In this document: positions 1-64,000 of the stretch, piece after piece
Position numbering within the stretch: position 1 is the first letter of the stretch
How the letters are laid out: each line of letters starts with the position of its first letter
Assembly (NCBI GenBank): GCA_030704615.1
Contig: CM060731.1
Span: 49,972,001-50,036,000, forward strand
Length of the DNA: 64,000 nt
Origin: Takakia lepidozioides
Taxonomy: Eukaryota; Plantae; Bryophyta
Direction of reading: 5' to 3'
The notes under the pieces: model-generated
What the model saw: only the letters and a program-made list of their open reading frames with translations
Told to the model about the DNA's origin: nothing
The model's database searches: none
Program-made: the position numbers and the translations under genes

Positions 1-210
1 GCCTCTGGAGCACTGTCCACAAACCAAAAGTTGTGTTCTTGCAACTGCTGGCTCATTGTCAAACACTTCGAAGGTGTAATCCATTGGGCAGCCTGGCCGA
101 CATTGCCACCCTACTAACGGAATCGAATGCCCACCACTTCCGTGCATTTATGAGAGGTTGTACATTGTAGGGGCTACCAACACCTAGGGGATGGAGTAGT
201 GACTCATCTC

Positions 211-509
211 TGTTGGAAAACAACTCCATAATATATAGCTTGACTTGTAGATAAAGTTAGAGACATTGAAAGTAACTCTCTATTTAGAGAGGCTTTTGTC
301 TTAAAGTTAAAGCTAGTCCATTATGGGACTACTTAACAAAGGTTTAAAAGGCAAGTCTTAGTGATTGCTTTTAGCCTAGCTAGAACTATATAAGATGCTC
401 GGGGGTGAAGCCACATATCAGTTGTTCATGTTGTGTGCTTCTATGGTTGGGTGAAGCGCTTCTATACAATCTTTTTTCCTCTTTGTTATTCTATCTACGT
501 TTTTCAACA
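211..509 (+). repeat. 5' LTR of truncated Ty1/copia element (Copia-1)
   Basis: Starts TGTTG (211), ends CAACA (509), has a TATA-like ctatataa near 386, and is followed by a canonical PBS and gag. No second LTR in the window. Confidence 0.8.
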
Positions 510-511
510 CA

Positions 512-523
512 TGGTATCAGAGC
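512..523 (+). promoter_or_regulatory. Primer binding site (initiator tRNA-Met 3' end)
   Basis: TGGTATCAGAGC, 2 nt after the LTR end; the standard plant tRNA-iMet PBS. Confidence 0.9.
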
Positions 524-709
524 CTAGTTGCTAGAAGGTGGCTGCAGTTTCATGCTAGATAGATGAGGTGCTACGAGGTGGCAGCGAGGACGTGATCAAA
601 GGGAGCTCCTAGCCAAAGCAATTTGGTCCACGGTCAGTGATCAGTAAAAGTCTGTGAGATTGCTGATTGTCAAGTATAAAGTCTTAGATACTGAGAAAAG
701 AAAGACCTA

Positions 710-1782
710 ATGGCAAATTCTGCTCATGGAAACGCATTAGATATAAGAGTAGAAGATCGGTTCAATGGAACCAACTACCAGTTTTGGAAGTTTAGATTGG
801 AAATGATTCTTCTAGACAAAGACCTGTGGGGATTGATTGACGGGTCACATGTAAGATGTGATGATGCAGTTGGCCAAGCTTTATGGGGTAGAAAAGATCA
901 GAAGCATCATAATGAGCTTGAGAAACAATCAGATGAATCTAGCCATTGACGCTAAAAGTTCCAAAGAGGTTTGGTATAAGCTAGTAGCTATTTTTTGAGA
1001 CGAAGGATGCAAAGTCGCAAATGATTGCGACACAGAAGTTCTGTGGTCTGAAATGACCGAGTCGGATTCAGTCGAACAACATTTGAGTTTGTTCAGTGTC
1101 TTAAGAGACGAGCTGAAATATGTGGGAACTGTAATATCTGATGAACGAACAGCAGTAGTGCTGCTAGCAACCTTACCTGAATCCTATGACAATTTCGTGG
1201 TATCCTTAACATGACAAACCAACTTAACAATTGAGGTGGTCATAGGTCTTCTGGACTCAAGGAGGAAAAACAAAGAGGTCAAGGGCAGGGCTTTGTAGAC
1301 AGGGCTTTGTTCACAGATATTAAACCCGGAGGATTCCATAAGAAGAAATTCCTTTCGTATCAGACTGCAAAATCTGGCTCGAAGTTTAAGCTGAAGTCAA
1401 GGATTAAGTGCTATCATTGCAACAGATATAGGCATGGGATAAAATATTGTAGAATACGCATAGTAGAGGAGCGTGAACGAGATAATCAAGAAATATGAGG
1501 GAATGTAGCTGCTCATCAGAAATACCCTGTCTTATTTGTAGTTTCACTTTCAGCATTTACTACGAGGCAGAAGTATGAGTGGTACATTGATTCAGGAGCA
1601 TCTCAACATATGACTCCAGAAAATGGACAATTTCTTACATACAAACCTATATCTATGTCCCAGTACTATGTTCTCTTGGGAGATGATAGCAAACACATCA
1701 TTAGTGGCGAAGGTCCAGTCTCACTTCTGATAAATCAAGGAGAGGTTCGAGAAGTGGTGTTCTATACGTACCAGGGTTGCAC
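710..1782 (+). pseudogene. Copia-1 gag and protease, degenerate, truncated after protease
   Basis: FNGTNYQFWKFRLEMIL (copia gag N-terminus), degenerate zinc knuckle CYHCNRYRHGIKYC, protease WYIDSGASQHMT (~1580), ends at VLYVPGL. Multiple stops and frameshifts. Confidence 0.85.
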
Positions 1783-2879
1783 ACGTCAGTGACGTCACGT
1801 AACGTCGGACCTGACGCTGACGCGACCAACGTCACGTCAGTTTTGCCGAAAAATCAGTAAAACATGAGTTAGGTGAAAAGTTTCCGGACATGATGAAAGT
1901 ACTCTGTGGAATAGACGCGGCTTCGTAACGGAAAACTAAACCCAGACAAATGGCGTATGTTATAATGTGATGCATAGGCACAATGCAACATAGCCTTGTG
2001 CGACTTCTTTGGATTTTGACTTTAAAAAATAAGAACTATTTCAGTTACCTTGTACTTTATTATTAATTTTAATTTGGGAGAAGGGACAAACCCAGAGCAC
2101 TTTATTAATCGAGGAGGGAAAATATTAAAACCCTCAAAGTGCCATGAGGTTGCCACACACAAAGTAGCACGACACGACGGGCATATTTTTCTTGTCGAAT
2201 TTTGACAGAATTAGGTAATTACTTCTAGATATAAAATCAGATAAATGTCCACCTTTTTATTTCAATATCCATGGTGATAGTACACCCAAAATTATCTTCA
2301 GTCTTGAATTAATTTTCTTCCATAGCAACTTAGTCAAAATCTTGCATTAGTTACTTATTACACATAGGCACAATGTGACAAGTTCTCATTCATCTAATCA
2401 TCATGCGCAAATCTCAATAATCTATTGCTCGGCTCCCTAGTCATGTCAAACACCAACTCACTCCATGAAAATTTAGTCCCGTGAAAAACACAAAAATGTT
2501 TATGTATAGTCTTGCCTAACTTATAACATTCTAGAACAAACATGAGAGACTCTCATATTTATCTATGTTTTAGTGTAGTATAGCAAGAGTTAGTAGGAGG
2601 TCGTTGTAAGCTTGAGCTTCGTTTAATTGGTTGGACGCATTAAACAGGTTCTAGACACATTAAACATAATGATTATTTAAGGATGATTACATTTAAGTTG
2701 GATGAAAACAAGCATGTATCATTATCAACCATCATTGGACATGGATGATGCAAAATGAAAGGGCATTAATATCTAACTTGTATGTGTATACAAGGTTAGG
2801 TCATAATGAAAATTTGATACTACCATAAGACTATACATCCAAGGGCCTCGAGAAACATGTGCCTTAAGCTCCTTTGGGC

Positions 2880-3098
2880 TTTCTAGGCTGGCTCTTAGTT
2901 TTTTGCGCTATCTAGATATAGCTTCTCGCTACCTTAGGCCTCTTTCTCTTCTTCCCTTTCCCCAAGCTGTGTCAGCCTGCATGGCACTTTTCATACAGGT
3001 TATGTTTTCCTCTTTGTATCTCATGGATATTTGAAGTCCTATATATATAAAGTTCATGAGGCCTCCGTCCCTCTTAAAATAATAATAATAATAATAAA
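2880..3098 (+). mobile_element. LINE 3'-end remnant with (AAT)n tail
   Basis: Similar to 13060-13320 and to the end of the LINE at 44060-44215 (..aaagttc..gaggcc..gtccc..taataataat). Confidence 0.5.
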
Positions 3099-3485
3099 TG
3101 GCATATAGTACATTTTGAATCCTATGTATTTATGAAGCTCTGACTACACAGTTGGACGATCGGATCTAACCGGTCATCCCATTATGGATGACTGGCTATA
3201 GCCAGTCCAATATTGTGCAAAAGGTATCTCGGAAAAATAGATATGCGTAAATAGCATCCATTATACCAAGATCCCTTTTTTGATGAGGCTGTTTAGGGAG
3301 TCTGAGTTGAGTGAAAATGTCAAATGCGAGGCCAACAAATATCCACACCTTCTTCAATGCCATATAAGATATCAGCACTTCCTAAGGAAAAAAAAAAAGG
3401 AAAAAAGATATCAGCTCTTGTGGTCGCTTTATAATAGTTTGACTATTCTATTGATTTATAGATGAGGCTCACATTGCATGACCCC

Positions 3486-3952
3486 GGCTCAGAATTTTGT
3501 GTGGCCTCGTCGTAATGATGTTGGTCAGACTATGGGGCCCACCGTCTCATTAATATAGGAGCAAACTACCTTCATGCGTCCAGGACTTAGAATTTTTTTG
3601 GCATATGAAATTTGCAACCAGGTAGTTTTAGGATTTTCTACATGAAGGTAGTTGCAAAACCAAGCTGGAACTAACTTACCTGCATGAGAGTGGTTACATA
3701 CCACCTCCATGGAGGTAGTTGTGTAGTCAACGCCTACCACCGGAATCACGCTCAGGGAATGGCCACAGACCTGCATCGCTACATCACCATCGACCCTACC
3801 ACCAGACCACAACCTCCACCGTGCAGTTTTTCTGATATATAAGAGAAACGGGGAATAGGCCTAGTTTTAATGTAGCGGGGCCCGCTGTCAGGTCCCTGTC
3901 CCCTCTGCACCTACGGCCTCATTACGACGAGGCCACACAAAATTTTGAGGCC
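3486..3952. mobile_element. MITE-like element with ~31-bp terminal inverted repeats
   Basis: ctcagaattttgtgtggcctcgtcgtaatga (3488-3518) is the near-perfect reverse complement of tcattacgacgaggccacacaaaattttgag (3919-3949). No coding capacity; TSD not evident. Confidence 0.7.
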
Positions 3953-4288
3953 TTGACCGCAAAGGTCTTCATCCACACAACTTTTCGCGTGTACTTTTGA
4001 AGTGTAAAGTAGCATGTGGCTACTTTGTGTGGGAGGTCAAAGAATTGGTGATTGCAGTATAGTCTATAGAAGGGTCAAGGGAAAATGGGGGTGTGCTTGT
4101 CATTGGAATGCGACTCCCTAGAAAGTTGAAGAATGTCGGTTAAGTATATTGTTGCCCTAATCTGCCCTGATTGACTGGAGCAGAGATTGCCTAAGAGCAT
4201 CCCCACCCTACACTGAACCCAGCACACCAACAACATACAGCGGCAAATAACGTAGTACCTTAGCAATTTCGACACAAACGCCAAAGTT

Positions 4289-4414
4289 GGAATTGTACCA
4301 GATATGATTATGAACAATAACCTCGTGGACATGTATGCAAAATGTGGGTGCATCGAGGATGCGAAGGGAGTGTTTGACAATATGGCTGAACAAAATGTGG
4401 TGTCGTGGAACGCA
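4289..4414 (+). pseudogene. PLS-class PPR gene fragment
   Basis: Translates GIVPDMIMNNNLVDMYAKCGCIEDAKGVFDNMAEQNVVSWNA, a typical S/P PPR motif junction; short and isolated. Confidence 0.8.
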
Positions 4415-4542
4415 TGATATGCCTAGTAGAAAAATTCTAGGTTGTCATTGTCAGCTGCTAGCAACATGGATTGTAACAAATGGGAGAAAAGCTCGATGCG
4501 ATGATAAAAATTGAAGAAATCTTGCATATTGTACCTTGTATG

Positions 4543-4865
4543 TTTAGGATTTTCTCACGACATCTGGACAGTTTCTTGGCATATAAATAACTAGTTACTC
4601 ACTAGTCACTTGTAACCAACCACAAGGCAGTTAGGCTAGTACATAGTCTGGGTCATGTTGTCATACTCTCTCTCTTTGACGTTGTTCTGCGATTAGCATA
4701 ATTTGCAGATAGCTTAGAAGTTGCTCAGCCTGTGCTTGCGTGAATAGTAGATTGCTTGTTGTAGCTTTTGGGTTAGATCAGCATTGTATTCCTTGAACCT
4801 GAGTAATATTGACTCTGGTCACTTTATTATTGATCTGGGCTTGACCTGATTTAGCACAAACAAAA
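4543..4865 (+). repeat. Copia-2 5' LTR (TTTAG...CAAAA)
   Basis: Direct repeat of 14496-14760; bounded by the TSD on the left and the PBS on the right. Confidence 0.9.
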
Positions 4866-4878
4866 GGTTATGGGCCCA
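4866..4878 (+). promoter_or_regulatory. Half-tRNA-iMet type primer binding site
   Basis: GGTTATGGGCCCA directly after the LTR; same motif as the Drosophila copia PBS, which pairs with the anticodon arm of tRNA-iMet. Confidence 0.85.
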
Positions 4879-5253
4879 CGCTTCCAGTGCTTCATTTTGT
4901 CAGTCTCTATTTTCTAGGTAATGTCCGTTCGTTCATCACAAGAAAATGGAACTCCAAGTTCAAGCCCACTTCTAGATCCAAGCTCATAGTCTTTGTTTTG
5001 CTGGTTTGATTTTTTCTCCTTCTGGTCGTATTCTTTATTGAATGTGGGGAAGTCTTTGCTTTTCTTTTGGCTGCCAGTTCTTTCTTGCACAAGAAAGATT
5101 CTTCTTTCCTTTTTTGAACCTTTGGTTTTCAAGGCACATTGTATTTTCTATCTGTCGAGTATGTTGAGATCGTGGAGAGGTTCCCATGCTTGAAGTAGAA
5201 AGTTGTAGCGCTTGATTGCTTTGAGAGTCGTCTATTAGAGAGAAAGTTGAGCC

Positions 5254-8200
5254 ATGGCGGGTAATCTGTCCAAGGCAGTTTTGAGTAACGTTGAAAGATT
5301 CAATGGCAAAGGATTCGCCATGTGGAAGTACCAGATGAGAGCCATCTTCCGGGGAAAAGAGCTCATGGACATCGTATCAGGAGCCGAGGTGATGCCCAGT
5401 CGAACAGTTGATGCCGATGCTACGCTCAAGGCTCAAGAAGATGCATCCATCGCCGCATGGAAGGAGAAAGACAATCAGGCCCTCAGTATTCTATAGGCTG
5501 TTGATCGCAATCAGCTGAAGAATTTGATGGGATGCGAGACCTCTGCTTCTTTTTGGAGCAAACTCTGTGCCGTGAATGAGCAGCGATCCATTGACAACGT
5601 ACATCGTCTACAGGAGCAGTTCTACAAGTGTAGCATGGAGGATGGAGAAACCATTGCTGATTTTCTTGGAAGGATAGAGGTGAGCTTGACCCAGCTGCGA
5701 GGATTGGGAGATGCCAGTTTCACTGACTCCTCAGTGATTGCCAAGGTTTTGTGTAACTTGCCTCCAAGCCTCAAGCATTTTCGGTCAGCTTGGGAAAGTG
5801 TGCCAACTGGTCCCGACAAGAATTTGGAGTTGTTAACCTCTCGCTTGCTGACTGAGGAAGGTCGAGAGAATGCAGAAGGGATCAAGAGTCAAAGAGCAAC
5901 AAAACATTTGTTGCAAAGAAGGGAGGGCAGCAATCTAGCGTGACATCGAGTGACCCTCATTGACTCCGGAGCAAAGAAAGGCTCGTCGAGATGCCATTCA
6001 GAAGGAGAAGGAAAGCACCACATGCTTTAATTGTGGGGAACCTGGCCATTGGGCAAAAGAGTGTCAAAATGAGCCCAAGGCCAAGACAAAGAATGCCAAA
6101 GGCGAAAGGGGTGAGAAATCTGAAACCAAGACAGTTGCATCGACCTACAAGGCCTGGATGGCCTCAGTGAATCACGCAAATGAAAGCGACATGAACATCT
6201 GGATAACATATTCTGGATGCATGCATTACATGACCGGGAGACGAGATTGGTTCACACATTTTGAGAGCATTTCTAGTCGTGGAGTGGGAGGTATCAAGCT
6301 CGAGGTACATGGTGTAGGGACGATTGACATTGAGGTTTTTGCCAATGGCATTTGGTATGAAAGCCAAATGATGAACGTGCTGTATGTTCCAGGGCTGGGT
6401 TGGAACCTATTTTCAGAACTCAGAGCTGTGAAGATGGGCACCAAAGTTGTTTGGAACCACTTTGGTTTGAAGTTGGTCCATCGTGGTACTGTTGTCATGG
6501 AAGGAAGCATCAACAAAGAACTCTGGCAACTTTGCATTAAGGTCAAAATAAGCAATGCCATTGCTTGTTTGGCAGGATCATTTGCTGGAGAGAGCCGAAG
6601 CAATGCCAATAAGAGCCTACAGTTATGGCATAGGCGATTGGGACATGACAACATGTAAACTGTCAATCCATCCAGAAAATGGCAGCGGAAGACATGGTAG
6701 ATGGCTTGATGTTGACCAACAAAAGGGAACCAGACTTCTGTGAAGGGTGTGTTTTTGGCAAGCACCACCACAACTCTTTTCCAAAGAATGAGATCAGAAC
6801 CAGAGCAACAAGAGTTGGGTTACTGGTTCATACTGACATCGTTGGGCCATTCACTACCAAGTCAATTGGTGGTGCGAGGTACTTTATCGTCTTTAAAGCT
6901 GATTATTCTGCATTCAGAGTGTTGTTTTGTATAGCCAAGAAATCACATGCGTTATCAAGCTTCAACAAATATTTTCTGCAGATGTTGCGAGAGACAGGCC
7001 AGTCAGTTGTGGTGTTGAGATCCGATAGGAGTGGTGAGTGCACTGGAGATGCTATCCAACAGTTCTTGAAAGACATTGATTGTAAGCACGAGATGACAGC
7101 AGCTTACACACCTGAACAAAATGGTGCATGCGAGTTGGAAAATAGGACGATCGTGGAAATGGTACGAAGCATGATCCATGCAAGCAACGTTCATCCACGT
7201 TTTTGGGGGGAAGCTGCGCATACTGCCAAATATACTCTGAAACATACACATACTCGTATGGTACCTCACAAGACACCCTTTGAAATGTGGACGTCTGTTG
7301 CTCATATGAGAGTGTTCGGCTGCGATGCATACGTGCATGTGCCAAAAAAACTGAGAACGAAGTTGGAGGCAAAGAGTCGGAAGGGCGTTTTCATGGGATA
7401 TAGCTATACAAGCAAGACCTACAGGGTTTGGTTAAATGACAAGCGTCGCATTGAAGAGAGTCGTGACATACTTTTCAATGAAGAAGACATCCCAATATCG
7501 AGCTCTAACGTGATGCATGGGCGGCAAGCCGTGCCACGTTTCTCATTGGTGAAGATGAAAGTGCAAGGCCAGTGGGAGCCATACCTCACCACGTTGTAGC
7601 GCCAGGAGCACAAGAGCCATTGCTCACTCAAGAAGTTCAAGAACTGTCAAGCAGTCATCCCATCTGACTTGCTAGTGGTTCACAATCTCTCATTACTGAT
7701 TCATTGCTAGAACCAGCAGGCGGTGACGTGTGTCCCAAACGCGGTGAGCCTGATGGAGGAGAATTGGTTCCAATGTTGGAACCAAGAGTGCGCAATCCGC
7801 CAACAATGTATGGTGACTGGTACTATCCAAGACAAACACCACGCGTGCTTAGTAACAAATCATGCAGAGCCCATGCTGCCGGAGGAGCCAGCGAGTTAAC
7901 TGACGATGTACATTGCCATGAGTCTGCAGAGTGTTTGCAAACGATGATCGAAGAATACGAGTCTCTTTTGGAGAACGACACTTGGGAATTACAGCCACTC
8001 CCCAAGGACTGCAAGCATATAAGCTGTAAGTGGGTTTATAAGTTGAAACTCAATTCTGTTGGTGAGATCGATCGATATAAAAGCTAGACTTTGTGCTATA
8101 CACCCAGCGTGCAGGAATTGACTATACAAAGACCTTCTCACCTGTCGCCAAGTTTGACTCAATCAGGACATTGCTCTCGGTGGCGACAGTGGAAGACTTT

Positions 8201-8816
8201 GAGATCGCCCAATTTGACGTGAAGCCAATAATTTTGTACGGTGAGATCAGCGAAGAAATCTCCATGGACCAACCGCCTGCCTTCGTTGATCAGACAAATC
8301 CCACGGCGGTGTGCAAGCTGAAGAAGTCCTTCTATGGGCTTAAGCAAGCAAGTCGAGCTTGGAATAAATGCTTCAATGACGTCACCACCACTCATGGCCT
8401 GCAACCCAACATTGCTGATCCTTGCATCTATTACTGTGCCAATCCCAAGCTGCTCTTGGCCATCTTTGTTCATGATGGATTAATTTTTAATCCCAAGAAC
8501 CGATCAGCCTGTGATATTCTGGATCACATGGATAAAGCCTTCACCATCACCAATGGTGAGCCCCAGATTTATGTTGGCTTATCACAAGAGATAGGCTCAA
8601 TCAAACCATGACGTTGGATCAGATGCAATACGTGTTGAAGACTCTGCGCAAGTTTGGATATGCCGATTCCCCTCCTGTCACGATCCCAGCTGATCTCAAT
8701 GCAAGGCTAGAAGAAGTGACTCGTCAAGATGAGGTAATCATTTCTGATTTTCCATACAAAGAAGTGATTGGGAGCTTGTTTCTCCCCAGCCTTTGCACTC
8801 GCCCCGATATTTCCTA
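5254..8816 (+). pseudogene. Copia-2 gag-protease-integrase-RT (degenerate polyprotein, 5' part)
   Basis: ERFNGKGFAMWK gag; CFNCGEPGHWAKEC knuckle; degenerate protease WITYSGCMHYMT; WHRRLGH...CEGC; integrase LRSDRSGE/EQNG; RT CKWVYKLK, YGLKQASRAWN, FVHDG. Several stops and frameshifts. Confidence 0.93.
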
Positions 8817-9581
8817 CACTACAAGAGATGAGCGTTTTTAGGACTACGGATTTGGCGGAGTCATAAAAATGGCACTAGGTATACGACTACAGAGCGTTGA
8901 AATGCGTTGCAGTCATAGTTTTATCACTTTATAGTAATGGATATCACTACATGACTCCGGAAAATTAGGGAGCATTGGTCAAACATTGTTGACCATGATG
9001 ACAAGTATGGTTTTATGACTAGTGTGATATGTTTGACTAGACGTGGATGACGTTTCATGGAATCTTGTGACTCCATGACTGAAGATGGTTTTACAACTCT
9101 ATTTATACGACTACATCCCTACACGTGTCATTTTGAAAGCACATACGTGAATGTATTCATCCATTGGATGAGTTTATCCATCGATGACATGGCATGTAAA
9201 CTTATGAGTCCCTTACTGCAAATTGTTTCATAACTCTATATATATGACTACATCACTACACATGTCATTTAAAAGGCATATACATTAATGAATTCATTCA
9301 ATGGATGGGTTCATCCATCCGCCTATACGGTGTGTCGATTTGATATCTGTTCAATAAATTGGACCTGGATGGACGTGGCTTAACAAGGATCGCAAGATAT
9401 ATGAGATTAAAATATGTGGTTGTACAAGGTTAGATCATGTGATGGAAATTATTTTGAATCGTTAGATTTTACAGGATCTAACGGTCTAGATTGTTTAAGA
9501 TCTAACGGTTTAAGATTACACAGCCGAACTTTACACCGGGCTGGGACTTAGGCTTTTTTGTCTCCTGCATTTCACCATCTA

Positions 9582-9680
9582 TTTGATGTTGTGTCATGGA
9601 ACGCGATGATCGGAGGATATGCAGGGGCGTGGGATGGAGGCTTTGCAGACCTTCCTACTCTTGAGCAAATGATGCAAGAA
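9582..9680 (+). pseudogene. PPR fragment inside Pack-CACTA
   Basis: FDVVSWNAMIGGYA...LEQMMQEG. Confidence 0.65.
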
Positions 9681-10664
9681 GGAGAAGAGGAGGAAGAGAG
9701 GAGACGAGGAGAAGATCCCAACATTCTTGTGAGCTCGCCGTTTTTGGGAGAGACGAGACGAGGAGACGCTCGCCGTTCTTGGGAGAGTCAGCTTGGTCTT
9801 AGCAGGCTGTGTTTCAATCTCTGCCTGCTCAGCTGCACCGTGGTGGTTCGATCTCACATACCAATCCAACATTACCTGACTACATATACAAGCAGCACAC
9901 ACAAGGGGTCCTTTTGGGCTGATGGTCGGTCAAATCCTCTATGGGTCATGATACAAGGTAAAGGACAATGTGGTGAGGATACCTTCTTCTTTGACCTATT
10001 TCAGCCTGTTTTGCTCTGTTTGGCAGCATGAAAGTATCCAAAAACAGGTAATAGAGATGAGGAGAAGCTTTGGAATGAACACTTTTCCGACCCCAGTCAA
10101 TGGCGAGACAATGGAGACAAAAAGGAGAATGCATGTTGGACTACACTAGAGAGAAGTAGATGCAATTTAGAATTAGAACTATTGTAATAATTAGGGTTGG
10201 GGTTTGCTGGAAGAACTTCACGCCGTCAGTGTCAGCTGCTAGCAGCAAGTATTCATGATTTGTACACAGACAAGGGTAGCTAAAGGACCAGGGCTAGAGG
10301 TCCAGGTTCATCCAAGAGGGCCGGATTTCAAACACAAGATTAGTTCTGATTCCCCGTGGATCAATAGCTACAAGAAATCTGCTAATGAGAAAATGGTATG
10401 CTAATGAAAGCACGTTTTTCAACACATTTCACCCTGTTTTTCTCTCTTATCAGAATCGGCCCTAAATTTCCATGTTGAATTCTGCAAGTTAGTTGGTTTA
10501 GTGAACCTGGGATAGTTTGGAGTGACTTTGATATGATATTGCCAATGTGACAACAGGAAAGTATCCAAAAGAGGTAACAGAGATGAGGAGAAGCTTTGGA
10601 ATGAATACTTTTCTGACCCCAGTCAATGGTGGGACAACCAAGGCAAAAATGTGAATACCTGTCA

Positions 10665-11035
10665 GATTACCAGATGTCATTTTGAACACTGCCCCTGCCT
10701 TGGTGGACATGTATGTCAAATGTGGGTGCATCGAGGATGCAAAGGGAGTGTTCAACACTATGGCTGAACGAGATGTGGTGTCATGGAGTGCGATGTTTGC
10801 AGGGTATGCACAACAGGGGCGTGGGATGGAGGCTTTGGAGACCTATGAGCAAATTATGAGGGAAAGGATACTGAAGCCCGACCACATAACGTGTGTATGT
10901 GTTTGCAATGCGTGTGCAAGCCTGGCAGCCCTGGAAAAGGGCAGAAGGTCTATGGTTGCATCGTCAAAGCTGCAAATGTACCAGATGTCATTTTGAACAC
11001 TCCCCTGGTGGACAATATGTATGCCAAATGTAGGT
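10665..11035 (+). pseudogene. PLS-class PPR fragment (about 3 motifs) inside Pack-CACTA
   Basis: ALVDMYVKCGCIEDAKGVFNTMAERDVVSWSAMFAGYAQQGRGMEALETYEQIMRERILKPDHITCVCVCNACASLAALEKGR, then a frameshift, then PDVILNTPLVDNMYAKC. Confidence 0.85.
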
Positions 11036-13846
11036 GTAGCAAGGATGACTCTCTCTCTCTCTCCCTCTCTCTCCCTCTCTCTCCCTCTCTCTCCCTCTCT
11101 CCAACTACTTGTTTGGGATTATCAATTTTTTTCCATAATACTTATTTTGGAAATACTATATATTTTTAATCCCAATTTTTAAGGTTTCATCCATACTGAA
11201 TGAAATTTCTGTTATAACCATAACTGGATGATTTATAGGCAGATATGCATTTCAATGCATTTTAGGTTTATGCTCCTTTGATTTAAACCTATTGAATGCC
11301 CATTTTTCATCCTGGTCTGATACCATCCATACCGGATGGTGGATGAAATCGCGGGTGGTTTTCCTTTAAGTGTCTCTCTGCCCTAGACACAACACGATAT
11401 CGTGCGTGTTTTTTTTCTCTGGAAGAGGGCGATGGCGGACGAATGCTCGATGGCGGCTGAATGCCCGAGTAGCAAGATCCGAACGGGTGTGTTCTTGTTT
11501 TTTGAACGCGTGATGACGGCAGACACTTTCATCTCCCGCGATGGCAAATGACATACTGTTATGTTTGCCTACGTTTTTTCCTCATTGATGAAGCAGCGGC
11601 GGTTATGGAGGTGGGGAAGCGGCCTGTATTACAAGATACAACTTGTCCTCAACTCTCATCCCGTTGCATTTTGTTGTGCTCGTTCAAATTCAGATGATGA
11701 ACACTGCAACGTCCTACTCCACAAAAGATTGAGGTTCTTTGTGGTGTCACATCTATGCTTTCTTCTGCTGGTTCTGTGATCTTTGCATGCTTTATGGCTC
11801 ATACCTGACATGGATAGCAACTGTGAAATCCTGTAATTCACCTCGCGCATCCTCACTAACGCACAAAACATTTTTTGTGTTTGTTTTTGGGACGGGCGCA
11901 GGTGAGGGATTTCACTTGGCATGAACTCTTTGGCTTGCAGATGATCTGGTTACTGCAGGAGGGATAAGATATGCTGCAAGCTGCCGTTGTTGCAATTTTC
12001 TGCTTCAAAGCTGCTTCAAAGGGGATATGCCTTAAACCTTTACTTTGATTTCTGGTTCTTGGTAACCAAATCTGTTAAGTCAGGGAAGTAAATGGGCTGG
12101 GCCTCCTAGAAATCAGACCTTATTGTGAAGGTTCGGGCTGGTTGTGATGACAAGGGTTTGGTGATGCAAGTGTGACATTGGATGCATTTTTCCAGACCTG
12201 TTTTTTGGCCTTTTGGAGAGTCAGACACTGTTGTTTATGCCTCACCAGTTTAGAATGTATTAAGTAAGGCATTGGGTAAGCCTTTTTAAGAACACATACA
12301 TTCTTTCAGGCTCCCCCATGGACATTATAACCTGATTACAGACTGGTATTTTTGAGGATCTCTCTAAAACTTGGCAGAGTGACTGGATAAGGCCCTGGGA
12401 TACATACCATAGCCCTGCATCTACTTATGGAAGTACAATCAGTTCAGCTTGTGCTTTTAGGAACATACAAGTCTTTTAAAGCTGTAATAGGGAATTGTTT
12501 TCATCAAAGCTCTCACTCTTAGGCCTGCTGGAATGGTTTTCTCAAAGACCTGTTGAGCTTACAACATACTTGTTTAAGCTATTTGAACCCAAGAATTACC
12601 AAGCTAGTATTTTTAAAGGGCTTTTTTGATTACGAACTGTATTCTTAAGCTCCCCCCAGAGATTGGGAATGTGACATGGTAATGACTCTCTCTCTCTCTC
12701 TCTCTCCTCCTCTGATATATGATACATATATACATGATTTGTGCAGAGGCATGGATAGCTGAAGGAGCAGGGATAGAGTGCATGGGTCCAGATTCATCCA
12801 AGAGGGCCGGATTTCAATCTCCAGATTACATATGATTCCCTGTGGAAGGATAGCTACAAGAAACCTACATGGATAGATGATCAATTGGTTGGTCTTGAGC
12901 TGAAGAGCACGACCCCTGCAGGGATGTCTCTCCATCTGTAGATCTTTTAGGAAGTGGAAGGCTAGGCCTAGGGCCCAGCTTTCTTATGACATTGTTAGCT
13001 GATTTTCAGTTCTTCTCCTTAGCTCGGTGCCTTTCTGTTTCCAAGTTATGGCAGTAGTTTCTGGCTGCAGTCTCTTTTCCTGCTAGACTCTTTAGCTCTA
13101 TGCAGACCCCCTTCTTTGCTTGCCTTCCTTCTTACTACTCTTTCTTGTCTTGGTACGCGAAGCTGTGTCTTCCTCTTTCAGCCTCTATGGCACTCTATCC
13201 AGAGGTTATTTTTCCTCTTTGTATCCAAGGACATTTTATGTCCATTACCTATAAAGTTCTAGAGGCCACTGTCCCCCACTGTCCCTCTTTGTTAACCAAA
13301 AAAATAAAAAAATAAAAAACAACAACAATGGCTTCCATTCTATTTTCCTAGAAACCTAATGAGAATTTAAATCAATTAGTAATCTAAATATTATAATTGT
13401 ATGATTTAATTTATTAAATTAAAATATTATTAAAAAACCTCTTTAGTCATGAAGTTATATACTCATGACTACATCATGGCAACGTGGCATTATATGATAC
13501 GATATTCTTTCCCACGTGTGGGTCATATATGTTGTCCATGTGGACACGTGTCACATCCGGAGTGCTACATATGTCTCTCTGACGCCTCTCCAATGGAGTT
13601 ATACTTTGTAGACATGTAGTCATATAGTTAGTCATATATAAATCATATAGTTGTGACTACATCCTCTCTACAGCATGACTCCAGGTGCCACGCACGCAGT
13701 CACGGCTATGACTTGCAAAACGCAGTCCTAAAGACTAGTCGCTATGACAGGGCTTTTTTCACTGCACAGTGATATAGTCATGAACGCATATAGGACTGAA
13801 AAAATAGTCATATGTGCAGTCATAAAAACGCTCATCTGTTGTAGTG

Positions 13847-14453
13847 CTATGCAGTGGGTGTGGCTTCAAAATTCAGTGAAAGGCCTCGCCGAGCTCACTG
13901 CAATGCTGTCTCGAGGATCCTGAAATATTTACGTGGCCATCCCAACTGGGCGATCACTTATAGGGCCTCTGATTCTCCTCGCATCTTGACGGCTTACTGT
14001 GATAGTGACTATGCTGCGGATATTGATGATCGGAAGTCTCGATCGGGAGTGGTTCTCTTCCTTAAGAATGGACCGGTTGCCTGGGCTAGTCGAAAGCAAC
14101 CATGTACATCCAGCAGTACAACTGAATCGGAACATATTGCTGGAGCTCTTGCCACTAAGGAGATTGTGTGGTATCGTCGCTTGCTGAGCAGCATTGGTTA
14201 TCCCCAGCCCGAGCCAACTAGTCTGATGAGTGACAGCCAATCATGCATTCGTCTTGTGAAGAATCTTGAGTTTCATCGCAGGACCAAGCATATTGACGTT
14301 GCTTTTCATATCATTCGTGAAAAGCATGAGAAATGCCAGATTCATGTCACGTACATTCATACTGAGGATCAGATTGCTGATGTGCTTACCAAGCCTCTGC
14401 CCACCGAGAAGTTCCAGTACATGCGTGCACTCCTCGGCCTTATTGCTGTATGA
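13847..14453 (+). pseudogene. Copia-2 RT end and RNase H
   Basis: RILKYLRG, AYCDSDYAADIDDRKSRSG, SSTTESEHIA, RTKHIDV, DQIADVLTKPL. Confidence 0.93.
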
Positions 14454-14495
14454 AGATTTTAGCTAACGAAGACTACCCCATCTGTCAAGTGGGAG

Positions 14496-14760
14496 TTTTG
14501 GATTTTCTCACGACATCCGGACAGTTTCTTGGCATATAAATAACTAGTTACTCACTAATCACTTGTAACCAACCACAAGGCAGTTAGGCTAGTACATAGT
14601 CTGGTAGTCATGTTGTCATACTCTCTCTCTTTGACGATGTTCTGCGATTAGCATAATTTGCAGATAGCTTAGAAGTTGCTCAGCCTGTGCTTGCGTGAAC
14701 AGTAGATTGTTTGTTGTAGCTTTTGGGTTATGAGCTTGACCTGATTTAGCACAAACAAAA
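14496..14760 (+). repeat. Copia-2 3' LTR (TTTTG...CAAAA)
   Basis: Follows the PPT; matches the 5' LTR apart from a ~60-bp internal deletion. Confidence 0.9.
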
Positions 14761-17215
14761 GTATGATGATTATTGTACGCCATACCTTCTACCCCTATTG
14801 TATCTTTACACATACCCATGCTAGCTTGGGTTCATCAATCCTCAATACGGGCCTCAAGCGGGGTATGAAAGTAATTCATACTTAGACCGGTATGGTAGGT
14901 AGGGGGTAGGTCCAGTGTTCAAAACCCGGGTCCATGGTATAGCCGGGGTATATGCCCCAAGACATACCCAACTGGTATGTTCTACAATACCCTTACTCAT
15001 ACCAGTGCACATACCCCGGCCTATTGGCACATACCAGTACAACATTGGTTCATACTTTTATTTTTTATAAACTTTATTCCCCTAAAACCTTAATATATCC
15101 ATGTTTGAAGCTTGTTAAGAAAGCAAATTCCTATTTTGGAATACAATGCATTCAAGGTTGGGATATTTGATTGAAAGTTTTTATAGAACCTCGTAGACAA
15201 ACTGTCTCTTCCATATTAGTTTCTCATTGAAACTTTTGTCCACCTCATATCCATGTTTGAAGCCCAAGCCCCGTTTTTTCTTTTCTTTTCCTCCCATTTC
15301 TAAAATTTTCAGTTTTGGGGTACAATAGAGTGCAGACGTGGCCAGGTCATTTGATCCCAACATGTATAAGATTGATTTAGCTCATTAAAAAAATTGCTTA
15401 GTACTACTTGCAATTTTGTAGGAAAATTCCTAAGCACTTTTCAGCCTCTTTTTACATTGAATAATATTTATTTATTTTTGGCTAGTACTAAGCTTTTGGG
15501 AAGTCTATAGACAGGTTGCGATATTTAATTGAGAGATTTTATATGTCTTAGTTACTCTTGTAAATTTGTTTGTCATTGTACAATGTATGGTACCAAATTT
15601 GCTTACCCTAAATCCTAGTATGCCACCCTAAAAAATAGGGTTTAGAACAAGCAAAAGTATGAATGATACCAATAATGGGATAGTGTTTAGGATAATACAA
15701 AATTTCATTTAAATATTCCAACCATTCTAGTATGCAACCCCAAAGTTAGAAAAGAAATTTTTAAGTGAATTTCAAACTTTACAAAGATACTTTTGGGGTA
15801 CTTGGCTTAGGGTATTAAGCTAAAGTATAGGTAAGAAACAAATATTAAAGAGTGTTTAGGATCTACAAAAAACTCATGTAAAAATCCAGACCACTTTACT
15901 TTATTATAAAGCGAGTCAATGGGGGAAAAAAATTTAATGAGCTTTAAACAATAAAAAAATGATACCCTAAAACGTAGTTTCTACGTTTGAAGCTCATTGA
16001 TTAATATATGTATGATAGAGTTCTCGGGATATTTACTTGGAAATTCTTATATGTTCTAAACACTTTTCCAATTTTTTTTTGTACTTGATAGTACTTTTAC
16101 TTATCCGAACCCCTATCCCCTAAATCTCATTCAAATATTTGAAGTTCATTCAAATCATTTTTCCAGCTTTGGGTATAGTACAATTATGGTTAAAATATTA
16201 CTTGATTGAATGTTTTTATAGGTCATAAACTTTCCTACATATTTTGTGTGATTCATACTTATATTTTTTCTACAACTTTATGCCCCTAAAACCGGCTCTC
16301 ATTTTAGATTAATTGGGTCTTTAAGTCTCACGTGTGTGCCAGGCAGCGCACGGACGCAGGCAGCGCACGGACGCACGAACATCGGGTCGCCCCCAACTTT
16401 GTCCGCGACTGGGTTTGCTCGCGTCCAACGGGGGGTCTGTTGGCATCCAATGGGTCTGCTCGCGGGTCTGGGTCTGCTGGCGTCCAATGTAGGGGCGGCA
16501 GACCGCCCCGCCCTCGGGGCTTAGAAACTTTTCCGGGGAAACTCGTCCGTAAAAAGAATCATTATTAATGCACTGCAGCGCCAATCGGATTTGAACCCAC
16601 AACCTCATGGACACCATTTGAAGCGCCCAACCACCACACTATCAGCTATTTGTTGCCATACCACCAGTTTTTTTGTCTCTTATACTAGACTAGGGCTTCG
16701 CGTTGCTCCGCACTACTATCGACGACTTCTGAGAACTACGTGCAATTGGCACAAAAAGGGGTGGGTCATTGCCACGCATACAGTGATTCTTTTGATAATT
16801 GGAAATATATACTATGCAAAAAACATGAAGAACTATGCAAAAGTAAAACCGTCATAGGCATACCCCTATCTATGCCCAAGAAGTGAGGGGGGGTTGAACC
16901 CCCTTTTCTGCCCGGTATGCAGACACCTCCCCCTCCCATTTCCTCCGTCCGTCCGTCCCTCCCCAAGTCCCTCCCCAAGCATCAGACATCACATCAAATA
17001 ACCACCCCATGTAGCTGCACTGATCGCCCTCCCGAAATAAGGAAAGAAAAAAAAACATACAGAAAAATTGAGAAACCCAAGCCCTCCATAGCTTCCCGAC
17101 ACTGAGCCTTGAAGGAAACAACAAATACCGACGCATACACCTATGGCACTCCCAACATCGGGCTGGATCCCACGCAATAGCAAACCAGCACCATGTACAC
17201 TACACCATTTTAAAT

Positions 17216-17572
17216 TTAATGTTGTTTTGGAAATGGCTCAATTCTTCGATTGTTTATGCAATCTCTCAAGTGGGTTCTCATGGTGGTTGTTGCGTATCGG
17301 GAATGTGCGGGGTTTAATCCAAATGCTATATCCGTGGCATAAGCTATTGCAAATACGCCACAGGATGAACCGTCAGTCTGTTGCATGACATCGGCATAGA
17401 TATAATTGAATTGTGGGGCTGGGATTAATTTCGCGAGATGTTGTTCTATTTCGCTCGGTAGCCGCTTACCCGCGGGCATGCTGGAATCAAACACCGTACA
17501 TTGACAATTTGTTTCGTTCGGATTTATCATTGTTAGAATCCAATGGTTGTTGTTGACGAACACGTGCTGCAA
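17216..17572 (-). pseudogene. Ulp1/C48-like cysteine protease domain at the C-terminus of Helitron RepHel
   Basis: HVFVNNNHWIL...VFDS...QQTDGSSCGVFAIAYA: His, Asp and Gln-x5-Cys catalytic pattern of clan CE (Ulp1/SENP) proteases. Confidence 0.75.
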
Positions 17573-17687
17573 ACATTTCTTGGTGTATTTCGTTCTGCCT
17601 AGTAGAGTCGAATACGCATGTTGTTGGTAGTTTTGTGTTTCCAGTTCCTAATCAAATAGCATTTACATCCCGGCCGCCAAATGCTAG

Positions 17688-20292
17688 TCACACAACCATC
17701 ATATTGTCATCCAAGATGATTTGTTTGTCGTGCGCTGTCAATAGGAGATCTTCGTGCCAATATGTTTCTTGACGGACATCTGTGTCGGAGTGTTCGTCTT
17801 CGGAATCGATTTCTATGATTTCGAACGGTGTGGGAGCTAATTCTAAGCAAGTTTGGTTTTCATTTGATTCTATCGGTGTGGGATGTTCGGCTTCAGAATT
17901 GGTTAGCATTTTTAATTCTCCGAATGTGTGTCTTGGTTGGAGCGTTTTGGCGGCAAGGTTTGTATTCACCGTGTTGATGTGTTCCGTGGTCTTGTGTGAT
18001 TTTTGTTTTTGGACATTACAATCGGCTTGTGGAGCCATGAACTCTAGTGAGCCTGTCTTGAATTTGGCTCCTTGGATGTCTTCGAACTTAATGTCCCAAA
18101 GTATTACTAGTCCTTGTAGGGAACGCAAACGAGACAGTGTGACGTAAATGTTGTGCATGTTCAAGGGGTGTCCATCTGGTGGTTTTTGCAAGTCGATGAT
18201 TATCCTGTCGAAAGTTTTGCCTTGGCCTTTGTAGTCGGTTAGGCAGTATGCGGGTATCAGAGGCAATTGACGTCTGCTGATTTTGAATTTCTTTGGTTTT
18301 TTGAGTTCATCCTCCGTGTGGTGAAAATCGAACGTTCTTGAAACGGGTGTGATGGGCACTACGTTTTCTGAGAGATTTTCTAAATTTATGCTGCTCAATG
18401 TTTGGTGTTGACTGATGAATTCCCCGAAGTCGATTAATACGTGATTTGGCGGGTGCATTAAATTATCTTCCCGTATGATCCAATCATCTTCTGTTGTCGA
18501 GATCCCCACTATTTGTCCGACTGCACCGTTTACAAGCCCCAATCTAGGATACAAATTGTCGGTTAGCATGATTGTCATTCCTTTGTACAATCTCAAAAAT
18601 GGAAGAAGGTTGTGGCTTCTATTCCCAGGTACGGTTTGTCAGATTGAGAATTGGAACTCGTCGCGGAGTGCATGTTTTTTGTAGGTGTCTGTGGCTACTA
18701 TGGTGTAGGACGCGTGGTTAGATTTACGTGTGTAGTATTATATCATTTGGTGATTGATGGCGTTCTTTAACTGGTTTCGAGGTACAATGTACGTTGCTTT
18801 ATCCCATGGTTCGTTGAAGAGGTTGATTTTCAGGTTCGACATGAATCTTGTCTGTAATAGTTCGAAGTCTGTTTGGGTGAAGTTGTCTTCACGTAGATTC
18901 TGTAGCAATTTCGCATATTGTAGATCGTGGGCTTGTCTCATTTGCTGGGTCAAAATGATTGTGTTAGGCCGTATGTAATTTTCCCATAGGCTCTTGCCTA
19001 TAATCTTTTTTTGTGTGTATTTTGTGAATGTGAATATGGGTTGTATGTTCGTTGAATATAGAGGCGCGTCAGTGACTGGTGGAAAGTGCATGAAATCGCC
19101 CATGAACATTATGTTGAGTCCTCCGAATGGTAACATGTTCGATTTGAATTTTTGTAACTTCAGATGGATATCGGCGATCATGTTGCATCCAACCATAGAT
19201 ACTTCGTCTATAATCAAATAGTCTGTCCTGGACCATTCGTTTATGAATTTTTTTTGTGTCGGATTCGTTGACTCTCTGGCTGATTTTCAGTCCCAATAGA
19301 GCGTGGATGGTTGATCCCCCTATAAGGGTTGCAACGTTTGCTGTGTAGGCACCGATTTTCAGTATTTTGGGTCTCTTGGTTTTTATGAAGTACGTTTGGA
19401 TTGCTTTAATTATTTCTGTCTTTCCCGTTCCGGCAGCACCTCCCACGTACATTAATGTTTGTTTTCTTCCATCGAGATGGTGATTTTGTGGATCTATGAA
19501 ACGCTCAAATGTTGATTCTTGCGAAGTGTTGAGCTTGTATTTTTTTATTACAAAATATTTAGCTATTTGATGTTGATCTCCATTGTGCACGATATCAGGA
19601 TCTACATCGTAATTGTCGTCATTTGTGATATCCATTGATTCAGTTTTTGGAATTTCTCTCAATTCTGGATTTTTGTGTTGGAGGTTAATGTTTTTGGATG
19701 AATGAGTTGCATTTGCAAACTCGTAGAGGTCGTTGTCAATGCCGGTGGGCATATTTTTGGATTCGCGTAATATTTTCAACCATTTATTGATTTGGGTTCT
19801 ATTTGATTTTTTTGTTTCAATTTGGATCATTCTTATTTTTGGTGCGGTATGGTGTTGTGGTGATATTGTCCCGTTGGCATCCGTAACGAGCTTGTTGGTA
19901 ACCTCAGTCACATATTGATTTTCGCTTGTATTGCACATGAGATATTCGATTTGTAATTTCTGGCCTTTTGTGACTATGTCTTTTGTATGTTGTTGCGACG
20001 CTGAATTGTCGTCCACATATATATCGTCGTCATCGTCATCGTGCATTTCGTCTGGCATCTCATTGTATAAGGGGTCGATGTTGATGTCTTCTGGATTCTC
20101 GTCATCATCTGGATTTTCGTTCTTCAGTAACAGTCTGTCGGAGTCTCGTGATTCTTTGCATTCATGGAGCATGTCGATATTTGCGATGATTTTCCTGTTG
20201 AATTCCGAACATATTGGATATAGTTCGTCGAAAGTGTCTTCCCAACTTTGTTGTGATCTTGGCTTTAAGTTGTGGATAGATCTCCATGGCAT
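17688..20292 (-). pseudogene. PIF1-family helicase part of RepHel (frameshifted)
   Basis: Walker A GGAAGTGKT, GGSTIHALL, IIDEVSMV, PFGGLNIMFMGDFMHFPPV, QQMRQ, GLVNGAVG, RRQLPLIPAYCLTDYKGQGKT, YVTLSRLRSLQGL. Confidence 0.92.
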
Positions 20293-20501
20293 GAACAGAA
20301 TACAAATAGCGCGAGCGTACGTTGCCGCATCATTTATTTTTTAAGGTATTTTGTAACCTTGTATTACCGGCCCTTTGGTTACCTGTGATTCGTATACACT
20401 GTGGGTGTCACTTTGCGGCAGCAGCCCGGTTTCGTCGTCGAAATGCGTTTCTTCAACCAATACAGCGGGAAATCCGTATCTACAATTCTTTTTTAAAACA
20501 T

Positions 20502-21383
20502 TGTCGAACGGCTTTTACTCACCCATCCCTTCGCTATCCGAGGTGGAAACTCCAAGATAGAAGAGTTGGATATCTCTAAGCACTCAGCCCACTCAGAACA
20601 ATCAGTCATGACCTGCAGCTAGTGAATCATGGTTGTGCTTCATATTTGTATTCCTTCCTGCCTTCATATTATCAATTTACCTTACCGTGTAACCTGATGC
20701 ATCAGATTGCTTCAATATCTACTAAGTTCCAATTAATCATGCATTCATTCCACAGCTTCTCTCGTGTCTCTCTACATAATATGTTTGTATCGATTCAGTA
20801 TCGGATTAAAATTAATCATGTATCATGCCTAAGCCATGGTGTCTCTATTCTACCCTACTGTATAATTTTACAGCTTGCATGAACTAAGCCTCATTCAAGT
20901 CATCATCTCCTCTTCACTGTTTCCGCTCTCCGTTACGTCTCCTCCTCTCCTGAAGAAGTCGCCCTCCTCAAGAAGTGATCCCCTTCTTGTTGCCGCTCTG
21001 CCTAATCTACCCGCAAGCTGTTCTAACCACCTAACTAACTAACCGTCACCTCTGAAGTAACACGTTCCCTCTGCAGATGTCGTTCCCACACAGTCGTTCT
21101 CTGTCAATGATAACTGTTCCCTATGTACTGTGACAGCCTGTGTCAAGCTGAGCCGAGCTGTGACTGGCTGTGTAAAGCTGTGTCGGGCTGTGACTGGCTG
21201 TGCGAAGCTGTGTCGGGCTGTGATAGACTGTGACGGGCTGTGTAAAGCTGTGTTGGGCTGTGTAACCCCCCTAAAGCCTGCTCCTACCACCCCTAAGGCT
21301 CCTGTTGGTCTCAGTCTGCGCAAAAATTAAGGGTATCCCATAGAACCCATAAAAGCGTCTAAGTCCCAAGCAGCCCTCTAACA
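20502..21383 (-). repeat. Gypsy 3' LTR (882 bp)
   Basis: Near-identical to 32021-33007; contains a ~20-bp gctgtg minisatellite. Confidence 0.95.
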
Positions 21384-21421
21384 TTACCCCTCCCTCTCTC
21401 AAAAAGCCGTGTCCTCACGGT

Positions 21422-24380
21422 TTACTGTTTGGGATCAACAAACCTTTGTGAGTGAGCACCCTTCTGACGGTGAGAGTCTCGTGAAGGACTACGTGTGCGA
21501 GCCCGAGTCCGATCACTGGCTGATGGAGATGATTGACCACTACTTGGAAATGTCTGACCCTCCTTTGGCTGATAACGAGGTAACCTCTCAGGCATAGGAG
21601 ATCCCCGTCGTTTCTTCTCTGCCATCTGAAGTGCATAGTCCTCTGCCATGTCAAAAGAGTCCTCTGAAGAAACAGTAGTATCAGAATCCTCGTCCCCCCT
21701 TAGGTGTTTTAACGGCCGAACTTTAAGTGGAATCTTGCGTGACATACAATGTGGGCCCACCATGTCTGGAAGTTTAAACTGTACAACTTGTTGTAAGCGC
21801 TTGCAAGCAAAATTAGTGAAGGCCCTGAACTCCTTATCCGTATAGGTGAGAGGTGTGCCAATGACTTTGGAACAGTGTAAGTATTTCCAGGCTTCATGTC
21901 CCTTAAAGAAAATATCCTCAAGGCCGAATTTCTGTGTTGCCAAATTGTTCCAAGCCGAATTAAACCATGAACGAAGTTGGGAATCCTTCTGCATAATAAT
22001 TTTTGCATCATATAGGTACATATGAGGTGGCACTGAAGGTAAGACCCAATGATCCCCACTGGAATAACTCAGAAATCGTGATTGCATCTTCTGCTGCTCA
22101 ATGTGATAACATGCCATAAAACAAGCAACATAGTATAATCCACAGCCCATGACAATACTAGATACCTCCTTGGACTTGGTATAGATGTACCCATGTACAA
22201 ACTGGAAGGCAATTAATTCCTTTAGCATGGTACCTGCCTCAGACCAGTACCTTGCAAAGTGATGATCCTCAATGGGTCGATTGTTCGGAAGAACTTTAGT
22301 CCGAGTTGCCATTGGTAACCAAATGCGCATGATCTGATAGTAATGTGCCAGCGACTGCGGAGAACTAAATTCCTTCCAAGCCAAATCCAGCACAATGCGA
22401 ATTTGGTTGAAGGGCATAATCATAGCCCGACTGTACTCCCGTACAGCATGAGTCATAGGTGGATTAAAAGCAGCATCCCCCTATACCTCAAGCTGTGGTT
22501 TGGTTGTAGTTTGGCTGTAGTAGCAACAGGGTCAGTTACCTGCATAGGTACCTGCTGTGGTATTGGTACCACTGGCCCCTCTACCACTGGCATCTCCTGC
22601 ATCCCCTGCGAAGAAGACTGAAAAAATAGAGTCCTGGCATGTAAATAAGTAGCCATCAGCTGCTCCTCAGGAACAAAGACTCTCTTGTCAATATTTGAAC
22701 TCAGGTCATCTACTTGAGTCTGCAGGCCTTCCACATCGTCCTGTAGCTCCGTTTTCCCCCTACTCTATTATCTCAGCTTCTGCCATCATACATCTCTCCC
22801 CTTGTCTGTTAACTCTAGAGCAGTTGTGAGTGTAGCACATTGTATGGTCATCCTCTGATGTACTGCCTCCAACTCTGTATGTAGTACGTTCACTTCTTGC
22901 AACTTGCCCTCATGCTTCACCTGCAATTGGTATAATTGTTGCTTATGTGCTTCATGCAACTGGTCCTGCTCGAGACCTGCTTCAATCAAATGTCCCTTAG
23001 CCAACTGCAAGGCAGCCTTTGTGTCCTCCAACTCTTGCTGTAACTTGAGATTGATCTCCGCATCTACCTTGTTAGCACACTCAGTGGCAATTCGAGTCTC
23101 AAACTCCTTCCTGAGCTCCTCCCTCAAAGCTGCCAATTGGGTAGATGGAACATGGGATTTCACATAAGTGGCCAACAAATTAAGTGTCCTGCTTATGGAA
23201 CTCATAAGCATGGCTTGCTGGGGGTTATCATGGTGAACTTGGTGCTGTTCCCCCTTATCTTTCACGATGTGATGCTTCACCAACCATTCACGCCATTGCC
23301 CCACCAGATCCTCTTCCTGAACCACCTCATCCTCCACAGATGCTGCAGTGTCCTTATATTCTACCCCTGGTACCTCCGTCACATGTGTGGGTATTACATG
23401 CACAGCAGGGATTTCCCTGGACAAACTTTGCACCTCTGGAACCACTGATTCCCTTACCAAACCAGAGTTTTCATAGAGAAGGTCACCCTTCTCAATTTCG
23501 GCCACGACCTGCTCTGTAGTGGGAATGTCCAACCTTTCTCCGTCCAGAGCAATTGGGGGTGGTGTCACAGCATGTTCTAACTGTGGAACCTCTGAGACAA
23601 CTGAGTCAACTGGCTGTGATGGCTGTGGTACCGAAGTGACTTCTTCTTCCCTCTCCGAAGGCCGTGCTTCCAATAATAATAGCCCTCTGTGCTGATGTGC
23701 CCGATCCTGCACAAGAGCTTGGGAAACATCATCTTGCGGTTTCCGTGAAGCCAGTGGATCCGCCACTACAGTCATACCCCGCTTCTGTCTCTTAGAGTGG
23801 TGTTGCCCTGCCAGTCCACCCTCACTATGTGAAGAGCCCTACTCTTCAATTGCAGTGGTTACTGCCTCAAACACTCCCATCTCCTTACGTTCCCGAGTAT
23901 CAAGTATGCAAGAGTCAAGAATGATTTGGGCAATGACTGGACCAGACACAATGATCGGAGACTTAGCAGCAGTGCCATGTAACCTCTTCATCTCTTCCAC
24001 CAGACCATTGTACATTAACTCTGCCCAAGCTACATCTTCTCCCCTCAAAGCTTTCAGGATCTCCTCTGTGAATGACCTGCTCAAATATTGTTGGTTTTGT
24101 TTCATGGCAAACAGAACGTTCAATATTTGGCCAATTTCTCTGAGCCCTAGGTACTCGGCTTTGGTACAAGCGTAACCTTGAGTCTTAAAGAAACTCCCTT
24201 CTTGGAACAAATTCCCTATCTGCAATCTTGCCTTGTGCTCATCCACATCCACATGACCCGATGGCAAATCAAACAATTGCTGCAAGTACTTCTATATCTA
24301 CTCCCCTCACCTGGGTAATTCCCGTCCGAGGCTCAAAGTTCTGAAGAAATTGAATCATATACTGCCGATGATGCAAGGAC
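21422..24380 (-). pseudogene. Extra 3' ORF region of the gypsy element (coiled-coil protein and an unknown 344-aa ORF)
   Basis: ORFs 23839-24285, 22786-23775 (heptad-rich), 22453-22734 and 21422-22456, all sense to the element, between pol and the PPT. No motif recognised. Confidence 0.6.
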
Positions 24381-24382
24381 CA

Positions 24383-27372
24383 GGCTTCAGTGGTTATAAT
24401 CAAGTGCAAGTGGCAGAAGAAGACCAGGGAAAGACAGCTTTCATCACAGACTGGGGTGCTTATGCATACAAAGTCATGCCTTTTGGACTTTGTAATGCAC
24501 CAGCAACCTTTCAGAGAGTGATAAGTGAATCTTTTCATGAGTATCTGGACGATTTCATGTAGGTGTTCTTGGATGATTTCAGTGTGTACAGCTCTATGAA
24601 TGAGCACTTGCATAAATTGGAGTTATGTTTGGCCAGATGCAGGATGAGAGGTCTGGGCCTGAATCCAGAGAAGTGTATTTTTTGTGTGAACTCAGGGGTG
24701 CTTTTGGGACACATTGTGTGTAAGGGGGGACTTCTTATGGATCCCAGAAAGACTGAGGCCATTAAAGCCTCTCCACCACCAGTAAATGTTAAGAGTCTAA
24801 GGAGATTCCTTGGACAAACTAGTTATTACAAAAGATTTGTCAGACGGTATGCACAGATAGCAGCACCATTGAGCAAGCTTCTAAAAAAAAATGCAGTGTT
24901 TGCATGGACAACTGAATGTCAATTGGCTTTTGAGGAACTTACATTGTCAGTAACAACTACACCTGTGCTGATTAACCCTCACTGGCATGTAGTATTTCAT
25001 GTTCACTGTGATGCCTCAGGAGAAGCGTTGGGAGTAGTGTTAGCCCAAAATGTTACAGGAAATATAGATTCACCTGTGTACTATGCTAGCACGTTGATGA
25101 ACAGTGCTGAAAAGAACTATAGCACAACTGAAAGAGAAGCACTGGCAATGATTTATGCAGTCAAGAAATTCAGGCATTACCTACTGGGAATGAAGTTTAT
25201 GTTTTATGTGGATCACCAGGCTCTGATATATCTGGTGAACAAACCTTTGATAAGTGGAAGGATAGCAAGGTGGTTAATAATCTTGCACGAGTTTGAGTTC
25301 GAAGTTGTTTACAAGCCTGGCCGTTTACATCTTGTGGCAGATCACTTGTCACGCCTATCAACAGGAGAGCCCGCCACAGGAGTAGACGACCAATTACCTG
25401 ATGCGAGTTTATTTGCAGTGGAGGTGCAGGGAAGTGCAGATGACTGGTTAGATTGGCAGTGGCCAATCAGATACTACCTTACTCATGGTAAGTGCCCACC
25501 TAGTTATGGAAAGGAGCAGATGAAGAGAATCGCTATCAAGGCTTTACCTTATACTATGGTAGGGGCAGAATGTATAAGCTAGGACCTGATGGAGTACTTA
25601 AACGATGCTTGTACCACCATGAAGTAAATACAGTTTTGGAGGAAGTTCATAAAGGAGTGGCTGGAGGTCATTTTGGAGAAGAGACTACCAGTAGAAAGAT
25701 ACTACTTGTAGGTTACTGGTGGCCTACTTTGTTCAAGGATGTACACAAGTATTGTGAGAGTTGTGATGAGTGTCAGAAGCTAGGACCATTGCAGAGATCT
25801 GGGAAGATGGCTTTGCATCCTACGATGCCTACTGAACCATTTCAGAAATGGGGACTAGACTTTGTTGGACCAATTAACCCACCAGCCAAGAATACACAGA
25901 ACAAGTATATAATCACAGCCACTGATTATACTACAAAGTGGGTGGAAGCTAAAGCTCTGAGGGACAACACAGCTTAGTCCACAGCAAGGTTCATGTATGA
26001 GAACATACTGACACGATTTGGCTGTCCCCTGGAATTTATCAGTGACCAGGGAAGTCACTTCATTAATGAGACCATAGAACTATTGACTAAAGAGTTCATG
26101 ATTGTGCATAGGAAGAGTACAACTTATTACCCACAGGGTAATGGGCAGGCAGAGGCTACCAACAAAATACTATGTACTATCTTGGCTAAGATAGTCAATG
26201 CAAACAGAACAGATTGGGATACAAAGCTACTGATAGCTTTGTGGTCATACATGACTTCATATAAAGTCACCACTAAGTATACACCATTCCAATTAGTTTA
26301 TGGTATGGAAGCTTTACTTCCAGTGGAATTCTTGTTACCTACCATAAGAACTGAATGGAGAAGGAGAATGGAATTGGAAGATTCAATTAAGGTCAGGAAA
26401 CATGAATTATACCATGTGGAAGAAGTACGTGTTGATGCAGCTGATAACATGACCAGAATTCAGATGAAGAGGAAGGATCGGTTTGATGAAGGTAAATTAA
26501 AGACTTTTAAGACATGGGATTTGGTACTGTGGTTGCAAAAGAAGGGGAAGATTAAAACTTCTAAGCTTAAATCACCATGGAAAGGACCTTATGTCATACA
26601 GAAGATGTATGATAATAACACCGCCATTTTACAAACCATTAACAAAGAAATGCTGGGGAGAGTCAATGCCAATAAGTTGAAGGGATACAATGGTATCCAT
26701 AACAAACCATTGCAACACGATTTGCATGTTGAAACACAAAAACAGTCACGGGCTACGCCAGTGATACCAACGGAGTATGGAGCACTTGTCGCTAAGCCGA
26801 GCGTGTATGACCAGGGCGGGAAGTACATGTGTTCGCATAGCTATCACAGCCCATCACAGTGCCACACAGCCTATCATAGTTCACCACAGTTAGACACAGC
26901 CCAACACAGCCCAACACAGCCCATGCGGGTTATACAGTCCATTGGGTCAGTGATAGGTGGACGCGGGTTAACGTCAGAAAAGTGGCCGTCAAGTGAAGAA
27001 GAAGTTTGGAAGTCAAACTCGAAGAATATGCCACGCGGAGAGGAGAAGTCGGGGGCATGTCTAAAAACGGACACGTGGTCACTAAGGCGAAGCACACCGC
27101 AGTGCATAGATTGCAAGAGTGGGTCTCATCATGCAACAGGACAAATCGGGCCGTCAAAGTACCTACCCGGTACATCAGTTAAAACTATTTGTGGGCCCAT
27201 TAATGCATTCAGGGCAGGGATAACAGAACCCTTTCCGAGCACAGAAAAGAGGGACTTATGCCATATGTGCTGTCCTACTGGACATTCCAGGTGGGAATGT
27301 CCACGGAGGGGGGTGGAATTAAGAAGTTACCTAAGCAGGCAACAGCCAATCAGGAATGAGAATTTCATGTAG
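24383..27372 (+). pseudogene. Inverted gypsy pol segment: RT C-terminal part, RNase H, integrase
   Basis: [83 protein letters not shown]. On the strand opposite to gag/PR. Confidence 0.93.
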
Positions 27373-27755
27373 GTGGTTCCCTCCAAGAAACAAGAACAAG
27401 AAATTGGAAGTGTTATGAGCGGAAGAGTCGGGGTGGCTCTGAATAGTCAGTGTCTCGACGGGAGGGGCAATCAAAGCACTAGCTTTGTGGCTATGGCGGA
27501 TGTAACGGATTACACGCTCGCTTTACTTCTCACGCAATGGCGTAAGGACGGACGAATTGAGAGTACATTTTCTCTCACTCGATACTTGCAAGCCCCACAG
27601 GCTTACACGCACTTACCTGTTCCATTCTGTGCCAACCATACATTTATGCTCTGTGCCCTGTAAGCTTTCCTTCAGCTGTTTCAAACAAGGCCTTTTTGTT
27701 TGTCTAGAATGAAGAGAGTGAGGGGAATGGAGGATATCAGGGTGAAGAGCACCAC

Positions 27756-28381
27756 TCCATGAATGAGTACATCTCATGGCCTGCCACAGTGTCCAATACC
27801 GCTTCTGTGAATGGCAAAGGGAAAGGATCTTTCTTCGTACAAGCATTCAACTTCTTATAGTTCACACAAACTCTCAGTTTACCATTCTTCTTGGGAACTA
27901 TCACAATGGGTGACAACCAAGTTGTATATTCTATCGGGTATATAAACTTAGCCTCAGCCAACTTCTTGATCTCTTCTCCAACCTTCTGTGCATAGTTGGG
28001 ATTCATTCTGTACCTTGCCTGTTTGATTGGTACTGACCCTGGTTCCAGTTCAATCTTATGCTGACAGATCTCAGGTGGTATCCCTTTCAGATCCTCATAG
28101 CTCCAAGCAAATACATCTCTGTATTTGATGAACAGACTCTTAGCTTCCTCAAAGAATTCTGGCTCCAAATCAGCCCCTACCTTCACCATCCTCGGTTCCC
28201 CTTCAGTTCCCACATTCACTTCTCTCACCTGCTCATCAGCTGTGATTGTCCATCCAATCACCACTTCATCCTGTAAACTCACAGTGGCTGGTTCCTCTAG
28301 GATTTCCATTTCTCCCTCTCTTTCTTCATAGAAATGTGGTGGGTAACTGCTTGTTTCACCCTCAATTGGTGTTGCTGTCAC
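27756..28381 (-). pseudogene. Gypsy RT N-terminal part
   Basis: WLSPIVIVPKKNGKLRVCVNYKKLN...AGHEMYSFM, broken exactly before (D)GFSGY. Confidence 0.9.
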
Positions 28382-28535
28382 TACACCACATCAGATACCT
28401 TTTAAACAACTTAGGCCTTCTAGTTGCATCTCTGCAATCTGCTCCCACTCTGGGTGTGCAGCGAACAGGGTAGCTTCCTGCTCCTCATCAAGTCCTCCCC
28501 TCCAGTCATACTCCCTGACCCTCGAGGCTTCTAGT

Positions 28536-29000
28536 CTACGTAGCAGGTATATCTTGTGCATCATCATGCACAGTTAGTAACTGGGAATTCCAGTCATGGA
28601 ATACCCTGGCCTGTTTCAGCCACGGTCGACCCAGCAATAAGGAGTAAGCTTCCATGACTTCATCCATTTTCAACACAGTTACTGTGATCATAAAGATCAT
28701 CTTTTGAATCTGTATCTTAACTCCTCTTATCAATCCCAATGGCTCAACACTTCTTTGATCTACCATTGTTACTGTAAATGGGGCTGATTTCATGTTACTT
28801 AGACCAAGCTTCTGCCTTAATTGGTCTTTCATGATATTCACTCCAGAGCCTCCATCTATCAGTACATCAGTTAGTTCTGTGCTTCCAATTCTCAATTGGA
28901 TTACTGGCATAGAATCATCAAAGTCCATGACTGTTTCTCGCCCTTCCGGCTTCACATTATAACTGGTCACCTTGTTGTTCAGGTCTGTGTTCCCTGTCAC
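28536..29000 (-). pseudogene. Gypsy aspartic protease
   Basis: VLIDGGSGVNI...LLLGRPWL. Confidence 0.9.
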
Positions 29001-29330
29001 ATGGCAATTCGATTGATTGTTTGATACAGCCTGTGTCTACAATAAGGTGCCACAGCCAATAGCTGTCCAATGGTAATCTCCGCTTTGGACTGGCATATTA
29101 CTTCAGCCAAAGTCCCTTCATTACTCTGCATTTCTGCAGCTTCTTTCTTCCCTTCATCCTCACTCACTTCCTCTTCTCTTTCAGAATCAGAGGAATCTGC
29201 CATAAGAATATCAGTACTCTTCTGCATTTCCCTTAGGGTATCTGCCACTTCCTTGTGCACTTCCTTCTCATCTCTCCAAGCCTCATCATCTTCAGGCACA
29301 TCACTGCCATCTTCATTATCATCACCTTCC

Positions 29331-31412
29331 TCATCTACTGGAGGTATTATTTTGGCTTTGCTTCTGGTTACTATCATTGTACTTACTTCTGGTACAACAC
29401 ATGTGAGCTGCCACCACTGGCCCCTCATTCACAGGAACTCTCATCTCATTCTGGTGTCTGATCCAGAATGGACAGGCTGCCTTGCGATGTCCTGCCTGAT
29501 TACAATAGTAACACAGTTCTTCCCCATTAGATCCTTGCCATTGGTCTATTCTGGGATTGTTTCTGTAATCCTGATTCCCTGGCTGGTAATTCCCCCTTGG
29601 ATTACCCTGATAGTTGCCTCTAGAATTCCCTTGGTAATTCCCTCTTGGATTACCTCTCCCTTCCATGCCATTGTTATAACCACCATGCCTACCATAGTGG
29701 TCCTGATCACTGTTTCTTCTTGGTTGGGGCTGCACTTGATGCACCCTTACTTGCCTAGGTTCTCTTGTTGCTGTCCTCCTATTGTAGTAACAATTCTCAG
29801 TAGAATGGTTATCCATTTTACAGATAGTACAGTGTTTCTCCTTCATGTGGCATTCAGTGGTGGTATAGCCTTCATTCTGGCATTTTGCACACCAAACACC
29901 TTTCCTCCAATGTGTTGCAGCCTCTGTGGCATACTTCTTCAAGATTTCTTCTAATCTTTTCTCATAGTTATCCCTCTTCAATCTTTCCTTCCTCTTACTC
30001 TTCCTCTTAAGCTCTTGCTCTTCTTCCTCATCTGACTCATCCTCAGAGTCTTCATCATCTTTTTTCTCTCTCCTGAGCATTCCCAATTGCTCAATTCTGT
30101 TCGCTGTTTCAAATGCCTCCTCCACTGTATTATGGGGTAACATATCCACTTTCTTTTGCAACTCTGGTCTTAGTCCACTCATAAACCAAGTCTTCTGTAA
30201 ACCTGGTGCTGGTACAGCAGCTAGCTTTTTCATCATCAATTCCATCTTTTCCATATACTCCTCAACAGTTTCATGCTTATTTTGCTTTAACTGTTGTAAA
30301 CTTCCATATACTTCATCCTCAGTTTTACTTGTCCTGAACCTATTTCGGAATGTTGTACTCGAGCCATTCCAGGTTAGGAAATGATTATCAGAGAATCTTG
30401 CATACCATTCACTTGCTTTCTTTATAAGTGAACAAAGAAACAGTCTCATCTTGGCATCATCGCCATTCTCATTGTTCACAATACACATGTGCTCAAATTG
30501 GCTAATGTGTACATCAGGATCCCCTTTTCCTGAATATATTGGAAAAGGTGGTTTTGCCCATGTTGGTTGTAACGCCATCTGTGGCCCTACCCCCTGCCCA
30601 CTGACAGGTGCTGGCCCCCTTGCTGGTGCTGGTCCTTGAGGACCTGTGGTAGTTGTGGTGGAATTTCCACCAAGTGCTGGCCCCTGAGCACTCCCTGCTA
30701 CTGGCCCCACTATATTCACAGTATTCCCAGCTCCAGTTGCACTACTTCCCATACTCCCTGTCCCCCCAGAGCCAGATCCAGGCTGCCCGCCTGATCCCCC
30801 TGAGCCGACACCTTCGTTGGCCTGTGATCCAAGTGCTCCACTTGATCTAGGTCCAACGGGTTGGGATGTCCTGGTTGTAGTCTCAACCTCAACTGTTGGG
30901 TCTACTTCTTCATACTCTTCCTCTTCCAATTTCTTCTCTCTGTTTTCATCTTCCAAGTTCTGCCCTTGGGTTTCTTCTTCTTTACTCATGTAACTCAATT
31001 GCAATGGTGTTGGAGAGTCTGAACTCTCCGTTGGCTCTGCCACATCCTCTCCTCCTTCTTCGTCTTCCGTTTCAGAAACTGGAGTTTCTGCTTTTGGTGT
31101 TCCATGCCAAATCTTATCAAAGATTTCTGTCAAATCTTTTATCCAGGGATGTACCTCAGATCTTTCACCTCGTGGTTGATCTTCTTCCTGTACCAATTCC
31201 CTTAACCTTTCTTGCAAAGAAAAAGAAGGAGTGGCATCCAACTCTAGTTCTTCCGGTATGGGTGATGTACTCTCTGATCTTAATGGTGTGAGAGGTCCAG
31301 ATGATTCCCCTATGTCTATTCCTCTTTCCCAAAGATATGGATAATTAGCTTTCAGATAACTTTTTCTTTTTGCTGAATATCTCTGGAGTCTAGCTTCTCT
31401 TTCATCACTCAT
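29331..31412 (-). CDS. Gypsy Gag (693 aa)
   Basis: YSGKGDPDVHISQF, LKQNKHETVEEY, FMSGLRPEL capsid motifs; CAKCQNEGYTTTEC, CTICKMDNHSTENC and CYYCNQAGHRKAAC knuckles. Confidence 0.88.
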   Translation of the reverse strand: MSDEREARLQRYSAKRKSYLKANYPYLWERGIDIGESSGPLTPLRSESTSPIPEELELDATPSFSLQERLRELVQEEDQPRGERSEVHPWIKDLTEIFDKIWHGTPKAETPVSETEDEEGGEDVAEPTESSDSPTPLQLSYMSKEEETQGQNLEDENREKKLEEEEYEEVDPTVEVETTTRTSQPVGPRSSGALGSQANEGVGSGGSGGQPGSGSGGTGSMGSSATGAGNTVNIVGPVAGSAQGPALGGNSTTTTTGPQGPAPARGPAPVSGQGVGPQMALQPTWAKPPFPIYSGKGDPDVHISQFEHMCIVNNENGDDAKMRLFLCSLIKKASEWYARFSDNHFLTWNGSSTTFRNRFRTSKTEDEVYGSLQQLKQNKHETVEEYMEKMELMMKKLAAVPAPGLQKTWFMSGLRPELQKKVDMLPHNTVEEAFETANRIEQLGMLRREKKDDEDSEDESDEEEEQELKRKSKRKERLKRDNYEKRLEEILKKYATEAATHWRKGVWCAKCQNEGYTTTECHMKEKHCTICKMDNHSTENCYYNRRTATREPRQVRVHQVQPQPRRNSDQDHYGRHGGYNNGMEGRGNPRGNYQGNSRGNYQGNPRGNYQPGNQDYRNNPRIDQWQGSNGEELCYYCNQAGHRKAACPFWIRHQNEMRVPVNEGPVVAAHMCCTRSKYNDSNQKQSQNNTSSR

Positions 31413-32000
31413 GTCCCATGTCTTTCATTTCTTTAATGTGGCAATAACCAAAACTCTCTTCTGTAGTATCTCTCGTATATGCCTGGGTTTCTTTCAAGCT
31501 TCAATGCACCCTTGGCTATACTGGAAGTCTCCGTTACCATATAACCATATGGCAAATAAGTATGAAAAGCTGTTCTTGGTGTGAGTTTGATCCACAGAAT
31601 ATCCTTTGGAATCCAATTCTTTACCAGTACAAGCTCCTCATGCATATGAGTATAAACATTCACCTTCTTTTCCTCCCAGCCTTCAAACTCTACTCGCTTA
31701 ATGGATAGCAATGCTATCACATAAACCAGTGCTGGTAACCAATGTGCTCTTCCTCTACAGGCCACCTGATAAATCTTTATCACTCATTTCTCCAGACCCC
31801 ACTCAGGATCAGCATCATGTACTCTCTTAAGAATGTTTTCCTTACAACCATCTGGCAATTCCAAGAACCTCTGAAAGAATTGTTTGGACAATCTTTCCTT
31901 CTCAGTTCCACAGGGAATTTGATTCACATCAAATTCTTTAATTCTCCAACCACCATGATCCCACCAGATGCCTGTCACATCTGGTTGTTCATGACCCAGT

Positions 32001-32018
32001 TCCCCAGTATGGTCGCCA
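32001..32018 (-). promoter_or_regulatory. Gypsy primer binding site (TGGCGACCATACTGGGGA; tRNA-Arg-like)
   Basis: 2 nt inside the 5' LTR end. tRNA identity inferred from the TGGCGACCA start only. Confidence 0.7.
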
Positions 32019-32020
32019 AA

Positions 32021-33007
32021 TGTCGAGCGGCTTTTATTCACCCATCCCTTTGCTATCCGAGGTGGAAACTCCAAGATAGAATAGTTGGATATCTCTAAGC
32101 ACTCAGCCCACTCAGAACAATCAGTCATGACCTGCAGCTAGTGAATCATGGTTGTGCTTCATATTTGTATTCATTCCTGCCTTCATGTTATCAATTTACC
32201 TTACCGTGTAACCTGATGCATCAGATTGCTTCAGTATCTACTAAGTTCCAATTAATCATGCATTCATTCCACAGCTTCTCTCGTGTCTCTCTACATAATA
32301 TGTTTGTATCGATTCAGTATCGGATTAAAATTAATCATGTATCATGCCTAAGCCATGGTGTCTCTATTCTACCCTACTGTATAATTTTACAGCTTGCATG
32401 AACTAAGCCTCATTCAAGTCATCATCTCCTCTTCACTGTTTCCGCTCTCCGTTACGTCTCCTCCTCTCCTGAAGAAGTCGCCCTCCTCAAGAAGTGATCC
32501 CCTTCTTGTTGCCGCTCTGCCTAATCTACCCGCAAGCTGTTCTAACCACCTAACTAACTAACCGTCACCCCTGAAGTAACACGTTCCCTCTGCAGATGTC
32601 AATCCCACACAGTCGTTCCCTGTCAATGATAACTGTTCCCCATGTGTCAAGCTGTGCCGAGCTGTGACTGGCTGTGTAAAGCTGTGTCGGGCTGTGACTG
32701 GCTGTGCGAAGCTGTGTCGGGCTGTGTTACACTGTGTCTGGCTGTCATAGACTGTGACGGGCTGTGTAAAGCTGTGTCGGGCTGTGACTGGCTGTGTGAA
32801 GCTGTGTGAAGCTGTGTCGGGCTGTGTCAGACTGTGTCTGGCTGTGATAGAGTGTGACGGGCTGTGTAAAGCTGTGTCGAGCTGTGTAACCCCCCTAAAG
32901 CTTGCTCCTGCCACCCCTAAGGCTCCTGTTGGTCTCAGTCTGCGCAAAAATTAAAGATACCCCACAGAACCTATAAAAGCGTCTAAGTCTCAAGCAGCCC
33001 TCTAACA
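32021..33007 (-). repeat. Gypsy 5' LTR (987 bp)
   Basis: Near-identical to the 3' LTR but with more minisatellite units. Confidence 0.95.
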
Positions 33008-33012
33008 AACAT

Positions 33013-36000
33013 CTTCGTTGGTTTTGTAGCATGCAGGATTGCACATGTGCCGATTGCATACATTCGGTAGTCTCGATACGTCGCGCGCAAAGTCGGCATG
33101 AAATGTTTTAGAGTGAACATCGGGAGGTCTGGTAGTGCACGGATGGATTTGGTGTTTCCATTGTTTTCTTTGATGTCGGGGTCAATGGTAGTGGTTGGAA
33201 TGTTTTCGTCAACTGGTATTTCGGATTGAATTGGATCAAGTCGCGTACTATGATGCTGTCCAAATATGCCAACATTTTTCGTTTGAATTTTTCGTTGTCT
33301 TTCAGTTTTTGTACGAGTTCGTTTGGATTTGGGGCATTTTCTAGCCACAACAATGTGTGTATGTGAAGTGAACCATTTTTCGCCGTTTCGTAACAACCAT
33401 AATATGCGTTAATGTTCCCAAGTACTCCCGTATTTGTTGTGGAAGTTTTGGCGGTCTCTCTGACACGTAGTAGGTATTTAAAAACTGCGTTCACGATGAT
33501 GTGTACAAATTTAGCTTGAGATCTCGGATTCGTAGTGACAATTGCACGTCTTTCATTGAGGTCCGGGAGGTTTTCGTCGAAAAAAATGTCAAGATTGATG
33601 TCGTTCCCACTTAGCAGGGACACCAGAGGATGATGTACAAATGCTGGATTTAAAGTGAAGAATAAGCTTGGTGTTTCCAACTATTGCATCATGCTGAATA
33701 TTTTGTTTCTCTGTATTGCGCGGCTGCTTCCAGATGCCATCACTTGTTTACTTGATACTTTCAAGTGACGTAATAACTTTTGAATTTCTGGTTTGTTGTT
33801 TATTGTTGTCACGTCCTCTATTATGTCGTTGAAGTCTTCTGAACGGATTTGTTGAGGAGTTGTGCTTCACTTTGAAATGATGATCTCGACACTGTCAGTT
33901 TTGCGCCCAGACATATTTGTCTATGTTGCATCAGATTGAACATGAAGAATGGAAATAAGTGGTGTTTCGAAAAGTCGTGATGGATATCAGTGAGACTCAT
34001 CAAATATTCAACGTGGGCCTCTAAAGTTACTTTGATTGGACGGTTTTTCATTTCGGTTACGCCGATTCCAAACGGAAATAACGTTGAAAACATGCATGCG
34101 ATTAGTTTAGGGTTTGCGTATTCGTTGACCATTTCGGTTTCGTGCGTGTATGACAAGTACATGTTTTTGTTGTAGTTGCAATCCATTTAAAGCGCTGGAG
34201 ATTAGGTCGTCATGCTTTATGTCTATTCCGTCAAAATCGATGAGTCCGGAGGTGTCTATGACGGGCTAGATCGTATTGTAGTTTTTGTTGATTGGTGTTT
34301 TTTTGTTGTGCAAATCTGTTATGTTGGTACGATGTTCAGCGTTGGCGAAATCAATGTCAGTGGATTCAAACACCGATCTCAAGATTGATGGTGGAATATC
34401 GTTCTCTGGTAGTCCATCCAATATGTCGTTATCAATTTGAATGTCCTTGTAACCCGTGTGATTTTTTTTCAGCCACGTTAACCAGGTCGTTACTGCAAGT
34501 CTACGTACGTATAGCAAATTACATGTTTTTACGACATTAATGGGTGGATGTGAAGTGCCGACGAAGTGGACGGCGACCATATCGGATAATGAATCTAAGG
34601 GGGTGGCAATTTGTTCAACAATTCGATTGCACGGCCTGGATTTTGAGCAAAACTCACCAAATTTCCTCTCAATGCGCGTTGTCCCTTTCCGCCTTTATTT
34701 ATATATCGTAATTTGAACAACATCACATGACAACGGTATCTTGCTATTAATGCTTCTTTAACCATAGTTAACTTTGGCAAAATGTCGTGAACTTTTCCAA
34801 TCCACAAACCATTGGCGAGTGCAAATTTTGGCATCTTGTTCTTTTTCAAGGTGGAACTGCAGGTTTTGCAAATGAAGATGGTATGTGCAATATTTGATAC
34901 TCCTCGTTTGTCCAATAACAACCCATTTAATTCGTCCAACTGATGTTTTGTGTCATTAATCAATTCTTGAGGAACCTCTTCTAAGAGAACATGTTGTTCA
35001 AAGTGGTTTTCTACTTGTAGGCTTAGCCACTTTTTCATGTATTTTACGATGTCGCTTTGTAGTTCATCGATGTTCCATTTGAACATGTTAGAGGCTGCTA
35101 CGTCTCTGCTGCAAACACAACAATACTGATTAGTGAAAGTTGCATTGCTGATGTATTCGTTGAAGTTGGATAAACAAGACAAGTTGTTCTCCAAACATAT
35201 TTATGGTGGGAACAGATTATTCTTTGGTGTTTTTGCAGGAGCGCAATACATTTGTTGTCGTTTTGTTTTGAGTTTTTCCTTCTCATCATTTTCGTTTGCG
35301 AATATATTTTCGAATTTGTGTAACACATGTTTGATCTTTGATCAATGGATCTTGGTCTTTATGGAATCTGTATTTTGCCCTTCGTTTGGCTTTTGTCTTT
35401 TCTTGATCGGAAGTTAATGGAGATTCGATTTCCGTGGCTTGTTGATTTTGGATCAATGGATATTGGGTTTTTTGAAATGCGTATTTTTCACGTCTTTTGG
35501 CATTTGTCTCTTTCGGATCGGGAGTCGGTTGAGATTCTATTTTTGTGGTTTGTTGTGGTTTTTCAAATCTGTATTTTTCCCTTCGTTTAGTATTTGTTTC
35601 ATCTCGATCTATTGTTATGGTTTGTGGTGGATTTTTTATTCTATAATTTTCCCTTCGTTTAGCATTTGTTTGGTCTGGATCCGGTTCCGTGGTTTGTTGT
35701 GGATTTTCAACTCTATAATTTTCCCTTCGTTTAGCATTTGTTTGGTCTGGATCCGGTTCCGTGGTTTGTTGTGGATTTTCGACTCTATAATTTTCCCTTC
35801 GTTTAGCATTTGTTTGGTCTGGATCCGGTTCCGTGGTTTGTTGTGGATTTTCGACTCTATAATTTTCCCTTCGTTCAGCATTTGTTTGGTCTGGATCTGG
35901 TTCTGTGGTTTGTTGTGGATGTTCAACTCTGTATTTTTGCTTTCGTTTAGCATTTGTTTCGTTTAATTTTTCTTTGTTTAAAGCATATTTTCTCCGTCTC

Positions 36001-36026
36001 TTAGCATTAGCAAGTTGTCTATCCAT
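33013..36026 (-). pseudogene. Helitron RepHel 5' part (repeat-rich N-terminus, DUF6570-like region, Rep/HUH)
   Basis: CCVC...CKTC...PKFALANGLWIG; LFPFGIG; PSLFFTLNP (motif 1); YETAKNGSLHIHTLLW (HUH motif 2); H-C-C then CRYGFP continuing across the gypsy insertion. Confidence 0.88.
35580..35960 (-). repeat. 72-bp coding tandem repeat (TNAKRRENYRVENPQQTTEPDPDQ)n
   Basis: Units start at 35651, 35723, 35795 and 35867, with degenerate flanking copies. Confidence 0.9.
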
Positions 36027-36229
36027 ATTAAACTTACGTTATACACGTAAGTTTTTTTTAATAAATAAATAATATTATTTATGTATACATTGGTATTTTT
36101 TATAGAATTAATAATGACCGTCCATGTAATGGAGATTTAGCTATTTGGAGCGAAATTTACCAATGGAAAGATAGTAAGGTGAAGGAAAATTTCAGGGGAT
36201 AAAAAGAGAGTTTGAGAGTAATAAGAGAG

Positions 36230-37325
36230 TTTGAGTCTCCTGGATGAAAGAGGAAAAATTAAAAAGAAAAGATAATAAAGGTTTTAATCCCGCATTCTCC
36301 CCCATCGGACTGGGCTTGAATCCCCTAGTGATGTTGCAAGATATGGGTGAGAGGAAAAATAAAAATAAAAGATAATAAAGGTTTCAAACCCGTCCGGCTC
36401 TCCCTCCTCGGAGAGAGTTAGAGTGCCTAGATAAAAATAGTTTCAGAACTGTCAGTCTGCCCCACCGGACTTTGAGCATGTGGTCGTATATCGGCGGGCA
36501 AAGATTGGATATTTTCTGCACTTCAGAGGACCACACTTTGGCTTCTTTGAAAGAGGACTTCGGACGCGATCCAGTGAGACAAACTCTAATTTTATTTATA
36601 GAATGGGGTTTCGGTCTCCGGGAGGAAAGAGGAAAATAAAAAGAAAAAGATAATAAAAATTTCAAACCCGGCTGGCTCTCCCTCTTCGGAGAGAGTTTGA
36701 GTGCCCAGATAAAAATAGTTTCAGAACCGCCATTCTTCCCCACGGGACTGGGCTCGAATCCCCTAGTGAAGTTGCAAGATATTTGAGAGAGGAAAAAAAA
36801 AAAAAAAAAGATAATAAAGGTTTCAAATTCCCCCGGCTCTGCCTCTTCGGAGAGAGTTCGAGTCCCCAGATAAAAATTGTTTCAAATCCGCCATTCTCCC
36901 CCACCGGACTGGGCTCGAATCCCCTAGTGATGCTGCAAGATAGGGTCGGTGCAAGGTGGATTGTTCTATTAATGTAACAAGCCTTTGAAGGACTTTGAGC
37001 CTACGCTAGTATATCGGCGGGGAAAGATTGGATATTTTCTGCACCTCAAAGGATATGGGAGAGATGATAAATAAAAAGGAAAAAAAAAATAAAGGTTTCA
37101 AACCCCCCCGGCTCTGCCTCTTTGGAGAGAGTTCGAGCCCCCAGATAAAAGTATTTCAGAACCGCCATTCTCCCCCACATGACTGGGCTCGAATCCCCTA
37201 GTGATGCTGCAAGATTTGGTCGGTGCAAGGTGGATTGTTATATTAATCTTACAAGTCTTGGAAGGACTTTGAGCCTGCGATGGTATATCGGCTAGCAAAG
37301 ATTGGATGATTTGTTGCAGCCTGAA
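36230..37325. repeat. Degenerate tandem repeats (~180-280 bp units) upstream of the Helitron ORF
   Basis: Recurring gataataaaggtttcaaacccg...ggagagagtt...ctgggctcgaatcccctagtgatg..gcaagat blocks. Confidence 0.85.
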
Positions 37326-37799
37326 TGATCATCCCACCCAACTATAACTATTAGGTTCCACACATGAAATGTCTAAGGAAGGCTAAATATGTCAGTTTTT
37401 TCAAGAATGATGGAAATTTTGAGTTCATGATTTGAAGAGTGGTTAGCGGAGGAATCGAAACATTCGGAACAAGTTGTGAATTGCTTGTTGTAAAACTTCT
37501 ATTGTAATTTTTATCAACATACAGTTGTTTCTTTTTATATAACATGGAACATTGGAATATATAAATATTGAGAGGTTACACAAACAATTTCGTTGAAATG
37601 ACATGTGTATGACTCACTCATATGCAATTTAGTATTCACAATGATAAAATGATCAAAATTCACTTTTGTTTTGGAAACTGTATTATACTACGCCCACAAA
37701 ACTAGTATGTATGAAACTATGGTCTATTCCATCCTGTAGACGTCTTGGGGCTCTACCCAACTGAATGGTTTGTTCATGAAGCGGAACACTACTTGGGCT

Positions 37800-38882
37800 A
37801 ATGTGAGCCTTTCAGACAGGACCGTGCTATTATATAACCTTCATAGGGCAGAATTCCAACATAGTCTTGTGTATTGATCCTTGAAAAGACTGGCATCATA
37901 CGAATCGCCGCCATTTATTCTTACCACCCGAGGTCATGTCCCGTGTCTGCATTTGTGGTGTGTCATCCACCTGACTGTTTTCCTTGTTAAAAGCCATGGC
38001 AATTGGAGGTTCCACCCACCATCTACATTTGAGAGTCTGCGTCATTTTGTCTTTGTTTTCAAACTGGTACGACGAGGTTTTGCGTATCTCTGTTGAGGTG
38101 GCCAACCCCCAATCACACACTCCAATCTTAATCTCCTCGGTGACATGTGGAAAAGGCAACAAGATGTTGTTGGGGGACAAGTTGTTGTGTTTGACATGGT
38201 TCTTATGAACAACATCCATAATGCTCACAAGTGCCCATGCAAGTTTACTGCGCTTTCTCCGGAAACGAACCAAGCGATCGGTTGCCTGATACTATTCTTC
38301 TGTTCCTGGTTGTCTTTCAATCTTTTTGTTGTCCCAATCACTGCCCCATTTTTTGTCAAGCTTCAACATATCACTTATTGTTCTCCCATTCCACCAGCGA
38401 ATATAACCCTCTAGCTCAGTTGCATTCACAACAAAATATGTAATGACTCCCGCATGCTGTAATCTCACTGCCAAAGACTCGTCGTTATGTTGCCTCACCG
38501 CAACTTCTGGGTTTTTGGCTTTGGGTGTTTTCCCTGTTAGCTCCCAATTACAGGGTATTCGTGAATCGCCAACAATCCTACATTTACGAATCCTGGCATA
38601 TCCTCTTTCTTTGTAGGGGCCAAGTTGTTGGACCTGAGCACTTGTGTTTACATAAATAAGACTTATTGTGCTTCCTCCACTTGATGCTGCCGCTTTCCAA
38701 GGGACTAACCTAGTCTGGTGATGTGCATTGGTGCTTGCTGAATGCGCCCACCAGTCGACAAGTTGGTATAACTCGGTTTCCCAGCTAGGCACCCGACCTT
38801 TGGTTGTTTTATCCTTCCATGTACTCATTACCTGCCTCAAATTCCACGTGGCGTCTTTTGCCCTACTTTCAAGCCAATGCAA
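37800..38882 (-). pseudogene. Degenerate protein kinase-like ORF
   Basis: ERGYARIRK (Gly loop remnant), GKTPK, HKNHVKHNNLSPNNILL (catalytic loop), VCDWGLA (DFG equivalent), WWVEP. Stops and frameshift. Confidence 0.7.
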
Positions 38883-39569
38883 GAATTTCGGTTTGTTCTT
38901 ATCCTCCGTCCACTGATCTCCAGCTCTCTTATTCTCCTCTCCATATTTTGCTGAAAAATACGAAACCCGTCGTGTCCATGCCGGACATAAGAACTTTGAA
39001 GCCTCATAATGTCTTTTTCTTTGAAATAATCAAATATAATTCTTTTAACTTTATCTAAAGCCTCTCGTCCCGGGTAGTGTTGCTTGTTGACATGGCTATC
39101 TCGCTCGTGGGCATGTTTTCTCTTCCTCCGACCCCTAGACAATGACCCCGGCCCAGTATCAAAGTTTGCAAAACGTTTGCCCACTGCAAGGGATGGGGGA
39201 AAAAAATATATAATATGTGTCTGGATGTTATCTTGATATTTTCTGCAAAAACGGGTCACATGAGATCTTAAAACGACAAATGGAACGGTGAATAGGGGTT
39301 GAACAACTGTGGGACTGACCCAATTAAAAATCGACAAAACTTCTCGCTCCCAAAATAAACACCTTTGCACACGTTGGCAGTGCCACGCAACGAAGTCCGA
39401 AGACTACAGGAAGTCAAGGAACCGCACTCCCGGAGGAGCAAAAGTGATCATAAAGTGGAGGGAGATGTTTGGTGAAAGCGCTTTGCCCAGTACATCAATA
39501 TATGAAGCAAGGCACCGAAGAGATGAAAGCGCTTCGCCCAGTACATCAATATATGAAGCAAGACAATTT

Positions 39570-42280
39570 GTTTGTTTGTTTTGTTTTGTTTTGTTTTGTT
39601 GTGTAGCGTTGAGATGTCCCAAGCCATGGGGCCCAGCCCTGGTGCTTGGTACCATTGGAAAGCCCTCGCTGAGGAAGGTGCACCGACTTGGTCTCATGAT
39701 TTTTGGACCTACGGTGTGGGAGATGTTGAATTTTGGTCGCTAGAAATTCGCAGGAAAGTGGGCTTTATGATTGGAGCCTCGACAAGAGATCTACCAATAA
39801 TGATTAGATATATACTACTCAAAATCCATGGAAAAAAATCAAATTGGGTCTTGACATGGTATACATACTTGGATCCATAAGAGATTGCACTTGGGCTTAG
39901 ATGACACTAGATGTGCTTGGGCCTCTACATGGGAGATGCACTTGAATACATGAATAGAAGATTGCACTTGGGCTTAGATGGGCCTCAACATAGGAGACAC
40001 ACTTGGATACATACAAAACTGCATTTGGTCTTAGATTTCAATTCTTCACACATCAGCCAATGGCATAAGCTACACTAGAGGTCACACTTGGGCCTCGACA
40101 TAAGAGCAGGAATGCTAGATCGTGAGCCTGGAGGCGAGAGCCCAGCAAGGCTCACGCCATGTCATGTCTTTAAAAAAAAAAAAAAACTGGACTTATTTCC
40201 GCGTGGTGTGCCTATTTCCGTGGAATGAATTTGCATAGCCAGCCATTACAAACTCCATCTTTATCATCCATTGCACCTTTATTATCTCTGAAATGCCTGG
40301 CAAAAAGCTGAAGTTATTAGCCTTTGCGGCACGACAGAGAAGGAGATGGAGCTGCATCACTTGGGCACTTGGGCCAATGACACAGGCTACCCTAGATGTT
40401 GCACTTGGGTCTCAACATAGGAGACGCTCTTGGATACATAGGGGATTGCACTTGGACTTAGCTGATGACACTGGATACTTGGGCCAACGGCACACGCTAC
40501 CCTAGTCAATATGTGAAGTGAGCCGGTTTGTTTGTTTTGTTTTGTTTTGTTTGTTTGTTGTGTAGCGTTGAGATCTCCCAAACCGCGGGGCCCCAACCTT
40601 GGTGCTTGGTACCGTTGGAAAGCCCTCGATGAGGAGGGGTGCACCGACTTGGTCTCATGATTTTTGGACCTGCGGTGTGGGAGATGTGGAATTTCAAGTA
40701 CTTTTAGTCGCCATAAATTCGGGAAAATTAGCAAAGTGGGCTTTCCTCGACAATGATTGGAGCCTCGACATGAGATATATCAATAATGATTGGATATATT
40801 ACTACTCAATAAATTTATGACAAAAATTAAATTGGGCCTTGACATGGGAAACGAACTTGGATACATAAAAGATTGCAAACACGGAATTTCAAGTGCTTTT
40901 GGTCGTTGGAAATTCGTGAAAAATAGCAAAGTGGGCTTTCCTGCAACAATGATTGGCCCTTCATTTGTCTTTTGTGCATGTGGACGTAAATGTCAATTGG
41001 TTTTTTAAAAAAAAAATTACGTTCACAATATTGTTTGTAGTGTCATTGAGATCTCCCAAACCGCAGGGCCTTTGGCTACGATTTTAGTACCGTTGGAAAG
41101 CCCTCGATGAGGAGGGGTGCACCGACTTGGTTCCACAAAATTTGGACCTTGTTATAGGGCTGTCTGGGACTTAGACAATTTTACGAGATCTGTGGGGTAC
41201 CCTTAATTTTGCGCAGACTTACGAATGGTAGACTCAGACCAACAGAGGCCTTAGGGGTGACAAACACAGGCCTTAGGGGTGGTAGGCAGGCTCACACAGT
41301 CAATCACAGGCTTACACAGCCTATTATAGTCAGTCACAGCCTTACACAACCTTACATAGCCTATCACAACCTATCACAGCCCGACACAGCCAGCCACAGC
41401 CCGACACAGCCAGTCACAGCTCGGCACAGTCACAGCCCGACACAGCTTGGCACAGCTCGTCACAGCGTTCACAGGGAACGGTTATCATTGGCAGGGAACG
41501 ATTGTGTGGGAACGACATCTGCAGAAGGAACGTGCATTCTGTCTTGGATGACAGTTAGTTAGTTAGGCGGTTAGAACAACTTGCAGGTAGAATAGACAGA
41601 GTAGCAACATGGAGGGGGTCACTTCTTGGAGCACTTCTTGGACGTCACTTCTGAGATCACTTCTTGGACATCACTTGAGGAGATCAAGCGGAGAGCACGA
41701 TCTTGGAGCACAGGGATGGAGATTACACAGATGAGGAGATACGATGAGATGATGCTTGATTCATGCAAGCTGTAGAAATGCACTGTAGAGCAGATTAGAG
41801 ACACCATGGCTTCGCCCTGATACATGATAGATATTAATATGATTCATATTTCATACTGACATCGTGTAGAGAGATATGAGTGAAGTTGTGGAATGAATGC
41901 TTGAGTAGATGAAACATGGTAGATTGCAGAAGCAATCTGATACTTAATTATAGACAGTAAGGTAACTTGTTAACATGAATGCGAGAAGGAATACAAATAT
42001 GAAGCACCCCCATGATACACTAGTTGTAGGTCATAACTGATTGTTCTGAGAGGGCTGAGTACTTAGAGATTTCCAACTCTTCTATCTTGGAGTTTCCACC
42101 TCGGATAGCTAAGGGATGGGTGAGTAAAAGCCGCTCGACAGACCTACGGGCCGAGACTTGTGGAATTATAAATAATTTTGGTCGTTGAAAACTCAACTAA
42201 ATTACAAAATTAAGTGCTAGAATGACAAAGGAGGTCGCACTTAGGCCTATACATGGAAGTTACACTTGGATACATTCATA
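39570..42280. repeat. Three dispersed/tandem copies of a ~0.5-1 kb repeat unit
   Basis: ttgagat.tccca...ttggaaagccctcg.tgagga.ggtgcaccgacttgg at ~39610, ~40568 and ~41046. The third copy is split by the solo LTR. Confidence 0.8.
41150..42140 (+). mobile_element. Solo LTR related to the 20502-33007 gypsy family
   Basis: TGTTA...CGACA, TSD GACCT (41145-41149, 42141-42145), diverged reverse-complement homology to the gypsy LTRs including the cacagc minisatellite. Confidence 0.93.
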
Positions 42281-42284
42281 ACCT

Positions 42285-44215
42285 GCTTGGTCACCTGGTG
42301 GGTCACGAATTGTCAGACTGGCAACGATGTGATGTGGTGCTCTCGAAACTTAAATGGAAGCTTTCGTATTGGAGCTCCCTTCACTTGTCAATCACAGGAA
42401 GGGCCCATCAAGTTCTTTTGGCCTCTACTTGATTTGTTGCTTCAGTTTGGTCCCCTGGCTCTTCAATCATTAGGCAGATTTAGTCCATGGTCCAAGGGTA
42501 CTTATGAATCTTTCCGCACCTTGGAGTTTAATAGTCAGATGTCGCATCCTTGATGCTCATCCTGTTTCTGGCTCTTGGCCGTAGTCTCTGAGATGGATTG
42601 TTGCAGATGTTCGAACTTCCAGAGCTAAGGCTATTTGGCTCTAAAGCTTGGCAGTCTATTTGGGCAGCCTGGCTGCGTGTGAGATCTAAGAAGTGGGGCT
42701 TTTGGGAGCAAGCTCGTATTTGTCACTTTTGGGAGTCTGGTGCTCTCCTTCCTAAGACTTTAGCCTATCTCTGCGAAGAGCTGCAGCTTGGGATTCCATC
42801 GTCATGGAGTTCCCTCCTCGTTGGTTCTCCATCTGTTCTCTTCCGACGAATCGTCGGCAGCTCCCAGCATGGCTGGGAGGAAGTGACCGCAGTTCCACAC
42901 TTTGGCTTTCTATGCTACATCGCGTTCCCTTCATTTCTTCATGGTTGGAAATTCAAAGTTGACCCTGATGGTTCTCTGCATTCCCCGTGTTGCTGTATGC
43001 AATTAGAATCGGAACTCTATGCTATCAGAGTTTTCTGCGCTGCTTCTGGTAAATGTGACCCGATACCTCCAATTAACATGATGCATTATGATGATTCTTT
43101 TACCTGGTTCCTATCTGCTCCTCTGCAGCTTTTGCAGTTCGATCCCGTAGAATGGCATTGGATGTCCAACTTGGATCACGCCCCCTTCTTTTGGTACTCT
43201 ATGAAACTTGGTTACTCCCTTTTAAGGCCGCCCATTGTTTTGTTACCAAGTGGAACTCTAAATGGAGGCACCTGCCTTCCCTTCCTCGAAACTGGCAGAC
43301 CATGTGGAAGGACATTTGAAGTAAGGACAGAGTAGCTAAGCTTTCTGGGTTCTTATGGAAATTGGTCAAATAGAACTCTCCATGTTTTTGAATTCATTCC
43401 TAACTCGCCTGCCCACTGCTCTGTGTGTAGCTCGGGGCAAAATCTGAGTCTATAGAGCATTGTCTAGTGCTCTGTCCTTTGGCTTCTTTCATCTGGAACC
43501 TTGTCTGCAGATTCTACCAACCCCGGAATTCGAATGTCCCCCTGCAATTGACTGTGTTGCTACTGAATTTGCATGATGGAGCTCTATGGAGCTTATGCCC
43601 GGTTTGGGCAGCCCTGGGTTCATACACTTTGGAACATATGGATATGCAGATGTTCCTTGGTTTTTAGAGGAGTGCAACCTTGCGTAAAACAGTTGCTGCA
43701 CAGAGTTCACTCAGACATTATGTCTAAATCTCGGAAACGTGGCGGGTTTTGTGTGTAGCTGCTGTTAGACGTGCGGATGGAAAGAGAATGCAGTTACTAT
43801 ATCGCTATGATAACTCTTGGGGAAAAGGCCGACACCTCTGCACAAGAACCTCTCAATCAACAATTATCTGGAATGACTTCCCGCCATGTTGGCAGTTCAA
43901 CTAGCGTTCGGCAGTCCATGGAGCCTGAAGAATCGGACGTGAACTGGCGCCACAAACGTCTTAGGAAGGACAAATCCGAGGCCCACATGCCCACATTTCT
44001 TTCGATTCTACCATACGCTAGATCACCTCCCATCTTTAATCCTAACCCCCCTCTGCAGAACCTGCTTAACTTTTTGCTGTCCCGTCTGTTTTCTTGGTCT
44101 CGGGGCAGTGTCCCTTTCTTCATCCTTAATGCTTATATTTCGAGGTAATTTTTTCCTCATCTTTCTTAAATCTCCAGGGCCATTGTCCCCTGTTCTTCAT
44201 AATAATAATAATAAC
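42285..44215 (+). mobile_element. 5'-truncated LINE (L1-like) remnant
   Basis: Trp-rich ORF2 C-terminus, zf-RVT-like CSVC...ESIEHCLVLCP..SFIW (~43415-43500), ends in an (AAT)n tail at 44199-44213. Confidence 0.7.
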
Positions 44216-44305
44216 AATGCAGATTCTGATGGGGACCAGATGGTCGTCCACATACCTTTATCTGCAAAAGTGCAAGCAGAAGCTTGTTCCCCTATGCTTT
44301 CTCAT
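44216..44305 (+). pseudogene. rpoC1: rpoC1-like fragment (probable nuclear plastid DNA insert)
   Basis: NADSDGDQMVVHIPLSAKVQAEACSPMLSH versus the RpoC1 consensus [30 protein letters not shown]. Confidence 0.75.
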
Positions 44306-44371
44306 TAGAAACAGGAAATATTGTTTTAAAGTCTTGGACTCTAGATGCAATGTAAGCTTTTAATCTGGGAG

Positions 44372-44552
44372 AGATAAGATAAGATAAAGTTTCTTTAACG
44401 TCCAGTGAATTTACAGAGCCTACTGCTCAACACACAGGCCATCCAGGGCCCAATGGACGGTCTGAAGGCACATGTTGAAGGATTGATTGAACCCAGGATC
44501 ACCTAGGTTATGCACAGGCAAGGCACAAACACCCAACCACTGGGCTACCAGC
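44372..44552 (-). mobile_element. tRNA-derived SINE
   Basis: A-box TAGCCCAGTGG (44537-44547), B-box GGTTCAATC (44485-44493), (TTATC)n tail at 44372-44388. Confidence 0.65.
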
Positions 44553-45683
44553 TCAAGTGCAGGTGTAAAAAGCCTTATGGCCAAAAGTCGAAGTCCAAAA
44601 TAGAAAAGAAATCTTTATGTAAGTCCTCTTCATGGGAGCCTAGCTCTAGCTCTTATCATTTTATGACCGAACCTTCTTGTCATCTACTTCGCTGTAGCCT
44701 GTAAGTACCCAACAGCTTGGACCAAGGCGATCCAGCCATAGGGTCAGCAGCTGGGTTGGCATCACCATGGATGATTGGAAGGGATGAGGACAAGACAGCG
44801 ACCTCATGAAAACACCCTTCCATTCTCAAAAAATCAAAAGCTACAAGAGCAGCGAAAAAGAGATGCAATGGACAGAGAAAGACCTTCACAATTATCTTCT
44901 AGGCCAATCTGCATTAAAGATTAATACAACCGTCCCAAAAAGTTAATGTTTGTATCTTGTTTCCATAGCTGGTCCAACAGTGAAGTCAACACAGCCTAAA
45001 CGCCACTCGTTTTGACAAGAACGCCCTTGGCAAAGGAAAATGCTCCATTCTTTCTTGACTGGTTTGAAGTGGCCCTAAAATCAGGTCAGGAGGAACATCA
45101 TCTAAGCTTTGCGTACAGTTTACAGCTCCTCAAAAAAAGGCTTTACTGGCTACGACCAAACACTTAAGTTTCAGTATGTACAAGATATTATTTACATTTG
45201 CTCATATCCAAAATTTCTGGACGGACAATTGTTTGTAGGACCCACTGACCAGCATCAAAGCTGGATATAATAGTCTTAACTCGAGCCCTTCGTCCGTAGA
45301 AGGACCTTCTGCAAGAGAGGACGGTACTGAAAGGAGACGCCCAGAAATGCCCATAACTGGGTGCACAGAAACCACTGAAGAGAGTTTCAATCTTCAGACC
45401 ATACAACTCAGGCCATGAAGCGTGCCCTGCAGATAGACAAGAATGGAGGAATCCGGCAACCTGCACAAAATCACTGATGAACACAAGTGTCTGAGACACC
45501 TTGTTCCTCCAAGAATCAGAGACACGTACAGTAATCCTAAAGTGGAAAAATGATCCTTCATTCATGCCATGTCTAAAACAGAAGAGTTCAAGGCCCCGGT
45601 CTTACCTAAAGGCACAAGATGGAAGAGTGTCTTGGTGATTGTTCAAAAAGGTGCAGAATCGATATTGTAATTTGCCAAAAGGA

Positions 45684-46097
45684 TCAACCTCGCAACCTCT
45701 GGTAAGACAGAAAGCTTTGTTGTGGAGGCGGGTTCATGATTGGACGGCCACTAGTCCAGGAATCTGGCCCAAAACTCCGAAAGTGGATCTCCCGATACTC
45801 TTGACAGATGGCACAAGGCCAACAAAACAGGTGGATCAGAGAGTCTGGCACTGGACCCCTGGATATGTTGTACTTAGACCGCAGTTTCTTCCGATACCCA
45901 CACGAGTACAAGCATCCTAGTGCAGTGGTCTGCTGGAGTAACCACCATACCAGTGCTGCAGTCAAGCAGGAGGTGTTGCCCTCATCCAAAGCTTCTGCGT
46001 TTCTTCCAAATGCGATGCATGGACAGAGACAAGTTAATAAACATATAGGAACATCGGCACAGCACTCAAAGAGACCAGTGCTCCATATCGGTTGATT
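45684..46097 (-). CDS. PLAC8 / FW2.2-CNR-PCR family Cys-rich protein, exon 2
   Basis: WSTGLFECC...CLLTCLCPCIAFG...YSCGYRKKLRSKYNI...HLFCWPCAICQEYRE; preceded by a CAG acceptor; stop at 45684. Confidence 0.9.
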   Translation of the reverse strand, partial: NQPIWSTGLFECCADVPICLLTCLCPCIAFGRNAEALDEGNTSCLTAALVWWLLQQTTALGCLYSCGYRKKLRSKYNISRGPVPDSLIHLFCWPCAICQEYREIHFRSFGPDSWTSGRPIMNPPPQQSFLSYQRLRG

Positions 46098-46691
46098 CTG
46101 CCAGCAACAACCATATAAAGTCTTCATCAACACAACAGCAATTTGAAGCTCTTCAAGTGTAAGCAAGAATGACCCAACTCCTCAGTTAGTGCAATTCCAC
46201 AAATTGCTTACACTACCTGCAGTGCTCCAGGATTGACACCAACCTAGAAAGAGTCCGCTGTGACAGCCAGCTTACCAGCCTATGTTTCATGGTATCTGTG
46301 CTAGAGCATAAAAACATTCCAGTTAGCCCAGATCAACAAGATTATTTTCAGTCAAGCACTTAGGGTTCTTCTTATCATGTTTTCTTTCTGCTGTTGTTTT
46401 CTGACAAAGTGATAACGAGCCTCCTTAGAGTCAGGAAAAGGAACACAGCAATCAGATTCTAAGGAAAACAACTGCCCTAATGTACCGCCCCCCCAATCGA
46501 TTACTTTGATTGAAAGATAAGCAAGCGCATATTGGAAACAATTACTCCTCAAAATGCCTCTATTCCTCTCCACTCTGAAACTTAAGCCTGAAGGCTACCA
46601 AGAGTTCTCGAGACAAACGACATCCCATGAATTATAATGTAAAGTCAAATCAAAGCTGCTAGCGATTTACCCTCCAGATAAATTACTGTAC

Positions 46692-47000
46692 CTGCCACAC
46701 AGGAATTCCGTACGCTGGGGGCGACGGCTGCCCAAACTGTTGGAAAGACCCATAACCCTGTTGCGGGAAATACCCATATTGTCCCCCACTTCCGCGATCC
46801 AACAGCCCTGAATTAACAGAGGGGTATGCAGATCTCGTATCATCAGATGAACGCCCCTTTCCTTCATGGGATGATACCGGAACTTGATAGGCAGCACCGG
46901 ATAGCGCTCCCGAGCTCGACCCACCTAAGGATTCGGTCCCCGGCAATGGCGGCACCGACGGTGCATACGGACCTCCATAAGGGACGGATGCAGCAGTCAT
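46692..47000 (-). CDS. PLAC8 family gene, predicted exon 1 (Pro/Gly/Tyr-rich N-terminus)
   Basis: ATG at 47000 (MTAASVPYGG..PPAYGIPVWQ), CAG|GTACAG donor at 46691, phase-0 join to exon 2 (~240 aa total). Start codon inferred. Confidence 0.7.
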
Positions 47001-47299
47001 GGCGGAGACTGCTGCTGGATAATGCGCGCAACAGCAAGAATCTCCAAACAAGGCGTTGGTGGAACTGGAGATGGTGTGACAACCTTGCCACTCACTCTGG
47101 TACTGATGCCCTCTACACAGCCCCCTCCCCTCCCAGGCGATGCATGTACCACTCGAACCACTCTGAAATGCAAGCAAATCAGTCTCACTGTGGATCCGAC
47201 TGAAGCCCGATCCTCTCTGCCTCCTCCTTCCTCTCCTCCCCGCACGCACCTCTGCCCACCGCGCTCTCGTCCTCGCCCACGGGGGCCACCCCCACATCC

Positions 47300-47432
47300 T
47301 CTCCTCCCTCCCCCTCTCCCTCCCTCTCCCTCTCCTTCTCTTCTCTCTCTCCCTCTCCCTGTCCCTCCCTCCTTCTCTCCACCTCTCCCTCTCCCTCTCC
47401 TTCCTGTCCCTCTCCCTCTCTCTCCTTCCCTT
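47300..47432. repeat. CT/GA-rich low-complexity tract upstream of the PLAC8 start
   Basis: ccctct repeats; typical of plant 5' UTR/promoter GAGA tracts. Confidence 0.7.
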
Positions 47433-48496
47433 CACCGGGACGGTTGCATCCCTCATCGTCCAGCTGGACGGTATAGGAGATCACACGTGTCAGTCTGCTG
47501 TCCCATGGTAGGCCCGGCCCAGATATGGGGTAGCTACCCAGGTTCCCGTTTTCTGGGAGTACAAAAGGGACGTCCGGGAGACCGACAGTAACGGCCGGGA
47601 GTCGCAGTCAGCAAATGCCTTTGCAGTAAGTAATTTAGGTTTTGGAAAAGTGCGGGACTGAGTCAACCCAGCCTGTGGGGGGCCGGAGTCGCAAGTTCCC
47701 TTTTTTGTCATTTCTGCATAGGCCATTCTTTTATTGGCCATTTATCGCCAAATTGCGACCTCTAAAAACTAAATGGAATATTCTGTCACAAATTCCCTGT
47801 TTTTTCATGGATGAAATTGCCAAAGTTCTCCAAATAAAAAATAAATTATGGATGAATTCGCCAAATATGGATGATATAAATGGATGAAAGTACAGAGATG
47901 GATGAATATTTTAGTGGATGAACAGGATGTAAGGCTATTTTTTGCAAGAAGCCAAATCAAGCCCAATCTGACCATGGAAACAGCCTCGAAATGCGCAAAA
48001 ATATAGATCATTAGCATACACAATAACAGAGAAACATTGAATTCAAATACTTTGGGTGGAAGTCTATTATTTAATCAATTGCCACGAATTAGATAATGTC
48101 ACATATGATGAGTTGGATCTTGCCACGTATCAATCTTGGACGATTGGTCATAGTTAGATATTACATTTCTTTTTTCTTTTTTAAAGAAAGGGGTCGTAAC
48201 AAGTGTTGGGCTGGTTGTCGTGCGCATACGTAACGCAACACAACTACATCGCTGTCCAAACCACACCACACATATATGCACAATAAAGTAGTCTACCACA
48301 ATCGCCCCCATAGCTGGTGGTTAGGTCCCTCTACCTCCAGATAGCTACAAGATGTAATAGCCGGGTACAAGTGTAGCCCCATCGTTAGTCGCCGTCATGC
48401 AATCTGTGAACTTGAGCCAAGATCTCGTGTGTTCAAGGTCTCCTAGTAGCTGGGCCTTGCGTTTCTTGTTAGCCTTCCATGGTGTATCCACTTTCA

Positions 48497-48799
48497 CTAT
48501 CCAATGCAATGTGGACATAACCAATCCCCATCCGGAACCATCTCAAGAGGTGGTGTCAAGCATCCCATATGCCAACCTCGAGAACATCGATCACACACCA
48601 GCATGGTGGCTGCCCCTCTAGCAGACCCACACAACATGCACCTCAAACCTGCAGATACCACTGCCAGGTTTGGGTCAATCCTGCCATAAACATTCGGAAG
48701 GTGACATGGCGCACAATTACGCACATGGTCCTTCCAAGTTATGTCATCCCGACCCTCCAAGACCAAGACGCCTGAGGGCAAGACCTCTCGAACCCTCAA
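48497..48799 (-). pseudogene. Integrase C-terminal region with PHD finger
   Basis: CMLC-x11-CDRC-x4-H-x2-C...PDGDWLCPHC: C4HC3 PHD consensus. Separated from the integrase by one in-frame stop. Confidence 0.9.
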
Positions 48800-48808
48800 A
48801 ATAACACG

Positions 48809-51479
48809 TCATGCAGTCACATCCAGGGTCGTAGGAGCAGTCTGCTGCAGATAGACATAGTCACCAGGGTTGAATCTCCGAACCCCAGGACGATAGCCCC
48901 CACCACGTATGGTAGCATACGTCAACGTATCACGGTGTTGGGCAATGGCAAGGTTCTCGAAAGCCATGGGCATGACTCTCTTGAACAACTCTGCACGCTG
49001 CTCACATGCACGTGCCCACACGTCCGGATCGTCAATGTTAAGAACTGTAGCAGCTTTTCTGCGAATGGATGTAGGCAAATCCGGCTCTCGGCCAAAGAGA
49101 AGAAAGTATGGTGAGAAGGAAGCAAGTGATGCTTGCTTGCTGAACCTGTAGCCCATGGCTAACCAGGGTAACTGAAGGTCCCAATCTCTTAGGTGTCCCT
49201 TTTGCAAGCCATACTTGCGCAAACCCCTCTTTACTGTCTGAACAACTCTCTCTGCCAAGCCATCGGCCTCAGGATGATCCCGAGAAGTGGTGCGGTGGTC
49301 TATCAAGGCATTGTCACAGAAACTCCCCCAAGAACTCTCTCCCTTGGTCCGTGAGTACCTCAGCTGGAGCACCGAATCGGCTAAACACACAATCCAAGAA
49401 TGCATATGCAACTCCCTCACTAGCCTTATCAGGCAATGGAACCAATTCAATCCACTTGGAGAAGTGCTCCACCATCACCAACACGTACTTGTTGTGGCGC
49501 ATGGTCAATGGCAACGGCCCTGCGAAGTCAAGACTCCACCTGTAGCCCAATCCCATGATCGGAAGAGGGTGCAATTGTGGAGTAGGGGCGTTGAATGAAG
49601 CACGCACCCTGTCACACACCATGCACCTAGCCACAAATTGTTGCACCTCTATGTGCATACCACGCCACCAATACTGCCCCTGCAGTAGACTATGAGTGCG
49701 TCGCATCCCAAAATGCCCCAACTCCTCATGGGCATGCCGCACTAACCGTGCCCGCTGTGTTGGGTGAGGCACAATCCTCATTCGACCATCCTCCCACACT
49801 CGGAGCAGGTGTGTCCCCTCCCACTTGAACCTCTTGGCTCGTTGTAGGATCCGATCTCTCTCATTGGCAGTCACAGTGGCTGCAGTGTCTCCAGTGCGGA
49901 GGTAGTCCAACACAACTGAATCCTCATGTATATCTTTGGCGCCACCTTGTTCATTGCTGGCCTCAGGGTCCTCAGACACTTGATCTACAGTCATCCCTGT
50001 TGCAGGTCCAACCTGGCCTTCCGCTGCCAAGATACACAGAAATGCAGATGCATGCCATCCAGGCACCATCTCCTCGTCCGTCTCACCATGCCACCGAGCT
50101 CCAGTATCATCCTGCTGGCTCGTGCATGGATTGCGACTCAACCCATTTGCATTGCGATTGACCAAACCCGGTCGATGCACCACTTGAAAGTCATACTCTT
50201 GAAGGATGAGTGCCCACCGTGCAAGCTTCCCCGTAAGCTTGTCTGACTCCATCAACCACTTGAGTGGTTGGTGATCCGTGACAAGGGTGAAGAGATTGCC
50301 GTATAGATAACACCTGAAGTGTGCCACGGCCCACACTGCAGCTAAGCATTCTCCCTCATATGAGCTATACTTAGACTCTGCAGCATTGTTCGAGCGGCTA
50401 GCATAAGCCACTACGAACTCTCTTCCCTCATCATCCACCTGTGTGAGCACCGCTCCAAGCCCCAGCATGCTCCAATCTGTATGTAGCTGAAAAGGACGCC
50501 CCCTAATAGGTCGTCTCAAGATGGGCGTCGAGGTCAACCTCGCCTTGAGCTCTTGAAAAGCTTGTTCTTGCTCATCTTCCCACTGCCACTCCTGGTCCAC
50601 CTTGGTCAGCTTGGTTAGAGCCTTTGCAATGGCACTAAATCCCTTAACAAACCGTCTGTAATAGTTTGCTAACCCCATGAAAGCTCGAACTCGGCTCACA
50701 TCCGTGGGGCGTGGAACCTGTGCAATGGACTCTACCTTAGTCTGCTGTATCCCCAATCCTCCAGGATATATCATGTGACCCAGATACTCAATTTGGTTGT
50801 GGAAAAACTTGCACTTGCCCGGATGTAACTTCAATCCGTGCGTCCTCAAGCGCTCAAATACCCCTTGAGGGTGTCTCTCATGCTCCTCCACCGTAGCACT
50901 AAAGATGATGATGTCATCTATATAGCACCGAGCAAACTCCACCCCTGCTAGAATCCTGTCCATGACTCTTTGAAACTCAGCGGGAGCGTTTTTAAGCCCA
51001 AATGGTAAGAACCGCCACTGGTATAGGCAATCCTTCCCGTGCTCATTGATCCCCCAGAATGCCGTCTTTTGCTTATCCGCCTCTTTGATCGGCAACTGGT
51101 GATATCCGGATCGTAAATCCAAAGTGCTAAAGACCTTGGCATGCCCAATGGCATCAAAGATCTCCTCTGGTGTGGGCATGGCATACCTATCGGACTTGGT
51201 CTGACGATTTACAGGCCGGTAATCACCGCACATACGTCTCTCCGTCCAATTGCCATAGACATCCTTCTTGGCTGGCATCACTGTGGCTGAAGCATACTCT
51301 CCACCAGAGAGCTCCACCAAACCTGCCTCCCAGAGATCTTGAGTCCTCATCTGAATCAAAGACCTCTCCATGTCACTGTATCTATAGGGTCTCCGAAAGA
51401 TTGGCGTGTCAGTGGCCAACTCAATACGGATCTTTGACCCTTCAGTGCTCCCAAGTCCTTCAAACTGAAGGCAAAGCAA
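48809..51479 (-). pseudogene. Gypsy RT, RNase H and integrase (one frameshift near 49315)
   Basis: RMCGDYRPVN, LDLRSGYHQ, LPFGLKNAPAEFQR, YIDD, HTDWS, YSSYEGECLA, TDHQPL, HEELGHFG..CMVC, WSLDFAGP, TDQGREF, HPEADGLAER. Confidence 0.95.
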
Positions 51480-51622
51480 TTCCTGTAAGCCCTCAGGAAC
51501 CGCCGTATACGTCGTCTCTCTCCTCCGGTGACAATGGGTCCAATGTCAGGCTCCCAATTGTCCTCTGTAACTGCAACCTTAAGTCCAGTGGGCTTAGAGG
51601 TAGAGGACGCGTCCCGTGGTTG

Positions 51623-53620
51623 CTATGCTGCAACCTCTTGAGCAGTACTCCCTTCCTGCTCAGTCAATGACAAGGCCTCATCCTGCCCCATCATCTCATC
51701 ATTGAGAACCTCCTCAACCCGAGAAGAATCCCCAACCTCATCCATCACAGCGGCCTTGGCTGCCAACTCCCTCTGAACCTCGAGCACCTCCCACGTGTGC
51801 CATGGATGTCTATACCCCGTGGTCCTCACCGGCTCGCCCCCACTCGCTGCCTGTACCGTCTCGGTAGGCAGAGAGACCGTCAAGGGAAGTGCACTCCGCA
51901 CTCTACGTTGCTCAGCCATAGCCAAGCTGATAATCCAGGTCAAGCAATTGAGATCCATTGCTTGCCCCAACACCTGACGACGTGATGCCTCAGAAAGAGA
52001 AGGCACCGCCGTGGTCCCAATGGAAAACCCCATAGCCCGCTCTCGCTCGTCGGCATTGGGCTCCACTAACTGCTGCAACTGAGCATCCCACAGGAGGCCA
52101 GGTCCACCATCCCGAAAAGCATGGGATCCTGGGAAGCTGAGCAGTGTAGGTAATGTTGTTCGTGGTTGACCCACCCTGTTGACCACTGCCAAAGGCGAAC
52201 GGTCGTGGTGTCTCACACGTTGAGACTGCCTCCCTGTGTCCAAAATGCTATCCACTGTGAGGTGTGCTGGCCGCTCCACCCCATCAAATGCACGCTTGAG
52301 CAGTGCGGGTGGCATCAAGTTAGTCCACCATAGCCGTGGACGATGAGCCCGTGACCCCACTGCAGCTGCATCCAGCAACACTGCTGACCCAAGCCACGAC
52401 CGGACTTGATGCACACTGGCCATTACCCTGGCCCGAGAATCACCCATCAGTGGCACATTCTCCAAGATGTATGTGGGAGATACAGCTTGATGAAGCTGCA
52501 AGTAGCGCAAAATCCGCACCATCTCCCAAAACAGACCCGTCCTCGAGTCCCGCAATCCATTGCCATGCCCGGCTGATGAATACCCTTGGCAGGGCCAACC
52601 TGCCACTACCATATCAATGGAGCCAACCTGCACCCCCAGCAACGCAATGTCTGCTGGCAAGGCTTGCTGATATCCACGAACTGCAGACACCGGCAACAAC
52701 TCAGGGTACTGCCGCACCATCTGAGCAACATGGCGCAGTGAGACGCGTCGTGCAGTCTCATCCCTCTCCATATACAGGTAACGTCGAACTCGTACACCTG
52801 CCTGCAGCACTGCAGCCAATCCAGTGCTGATCCCGCCAAACAAGTCCAGAAGGCATATGCCTTCATCCGGGCACTGCCACACAAGAGGTGTGGTGTCCAA
52901 TGGCGACAACTGAGGGGGTCCTGGTGCAATCACCGCACTCTCCTCCTCTCTTGACGGTACAAAAGCGTCCACCCAAGCTTGTTGCACCCGTCTATCAGCA
53001 GCCTGCTGCAAATCCTTGCTCGTACCCCACAATGGAGTGTGAGCAACCATGGCAGGCAACTCCGCCGTACCATGCATGTCATCCTGCTCTGCTGGAGGTG
53101 GCACATCCTTTGCATGGGCATTGCCTTCCAGCAACTCTCCAGGCCAACTAACTGCAGCTGTAAAGGCGGTTAGTGTTGGCATCTTGCCCCGCTGGGCAAC
53201 CGCAATATCCCCAATGAATGTCACAGGGAGCTGTGCACGGCGACCATCCCCTGACTGCCATCCAGGCCTGTAGGATGCTGACTCCTCCCAAAAGTCCAGG
53301 GTAAAGCCCATGGGGTATAACACTGCCCCACCAACGAGAACATCGTAAGAGACCGCGTCTGTCACAATGGCCTTGGCTCGCATCACTGAGCCATCGATAG
53401 GATGATCCGGCTGCAGTCTAATGGCCAACTGATGCCGTGTCATGCCCCGAGCCTGCTCTGATCCTCCCAAAGATGTCTGTATCTGGAAAGGGCAAGGCTC
53501 CATATCCGCCTCCATGAGGCCCAAACCTGCAATAGCAGCTCTGCCCAACATCAGTGGCTGAGCTCCTGAGTCCAACAAGACCCAAAGTGGCCGGTACTTC
53601 TTGCCTGCCGGTCCATTCAA
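51623..53620 (-). CDS. Aspartic protease fused to a DNMT3-like C5-cytosine DNA methyltransferase
   Basis: Protease VLLDSGA (~53570). MTase ~52858-51925: motif I LDLFGGISTG, II YMERD, IV AGWPCQGYS, VI ILENV, VIII AHRPRLWWTN, IX ERERAMGF, X RRQVLGQAM. One uninterrupted 665-aa frame. Confidence 0.92.
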   Translation of the reverse strand: MNGPAGKKYRPLWVLLDSGAQPLMLGRAAIAGLGLMEADMEPCPFQIQTSLGGSEQARGMTRHQLAIRLQPDHPIDGSVMRAKAIVTDAVSYDVLVGGAVLYPMGFTLDFWEESASYRPGWQSGDGRRAQLPVTFIGDIAVAQRGKMPTLTAFTAAVSWPGELLEGNAHAKDVPPPAEQDDMHGTAELPAMVAHTPLWGTSKDLQQAADRRVQQAWVDAFVPSREEESAVIAPGPPQLSPLDTTPLVWQCPDEGICLLDLFGGISTGLAAVLQAGVRVRRYLYMERDETARRVSLRHVAQMVRQYPELLPVSAVRGYQQALPADIALLGVQVGSIDMVVAGWPCQGYSSAGHGNGLRDSRTGLFWEMVRILRYLQLHQAVSPTYILENVPLMGDSRARVMASVHQVRSWLGSAVLLDAAAVGSRAHRPRLWWTNLMPPALLKRAFDGVERPAHLTVDSILDTGRQSQRVRHHDRSPLAVVNRVGQPRTTLPTLLSFPGSHAFRDGGPGLLWDAQLQQLVEPNADERERAMGFSIGTTAVPSLSEASRRQVLGQAMDLNCLTWIISLAMAEQRRVRSALPLTVSLPTETVQAASGGEPVRTTGYRHPWHTWEVLEVQRELAAKAAVMDEVGDSSRVEEVLNDEMMGQDEALSLTEQEGSTAQEVAA

Positions 53621-53757
53621 AGTGAAAATGCCTCCCTAGTTGTCTAACAAGAGAACTCCAGGTGTCACCATGGCGCGCTCAAAGGCTGGCCTAGCTGACA
53701 GCTCCGTCAACCTGGCAGCTGCAGCTTGCCATGGCGCAGCCGTGGCAGTCTTGACCC

Positions 53758-55797
53758 TCAAATCCGAGGATCCTCTGCCACTACACTTTCCACTAACTTC
53801 GCAGAAGATGAAGTGACATCCCCACTCTCACAGAGTGTTGCTGCTAGTCTGAACACTGCAGCTGGTCTCACCCCCGGCGTCGCAATCATTGTTGCCGAGA
53901 ACAGTGGGGCCTGACACACAGAGGTGGCTGCCCCCAACAACACACTGGCTGCACTAGCCTTGGCAGCAGGTGTCAGTGTTGCACGTGTAGCTCTCCCCAA
54001 TGGCATAGAAACCTCCGCCTCAGTAACAGTCGGGCAAGAACTAGGTGCCATGGATGGCGTTGACACTGTCTCCGCCAAGGTGAATGACTGAGGCAGCCTC
54101 GCCTGACGGCTTGCCTCCCCACATTGTGGATCCAACTCCACCTCTGCACCTCGTGGCTCAGGAACTCGTGCTGCTCCTCGAGTCACGGCTGCAGCAGACT
54201 CCACCTGCTCTAGTGGTAGTGCTGCTCCGCACATGAATCCCATGCCTCCCATATCTCCTCCCTCAGGAGCAGGAGGTGGACCATCCCGCCTGGGAGCCGG
54301 TACCGCCTGAGCTATAGCCATGGCAGCGAGCCTCTGCTCTAGCTGCTGAAGCCGATTGGCCATGCCTTGATCAACACCCTGACCTCCGCGTCCTTAGCCA
54401 TGTTGAGCTTGGCCTTGGCCTGCACCTCGTGCCCGACCACCTCGTCCTCTCTGGGCTGGTCCACCTCGCCCCCGGCCACCATTGTTCCCTTGGAACTGGC
54501 CTGGGCGCAACTCAGGATGCAAGTCATAACACTGGGCATCTCCATGCCCATACTTGCCACAATGCCCACACTGCAACTGTGCAGGTTGTGCTTGTGCCGG
54601 CCTTCTGCCATTCTCTGGGCAATCTCTCTTGACATAGGATCCTCCACATGTCCAACATATCACCCCTGGTTGTTGTTGGCCTGCAAAAGACACCACGGGC
54701 CTCTGCACCTGAGGTCCCCTATAAGCTCCATGGAACTTGGGCTGGGCAACCTTGCCCCCCTGACCACGTTGTTGGGCAGTCCCTTGTGCCTGTGGGCTGG
54801 CAGGTGCGCCTCGTGCAGGCATGTCCTTGCCAAATCCAATGGTAACAACTCACTCCTCCACCATGTTGAGCTCAATCCGCTCAACCAGCAGAAACACATC
54901 TGCTTATGTGGGTTGGGCTGCTTGTAACAGGGTTGCATCTCGCACCCTTCTCTTGAGCTCCTTGTCCAGAATTCCATACCAAAACTGGATTGCCTGAGCT
55001 TCAGTAACCCCTTGGGTCACACTTATCAAGCGCCTCATACGAGTGTACGCCTCTCGCAGGCTCTCACTGGGTTTACGCTGGAAGTCTTGCAAACTTCGCA
55101 ATTTCTCAGTCCGTACACCTTGGTAATTCCTCCGCAACTCCTGGAAGAACTCCACCACCGGGCTGAATCTAGGCACATATGTTGTAGTCGTGGGAGGATG
55201 AGTAGTAGCACCTTCTGCAGAAGTACTGGCACCACTTGTTCCACTACTAGTGCTAGTCGTGGGAGGTATTGGTGCTGATGCCGCCACTGGTCGCGTTGTT
55301 CCTCGAGTAATGGAGACGTAGTCAGGTGACCAATACATCCTCCACTCCTCAATTTCTGCTTCATGTCCTCGCCTGAACTCGTGGTAATTGTCCATAGGCG
55401 GGCCTTCCAAATGCTGGAACAGTCCCTTCCACGCCATGAATGGGATGAATAGCTGTGGATTGCGCATCTGCTGCAAATCACACCAGTTGTCAAACTCCTG
55501 GATAAAGTCATCCAACTCGATTGTGCCCACAGCTCCAGAGTACCTACGAGGCCCCTTGGTAGCTCCATACATCTCCTCCATGTCGTCCCACAACAATGGC
55601 GAATGAAACTGAACACCTGTTGATGAAGCCTCCGAGTCTGTGTCTGACTCTACAGTAGTTGAGGGTGGAGGTGAAGGTGGTCTGAACCGAATACCTCGTC
55701 TTGTGAACCCACTCTCACTGTTACTGCCTGTAGCCGTACTCCCCTCAAAACCCTTGGGTAACTCCGTGATGACACTCACAATGTGCACCTCTTCCAC
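53758..55797 (-). pseudogene. Gag of the DNMT-bearing gypsy (frameshifted)
   Basis: YSGAVGTIELDDF, FQRKPSESLREAYTRM, FWYGILDKEL; knuckles CWTCGGSYVKRDC and CGHCGKYGHGDAQC. Confidence 0.8.
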
Positions 55798-56317
55798 GTG
55801 ATACTATAGGGCTCTAGTACTAATTCTAATAGTGACACGGGTGGGCACCTGTTGCAGTTTAAGGGTCAGATTCCAATGGCTCAGGGCACCTGCACCTGCA
55901 TCCACCGCAAGAACTCCTATGGTTGGCTGGTCATCAACCCAGCCTCACCATAGAAGAAACACTGGTGGTCTTGCTGGTCATCACTCCAGTCTCACCACCG
56001 ACAGCATACTCTAGGATTGACCGGTGATCAAATCCGGCCTAATCCCTATGAAAGCAAACGCCCACACAAAACCAACATGGCGCACAGTCAAGCATGCATG
56101 TGTTGGGGGGGATCCAAACGCAAGAAATCAAAACATCAACACCCCCACACCAAAATCCAGCTGCAATGCTGATCCTGCAGAATAGCCCAGCCCAAAACCC
56201 TGGACTGACTGGCCTCCACCAAGAGAGGCTTTGGCAACTACAAGTACAAGGTAATGAAAATAGTACAGAGATGGAGGGGAAGAATAGGAGCCCGACCAAG
56301 CAAGATCTAATCCTGAT

Positions 56318-57067
56318 CTATGCTATCAACTGCCAGACTTCTCTCAAAGTGCCTCGCTCTGCATGATGGTAAGGTGTAGGAGGTATATCTATGTCCAGAA
56401 ACCTGCCACTAACCTTGTCCCAAGCTACAGTAGCTCGCTCTAACCAACCCTCCTCCTCTTTCTGCCAGGTAGAGACAAAGCAATACTCCCCTATCTCCCG
56501 CTCACTGAACACTAAAGAAAACAAAGGTAGGGTCTGATAGTCTCTCAACTCGAAAGCTTTGAGACGGTTGCGGGTGTCCTCATTGCGAATGACTGCATCT
56601 CCTTCACGCACAACAAACATATCATTGCTAATGAACCCCTGCTCGTGGTAGCCCTGTGCAGAGCGTATCCGGCTGCAACCATGTCTGATTGCACAAACTT
56701 GTGTAGCTCCTGCTCCTCTGCTCCAGTACACCACGGCCTTGTGGCTGAACACCTTGGTCCCCGGGGCTGTCTTTGGCTGTGTTCCAAGCCTAGCTTTCAC
56801 CCACTTTGGTATTTCACCTACAGCTGCAGAACTGCTGGCTCCAATAGAGTTCTGACTGTCCAAGGCGATATTGAGGCTCTCAATGCCAACTACAGTAGTC
56901 TGTTGTCTACTGCTAATGCCTGACTCCCAGTATGCAATCAACTCGTCTAACTGTTCTCCACTCAAATCAGTCTGAGTTCCTTGGGAAACATAAATCTTGT
57001 CCCCTTGTGTGCACAGGCTAAGAGATGAGACCTGCCCTTCAATTACGTCCTCATTTTCCCCAGCCAT
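56318..57067 (-). CDS. Hypothetical 249-aa ORF upstream of gag in the DNMT-bearing element
   Basis: Open ATG-initiated ORF, same strand as gag, between the putative PBS and gag. No motif recognised. Confidence 0.5.
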   Translation of the reverse strand: MAGENEDVIEGQVSSLSLCTQGDKIYVSQGTQTDLSGEQLDELIAYWESGISSRQQTTVVGIESLNIALDSQNSIGASSSAAVGEIPKWVKARLGTQPKTAPGTKVFSHKAVVYWSRGAGATQVCAIRHGCSRIRSAQGYHEQGFISNDMFVVREGDAVIRNEDTRNRLKAFELRDYQTLPLFSLVFSEREIGEYCFVSTWQKEEEGWLERATVAWDKVSGRFLDIDIPPTPYHHAERGTLREVWQLIA

Positions 57068-57412
57068 ACAAGGAGTACATCCCCAGATTTATCTCTCATG
57101 TAGACCAGAACAGGTTCTAGAAACAGGATTGTGGGTCTTTCATGGCACACTCACACTCTAAAAATTCCATAGATTTCTAGCAGAGTCCCAAAAACAAAAA
57201 CCAGGTCTAAATAGGTAGATATCCCATTTCTGCAGCTATCCCCTCAAAAACTGAGTCAAACGGAGCTCATTTGACAAAGATATGACCAACCAGGCTCTTT
57301 AAACATAACACCAATTTTTTTTTATTTTTTTTTATTTTTTATTTTTTTTAACACCAAAACGTTCTCGCCATTACAACCTGTTCCCAGGTTATCTACGGGT
57401 TCCCGAGGCCGT

Positions 57413-57434
57413 TCCCCCCGACAGGACTTCGCCA
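57413..57434 (-). promoter_or_regulatory. Putative primer binding site TGGCGAAGTCCTGTCGGGGGGA
   Basis: TGG-starting GC-rich motif at the point where element-like sequence ends. Cognate tRNA not identified. Confidence 0.4.
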
Positions 57435-58363
57435 GTGAGATTCATAGTCCCTTGGGAGGCATTGAACGGTCTTTAACCAGCCAAGGGATAGATCCGGCAC
57501 GGACTGTCAACTCAGCCTCTTCAGTGCAGGTGATTAGAGGATCTGTTGTTGCTGTCATGGAGGTGACAAATGAGACTCAAGGAGCAGATGGAGTAAATGG
57601 AAACACTGCCAAAATACTGGCTGCTGTAGTGACTTCCAATAGGCGACCAGCTGTGTCAGACTCCGAAGATGATGATTCAATCTCATGGTCAAGTTCAGGC
57701 AGCGAGGAGCATAACCGGAAAGAAAGAAGAAGTATCACAGATGAAGGAAAAGAACAGGTGAGTGTATCACGAGCATCTGCAGATGGCGTGGTTATGGACT
57801 CTCACCATCAGTTTGACCATTCTGGAAGTTCTGGGAGTTCTCTAAGGGATGCAGAGCTCCACTCTCAAGTGCCTGTGGCAGACACTGTATCAGAAGTGTA
57901 TTCATCTCCCAGCATAAACACACAGGGCTTTCTTGCTGGCGACATAGCTCCTGTTCCTCTACTCATAACTGAGACTGTCCGTTTTTCAAGTGCTGATAGT
58001 GGTCGTAGGGGGCGATTGGCAGGGGCTGCCGAACTGGGCATTAAGGAACTCTTCACATACTGTACAGATTGCGAAATGGTGCCAGCCACTTTGTTCATAA
58101 CGCCTTCCCCTTGCTGAGGCCTTGAAGTAGAAGTTGAATCAGTTGGGCTGCCTGTCAATTGACCCACTTGCTCCTTGAAGGCGTCCTTGGCCAACACTGC
58201 AGACTGCGTAAGGCTATCGCCTCGTTTCCCTTCGCTGATCAACCATCTCTCGCACTCATCTTCGCCAATTCTGTTGTACAAATTTGTGGTACACCACACT
58301 AGGCCTTCTTTGCGCACAAGCTTGCCATTGTTGGGATTTTAAGAGCAACCCACCTCGCACAAA

Positions 58364-58750
58364 ATGGCCGAAAATTTCCAAGATGCGTCATCCGAGACAC
58401 TCGAGGAGGCCGGTGACGCTGTGCAGCCTGTCAACGAGCAGCTCGGCCATTTGAAGCGAGGACAATGTGAAAACCGCAGCCGATGCGACACCGCTAACCA
58501 GGCTTTGGAGTCTTCCGGAGATGGAACCCGGAGCAGCATACACGAGGCACAAGGTGCTGCACTGCCAGCGGAAGACCAAGTCTCACAGAAGCTGAGCTTG
58601 GCGAAGGAGAAAGCCGGGGCCGGCATTCACGAGTTGAAGGCTGCTGCCCATAAACGTGCTCATGACCGTGTGGGAGGCCGTGCCTAGGAGGGCAAAGGAG
58701 CTCTGGAGCAAGGCTTGGCGACTGTGCAAGATGCACTGACGAAAGGGGCT
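58364..58750 (+). pseudogene. LEA-like hydrophilic protein fragment
   Basis: Ala/Glu/Lys/Gln-rich helical repeats (SQKLSLAKEKAGAGIHELKAAA) with an internal stop. Compositional evidence only. Confidence 0.35.
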
Positions 58751-59055
58751 ACTGCCGTTTCAGAACGACTAGCATAGGTAAAAGACTCGGCCACCGACAA
58801 CACTGGTGAAGGAAACTACACTGTAAAAACAGTAGACCACCAAACGGGGGCCGAGACACATGACAAGCCAGGGCTGGTGCGTGATGTCCCTATTGACGTT
58901 GCGCATGAAAACGCAGACCAAAAGCCAACCACCCTTCTCCAGTCTTTTACTGGTGTCATCTCCCAAACCACCTTGTCTGTCAAAGGGGCTTTCACCTCCA
59001 GCAATAGTCTTCCCTTCCTCAGCTGCCTTGATAGCCTGAACAGCTTGAATAGCTA

Positions 59056-59193
<138 letters not shown>

Positions 59194-59339
59194 TCAAACT
59201 CACGCGCAGAGACGACAACTAAATCTGCGCGCACAGCCCATGACAACAGCAGGGCCAGAGGGACTCCTGCCCCAAAATATATATTATAATAGTGCTAAAA
59301 CAAACATTGTATCTAGCTTAGCACCAGCACACTAGATAA

Positions 59340-60780
59340 CGGTCATCTCTCTCGAGTGATAAACAAGCTAAAGACACACACTCTCCACACAAGAAACAAC
59401 ATGAATCCATCGCTATCACTCTTAAAAACAGAAGTCGAGCCAGGGGCACCCCAAGCTATGGGGACTCCACCCCACAACAACCTACACTCCCATCATAAGC
59501 ACTCTCAGTCCTAAACGATGCAGGAGCTCGGTCGCGCAGGCTCAACTCGAGAGAGATGAGCTGCGCGACTGCCGCTCTCGTGAAGATAAGACGGGTCAGG
59601 TGTCAAACTAAACTTGACACCTGATTTAACACTTGACCTAAATCCAAATGTTAAATACAAACAACTAGCTTTATTCTAGCTAGTTTCACACTGTGCTTAT
59701 TTAACTTGACATGGTATTGACATTTCAACATACCAACCTCATACAAGTATTGGAATTTAGTCAGTCTGCACTATTTACATGATCCTAAGTATTTGTACTA
59801 TTCATGAATGCACATAGTAGGACATATCAAAGATGGTATAAATCTAGAGTCCAAAGTTCATCTCAAATCTGATATCAATTTGGCATTTCCCGGGAACCTT
59901 ATATCCGTTTGGTCCAATATCTATATATGTAATCTTAAGATTGTGAAGAAAATCAAAGATTTTTTCTCACACATTAGTACGTACTAAGATGAATAATTTA
60001 TATAGAAAATAACAAAGCAGTGAGTTATTGCAGTGGTAATGCAATTGATGCATCTTGCTATATATGCGTACTACATGGTCATACCACTAACAAGCGAGAA
60101 AAACTTTGTCACAAAGGTATGAATATGTGTCACTGCAAGAGAGAACACTCAGGTAGGATAGACAGCAATGTCGTTTTGAGTGGAGGCGGTAGGCGAGCCA
60201 AGTTATCGACATTAATTTTTGAATCCGAGACCAATTGGATAAGGTTTGACCTACCGGCGTGTATTGTTGAGAACCAGTCACAACCATATATATCATACCA
60301 ACAGTGGTCGCAACTGATTGATAAATATTCATCATAATAAACTACAACGCTCGAGAAGTCGCACATCACATCATAATTCTGAAACTAGCTAACTAGCTAG
60401 AGTTTATCTAGTTATTTATATTTTAATATTTGTGATTTGTTTAAACGTCAAATCACGTCTCAAATTATCTTGACACCTGGAAGGTCTTATTTTCACGCTT
60501 CTGGTCGTGAACCTCATCTCTCTCAAGTGATAAAACACCTACTCATACAAACTACTCATAAAATTCTATCACTCATATAATATGTCAAGGTTGGGCACCC
60601 CAAGCTATGGGAATCCGCCGCACAATAACACATGTCATCTCTCCATAAATACATTTAAACATAACACACAGAGAACTCGGTCACAAAAGCTCAATTAAAA
60701 AAAAATTAGTCTCGCAAACACAAACACAAACACAAAGGGATGTAAGACCTTAGTTTGATACCTGATTTAGTATGTCAAAT
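59340..60780. repeat. Composite direct/inverted repeat structure
   Basis: 59343-59625 is repeated (diverged) at 60516-60770 (tcatctctctc.agtgataaa...gggcaccccaagctatggg). 59546-59610 is inverted at ~60465-60530. Confidence 0.6.
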
Positions 60781-60792
60781 CATGTAGACGAT

Positions 60793-61114
60793 ACGTGTCA
60801 CATCCGGGGGCTCACACGTTTCATGGAGACGCCTCTCCATGTAGGCACTTTGCTCTAGTGATGCAGTCGTACCTCAGTCATAACATTCAATCCTGTAGTC
60901 ATATATTTATGACTACATCACGAAACCCTCCATCACTAAGCGTCGATGGCAAGTGTCACGTCCTTAGTGATGACCATGACTTCGCACTTATCACTCCGTA
61001 GTGATGGTAGAATTGACATAGTTTTTTTCACTGCAGAGTGAGGTAGCCATAAAAGCATTTGTCATTGCAAATGCAGTGATATCCGTAGTCATAAAACGTT
61101 GATCTATAGTAGTT
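60793..61114 (+). mobile_element. Degenerate right end of a CACTA related to 8817-13846
   Basis: acgtgtcacatccgg...gacgcctctcca...ttttttcactgca.agtga...gtcataaaacgttgatctatagtagt aligns to 13546-13846. Confidence 0.75.
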
Positions 61115-63019
61115 TCAAGTATTAAAATATAAATAAATAAGTATATTCTAATTTTGACAGACTTTTATGACTATAATGTGTTTGTGTGTGGGTTGGATAG
61201 CGATGTAGTTGTGTAGTCATACGACATCATTGTAGTTGTATATGGTTTTGTGACCTTTGGCCATCACAAACTGGGTTTGTAGGCGGGGTGGGTGAGATCC
61301 CATTTGCAGTGGTAGGGGCGTTGCAAATCCCCTCTGTGATATATTAGTGGGTGTATAACTACTGTCACACCTAAATGAACATCTCAAACATGATATGTAT
61401 TATTGTTTTGCTTACGAATGACGCATCGTCTTTCATCTCTCTTGCTCATTCTTGCGATCAATTTTGCTACATGATTGTTTGTGTTAGATGTACAATATAT
61501 ATGTTTCATTTTGATCTTGTGGTAAACAAGTGCATAATATACATGCCAGCCCTGCCCTATGTTGGGAATGATTGTGTATTTCATTACACTTATAATAACT
61601 TTTCGATGGGCAGTGTACAACAATATATGAACAAATCAATAAACGCATTCAATAGGTGTAAATCATTTTTGAGGTCTTGAAACTTTTGCCACTTCAGAGA
61701 CCAAATACAAACTTTTGCTTTGAATCTCCTTGGTGATTGCTCATGGCTGATGGTTGATTATTTATAGTTGATGACAAATATATAAAAATACAAATGTACG
61801 AGTCAAAAGTACTTTGCATTTTGCCTAGAAATTGTGACGGCTAAATTTTGCTATAATCACAGTCATCTATGGGGTCATCAACGTGACCTGTCAAGCAACA
61901 ATTCAAATTATTCAAGTCCCACCAATGAATCAGCTCCACTTGCAATTTGAGGGAGATTCTTGACGCAATGTCTCCACGACAATACATGCAACCATCCACA
62001 ATCTTGCCTATCAAGCCAATTTTGCTACCAAGTTAATATTGACGTGAAATCACAAAGTGCACGTCCAGGCCATTTGAGGGAGAACCTTGACGTTGTATCT
62101 CGATGATCTACAGTTACGGTCTTGCTTGTCAAAGTATTCTTGTTGCTGTGGTAAACTCCTTCCATCAAAGAGAGCCGAGGATATGTAGAATCATTTTTTC
62201 CTTAAAGGCGTATTATTGGTCATGGTGTCAGGGCCTTAATATCAATGAAGTATAAATTTGCAGTAACCAAACAAAGACATTCACATGTGCAGATTTGAAG
62301 CTGCCACCGAACATTACAAGTCAAATATTGTGATGCAGACTATGGCAAGAAGTGCATACCATAAATCTAAGCTTTACTCTCTACTGTATTATTGGTTTTT
62401 CACTAAGACTCAGCTGTATTTTATGCTCCATTGGAAGCTGGACAAAGGATAAATTCAATCTTGTGATTCCCCTTTGACAAAGTTAGAGTACTCTGTTCAA
62501 TTCTGATCAGTATTTGGTCTTGCACAATATATTTTTGTCATTGAACATGTTGTGTTGATGGAACCAGAACTACATAACAGACTCTATTTTTGAATTGTGA
62601 ATCATATAGGGTCCCTGCACAATGTGATGTAAGACTAAGTTCTCCACCAATGGGATATTCCCTTTTACGGGACTTGGGTACGACAAGGGGAAATAATACG
62701 TAGAGAAAACCTGCATAGTTGCATAGAATACCCAAGAAACCCAATTTTATGCTATTTATACCTAACTAGAATGGATAGGATAGAACTGACTGGTTTATGG
62801 ATTTTTCTCTCAAATTAGGATTCTATCTAGAATTACAATTGAGAAAAGGGTTGCGCCACCCCGTTTGCGGGGCTCCACCTAGTGAGCGTCACCGCCTCCT
62901 TGAGTGCCTTCGGCACTAAAGGGTGCTTCAGCCCCCTTTCCTATTTGCTGTCACTGCCCCCACCACAGGGGCAGTCCCTCTTGTGTCCCGACCCCCCGCC
63001 CTCAAGGCAAAGGGCCGCG

Positions 63020-63240
63020 ACAAATACGGAGAGATGGTATCTCCAACTCGATAGGCAAAATCGCCTCCTGTCCATAAACAAGTTGAAACGGCGTGAAGCC
63101 TGTGGTAACTTTAAATGCAGTCCGATAGGCCCATAGTGCAGAGAAGAGTTTCATATCCCAATCGCTACCAGCTCCGGAAATAGTTTTAGTCAAAATTCCA
63201 CATAATAGTCCATTGGTCTTCTCAGTCTGTCCGTGAGCGC
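63020..63240 (-). pseudogene. Isolated gypsy integrase fragment
   Basis: HGQTEKTNGLLCGILTK...WDMKLFSALWAYRTAFKVTTGFTPFQLVYGQEAILPIE. Confidence 0.85.
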
Positions 63241-64000
63241 GGGGGTTATCGGTAGCAGCTTCGCTTCCACCTGAATTCATTCTCGAAATGATTTGATGTT
63301 CTCTTGACATGTCCATGACAGTGCTGGACCTAGTTGCATAACCTCGAAAATGCCACGTGCGCTCTTCCATTGGACAACCTGACCGTTGGCCACCGAATCT
63401 GACGATATCGTGCGACGACCGCGGTCAGCAAATGAGCAGTAGATGTGGTGGGAGAGAGAGATGATTAGTTTAAGTGGGACGGGGGCTTAAAGAGCCTTGC
63501 GGTGCTGCTGGGGACGCGGAAAAGCAGCCGAAAAAGAAGCGCGCGTCATTTTGAAGTTGGCGCCCTTCTTTCTTGCACTGCTGGTCATGCTATAAGAGAA
63601 ATGACACTAGTTTTTCTTCGACTTTTCAATGTCTTCTAATTATAGGGTATTCCTGAAATACAACCATTGATTAGCACTAATATTGTGAGCATTTGCTACC
63701 ATAAATTTAGAATTTACAGTCAAATCTTTCAAGACCAACAAAGAATCAGATCTTGAAGAAAAATTGGCATTAGAGAAAAATACTTGAAAACGTAATCCAC
63801 CATGAAATGAATGGTGGTAACTAGTTTTGACACATAGTTATATTGTTTTTATGGCACAAACCCTGATTCATGAAGGAAATTTCTTGACCATGTTTTTAAA
63901 TTATGCCATGACATCTGATTTGCTCTTCCATTTCTCCTAGTGCTATAAAATATTCCATGAATCTATCTTCTCATCCCAACGTGCCAAAATGTGCACAATA

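What the first reader, a model, noticed from the sequence alone, without database searches (positions are those of the whole stretch)
48497..48799. PHD finger on the integrase of the same element: a possible reader plus writer module
Seen: a C4HC3 PHD consensus occupies the position where chromoviruses carry a chromodomain. Established: PHD fingers read the H3 tail (H3K4 state), animal DNMT3 uses a PHD-like ADD domain to couple H3K4me0 to methylation, and PHD-bearing integrases are known from algal gypsy elements such as Chlamydomonas REM1. Inference: the element both chooses its chromatin target and deposits 5mC, a self-contained epigenetic toolkit.
Basis: partly seen in the sequence, partly recalled or inferred. 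Interest (0 to 1): 0.72.

Follow-up and report, generated by a model that had tools for sequence, protein, structure and literature searches.

The report
PHD-tipped integrase of Gypsy-DNMT3 retrotransposon
A dead copy of an abundant plant jumping gene ends its insertion enzyme in a genuine histone-reading PHD finger that would likely steer where new copies land, and it also carries a DNA-methylating domain, a pairing that is the rule in an old, partly described family of green-lineage elements.

Summary
Minus-strand bases 48506-48640 encode a canonical C4HC3 PHD finger (Pfam E 1.9e-11). It lies in frame after the integrase C-terminal barrel of a Ty3/gypsy element ordered gag-PR-DNMT3-like-RT-RH-IN-PHD. 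The finger sits where chromoviruses carry a chromodomain.

This copy is dead. It has one in-frame stop between integrase and PHD, two frameshifts in pol, stops in gag, and no flanking repeats.

The pairing is not special to this element. In a clade of 73 green-lineage pol sequences (support 100), 61 could be scored: 51 carry both domains, 4 keep the PHD without a DNMT, and 6 keep the DNMT without a PHD. The DNMT sits at two different places in Pol. So the domains are old co-residents, with no sign that either depends on the other.

The nearest solved PHD fingers (CHD4, KDM5A/B PHD1, BHC80, BAZ2A/B, UHRF1, AIRE) read H3 tails unmethylated at K4. My best reading is therefore an integrase tether analogous to the chromodomain. 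Direct reader-writer coupling remains an untested inference.

The family is known as Gypsy-DNMT3 (de Mendoza 2018), and PHD-bearing Chlamydomonas Gypsy elements are known (Craig 2022). The scan noted the same pairing on other DNA (e1-9501300).

The parts
48506..48640 (-). PHD finger core (C4HC3), last domain of the Pol frame
   Evidence: Pfam PF00628 E 1.9e-11 over the whole profile. PDB sequence matches reach E 7.5e-15. The AF2 model superposes on solved PHD fingers at 0.6-1.5 A.
48497..48499 (-). Stop codon that ends the Pol/PHD frame
48641..48706 (-). Linker between the SH3-like barrel and the PHD, holding the nearly invariant P-C-H-L motif
   Evidence: In a 30-row alignment of tails, C107 is invariant and P106, H108 and L109 are kept in 90% or more. 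Also seen in the alignment.
48707..48859 (-). Integrase C-terminal SH3-like five-strand barrel, interrupted by the in-frame stop
   Evidence: AF2 strands at residues 56-106 of the 175-residue query that starts at 49024. Aligned with the GDYVY...ILRV... region of relatives.
48809..48811 (-). In-frame TGA between the integrase C-terminal region and the PHD; private to this copy
   Evidence: At base 48811 about 97% of the counted contig depth of DNA run X1 reads another letter (481,412 of 496,983), as does all or nearly all depth of X5, X7 and X9, which gives a sense codon. The nearest relative P0013 has a residue there.
48812..49387 (-). Second half of the integrase core plus the C-terminal region (frame -1)
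   Evidence: tblastn with P0019 residues 2059-2344 gives 52% identity, E 3.5e-89.
49314..49390 (-). Frameshift inside the integrase core (frame -3 to -1)
   Evidence: Overlapping ORFs and tblastn frames. Contigs of X5, X7 and X9 carry 8 further bases behind 49318. In X1 only 0.3% of the counted depth does, and the tool says X1's counts are incomplete.
49599..49763 (-). Integrase zinc-binding domain (H2C2)
   Evidence: PF17921 E 1.9e-15, P0003 residues 595-649
50193..50582 (-). RNase H
   Evidence: PF17917 and PF17919, E 4.6e-36 and 7.1e-33
50769..51239 (-). Reverse transcriptase
   Evidence: PF00078 E 1.4e-31
51425..51625 (-). Frameshift between the DNMT and RT parts of Pol (frame -1 to -3)
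   Evidence: ORF ends and tblastn frames. Behind 51433 one further base is read in all depth of X5, X7 and X9 and in 38% of X1's counted depth.
51866..52864 (-). DNMT3-like C5 cytosine methyltransferase domain; motifs FGG, PCQ, ENV and RxR are kept
   Evidence: PF00145 E 1.1e-12. Best solved matches are DNMT3A 3.4e-11, then DNMT3B, DNMT3C and DRM2. Motifs seen in the alignment.
53396..53635 (-). Aspartic protease (LLDSGA)
   Evidence: Translation. Aligned to the protease part of P0019.
53758..55803 (-). gag region in one frame, broken by in-frame stops near 54906, 54852 and 54396; CCHC knuckle at 54529-54570
   Evidence: Weak Retrotrans_gag match, E 4.9e-4, below the cut-off. Knuckle and stop positions.
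48360..48362 (.). Point beyond which many other copies stop resembling this one (3' side of the element)
   Evidence: Loose ends of X1, X5 and X7 contigs at 48360/48362. No direct repeats flank the element.

Best explanation
The stretch encodes a genuine PHD finger fused in frame to the C-terminus of the integrase of a broken Ty3/gypsy retrotransposon that also carries a DNMT3-like domain; in intact relatives this finger is predicted to dock the integrase on histone H3 tails lacking K4 methylation and would likely steer insertion, as the chromodomain does in chromoviruses.

Shown:
- The domain, its frame and its position.
- The element's order, gag-PR-DNMT-RT-RH-IN-PHD.
- The breaks in this copy.
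- Membership of a large green-lineage clade in which the PHD sits at a fixed distance from the integrase core.
- The nearest solved homologues are readers of the unmodified H3 tail.

Inferred:
- Histone binding and its specificity.
- The effect on target choice.
- That protease processing leaves the PHD on the integrase and releases the DNMT as a separate product in this architecture, so that the two act at different steps and not as one reader-writer enzyme.
For: - **Domain and fold.** Pfam PHD E 1.9e-11. The AF2 model (pLDDT 86.2) shows a barrel plus a PHD. The PHD superposes at 0.6-1.5 A on DPF2/3, ATXR5, BAZ2A/B, UHRF1, BHC80 and CHD5 fingers. Several of these entries are titled as complexes with unmodified H3.
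- **Sequence neighbours.** The best matches among solved structures are CHD4, PHF12, KDM5B and KDM5A PHD1, ATXR5, PHF21A/BHC80, DPF3, BAZ2A/B, UHRF1 and AIRE. Jain 2020 (PMC6979384, passages) reports a preference for H3K4me0 in KDM5A/B PHD1, PHF21A, AIRE, CHD4, CHD5 and DPF2.
- **Position.** The PHD starts 325 residues after the integrase zinc domain, against 316 for the chromodomain of chromovirus P0059. The tail query (P0001, whose finger starts at residue 57) matches 173-184 residues after the integrase-core match in every relative with a hit.
- **Conservation.** The C4HC3 pattern is kept in 62 of 67 tails (61 of 66 relatives, plus the window). It is also kept in 139 of the best 150 cluster representatives of an exhaustive search, which found 400 proteins at E <= 1e-30.
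- **Independence from the DNMT.** The PHD persists in relatives without a DNMT (P0060, P0097, P0103, P0105, P0289). It also persists in Volvocales copies whose DNMT-like domain has lost the PC and ENV motifs. This fits a job tied to the integrase.
- **Behaviour of a relative.** The PHD-bearing Gypsy-7a_cRei of Chlamydomonas inserts in intergenic DNA 2.6 times more often than chance predicts (PMC9940879, passage).
Against: - No binding or insertion-site data exist for this family.
- In the window's copy and its nearest relative P0013, the loop between the first two cysteine pairs has 0 or 1 acidic residues. 45 of 62 tails have 2 or more. From recall, that loop contacts H3R2/K4 in this PHD class, so specificity in this sub-lineage may differ.
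- The intergenic bias of Gypsy-7a_cRei may reflect selection, as its authors say. I did not show that Gypsy-7a_cRei belongs to this clade.
- Protease cleavage sites are unknown, so separation of the DNMT from IN-PHD is an assumption.
- This copy is dead, so nothing here acts today.
Confidence: 0.6

Rival explanations
1. Reader-writer coupling. The PHD reads H3K4me0 and recruits or activates the element's own DNMT3-like domain, as the ADD domain does in animal DNMT3. The element would then methylate the chromatin it lands in, or itself.
For: Both domains are retained together in 51 of 61 scorable relatives across chlorophytes and streptophytes. In the chlorophyte architecture the DNMT-like domain sits directly before IN-PHD (RT-RH-DNMT-IN-PHD: 39 rows, 56 of 65 scorable representatives), so one mature DNMT-IN-PHD protein is conceivable. 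The DNMT is DNMT3-like. The PHD resembles H3K4me0 readers.
Against: Each domain survives without the other. Four confidently DNMT-less rows keep the PHD. Six DNMT rows lack it, among them a 100%-supported Closterium-like clade. In contrasts where the DNMT differs, the PHD never changes with it. Volvocales copies keep the PHD while the DNMT motifs decay. In this element the two domains lie about 1100 residues apart, with RT, RH and IN between them. The PHD is not ADD-like.
Confidence: 0.15
2. The PHD is a working module but not a target-site tether. It might bind a non-histone host protein, or act after integration to shape local chromatin or escape silencing, as has been suggested for PHD fingers of other transposons.
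For: Craig 2022 and the Penelope-like-element paper (PMC9940879, PMC8557442; passages) cite Kapitonov and Jurka 2003 for a chromatin-remodelling role. The window's sub-lineage lacks the acidic loop. The barrel-plus-PHD pair resembles the Tudor-PHD cassettes of PHF1, MTF2 and UHRF1, though only loosely (rmsd 12-16 A).
Against: The fixed fusion to the integrase C-terminus at the chromodomain position is most simply read as a tether. The closest solved fingers all bind the H3 N-terminus.
Confidence: 0.15
3. Artefact. The finger is a chance cysteine pattern, a captured host exon unrelated to the integrase, or a separate ORF reached by programmed read-through of the TGA.
For: A stop codon separates the PHD frame from the integrase frame in this copy.
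Against: E-values of 1e-11 to 1e-15. The same finger sits at the same offset in every relative with a hit and in 139 of 150 representatives. About 97% of the counted depth of other copies in the same organism has a sense codon at the stop.
Confidence: 0.02

Closest known systems
KnitGypsy-Dnmt3, called 'Gypsy-DNMT3' of streptophytes (de Mendoza et al. 2018, PMC5890265, section 9 read; named so in bioRxiv 10.64898/2026.05.21.726589, passages)
   Same: An LTR Gypsy element with a Dnmt3-related domain inside the Pol frame. The K. nitens protein P0045 is 46% identical over RT-RH-IN and falls in the same 100%-supported clade. The window's DNMT keeps its catalytic motifs.
   Different: The host here is a land plant, probably a bryophyte; the neighbouring PLAC8 gene is 69% identical to a Ceratodon protein. 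The word PHD does not occur in that paper's main text or in the 3 of its 4 supplementary files I could search; MOESM1 was too large. The K. nitens gene model stops before the PHD position. The DIRS-like repeat layout reported there was not found here.
Chromoviruses (Ty3/gypsy with a chromodomain at the integrase C-terminus; Gao et al. 2008 as cited in PMC6673714, passage)
   Same: A histone-tail reader is fused after the integrase SH3-like barrel at the same distance from the zinc domain (316 against 325 residues). The presumed logic is the same: tether the integrase to marked chromatin.
   Different: The chromovirus comparators P0059 and P0086 fall outside the clade. The predicted mark is unmodified H3K4, not H3K9me.
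Gypsy-7a_cRei and other PHD-bearing transposons of Chlamydomonas (Craig et al. 2022, PMC9940879, passages)
   Same: A Gypsy Gag-Pol with a PHD finger. The authors suggest it minimises harmful insertions. A C. reinhardtii protein (P0115) lies in the same clade, with its PHD at the same offset.
   Different: The figure legend lists no DNMT. In P0115 the DNMT-like domain lies between RH and IN and has lost its catalytic motifs. I did not show that P0115 is Gypsy-7a_cRei.
EpiLTRs (bioRxiv 10.64898/2026.05.21.726589, abstract and passages)
   Same: A single LTR element that combines a chromatin reader with a cytosine methyltransferase, described there as an 'epigenetic toolkit'.
   Different: EpiLTRs carry a chromodomain plus an adenine methylase plus a DNMT related to DNMT4. 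Here there is a PHD plus a DNMT3-like domain, no adenine methylase, and a different RT lineage.
DNMT3 ADD domain (animal de novo methyltransferases)
   Same: A DNMT3-type catalytic domain shares a gene with a zinc finger of a kind that reads unmodified H3K4.
   Different: The finger is a plain PHD of the CHD4/KDM5 type, not an ADD. It is attached to the integrase and not to the methyltransferase.

Membership tests
PHD finger (PF00628) | Cys4-His-Cys3 zinc ligands with canonical spacing | tested here: met
   Residues 57-101 of P0001 fit C-x2-C-x11-C-x2-C-x4-H-x2-C-x16-C-x2-C.
PHD finger (PF00628) | Profile score above the curated cut-off | tested here: met
   44.3 bits against 24, E 1.9e-11, whole profile matched.
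PHD finger (PF00628) | PHD fold | tested here: met
   The AF2 model (pLDDT 86.2) superposes on solved PHD fingers at 0.6-1.5 A over 46-53 columns.
PHD finger (PF00628) | Binds a histone tail | not testable with these tools
   Needs a peptide array or ITC.
H3K4me0-reading PHD subclass (CHD4, KDM5 PHD1, BHC80, AIRE, BAZ2A/B) | Closest sequence and structure neighbours belong to this subclass | tested here: met
   Binding preferences are taken from PMC6979384 and from PDB titles.
H3K4me0-reading PHD subclass (CHD4, KDM5 PHD1, BHC80, AIRE, BAZ2A/B) | Acidic residues in the loop after the first Cys pair, which contact H3R2/K4 (recalled, not from a call) | tested here: not met
   The window's loop has 0 acidic and 1 basic residue. 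45 of 62 family tails have 2 or more acidic residues.
Gypsy-DNMT3 (KnitGypsy-Dnmt3) | Ty3/gypsy Pol (PR, RT, RH, DDE integrase) | tested here: met
Gypsy-DNMT3 (KnitGypsy-Dnmt3) | Dnmt3-related domain inside the Pol frame | tested here: met
   PF00145 E 1.1e-12. DNMT3A is the best solved match. The domain is continuous with PR and RT in relatives.
Gypsy-DNMT3 (KnitGypsy-Dnmt3) | Phylogenetic kinship with the K. nitens element | tested here: met
   Same clade, SH-aLRT 100, 73 rows.
Gypsy-DNMT3 (KnitGypsy-Dnmt3) | DIRS-like repeat layout (A-coding-B-A-B) | tested here: inconclusive
   No direct repeats were found around 43-62 kb. The copy diverges from others at about 48360 and may be truncated.
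Chromovirus | Chromodomain at the integrase C-terminus | tested here: not met
   No PF00385 hit; a PHD is there instead.
Chromovirus | RT/IN groups with chromoviruses | tested here: not met
   P0059 and P0086 fall in the outgroup.
EpiLTR | Chromodomain plus adenine methylase plus DNMT | tested here: not met
   Pfam scans of the element's frames found neither a chromodomain nor an adenine methylase.

The most novel reading that the evidence does not exclude
An ancient green-lineage retrotransposon clade rebuilt the logic of DNMT3 (read unmethylated H3K4, then write 5mC) from separate parts. An H3K4me0-type PHD on the integrase picks silent, promoter-free chromatin. A DNMT3-derived domain, moved at least once within Pol, methylates the new copy or its surroundings. 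The element thereby hides itself and spares the host. The pair has been kept since before chlorophytes and streptophytes parted, and it reached very high abundance in a land plant.
Probability: 0.15. Interest if true: 0.75.

Novelty: new member of a known kind. Interest (0 to 1): 0.42.

Why it matters
If the PHD does tether the integrase to H3K4-unmethylated nucleosomes, this would be a second histone-mark targeting device of LTR retrotransposons, beside the chromodomain and independent of it.

The steady company of a DNMT3-like domain would make the family a natural system for asking how transposons use host epigenetic marks.

Two by-products may interest specialists:
- The Gypsy-DNMT3 family reaches well beyond Klebsormidium. 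It occurs in chlorophytes (with the DNMT moved to between RH and IN, and dead in Volvocales) and apparently in a land plant.
- Its integrase normally ends in a PHD finger, which the papers I could search do not mention.

For this locus itself nothing follows, because the copy is a relic.

Tried and rejected
- **Flanking LTRs.** The repeat finder and two self-BLAST runs found none around 43-62 kb.
- **Whole genome.** None is held for this window.
- **REM1 paper.** PMC1291216 is not held, so REM1's PHD position rests on secondary sources only.
- **RNA evidence.** No RNA holder is listed. X7 is only guessed to be RNA. Its contigs cover 48360-49354 and 48506-48808, but this says nothing firm about expression.
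- **Second read-laying run.** It was meant to map the element's ends over 44-62 kb.
- **Earlier scan notes.** Searches by place and by sequence returned nothing.
- **Programmed read-through of the TGA.** Rejected, because other copies have a sense codon there.
- **PHD captured together with the DNMT as a host ADD-MTase unit.** Rejected. No ADD is among the best 60 solved matches, and the two domains sit at opposite ends of Pol.
- **The second gypsy element in the window (24.4-26.6 kb).** It is only about 38% identical to family proteins. It is another family and no second copy.
- **Independent-contrast test of PHD against DNMT.** There are only 3 to 5 contrasts, too few for any significance.
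- **First trait count.** My count of 11 PHD-only rows was too generous. Seven of them have gene models too short upstream to exclude a DNMT, or hold an unexplained insert. The strict count is 4.

Full report
**1. What is at the coordinates**

On the minus strand, 48497-48808 is an open frame of 103 codons that ends in a stop at 48497-48499. Its residues 57-101 (bases 48506-48640) have the full Cys4-His-Cys3 pattern of a PHD finger. They match Pfam PF00628 over the whole profile with E 1.9e-11, 44.3 bits against a cut-off of 24. Against all solved structures they match 91 distinct sequences at E <= 0.01, led by CHD4 at 7.5e-15.

**2. The element around it**

The same strand carries, going downstream:
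- a gag region at 53758-55803, with a weak Retrotrans_gag match and a CCHC knuckle at 54529-54570;
- a protease with LLDSGA;
- a C5 DNA methyltransferase domain at 51866-52864 (PF00145 E 1.1e-12);
- RT, RNase H, the integrase zinc-binding domain and the integrase core;
- the integrase C-terminal region at 48812-49387;
- the PHD.

The methyltransferase is DNMT3-like. Its best solved matches are DNMT3A (3.4e-11), DNMT3B, DNMT3C and then plant DRM2. It keeps the FGG, PCQ, ENV and RxR motifs.

**3. This copy is dead**

- The PHD frame is the same frame as the integrase C-terminal region, but a TGA at 48809-48811 separates them.
- tblastn with intact relatives shows Pol in three pieces, in frames -1, -3 and -1. 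The frame changes lie near 51.43-51.6 kb and near 49.32-49.39 kb.
- The gag frame holds several in-frame stops.
- No direct repeats flank the element.

I laid contigs of four public runs on 48300-53800 at 80% likeness or more. This gave 62,995 records from one DNA run of the same organism, so the family is abundant and has many variants there. A second organism holds a 5-kb contig about 95% alike.

At one base of the TGA codon, about 97% of the counted depth of that run reads another letter, as does all or nearly all depth of the other three runs. This gives a sense codon, so the stop is private to this copy.

At the two frameshift places other copies hold extra bases. Behind 51433, all depth in three runs and 38% of the counted depth in X1 hold one more base. 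Behind 49318, most or all depth in three runs but only 0.3% of the counted depth in X1 holds eight more. The tool warns that X1's counts are incomplete. The 49318 lesion may therefore be shared by many copies of this organism; I cannot tell.

Many contigs stop resembling the window to the left of about 48360. The 3' end of this copy is therefore truncated, or belongs to a variant sub-family.

**4. Position relative to chromoviruses**

- In relatives P0013 and P0148 the PHD starts 325 residues after the end of the integrase zinc-binding domain.
- In the Haematococcus chromovirus P0059 the chromodomain starts 316 residues after it, directly behind the Tf2-type SH3 domain.
- An AlphaFold2 model of the last 175 residues was built from a 30-row alignment (mean pLDDT 86.2). 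It shows a long helix, a five-strand barrel and a PHD fold.

**5. The family**

A search with the RT-RH-IN frame among proteins of 1302 residues or more gave 1745 hits at E <= 1e-20, of which 120 were listed.

I located the RT-RH, integrase, DNMT and PHD-tail regions in these hits by phmmer with the window's own parts. I checked 20 of them with Pfam. I then built a tree from RT-RH plus integrase (82 rows, 558 columns, IQ-TREE quick search).

Thirty-nine of the 120 hits were left out. They are mostly animal proteins that are fusions of several elements. Three green-lineage models were also dropped: P0035 (a fused model), and P0051 and P0084, which lack a usable integrase or RT match.

Seventy-two hits plus the window form one clade (SH-aLRT 100) against nine outgroup rows, which include two chromoviruses. 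Inside the clade there are three architectures:
- **PR-DNMT-RT-RH-IN-PHD.** This includes the window, its sister P0013 (support 97) and others.
- **The same without a PHD.** This is a 100%-supported clade of six rows that includes Closterium, whose tails are present but hold other sequence. Also without a scorable PHD are the K. nitens model P0045, which simply stops before the PHD position, the truncated P0018, and P0011, which has a degenerate PHD-like tail.
- **RT-RH-DNMT-IN-PHD.** This covers 39 rows inside a clade of 47 with support 99, among them Chlamydomonas, Pleodorina, Tetrabaena, Monoraphidium and Haematococcus.

The DNMT-like domains of the two placements score alike against the window's (median 198 and 190 bits). 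Human DNMT3A scores 46 bits. They are therefore one transposon-borne family that changed place within Pol.

In Pleodorina and Chlamydomonas the domain has lost the PC and ENV motifs. This explains why Pfam misses it there.

**6. Is the PHD coupled to the DNMT?**

With strict scoring, 61 rows can be judged. A row counts as DNMT-less only if at least 540 residues precede the RT and the gap from RH to IN is short. The result is:

| State | Rows |
|---|---|
| Both domains | 51 |
| DNMT only | 6 |
| PHD only (P0060, P0097, P0103, P0105) | 4 |
| Neither | 0 |

At least two changes of each trait are needed on the tree. Twelve rows could not be judged. Seven of them show no DNMT hit, but six have too little sequence upstream of the RT to be sure and one (P0120) has an unexplained 591-residue gap between RH and IN. 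My first, looser count of 11 PHD-only rows overstated the case.

In the few independent contrasts where the DNMT differs, the PHD never changes with it, but the contrasts are too few for a test.

The search took only long proteins, which favours DNMT carriers. I therefore ran an exhaustive search with the integrase C-terminal half plus PHD, with no length filter. It found 9040 proteins at E <= 0.001 and 400 at E <= 1e-30. All of the best 150 cluster representatives align through the PHD, apart from a few truncated models. Of these 150, 139 show the full C4HC3 pattern. Of the 65 that reach far enough to judge:
- 56 have the DNMT-like domain between RH and IN;
- 1 has it upstream of RT;
- 1 (P0289) has none;
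- 7 have none between RH and IN and are too short upstream to judge.

The two domains are thus old and frequent co-residents. Each persists without the other, and the PHD is no rarer where the DNMT is gone. It does not exclude cooperation.

**7. What kind of PHD**

The best sequence matches among solved structures are:
- CHD4 PHD1 and PHD2, PHF12, KDM5B and KDM5A PHD1;
- ATXR5, PHF21A/BHC80, MLL3, DPF3 and DPF2;
- BAZ2A/B, UHRF1 and AIRE.

No ING, BPTF or TAF3 finger and no DNMT3 or ATRX ADD is among the best 60.

The fold search agrees. The PHD part of the model superposes at 0.6-1.5 A on DPF2/3, ATXR5, BAZ2A/B (entries titled as complexes with unmodified H3K4 peptide), UHRF1 (unmodified H3 tail), BHC80 and CHD5. 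The barrel-plus-PHD pair as a whole loosely recalls the Tudor-PHD cassettes of PHF1, MTF2 and UHRF1.

Jain et al. 2020 (PMC6979384, passages read) report that KDM5A/B PHD1, PHF21A, AIRE, CHD4, CHD5 and DPF2 prefer H3K4me0. The prediction is therefore a reader of the H3 tail unmethylated at K4.

There is one caveat. The loop after the first cysteine pair is acidic in 45 of 62 family tails, but it has no acidic residue in the window's copy and one in P0013. From recall, not from a call, that loop contacts H3R2/K4 in this class. This sub-lineage may therefore read something else.

**8. Most likely mechanism**

The finger is fixed to the integrase at the chromodomain position throughout the clade. 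It survives loss or decay of the DNMT. I therefore read it as an integrase tether. It would dock the intasome on nucleosomes whose H3 tails lack K4 methylation and so bias insertion away from active promoters.

The DNMT3-like domain lies between protease and RT in this architecture. It would probably be released as a separate product and act on its own (inference).

Direct reader-writer coupling is the main rival. It is more plausible for the chlorophyte architecture, where the DNMT directly precedes IN-PHD.

None of this is tested. The only behavioural hint is the 2.6-fold intergenic excess of new insertions of the PHD-bearing Gypsy-7a_cRei in Chlamydomonas. Its authors say this may also reflect selection (PMC9940879, passage).

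**9. What is known**

- Gypsy elements with a Dnmt3 domain were described in Klebsormidium nitens (de Mendoza 2018; section 9 read).
- A 2026 preprint calls them 'Gypsy-DNMT3' of streptophytes. It also coins 'EpiLTR' for elements that combine a chromodomain, an adenine methylase and a DNMT (passages).
- PHD fingers are called widespread or common accessory domains of retrotransposons (PMC6673714, PMC8557442, PMC9940879; passages).
- I found no text that states that Gypsy-DNMT3 integrases end in a PHD finger, or that chlorophyte PHD-Gypsy elements hide a DNMT-like domain.
- 'PHD' has 0 occurrences in the main text of de Mendoza 2018 and in the 3 of its 4 supplementary files that could be read. 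Its figures and the large file MOESM1 could not be seen, and the REM1 paper is not held.
- The scan itself met the same pairing on other DNA (e1-9501300), as well as the dead DNMT between RH and IN (e1-7561762). My own calls agree with both.

**10. Host**

No genome is held. The PLAC8 gene next to the element (45684-46181) is closest to a Ceratodon purpureus protein (69% identity) and a Diphasiastrum protein (61%). A run labelled plant metagenome holds 44% of the stretch's words. The host is a land plant, probably a bryophyte (inference).

**11. Verdict**

This is a dead member of a known family (Gypsy-DNMT3). The family's PHD-tipped integrase is a regular feature that is little documented, if at all. 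The 'self-contained epigenetic toolkit' remains an attractive but untested idea, and it is weakened by the independence of the two domains.

Noticed in passing
relatives P0115 (Chlamydomonas), P0072 (Pleodorina), P0104, P0061, P0067, P0116 and 33 more: Chlorophyte members carry the DNMT3-like domain between RNase H and integrase, not before RT. In Pleodorina and Chlamydomonas the PC and ENV motifs are lost, and Pfam does not see the domain.
   Followed up: partly
relatives P0120, P0010, P0062: A stretch of about 590 residues between RNase H and integrase has no DNMT homology, and in P0120, the only one of the three scanned, no Pfam match. It might be the adenine-methylase insert that the 2026 preprint places between RT and integrase in a chlorophyte clade. 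This was not tested.
   Followed up: no
relatives P0104 (Monoraphidium), P0067, P0080: Further accessory domains occur in the same clade: a PTM/DIR17-like Tudor after the PHD in P0104, and a G-patch in P0067 (between DNMT and integrase) and P0080 (position not checked).
   Followed up: no
window 48641-48706 (-) and relatives: A nearly invariant P-C-H-L motif lies in the linker between the integrase barrel and the PHD across the clade. Its role is unknown.
   Followed up: no
model m30398d662bd5 (window 48500-49024, -): The integrase barrel plus PHD is matched first by the Tudor-PHD cassettes of PHF1, MTF2 and UHRF1 in the fold search. The rmsd is high, so only the domain order is alike.
   Followed up: no
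window 48300-53800: 62,995 contig records of one DNA run of the same organism lie on this 5.5 kb at 80% likeness or more, so the family is very abundant and diverse there. A second organism holds a contig about 95% alike.
   Followed up: partly
window 20502-21265, 32021-32769, 41287-42140: There is an LTR pair 95% alike around a different gypsy element (RT-RH at 24563-25582, about 38% identical to the family studied). A third, inverted copy of the same LTR, about 80% alike, lies at 41.3-42.1 kb.
   Followed up: partly
window 5954-7599 (+), 17688-20340 (-), 45684-46181 (-): The window also holds a Copia gag-integrase fragment, a Pif1-type helicase (Helitron-like) and a PLAC8-family gene whose best named match is a moss protein.
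   Followed up: partly
window 35300-37320: Tandem and dispersed repeats of about 72-275 bases (families D1-D3).
   Followed up: no

Follow-up and report, generated by a model that had tools for sequence, protein, structure and literature searches.

The window, a stretch of 64,000 nucleotides from the moss Takakia lepidozioides, contains a decayed copy, with A-coding-B ends, of a Ty3/Gypsy retrotransposon family of land plants, and an unpermuted DNMT3-type cytosine methyltransferase is supported as a fixed and selected component of this family. The Gag-protease frame of the family ends in the DNMT3-like domain ahead of a conserved stop codon, and likely low-rate readthrough of this stop would give reverse transcriptase (RT), RNase H (RH), integrase (INT) and a PHD finger. 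The predicted methyltransferase would then be produced at capsid level and likely act on the cDNA of the element itself before or at insertion. As an explanation of the whole, a decayed copy of such a family is rather likely from its sequence to be the right one.

The first-pass annotation of this DNA had described a Gypsy element with a DNMT3-like domain between protease (PR) and RT, and this identification holds. The domain matches PF00145 (E 1e-12), and DNMT3A ranks top by both sequence and fold. The best solved relatives by sequence are DNMT3A (2e-11), DNMT3B (6e-8), DRM-type enzymes (2e-5 to 1e-4) and HhaI (2e-4), and the top fold match of the domain model (pLDDT 72) is DNMT3A with E 3e-16 and TM 0.64/0.77. 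By this ranking of sequence and fold, DNMT3 is a nearer relative of the domain than DRM, DNMT2 or the bacterial enzymes are. The motifs are unpermuted, as had been read: LLDSG is followed by LDLFGG, WPCQ, ENV, AHRPR, ERAMGF and LGQAM in I-to-X order (52840 to 51964). Their frame is indeed open on the minus strand (51623-53635) and measures 670 aa from stop to stop; the 665 aa given before count from a later codon, and the upstream end is a premature stop. The domain had also been called complete, which is true of the motifs only, because four residues just before motif IV, near 52628, are missing from the window copy and present in 18 of 18 aligned relatives covering the site. RT, RNase H and integrase had been said to follow at once. 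The N-terminal region of RT does lie in frame behind the stop, but the stop (51623-51625) ends the frame and a break near 51433 shifts RT.

The retroelement occupies 48216-59711 on the minus strand, with an exact 4-bp target duplication on either side (Table 1). Its left end was located by searching for the right-flank sequence beside TGACA. TG...CA ends, a short target-site duplication, a primer site and a polypurine tract are all present, and gag, PR, RT, RH and DDE integrase stand in Ty3/Gypsy order. The window copy is decayed, because the premature stop at 53636-53638 is accompanied by three more stops in gag (54906, 54852 and 54396) and a gag frame break near 53770. It is broken at several places, including an integrase frame break near 49318 and a stop at 48809-48811. 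Gag is 51% identical to Marchantia protein P0004 over 611 columns. The Pfam match of the protease is weak in the window (E 0.02) and better in the relative L059 (E 2e-4), and searching the protease against PDB sequences gave spurious repeat matches only. The 256-aa frame upstream of gag gave no lead in Pfam or Atlas. The solved PHD fingers nearest to that of the element are those of CHD4, PHF12, KDM5B/5A, ATXR5, KMT2C and PHF21A, and the PHD finger may well read histone H3 with unmethylated K4 and steer insertion off active promoters. The earlier annotation had noticed neither the PHD finger nor the split termini, nor that the copy is decayed.

Table 1 Features of the retroelement in the window, from its left to its right target-site duplication
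Feature	Position	Strand	Remarks
Left 4-bp target-site duplication	59712..59715	.	Identical to 48212-48215
Terminal segment A, 355 nt, TGTCA start, CA end	59357..59711	-	Single copy in window element
Predicted RNA 5' end (self-primer)	59545..59559	-	15-nt perfect complement of primer-binding site
Primer-binding site, predicted self-priming type	59343..59356	-	Directly behind A; start not TGG
Captured plant monodehydroascorbate reductase gene fragment, 5' region	59056..59193	-	PDB E 1e-13, PF07992
256-aa open frame upstream of gag, no known family	56318..57088	-	Covered by related contigs
gag, two zinc-knuckle-like motifs	53758..55803	-	PF03732 E 5e-4
Aspartic protease (LLDSG)	53240..53599	-	Premature stop 53636-53638 precedes
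DNMT3-like C5 cytosine methyltransferase domain	51905..52900	-	Unpermuted motifs I-X; codon of catalytic Cys at 52591
Conserved in-frame stop, context TAG-CAA-CCA (TMV-type), predicted readthrough site	51617..51625	-	
Reverse transcriptase and RNase H	50193..51616	-	PF00078, PF17917, PF17919; frame break near 51433
DDE integrase (zinc finger, core, C-terminal part)	48809..49790	-	PF17921, PF00665
PHD finger closing integrase frame	48497..48670	-	PF00628 E 2e-11
Polypurine-tract-like sequence	48302..48315	-	Common to relatives
Terminal segment B, 85 nt, TGTGG start, CACGACA end	48216..48300	-	
Right 4-bp target-site duplication	48212..48215	.	Matches 59712..59715

A search of the window for an LTR pair found none, and two flanking direct LTRs are absent. 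The ends are split into segments A and B, laid out as A-coding-B in the window copy and as A-coding-B-A-B in some relatives (L041, L047 and L051). Segment A of the window cannot be aligned with that of Sphagnum-type copies (score 36 against a shuffled mean of 35) and was assigned via the target-site duplication, the end motif and the self-priming hairpin. Primer-binding sites of the tRNA type begin with TGG. The site of the element is complementary to the predicted 5' end of its own RNA, and self-primed reverse transcription would probably yield a linear BA-coding-BA cDNA; of the 16 Sphagnum-type A copies, only 6 show complementarity of at least 10 nt. The B|A junction CACGACA-NN-TGTCAYG is kept in the Sphagnum-type family, L059 and L067, and the A|B joint reads CA-GT-TG in two of the three A-coding-B-A-B copies, the third carrying about 20 nt of filler there. 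Among seven relatives with both ends, the 4-bp target-site duplication is exact in four and has at most one mismatch in six. The split termini are consistent with circular DNA being opened at the B|A junction for integration. It is slightly favoured that the integrase cuts this palindromic junction, so that one-LTR circles would give A-coding-B and two-LTR circles A-coding-B-A-B.

A-coding-B could also come from recombination between two B copies. An account along these lines, a real contender though improbable on balance, dispenses with the integrase-cut circle: the native form would always be A-coding-B-A-B, copied like PAT-type tyrosine-recombinase elements, and A-coding-B would be a later deletion between B repeats. 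The layout equals that of DIRS/PAT elements, as has been remarked for K. nitens, the B copies are only about 340 nt apart, and 4-bp target-site duplications are borne by both forms. However, 19 B-only copies stand against 3 B-A-B copies (and one more that ends at a contig edge), a large excess to explain by recombination between stretches of about 115 nt. Furthermore, the element has matches to an rve (DDE) integrase and a protease and none to a tyrosine recombinase, and the polypurine tract and primer site put the true cDNA ends at the start of B and the end of A, not at the inserted ends.

The DNMT had been placed in pol, and it does lie between protease and RT; however, it is located on the Gag side of the conserved stop, so that its expected abundance differs and it is expected at Gag level. 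The catalytic Cys is found in 24 of 25 full Gag-PR-DNMT proteins and the Glu and Asn of ENV in all 25, as counted per alignment column. The order Gag-PR-DNMT is seen in 31 database proteins, with nothing recognised behind the DNMT, and 35 other proteins carry the DNMT elsewhere, in the order RT-RH-DNMT-INT-PHD. Catalysis has likely been selected, because both architectures have kept the catalytic Cys, ENV and RxR almost without exception, and to judge from these residues the DNMT of unbroken copies is quite likely to be active. As the annotation had proposed, the enzyme may be cleaved from the polyprotein and packaged in the particle. Its main substrate would be the cDNA of the element or the insertion site, a reading that is modestly favoured. 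The DNMT may act mainly elsewhere, either in trans, on the chromatin of the host or on rival elements, or by binding nucleic acid as a protein of the particle; with the same architecture, this is the unlikelier role. Such a role suits a composition without sign of extra methylation, since the CpG depletion of the element (observed/expected 0.51) is no stronger than that of DNMT-free elements in the same window (0.17-0.34 for a Ty3 element and 0.58 for Copia), although depletion of CpG and CHG is uninformative on methylation by the element. Production at Gag level suits a structural part too, and the position of the domain is not fixed, given the 35 proteins of the other architecture. Against this stands the near-invariance of the catalytic residues. 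A domain fused to Gag would also be packaged into the particle along with the genome being copied. Results on activity point both ways: the Klebsormidium DNMT gave no methylation in yeast, a test that its authors call inconclusive and that suits the role in trans or in the particle, and the related DIRS-borne SymbioDIRS-Dnmt3, which methylates CG de novo in yeast, speaks against that role (PMC5890265).

The stop parts the Gag-PR-DNMT frame from the RT-RH-INT-PHD frame. A stop stands at the homologous site in 53 of 55 aligned linkers (L014 was left out of the 56 for its length), and 45 of 56 linkers preserve the reading frame across it. The full TAG-CAR-YYA context occurs in five copies, namely the window copy, L007, L059, L060 and L067, all with stop-free DNMT domains. 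Their DNMTs range over about 46-65% identity to that of the window copy, and their context varies only within the consensus. The context is unique among the 101, 75, 28 and 74 TAGs of L059, L067, L060 and L007, respectively, and is found at none of six other stops checked in the window element. In L059, a 1369-aa Gag-PR-DNMT frame is followed by TAG-CAG-TTA and then, in the same phase, by a 1047-aa RT-RH-INT-PHD frame. Most of the 50 Sphagnum-type linkers have CAA-CCC at this place, which agrees in five of the six bases and lacks the last A, and an ATG follows. For Marchantia and Calypogeia the stop was deduced from protein ends, not read in DNA. A search for conserved RNA structure downstream of the stop gave nothing consistent (z -0.7 to -2.2). 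According to passages of PMC2754532 and PMC2194720, CAR-YYA is sufficient for readthrough in plants, and the conserved context makes readthrough at UAG-CAR-YYA very likely here.

A genuine stop bypassed by splicing, an internal promoter or re-initiation is quite improbable. The AG of TAG resembles a splice acceptor, ATG stands three codons later in most Sphagnum-type copies, and reporter tests of the gag-pol junction of Candida Tca2 found promoter activity, as related in part of PMC2194720. However, the variation that distant lineages show in the six bases after the stop stays within CAR-YYA, the sequence upstream is coding and not U-rich (AT 0.45-0.50), and the frame is preserved as described. 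Moreover, in three of the five lineages checked (the window copy, L059 and L007) no Met behind the stop precedes the conserved landmarks of the RT N-terminus. L060 and L067 do have an early Met. TAA-bearing copies were considered as an amplified subfamily, which would oppose splicing, and this was rejected: they are scattered on the tree.

The annotation had named a chance insertion limited to this copy, neutral evolution and an algal or contaminant contig as ways in which its reading could fail, and the family as a whole speaks against each. The protease lies upstream of the DNMT in 53 of 60 loci, RT lies downstream in 52 of 59 and both hold in 40 of 46 loci for which both flanks are available, most loci belonging to one family and some being the same insertion assembled twice. 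On the element, 86,064 contigs of one run were found, mostly at 90-99% identity, a number of contigs and not of copies. Related elements occur in Marchantia, Calypogeia, Riccia and Sphagnum, including at least 10 relatives in Marchantia polymorpha annotated as 'hypothetical' proteins, and the nearest elements in trees are those of liverworts and Sphagnum. The dN/dS of the DNMT between lineages is 0.10-0.20, indicating purifying selection: 0.14 at dS 0.25 for L059/L060, 0.12 for L059/L067 and 0.10 for the window copy and L005. The DNMT and RT trees agree, with a support of 99 for the stop-type group in both, although these are quick, unrooted trees without a host DNMT3 outgroup that include 24 RT-RH-DNMT proteins and not all those found. 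DNMT and RT have been inherited together. The land-plant context read before is borne out by PPR fragments, by these liverwort and Sphagnum relatives and by an adjoining PLAC8 gene whose best named matches, at 64-69%, come from mosses (15 hits among 25 candidates). A search of viral contigs gave one weak partial match only. A host DNMT3 retrocopy or foreign gene landing by chance in one dead Gypsy copy, or an algal or contaminant contig, is thus refuted by the shared order in loci and named liverwort proteins, the selection, the congruent trees, the abundant contigs and the moss-like neighbour, even though the window copy is decayed and the element has captured other host sequence.

The element is a variant with a land-plant host of a kind already known from Klebsormidium nitens as KnitGypsy-Dnmt3 (de Mendoza et al. 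2018, PMC5890265); the annotation had named the retrotransposon-borne DNMTs of dinoflagellates and Klebsormidium correctly. Both are Ty3/Gypsy elements under purifying selection with an intronless, unpermuted DNMT3-like domain between PR and RT, K. nitens protein P0052 having the order PR-DNMT-RT-RH-INT; identity is 46% over 71% of the domain. Both also have DIRS-like split repeats, which in the present family are A-coding-B-A-B in some members and A-coding-B in the window copy. Unlike KnitGypsy-Dnmt3, whose DNMT is placed in the same ORF as RT (PMC5890265), with no stop between them in the gene model P0052, the present element has many copies in its land-plant host and a DNMT in phase with RT but parted from it by a conserved stop in readthrough context. 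It also has a C-terminal PHD, absent from the partial P0052, and 'PHD' does not occur in the main text of PMC5890265. P0052 falls outside the stop-type group and, by similarity, within the same DNMT subfamily, the deep order of the unrooted trees being unsettled. Tentatively, and against the odds, a green-plant clade of PHD-bearing Ty3/Gypsy elements may have kept DNMT3 since before land plants. Its land-plant branch would have a leaky amber stop, capsid-level loading, methylation of its own cDNA and circle insertion via the internal palindromic junction, most insertions being pre-silenced and unable to recopy, and a sister clade would have moved the DNMT between RNase H and integrase.

SymbioDIRS-Dnmt3 shares a DNMT3 within a retroelement and A-coding-B-A-B ends, but it has a dinoflagellate host and a tyrosine recombinase in place of the DDE integrase, and its authors regard the capture as independent (PMC5890265). 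The host enzymes PpDNMT3b and MpDNMT3b are likewise of DNMT3 type with canonical motif order (PMC6453930, 10.1101/2021.02.12.428880). Unlike these host enzymes, which are encoded by stand-alone multi-exon genes and have a C-terminal DUF3444, the element domain has no Pfam match to DUF3444 and lies within a polyprotein, flanked by protease and RT. The de novo CG and CHH methylation by moss host DNMT3 suggests by analogy a likely context for the element DNMT. ORFs split by an in-frame stop are shared with TMV, SIRE1, MuLV and Tca2, with UAG and CAR-YYA of the TMV type, as far as passages of PMC2754532 and PMC2194720 describe them; unlike in SIRE1, MuLV and Tca2 as described there, the stop follows protease and DNMT, and not directly gag, nor pol. 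Complementarity of the primer site to the predicted 5' end of the RNA is shared with the self-priming Ty3/Gypsy elements Tf1/Sushi and Tcn1, which have ordinary LTR pairs and chromodomains where the present element has split ends and a PHD (PMC6317226). EpiLTRs/DAM-LTRs also combine a methyltransferase with a chromatin reader in LTR elements, but these elements, known from Cymbomonas and Euglena, have a DNMT that is sister to DNMT4 and is accompanied by DAM and a chromodomain (10.64898/2026.05.21.726589).

A literature search found no published account of land-plant members of this kind of element. The question of why retrotransposons retain cytosine methyltransferases had no answer in 2018, and algal hosts are difficult experimental material. 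The Marchantia polymorpha relatives bring this question into a model plant that has published methylomes as well as DNMT3/CMT knockdown lines. From the stop codon, many DNMT molecules are predicted in each particle, and the split ends point to a possible Ty3/Gypsy integrase working on a circle junction. Elements with such ends would escape tools seeking LTR pairs, and the many DNMT-like gene models can distort host methyltransferase counts in bryophyte genomes.

The minus-strand frame at 51623-53635 is open for 670 codons and encodes a protease motif followed by a complete set of C5-methyltransferase motifs in canonical order. The methyltransferase domain (DNMT) matches Pfam PF00145 (E 1e-12). 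Among solved structures, DNMT3A ranks first both by sequence (2e-11), followed by DNMT3B (6e-8), DRM-type enzymes (2e-5 to 1e-4) and HhaI (2e-4), and by fold (E 3e-16; model pLDDT 72). These matches bear out the first-pass annotation of a canonical DNMT beside a protease. Reverse transcriptase (RT), RNase H (RH), integrase (INT) and a PHD finger follow in turn on the 3' side. The proposed RT-RH-INT continuation holds for the order but not for one open frame: the frame ends at a TAG and is then broken near 51433. The nearest solved relatives of the PHD finger are those of CHD4, PHF12, KDM5A/B, ATXR5, KMT2C, PHF21A and DPF3; most of these fingers recognise H3K4 in its unmodified state, a property shared with the ADD domain of animal DNMT3. 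The window element is a decayed copy: gag contains three stops and one frame break, a premature stop lies 5' of the protease, another frame break occurs near 49318, a stop lies 5' of the PHD finger, and four residues are missing ahead of motif IV of the DNMT. At several of these broken sites, contigs from other copies, among the matches listed, do not have the window's sequence.

Close relatives with a named source come from Calypogeia fissa (73%), Marchantia polymorpha (59-71%, counting the proteins that span most of the domain) and Klebsormidium nitens (46%), as well as from M. paleacea, Riccia sorocarpa and Sphagnum. For locus counts, the best 80 of 176 relatives in a metagenome scan were retained. 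In these, a protease (PR) lies 5' of the DNMT in 53 of the 60 loci with sufficient flank, RT lies 3' of it in 52/59, and the order PR-DNMT-RT is seen in 40 of the 46 loci with both flanks present. Because most loci are members of a single family, placed with Sphagnum proteins in the tree (Sphagnum type), and about nine locus rows look like the same insertions assembled repeatedly, the independent lineages are few: the window, the metagenome loci L007, L059/L060 and L067, the Sphagnum type and Marchantia. Run X1, from the window's own organism, gave 86,064 contigs that match the element, mostly at 90-99% identity. Coverage extends over all 30 bins in runs X1, X5 and X6, and a single contig from X7, an RNA run by guess only, joins the end of the DNMT to RT and RNase H. 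By the Nei-Gojobori method (18 pairs), DNMT dN/dS is 0.14 at dS 0.25 and 0.10-0.20 for the remaining between-lineage pairs with finite dS, which is similar to or lower than that of the protease (0.09-0.27) and higher than that of RT (0.04). Among dead copies of the Sphagnum type, the ratio is about 0.5 for both DNMT and RT. The catalytic residues are near-invariant across relatives, and the same groups appear in the quick trees built from 62 DNMT rows and from 43 RT-RH rows. The conserved order, the between-lineage dN/dS and the matching trees argue for the DNMT as a fixed part of the element, not the chance nested insertion that had been considered. PPR fragments and a PLAC8 neighbour gene nearest to mosses speak against algal or contaminant DNA; the host is a land plant, probably a bryophyte. 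The DNMT in this Ty3/Gypsy family is real and under selection.

The TAG that ends the DNMT frame is not a product of decay. Of 55 aligned DNMT-RT linkers, 53 have a stop at the equivalent position, and 45/56 linkers maintain the reading frame throughout. L059 has an unbroken Gag-PR-DNMT frame of 1369 aa and an unbroken RT-RH-INT-PHD frame of 1047 aa, in the same phase and with one stop between them. The stop contexts (TAG-CAA-CCA in the window, CAA-CCA in L007, CAG-TTA in L059 and L060, CAA-TCA in L067) all fit the consensus CAR-YYA, described in passages of PMC2754532 and PMC2194720 as a readthrough-directing signal in TMV. TAG-CAR-YYA is unique in L059, L067, L060 and L007 (101, 75, 28 and 74 TAGs, respectively); it occurs at 2 sites among the 733 TAGs of the window minus strand, one being the linker stop, and none of six further stops checked in the window element has it. 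Full-length proteins, some from Marchantia and Calypogeia and others unnamed, end mostly 57-160 residues past the DNMT. In the Sphagnum type the stop is mostly followed by CAA-CCC-ATG, which leaves room for re-initiation there. An early Met follows the stop in L060 and L067; from the stop onward, none was found ahead of the RT landmarks in the window, L059 and L007. If readthrough occurs, protease and DNMT would be made at the level of Gag, and RT-integrase at a few percent; a 20:1 rule is quoted in a passage of PMC2194720.

The K. nitens Ty3/Gypsy elements KnitGypsy-Dnmt3 were described by de Mendoza et al. 2018, with DIRS-like repeats in a figure legend (PMC5890265, in part). The land-plant elements work like them but lack one of their defining features, a DNMT and RT in a shared open frame. 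Among tree proteins, K. nitens P0052 and seven others have both domains in one predicted frame. The order RT-RH-DNMT-INT-PHD is found in 35 complete unnamed Ty3/Gypsy polyproteins forming a separate clade (support 98-99), with the catalytic Cys in 35/35 and motif IV Pro replaced by Glu in 17/35; the related DNMT of this clade (P0040, P0041, P0043, P0044 and 31 more) lies between RNase H and integrase. Family member P0088 is labelled Obscuribacterales, a bacterial metagenome-assembled genome, and is probably plant DNA binned into it. Marchantia, Sphagnum and PHD were not found in the accessible main text of PMC5890265, nor was a Marchantia or Sphagnum row seen in its species table; its supplementary figures may map the K. 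nitens ORF. In their accessible parts, two later papers (PMC12344493 and 10.64898/2026.05.21.726589) note elements of this kind in 'streptophytes' but give no detail on land plants; those of PMC5784723, PMC11982613, PMC11244446, PMC6453930, PMC9516144 and 10.1101/2021.02.12.428880 yielded none. A literature search, mostly of titles, returned no account of land-plant members, the stop or junction integration; earlier notice is possible in Iyer 2011, the 2017 Marchantia genome paper, bioRxiv supplements or Repbase.

An LTR pair was sought within the 64-kb window and not found. In relatives, a segment A (~340 nt) lies 5' of gag, and a dissimilar segment B (~115 nt) follows the polypurine tract. 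Nineteen of the 26 loci with B stop there (four with an apparent internal deletion), three go on A-B, one runs into A at the contig end, and three are too short. Target-site duplications of 4 bp are exact in 4/7 loci with both ends and have at most one mismatch in 6/7. The window element (48216-59711) is flanked by an exact 4-bp duplication; its left end was located by a search for the right flank, with a chance of ~0.03 by the author's estimate. Independent backing for this end comes from 15 nt of perfect complementarity that links the bases just past A with a site within A; such a self-priming mark is known for Tf1/Sushi and Tcn1 elements (PMC6317226, in part). Complementarity of this kind reaches at least 10 nt in 6/16 Sphagnum-type A copies. 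From the positions of the primer site and purine tract, the linear cDNA is predicted to be BA-coding-BA. The inserted ends fall not at its ends but at the B|A junction, CACGACA-NN-TGTCAYG, which is kept across lineages. A cut at B|A would yield A-coding-B from a one-LTR circle and A-coding-B-A-B from a two-LTR circle; the A|B joint of the latter form is precise in two copies and carries filler in one. From these sequences we infer integration of junction-cut circles. Alternatively, A-coding-B forms may arise by recombination between B copies, not by circle cutting.

Short plus-strand repeats at ~60380-61227 match parts of A and B and are likely a small deleted relative of the element; at the self-priming repeat, part of A seems to lie in inverted orientation. 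The reductase fragment and the two plus-strand frames (57275-59193) are probably captured host sequence. Related contigs cover the 256-aa frame in four runs, and it was found in none of the best 80 of 176 metagenome loci. The frames at 17688-20340 and 33108-36038 resemble Helitron Rep/PIF1-helicase pieces; one has a 72-nt tandem repeat, and CpG o/e is 1.1 in 17688-20340, unlike the retroelements.

Features in and around the element in the window
Feature	Position	Strand	Remark
Copia-type element	4542-14730		terminal repeat pair 97-98% identity; PPR fragments within and beside
DNMT-free Ty3/Gypsy element	24563-31424	two pieces, opposite orientation	strong CpG loss, o/e 0.17-0.34
PLAC8-family host gene	45684-46181	-	adjoins element; served for host placement
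256-aa frame, no recognised family	56318-57088	-	ahead of gag
Two frames of no family	57275-58117; 58343-58687	+	element 5' region
Monodehydroascorbate reductase gene fragment	59056-59193	-	element 5' region

In the most likely mechanism, self-primed element RNA would be translated in bulk into Gag-PR-DNMT and by readthrough into the full polyprotein, packaged DNMT would methylate the new cDNA, and a PHD-guided integrase would insert it at junction-derived ends. The chances that the new cDNA is the DNMT substrate are about even, because CpG o/e of 0.51 in the element, against 0.17-0.58 for neighbouring DNMT-free elements, lends no support to extra methylation, and the K. nitens homologue showed no activity in yeast (PMC5890265, in part). 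What the element would gain from methylating its cDNA could be camouflage or self-restraint.
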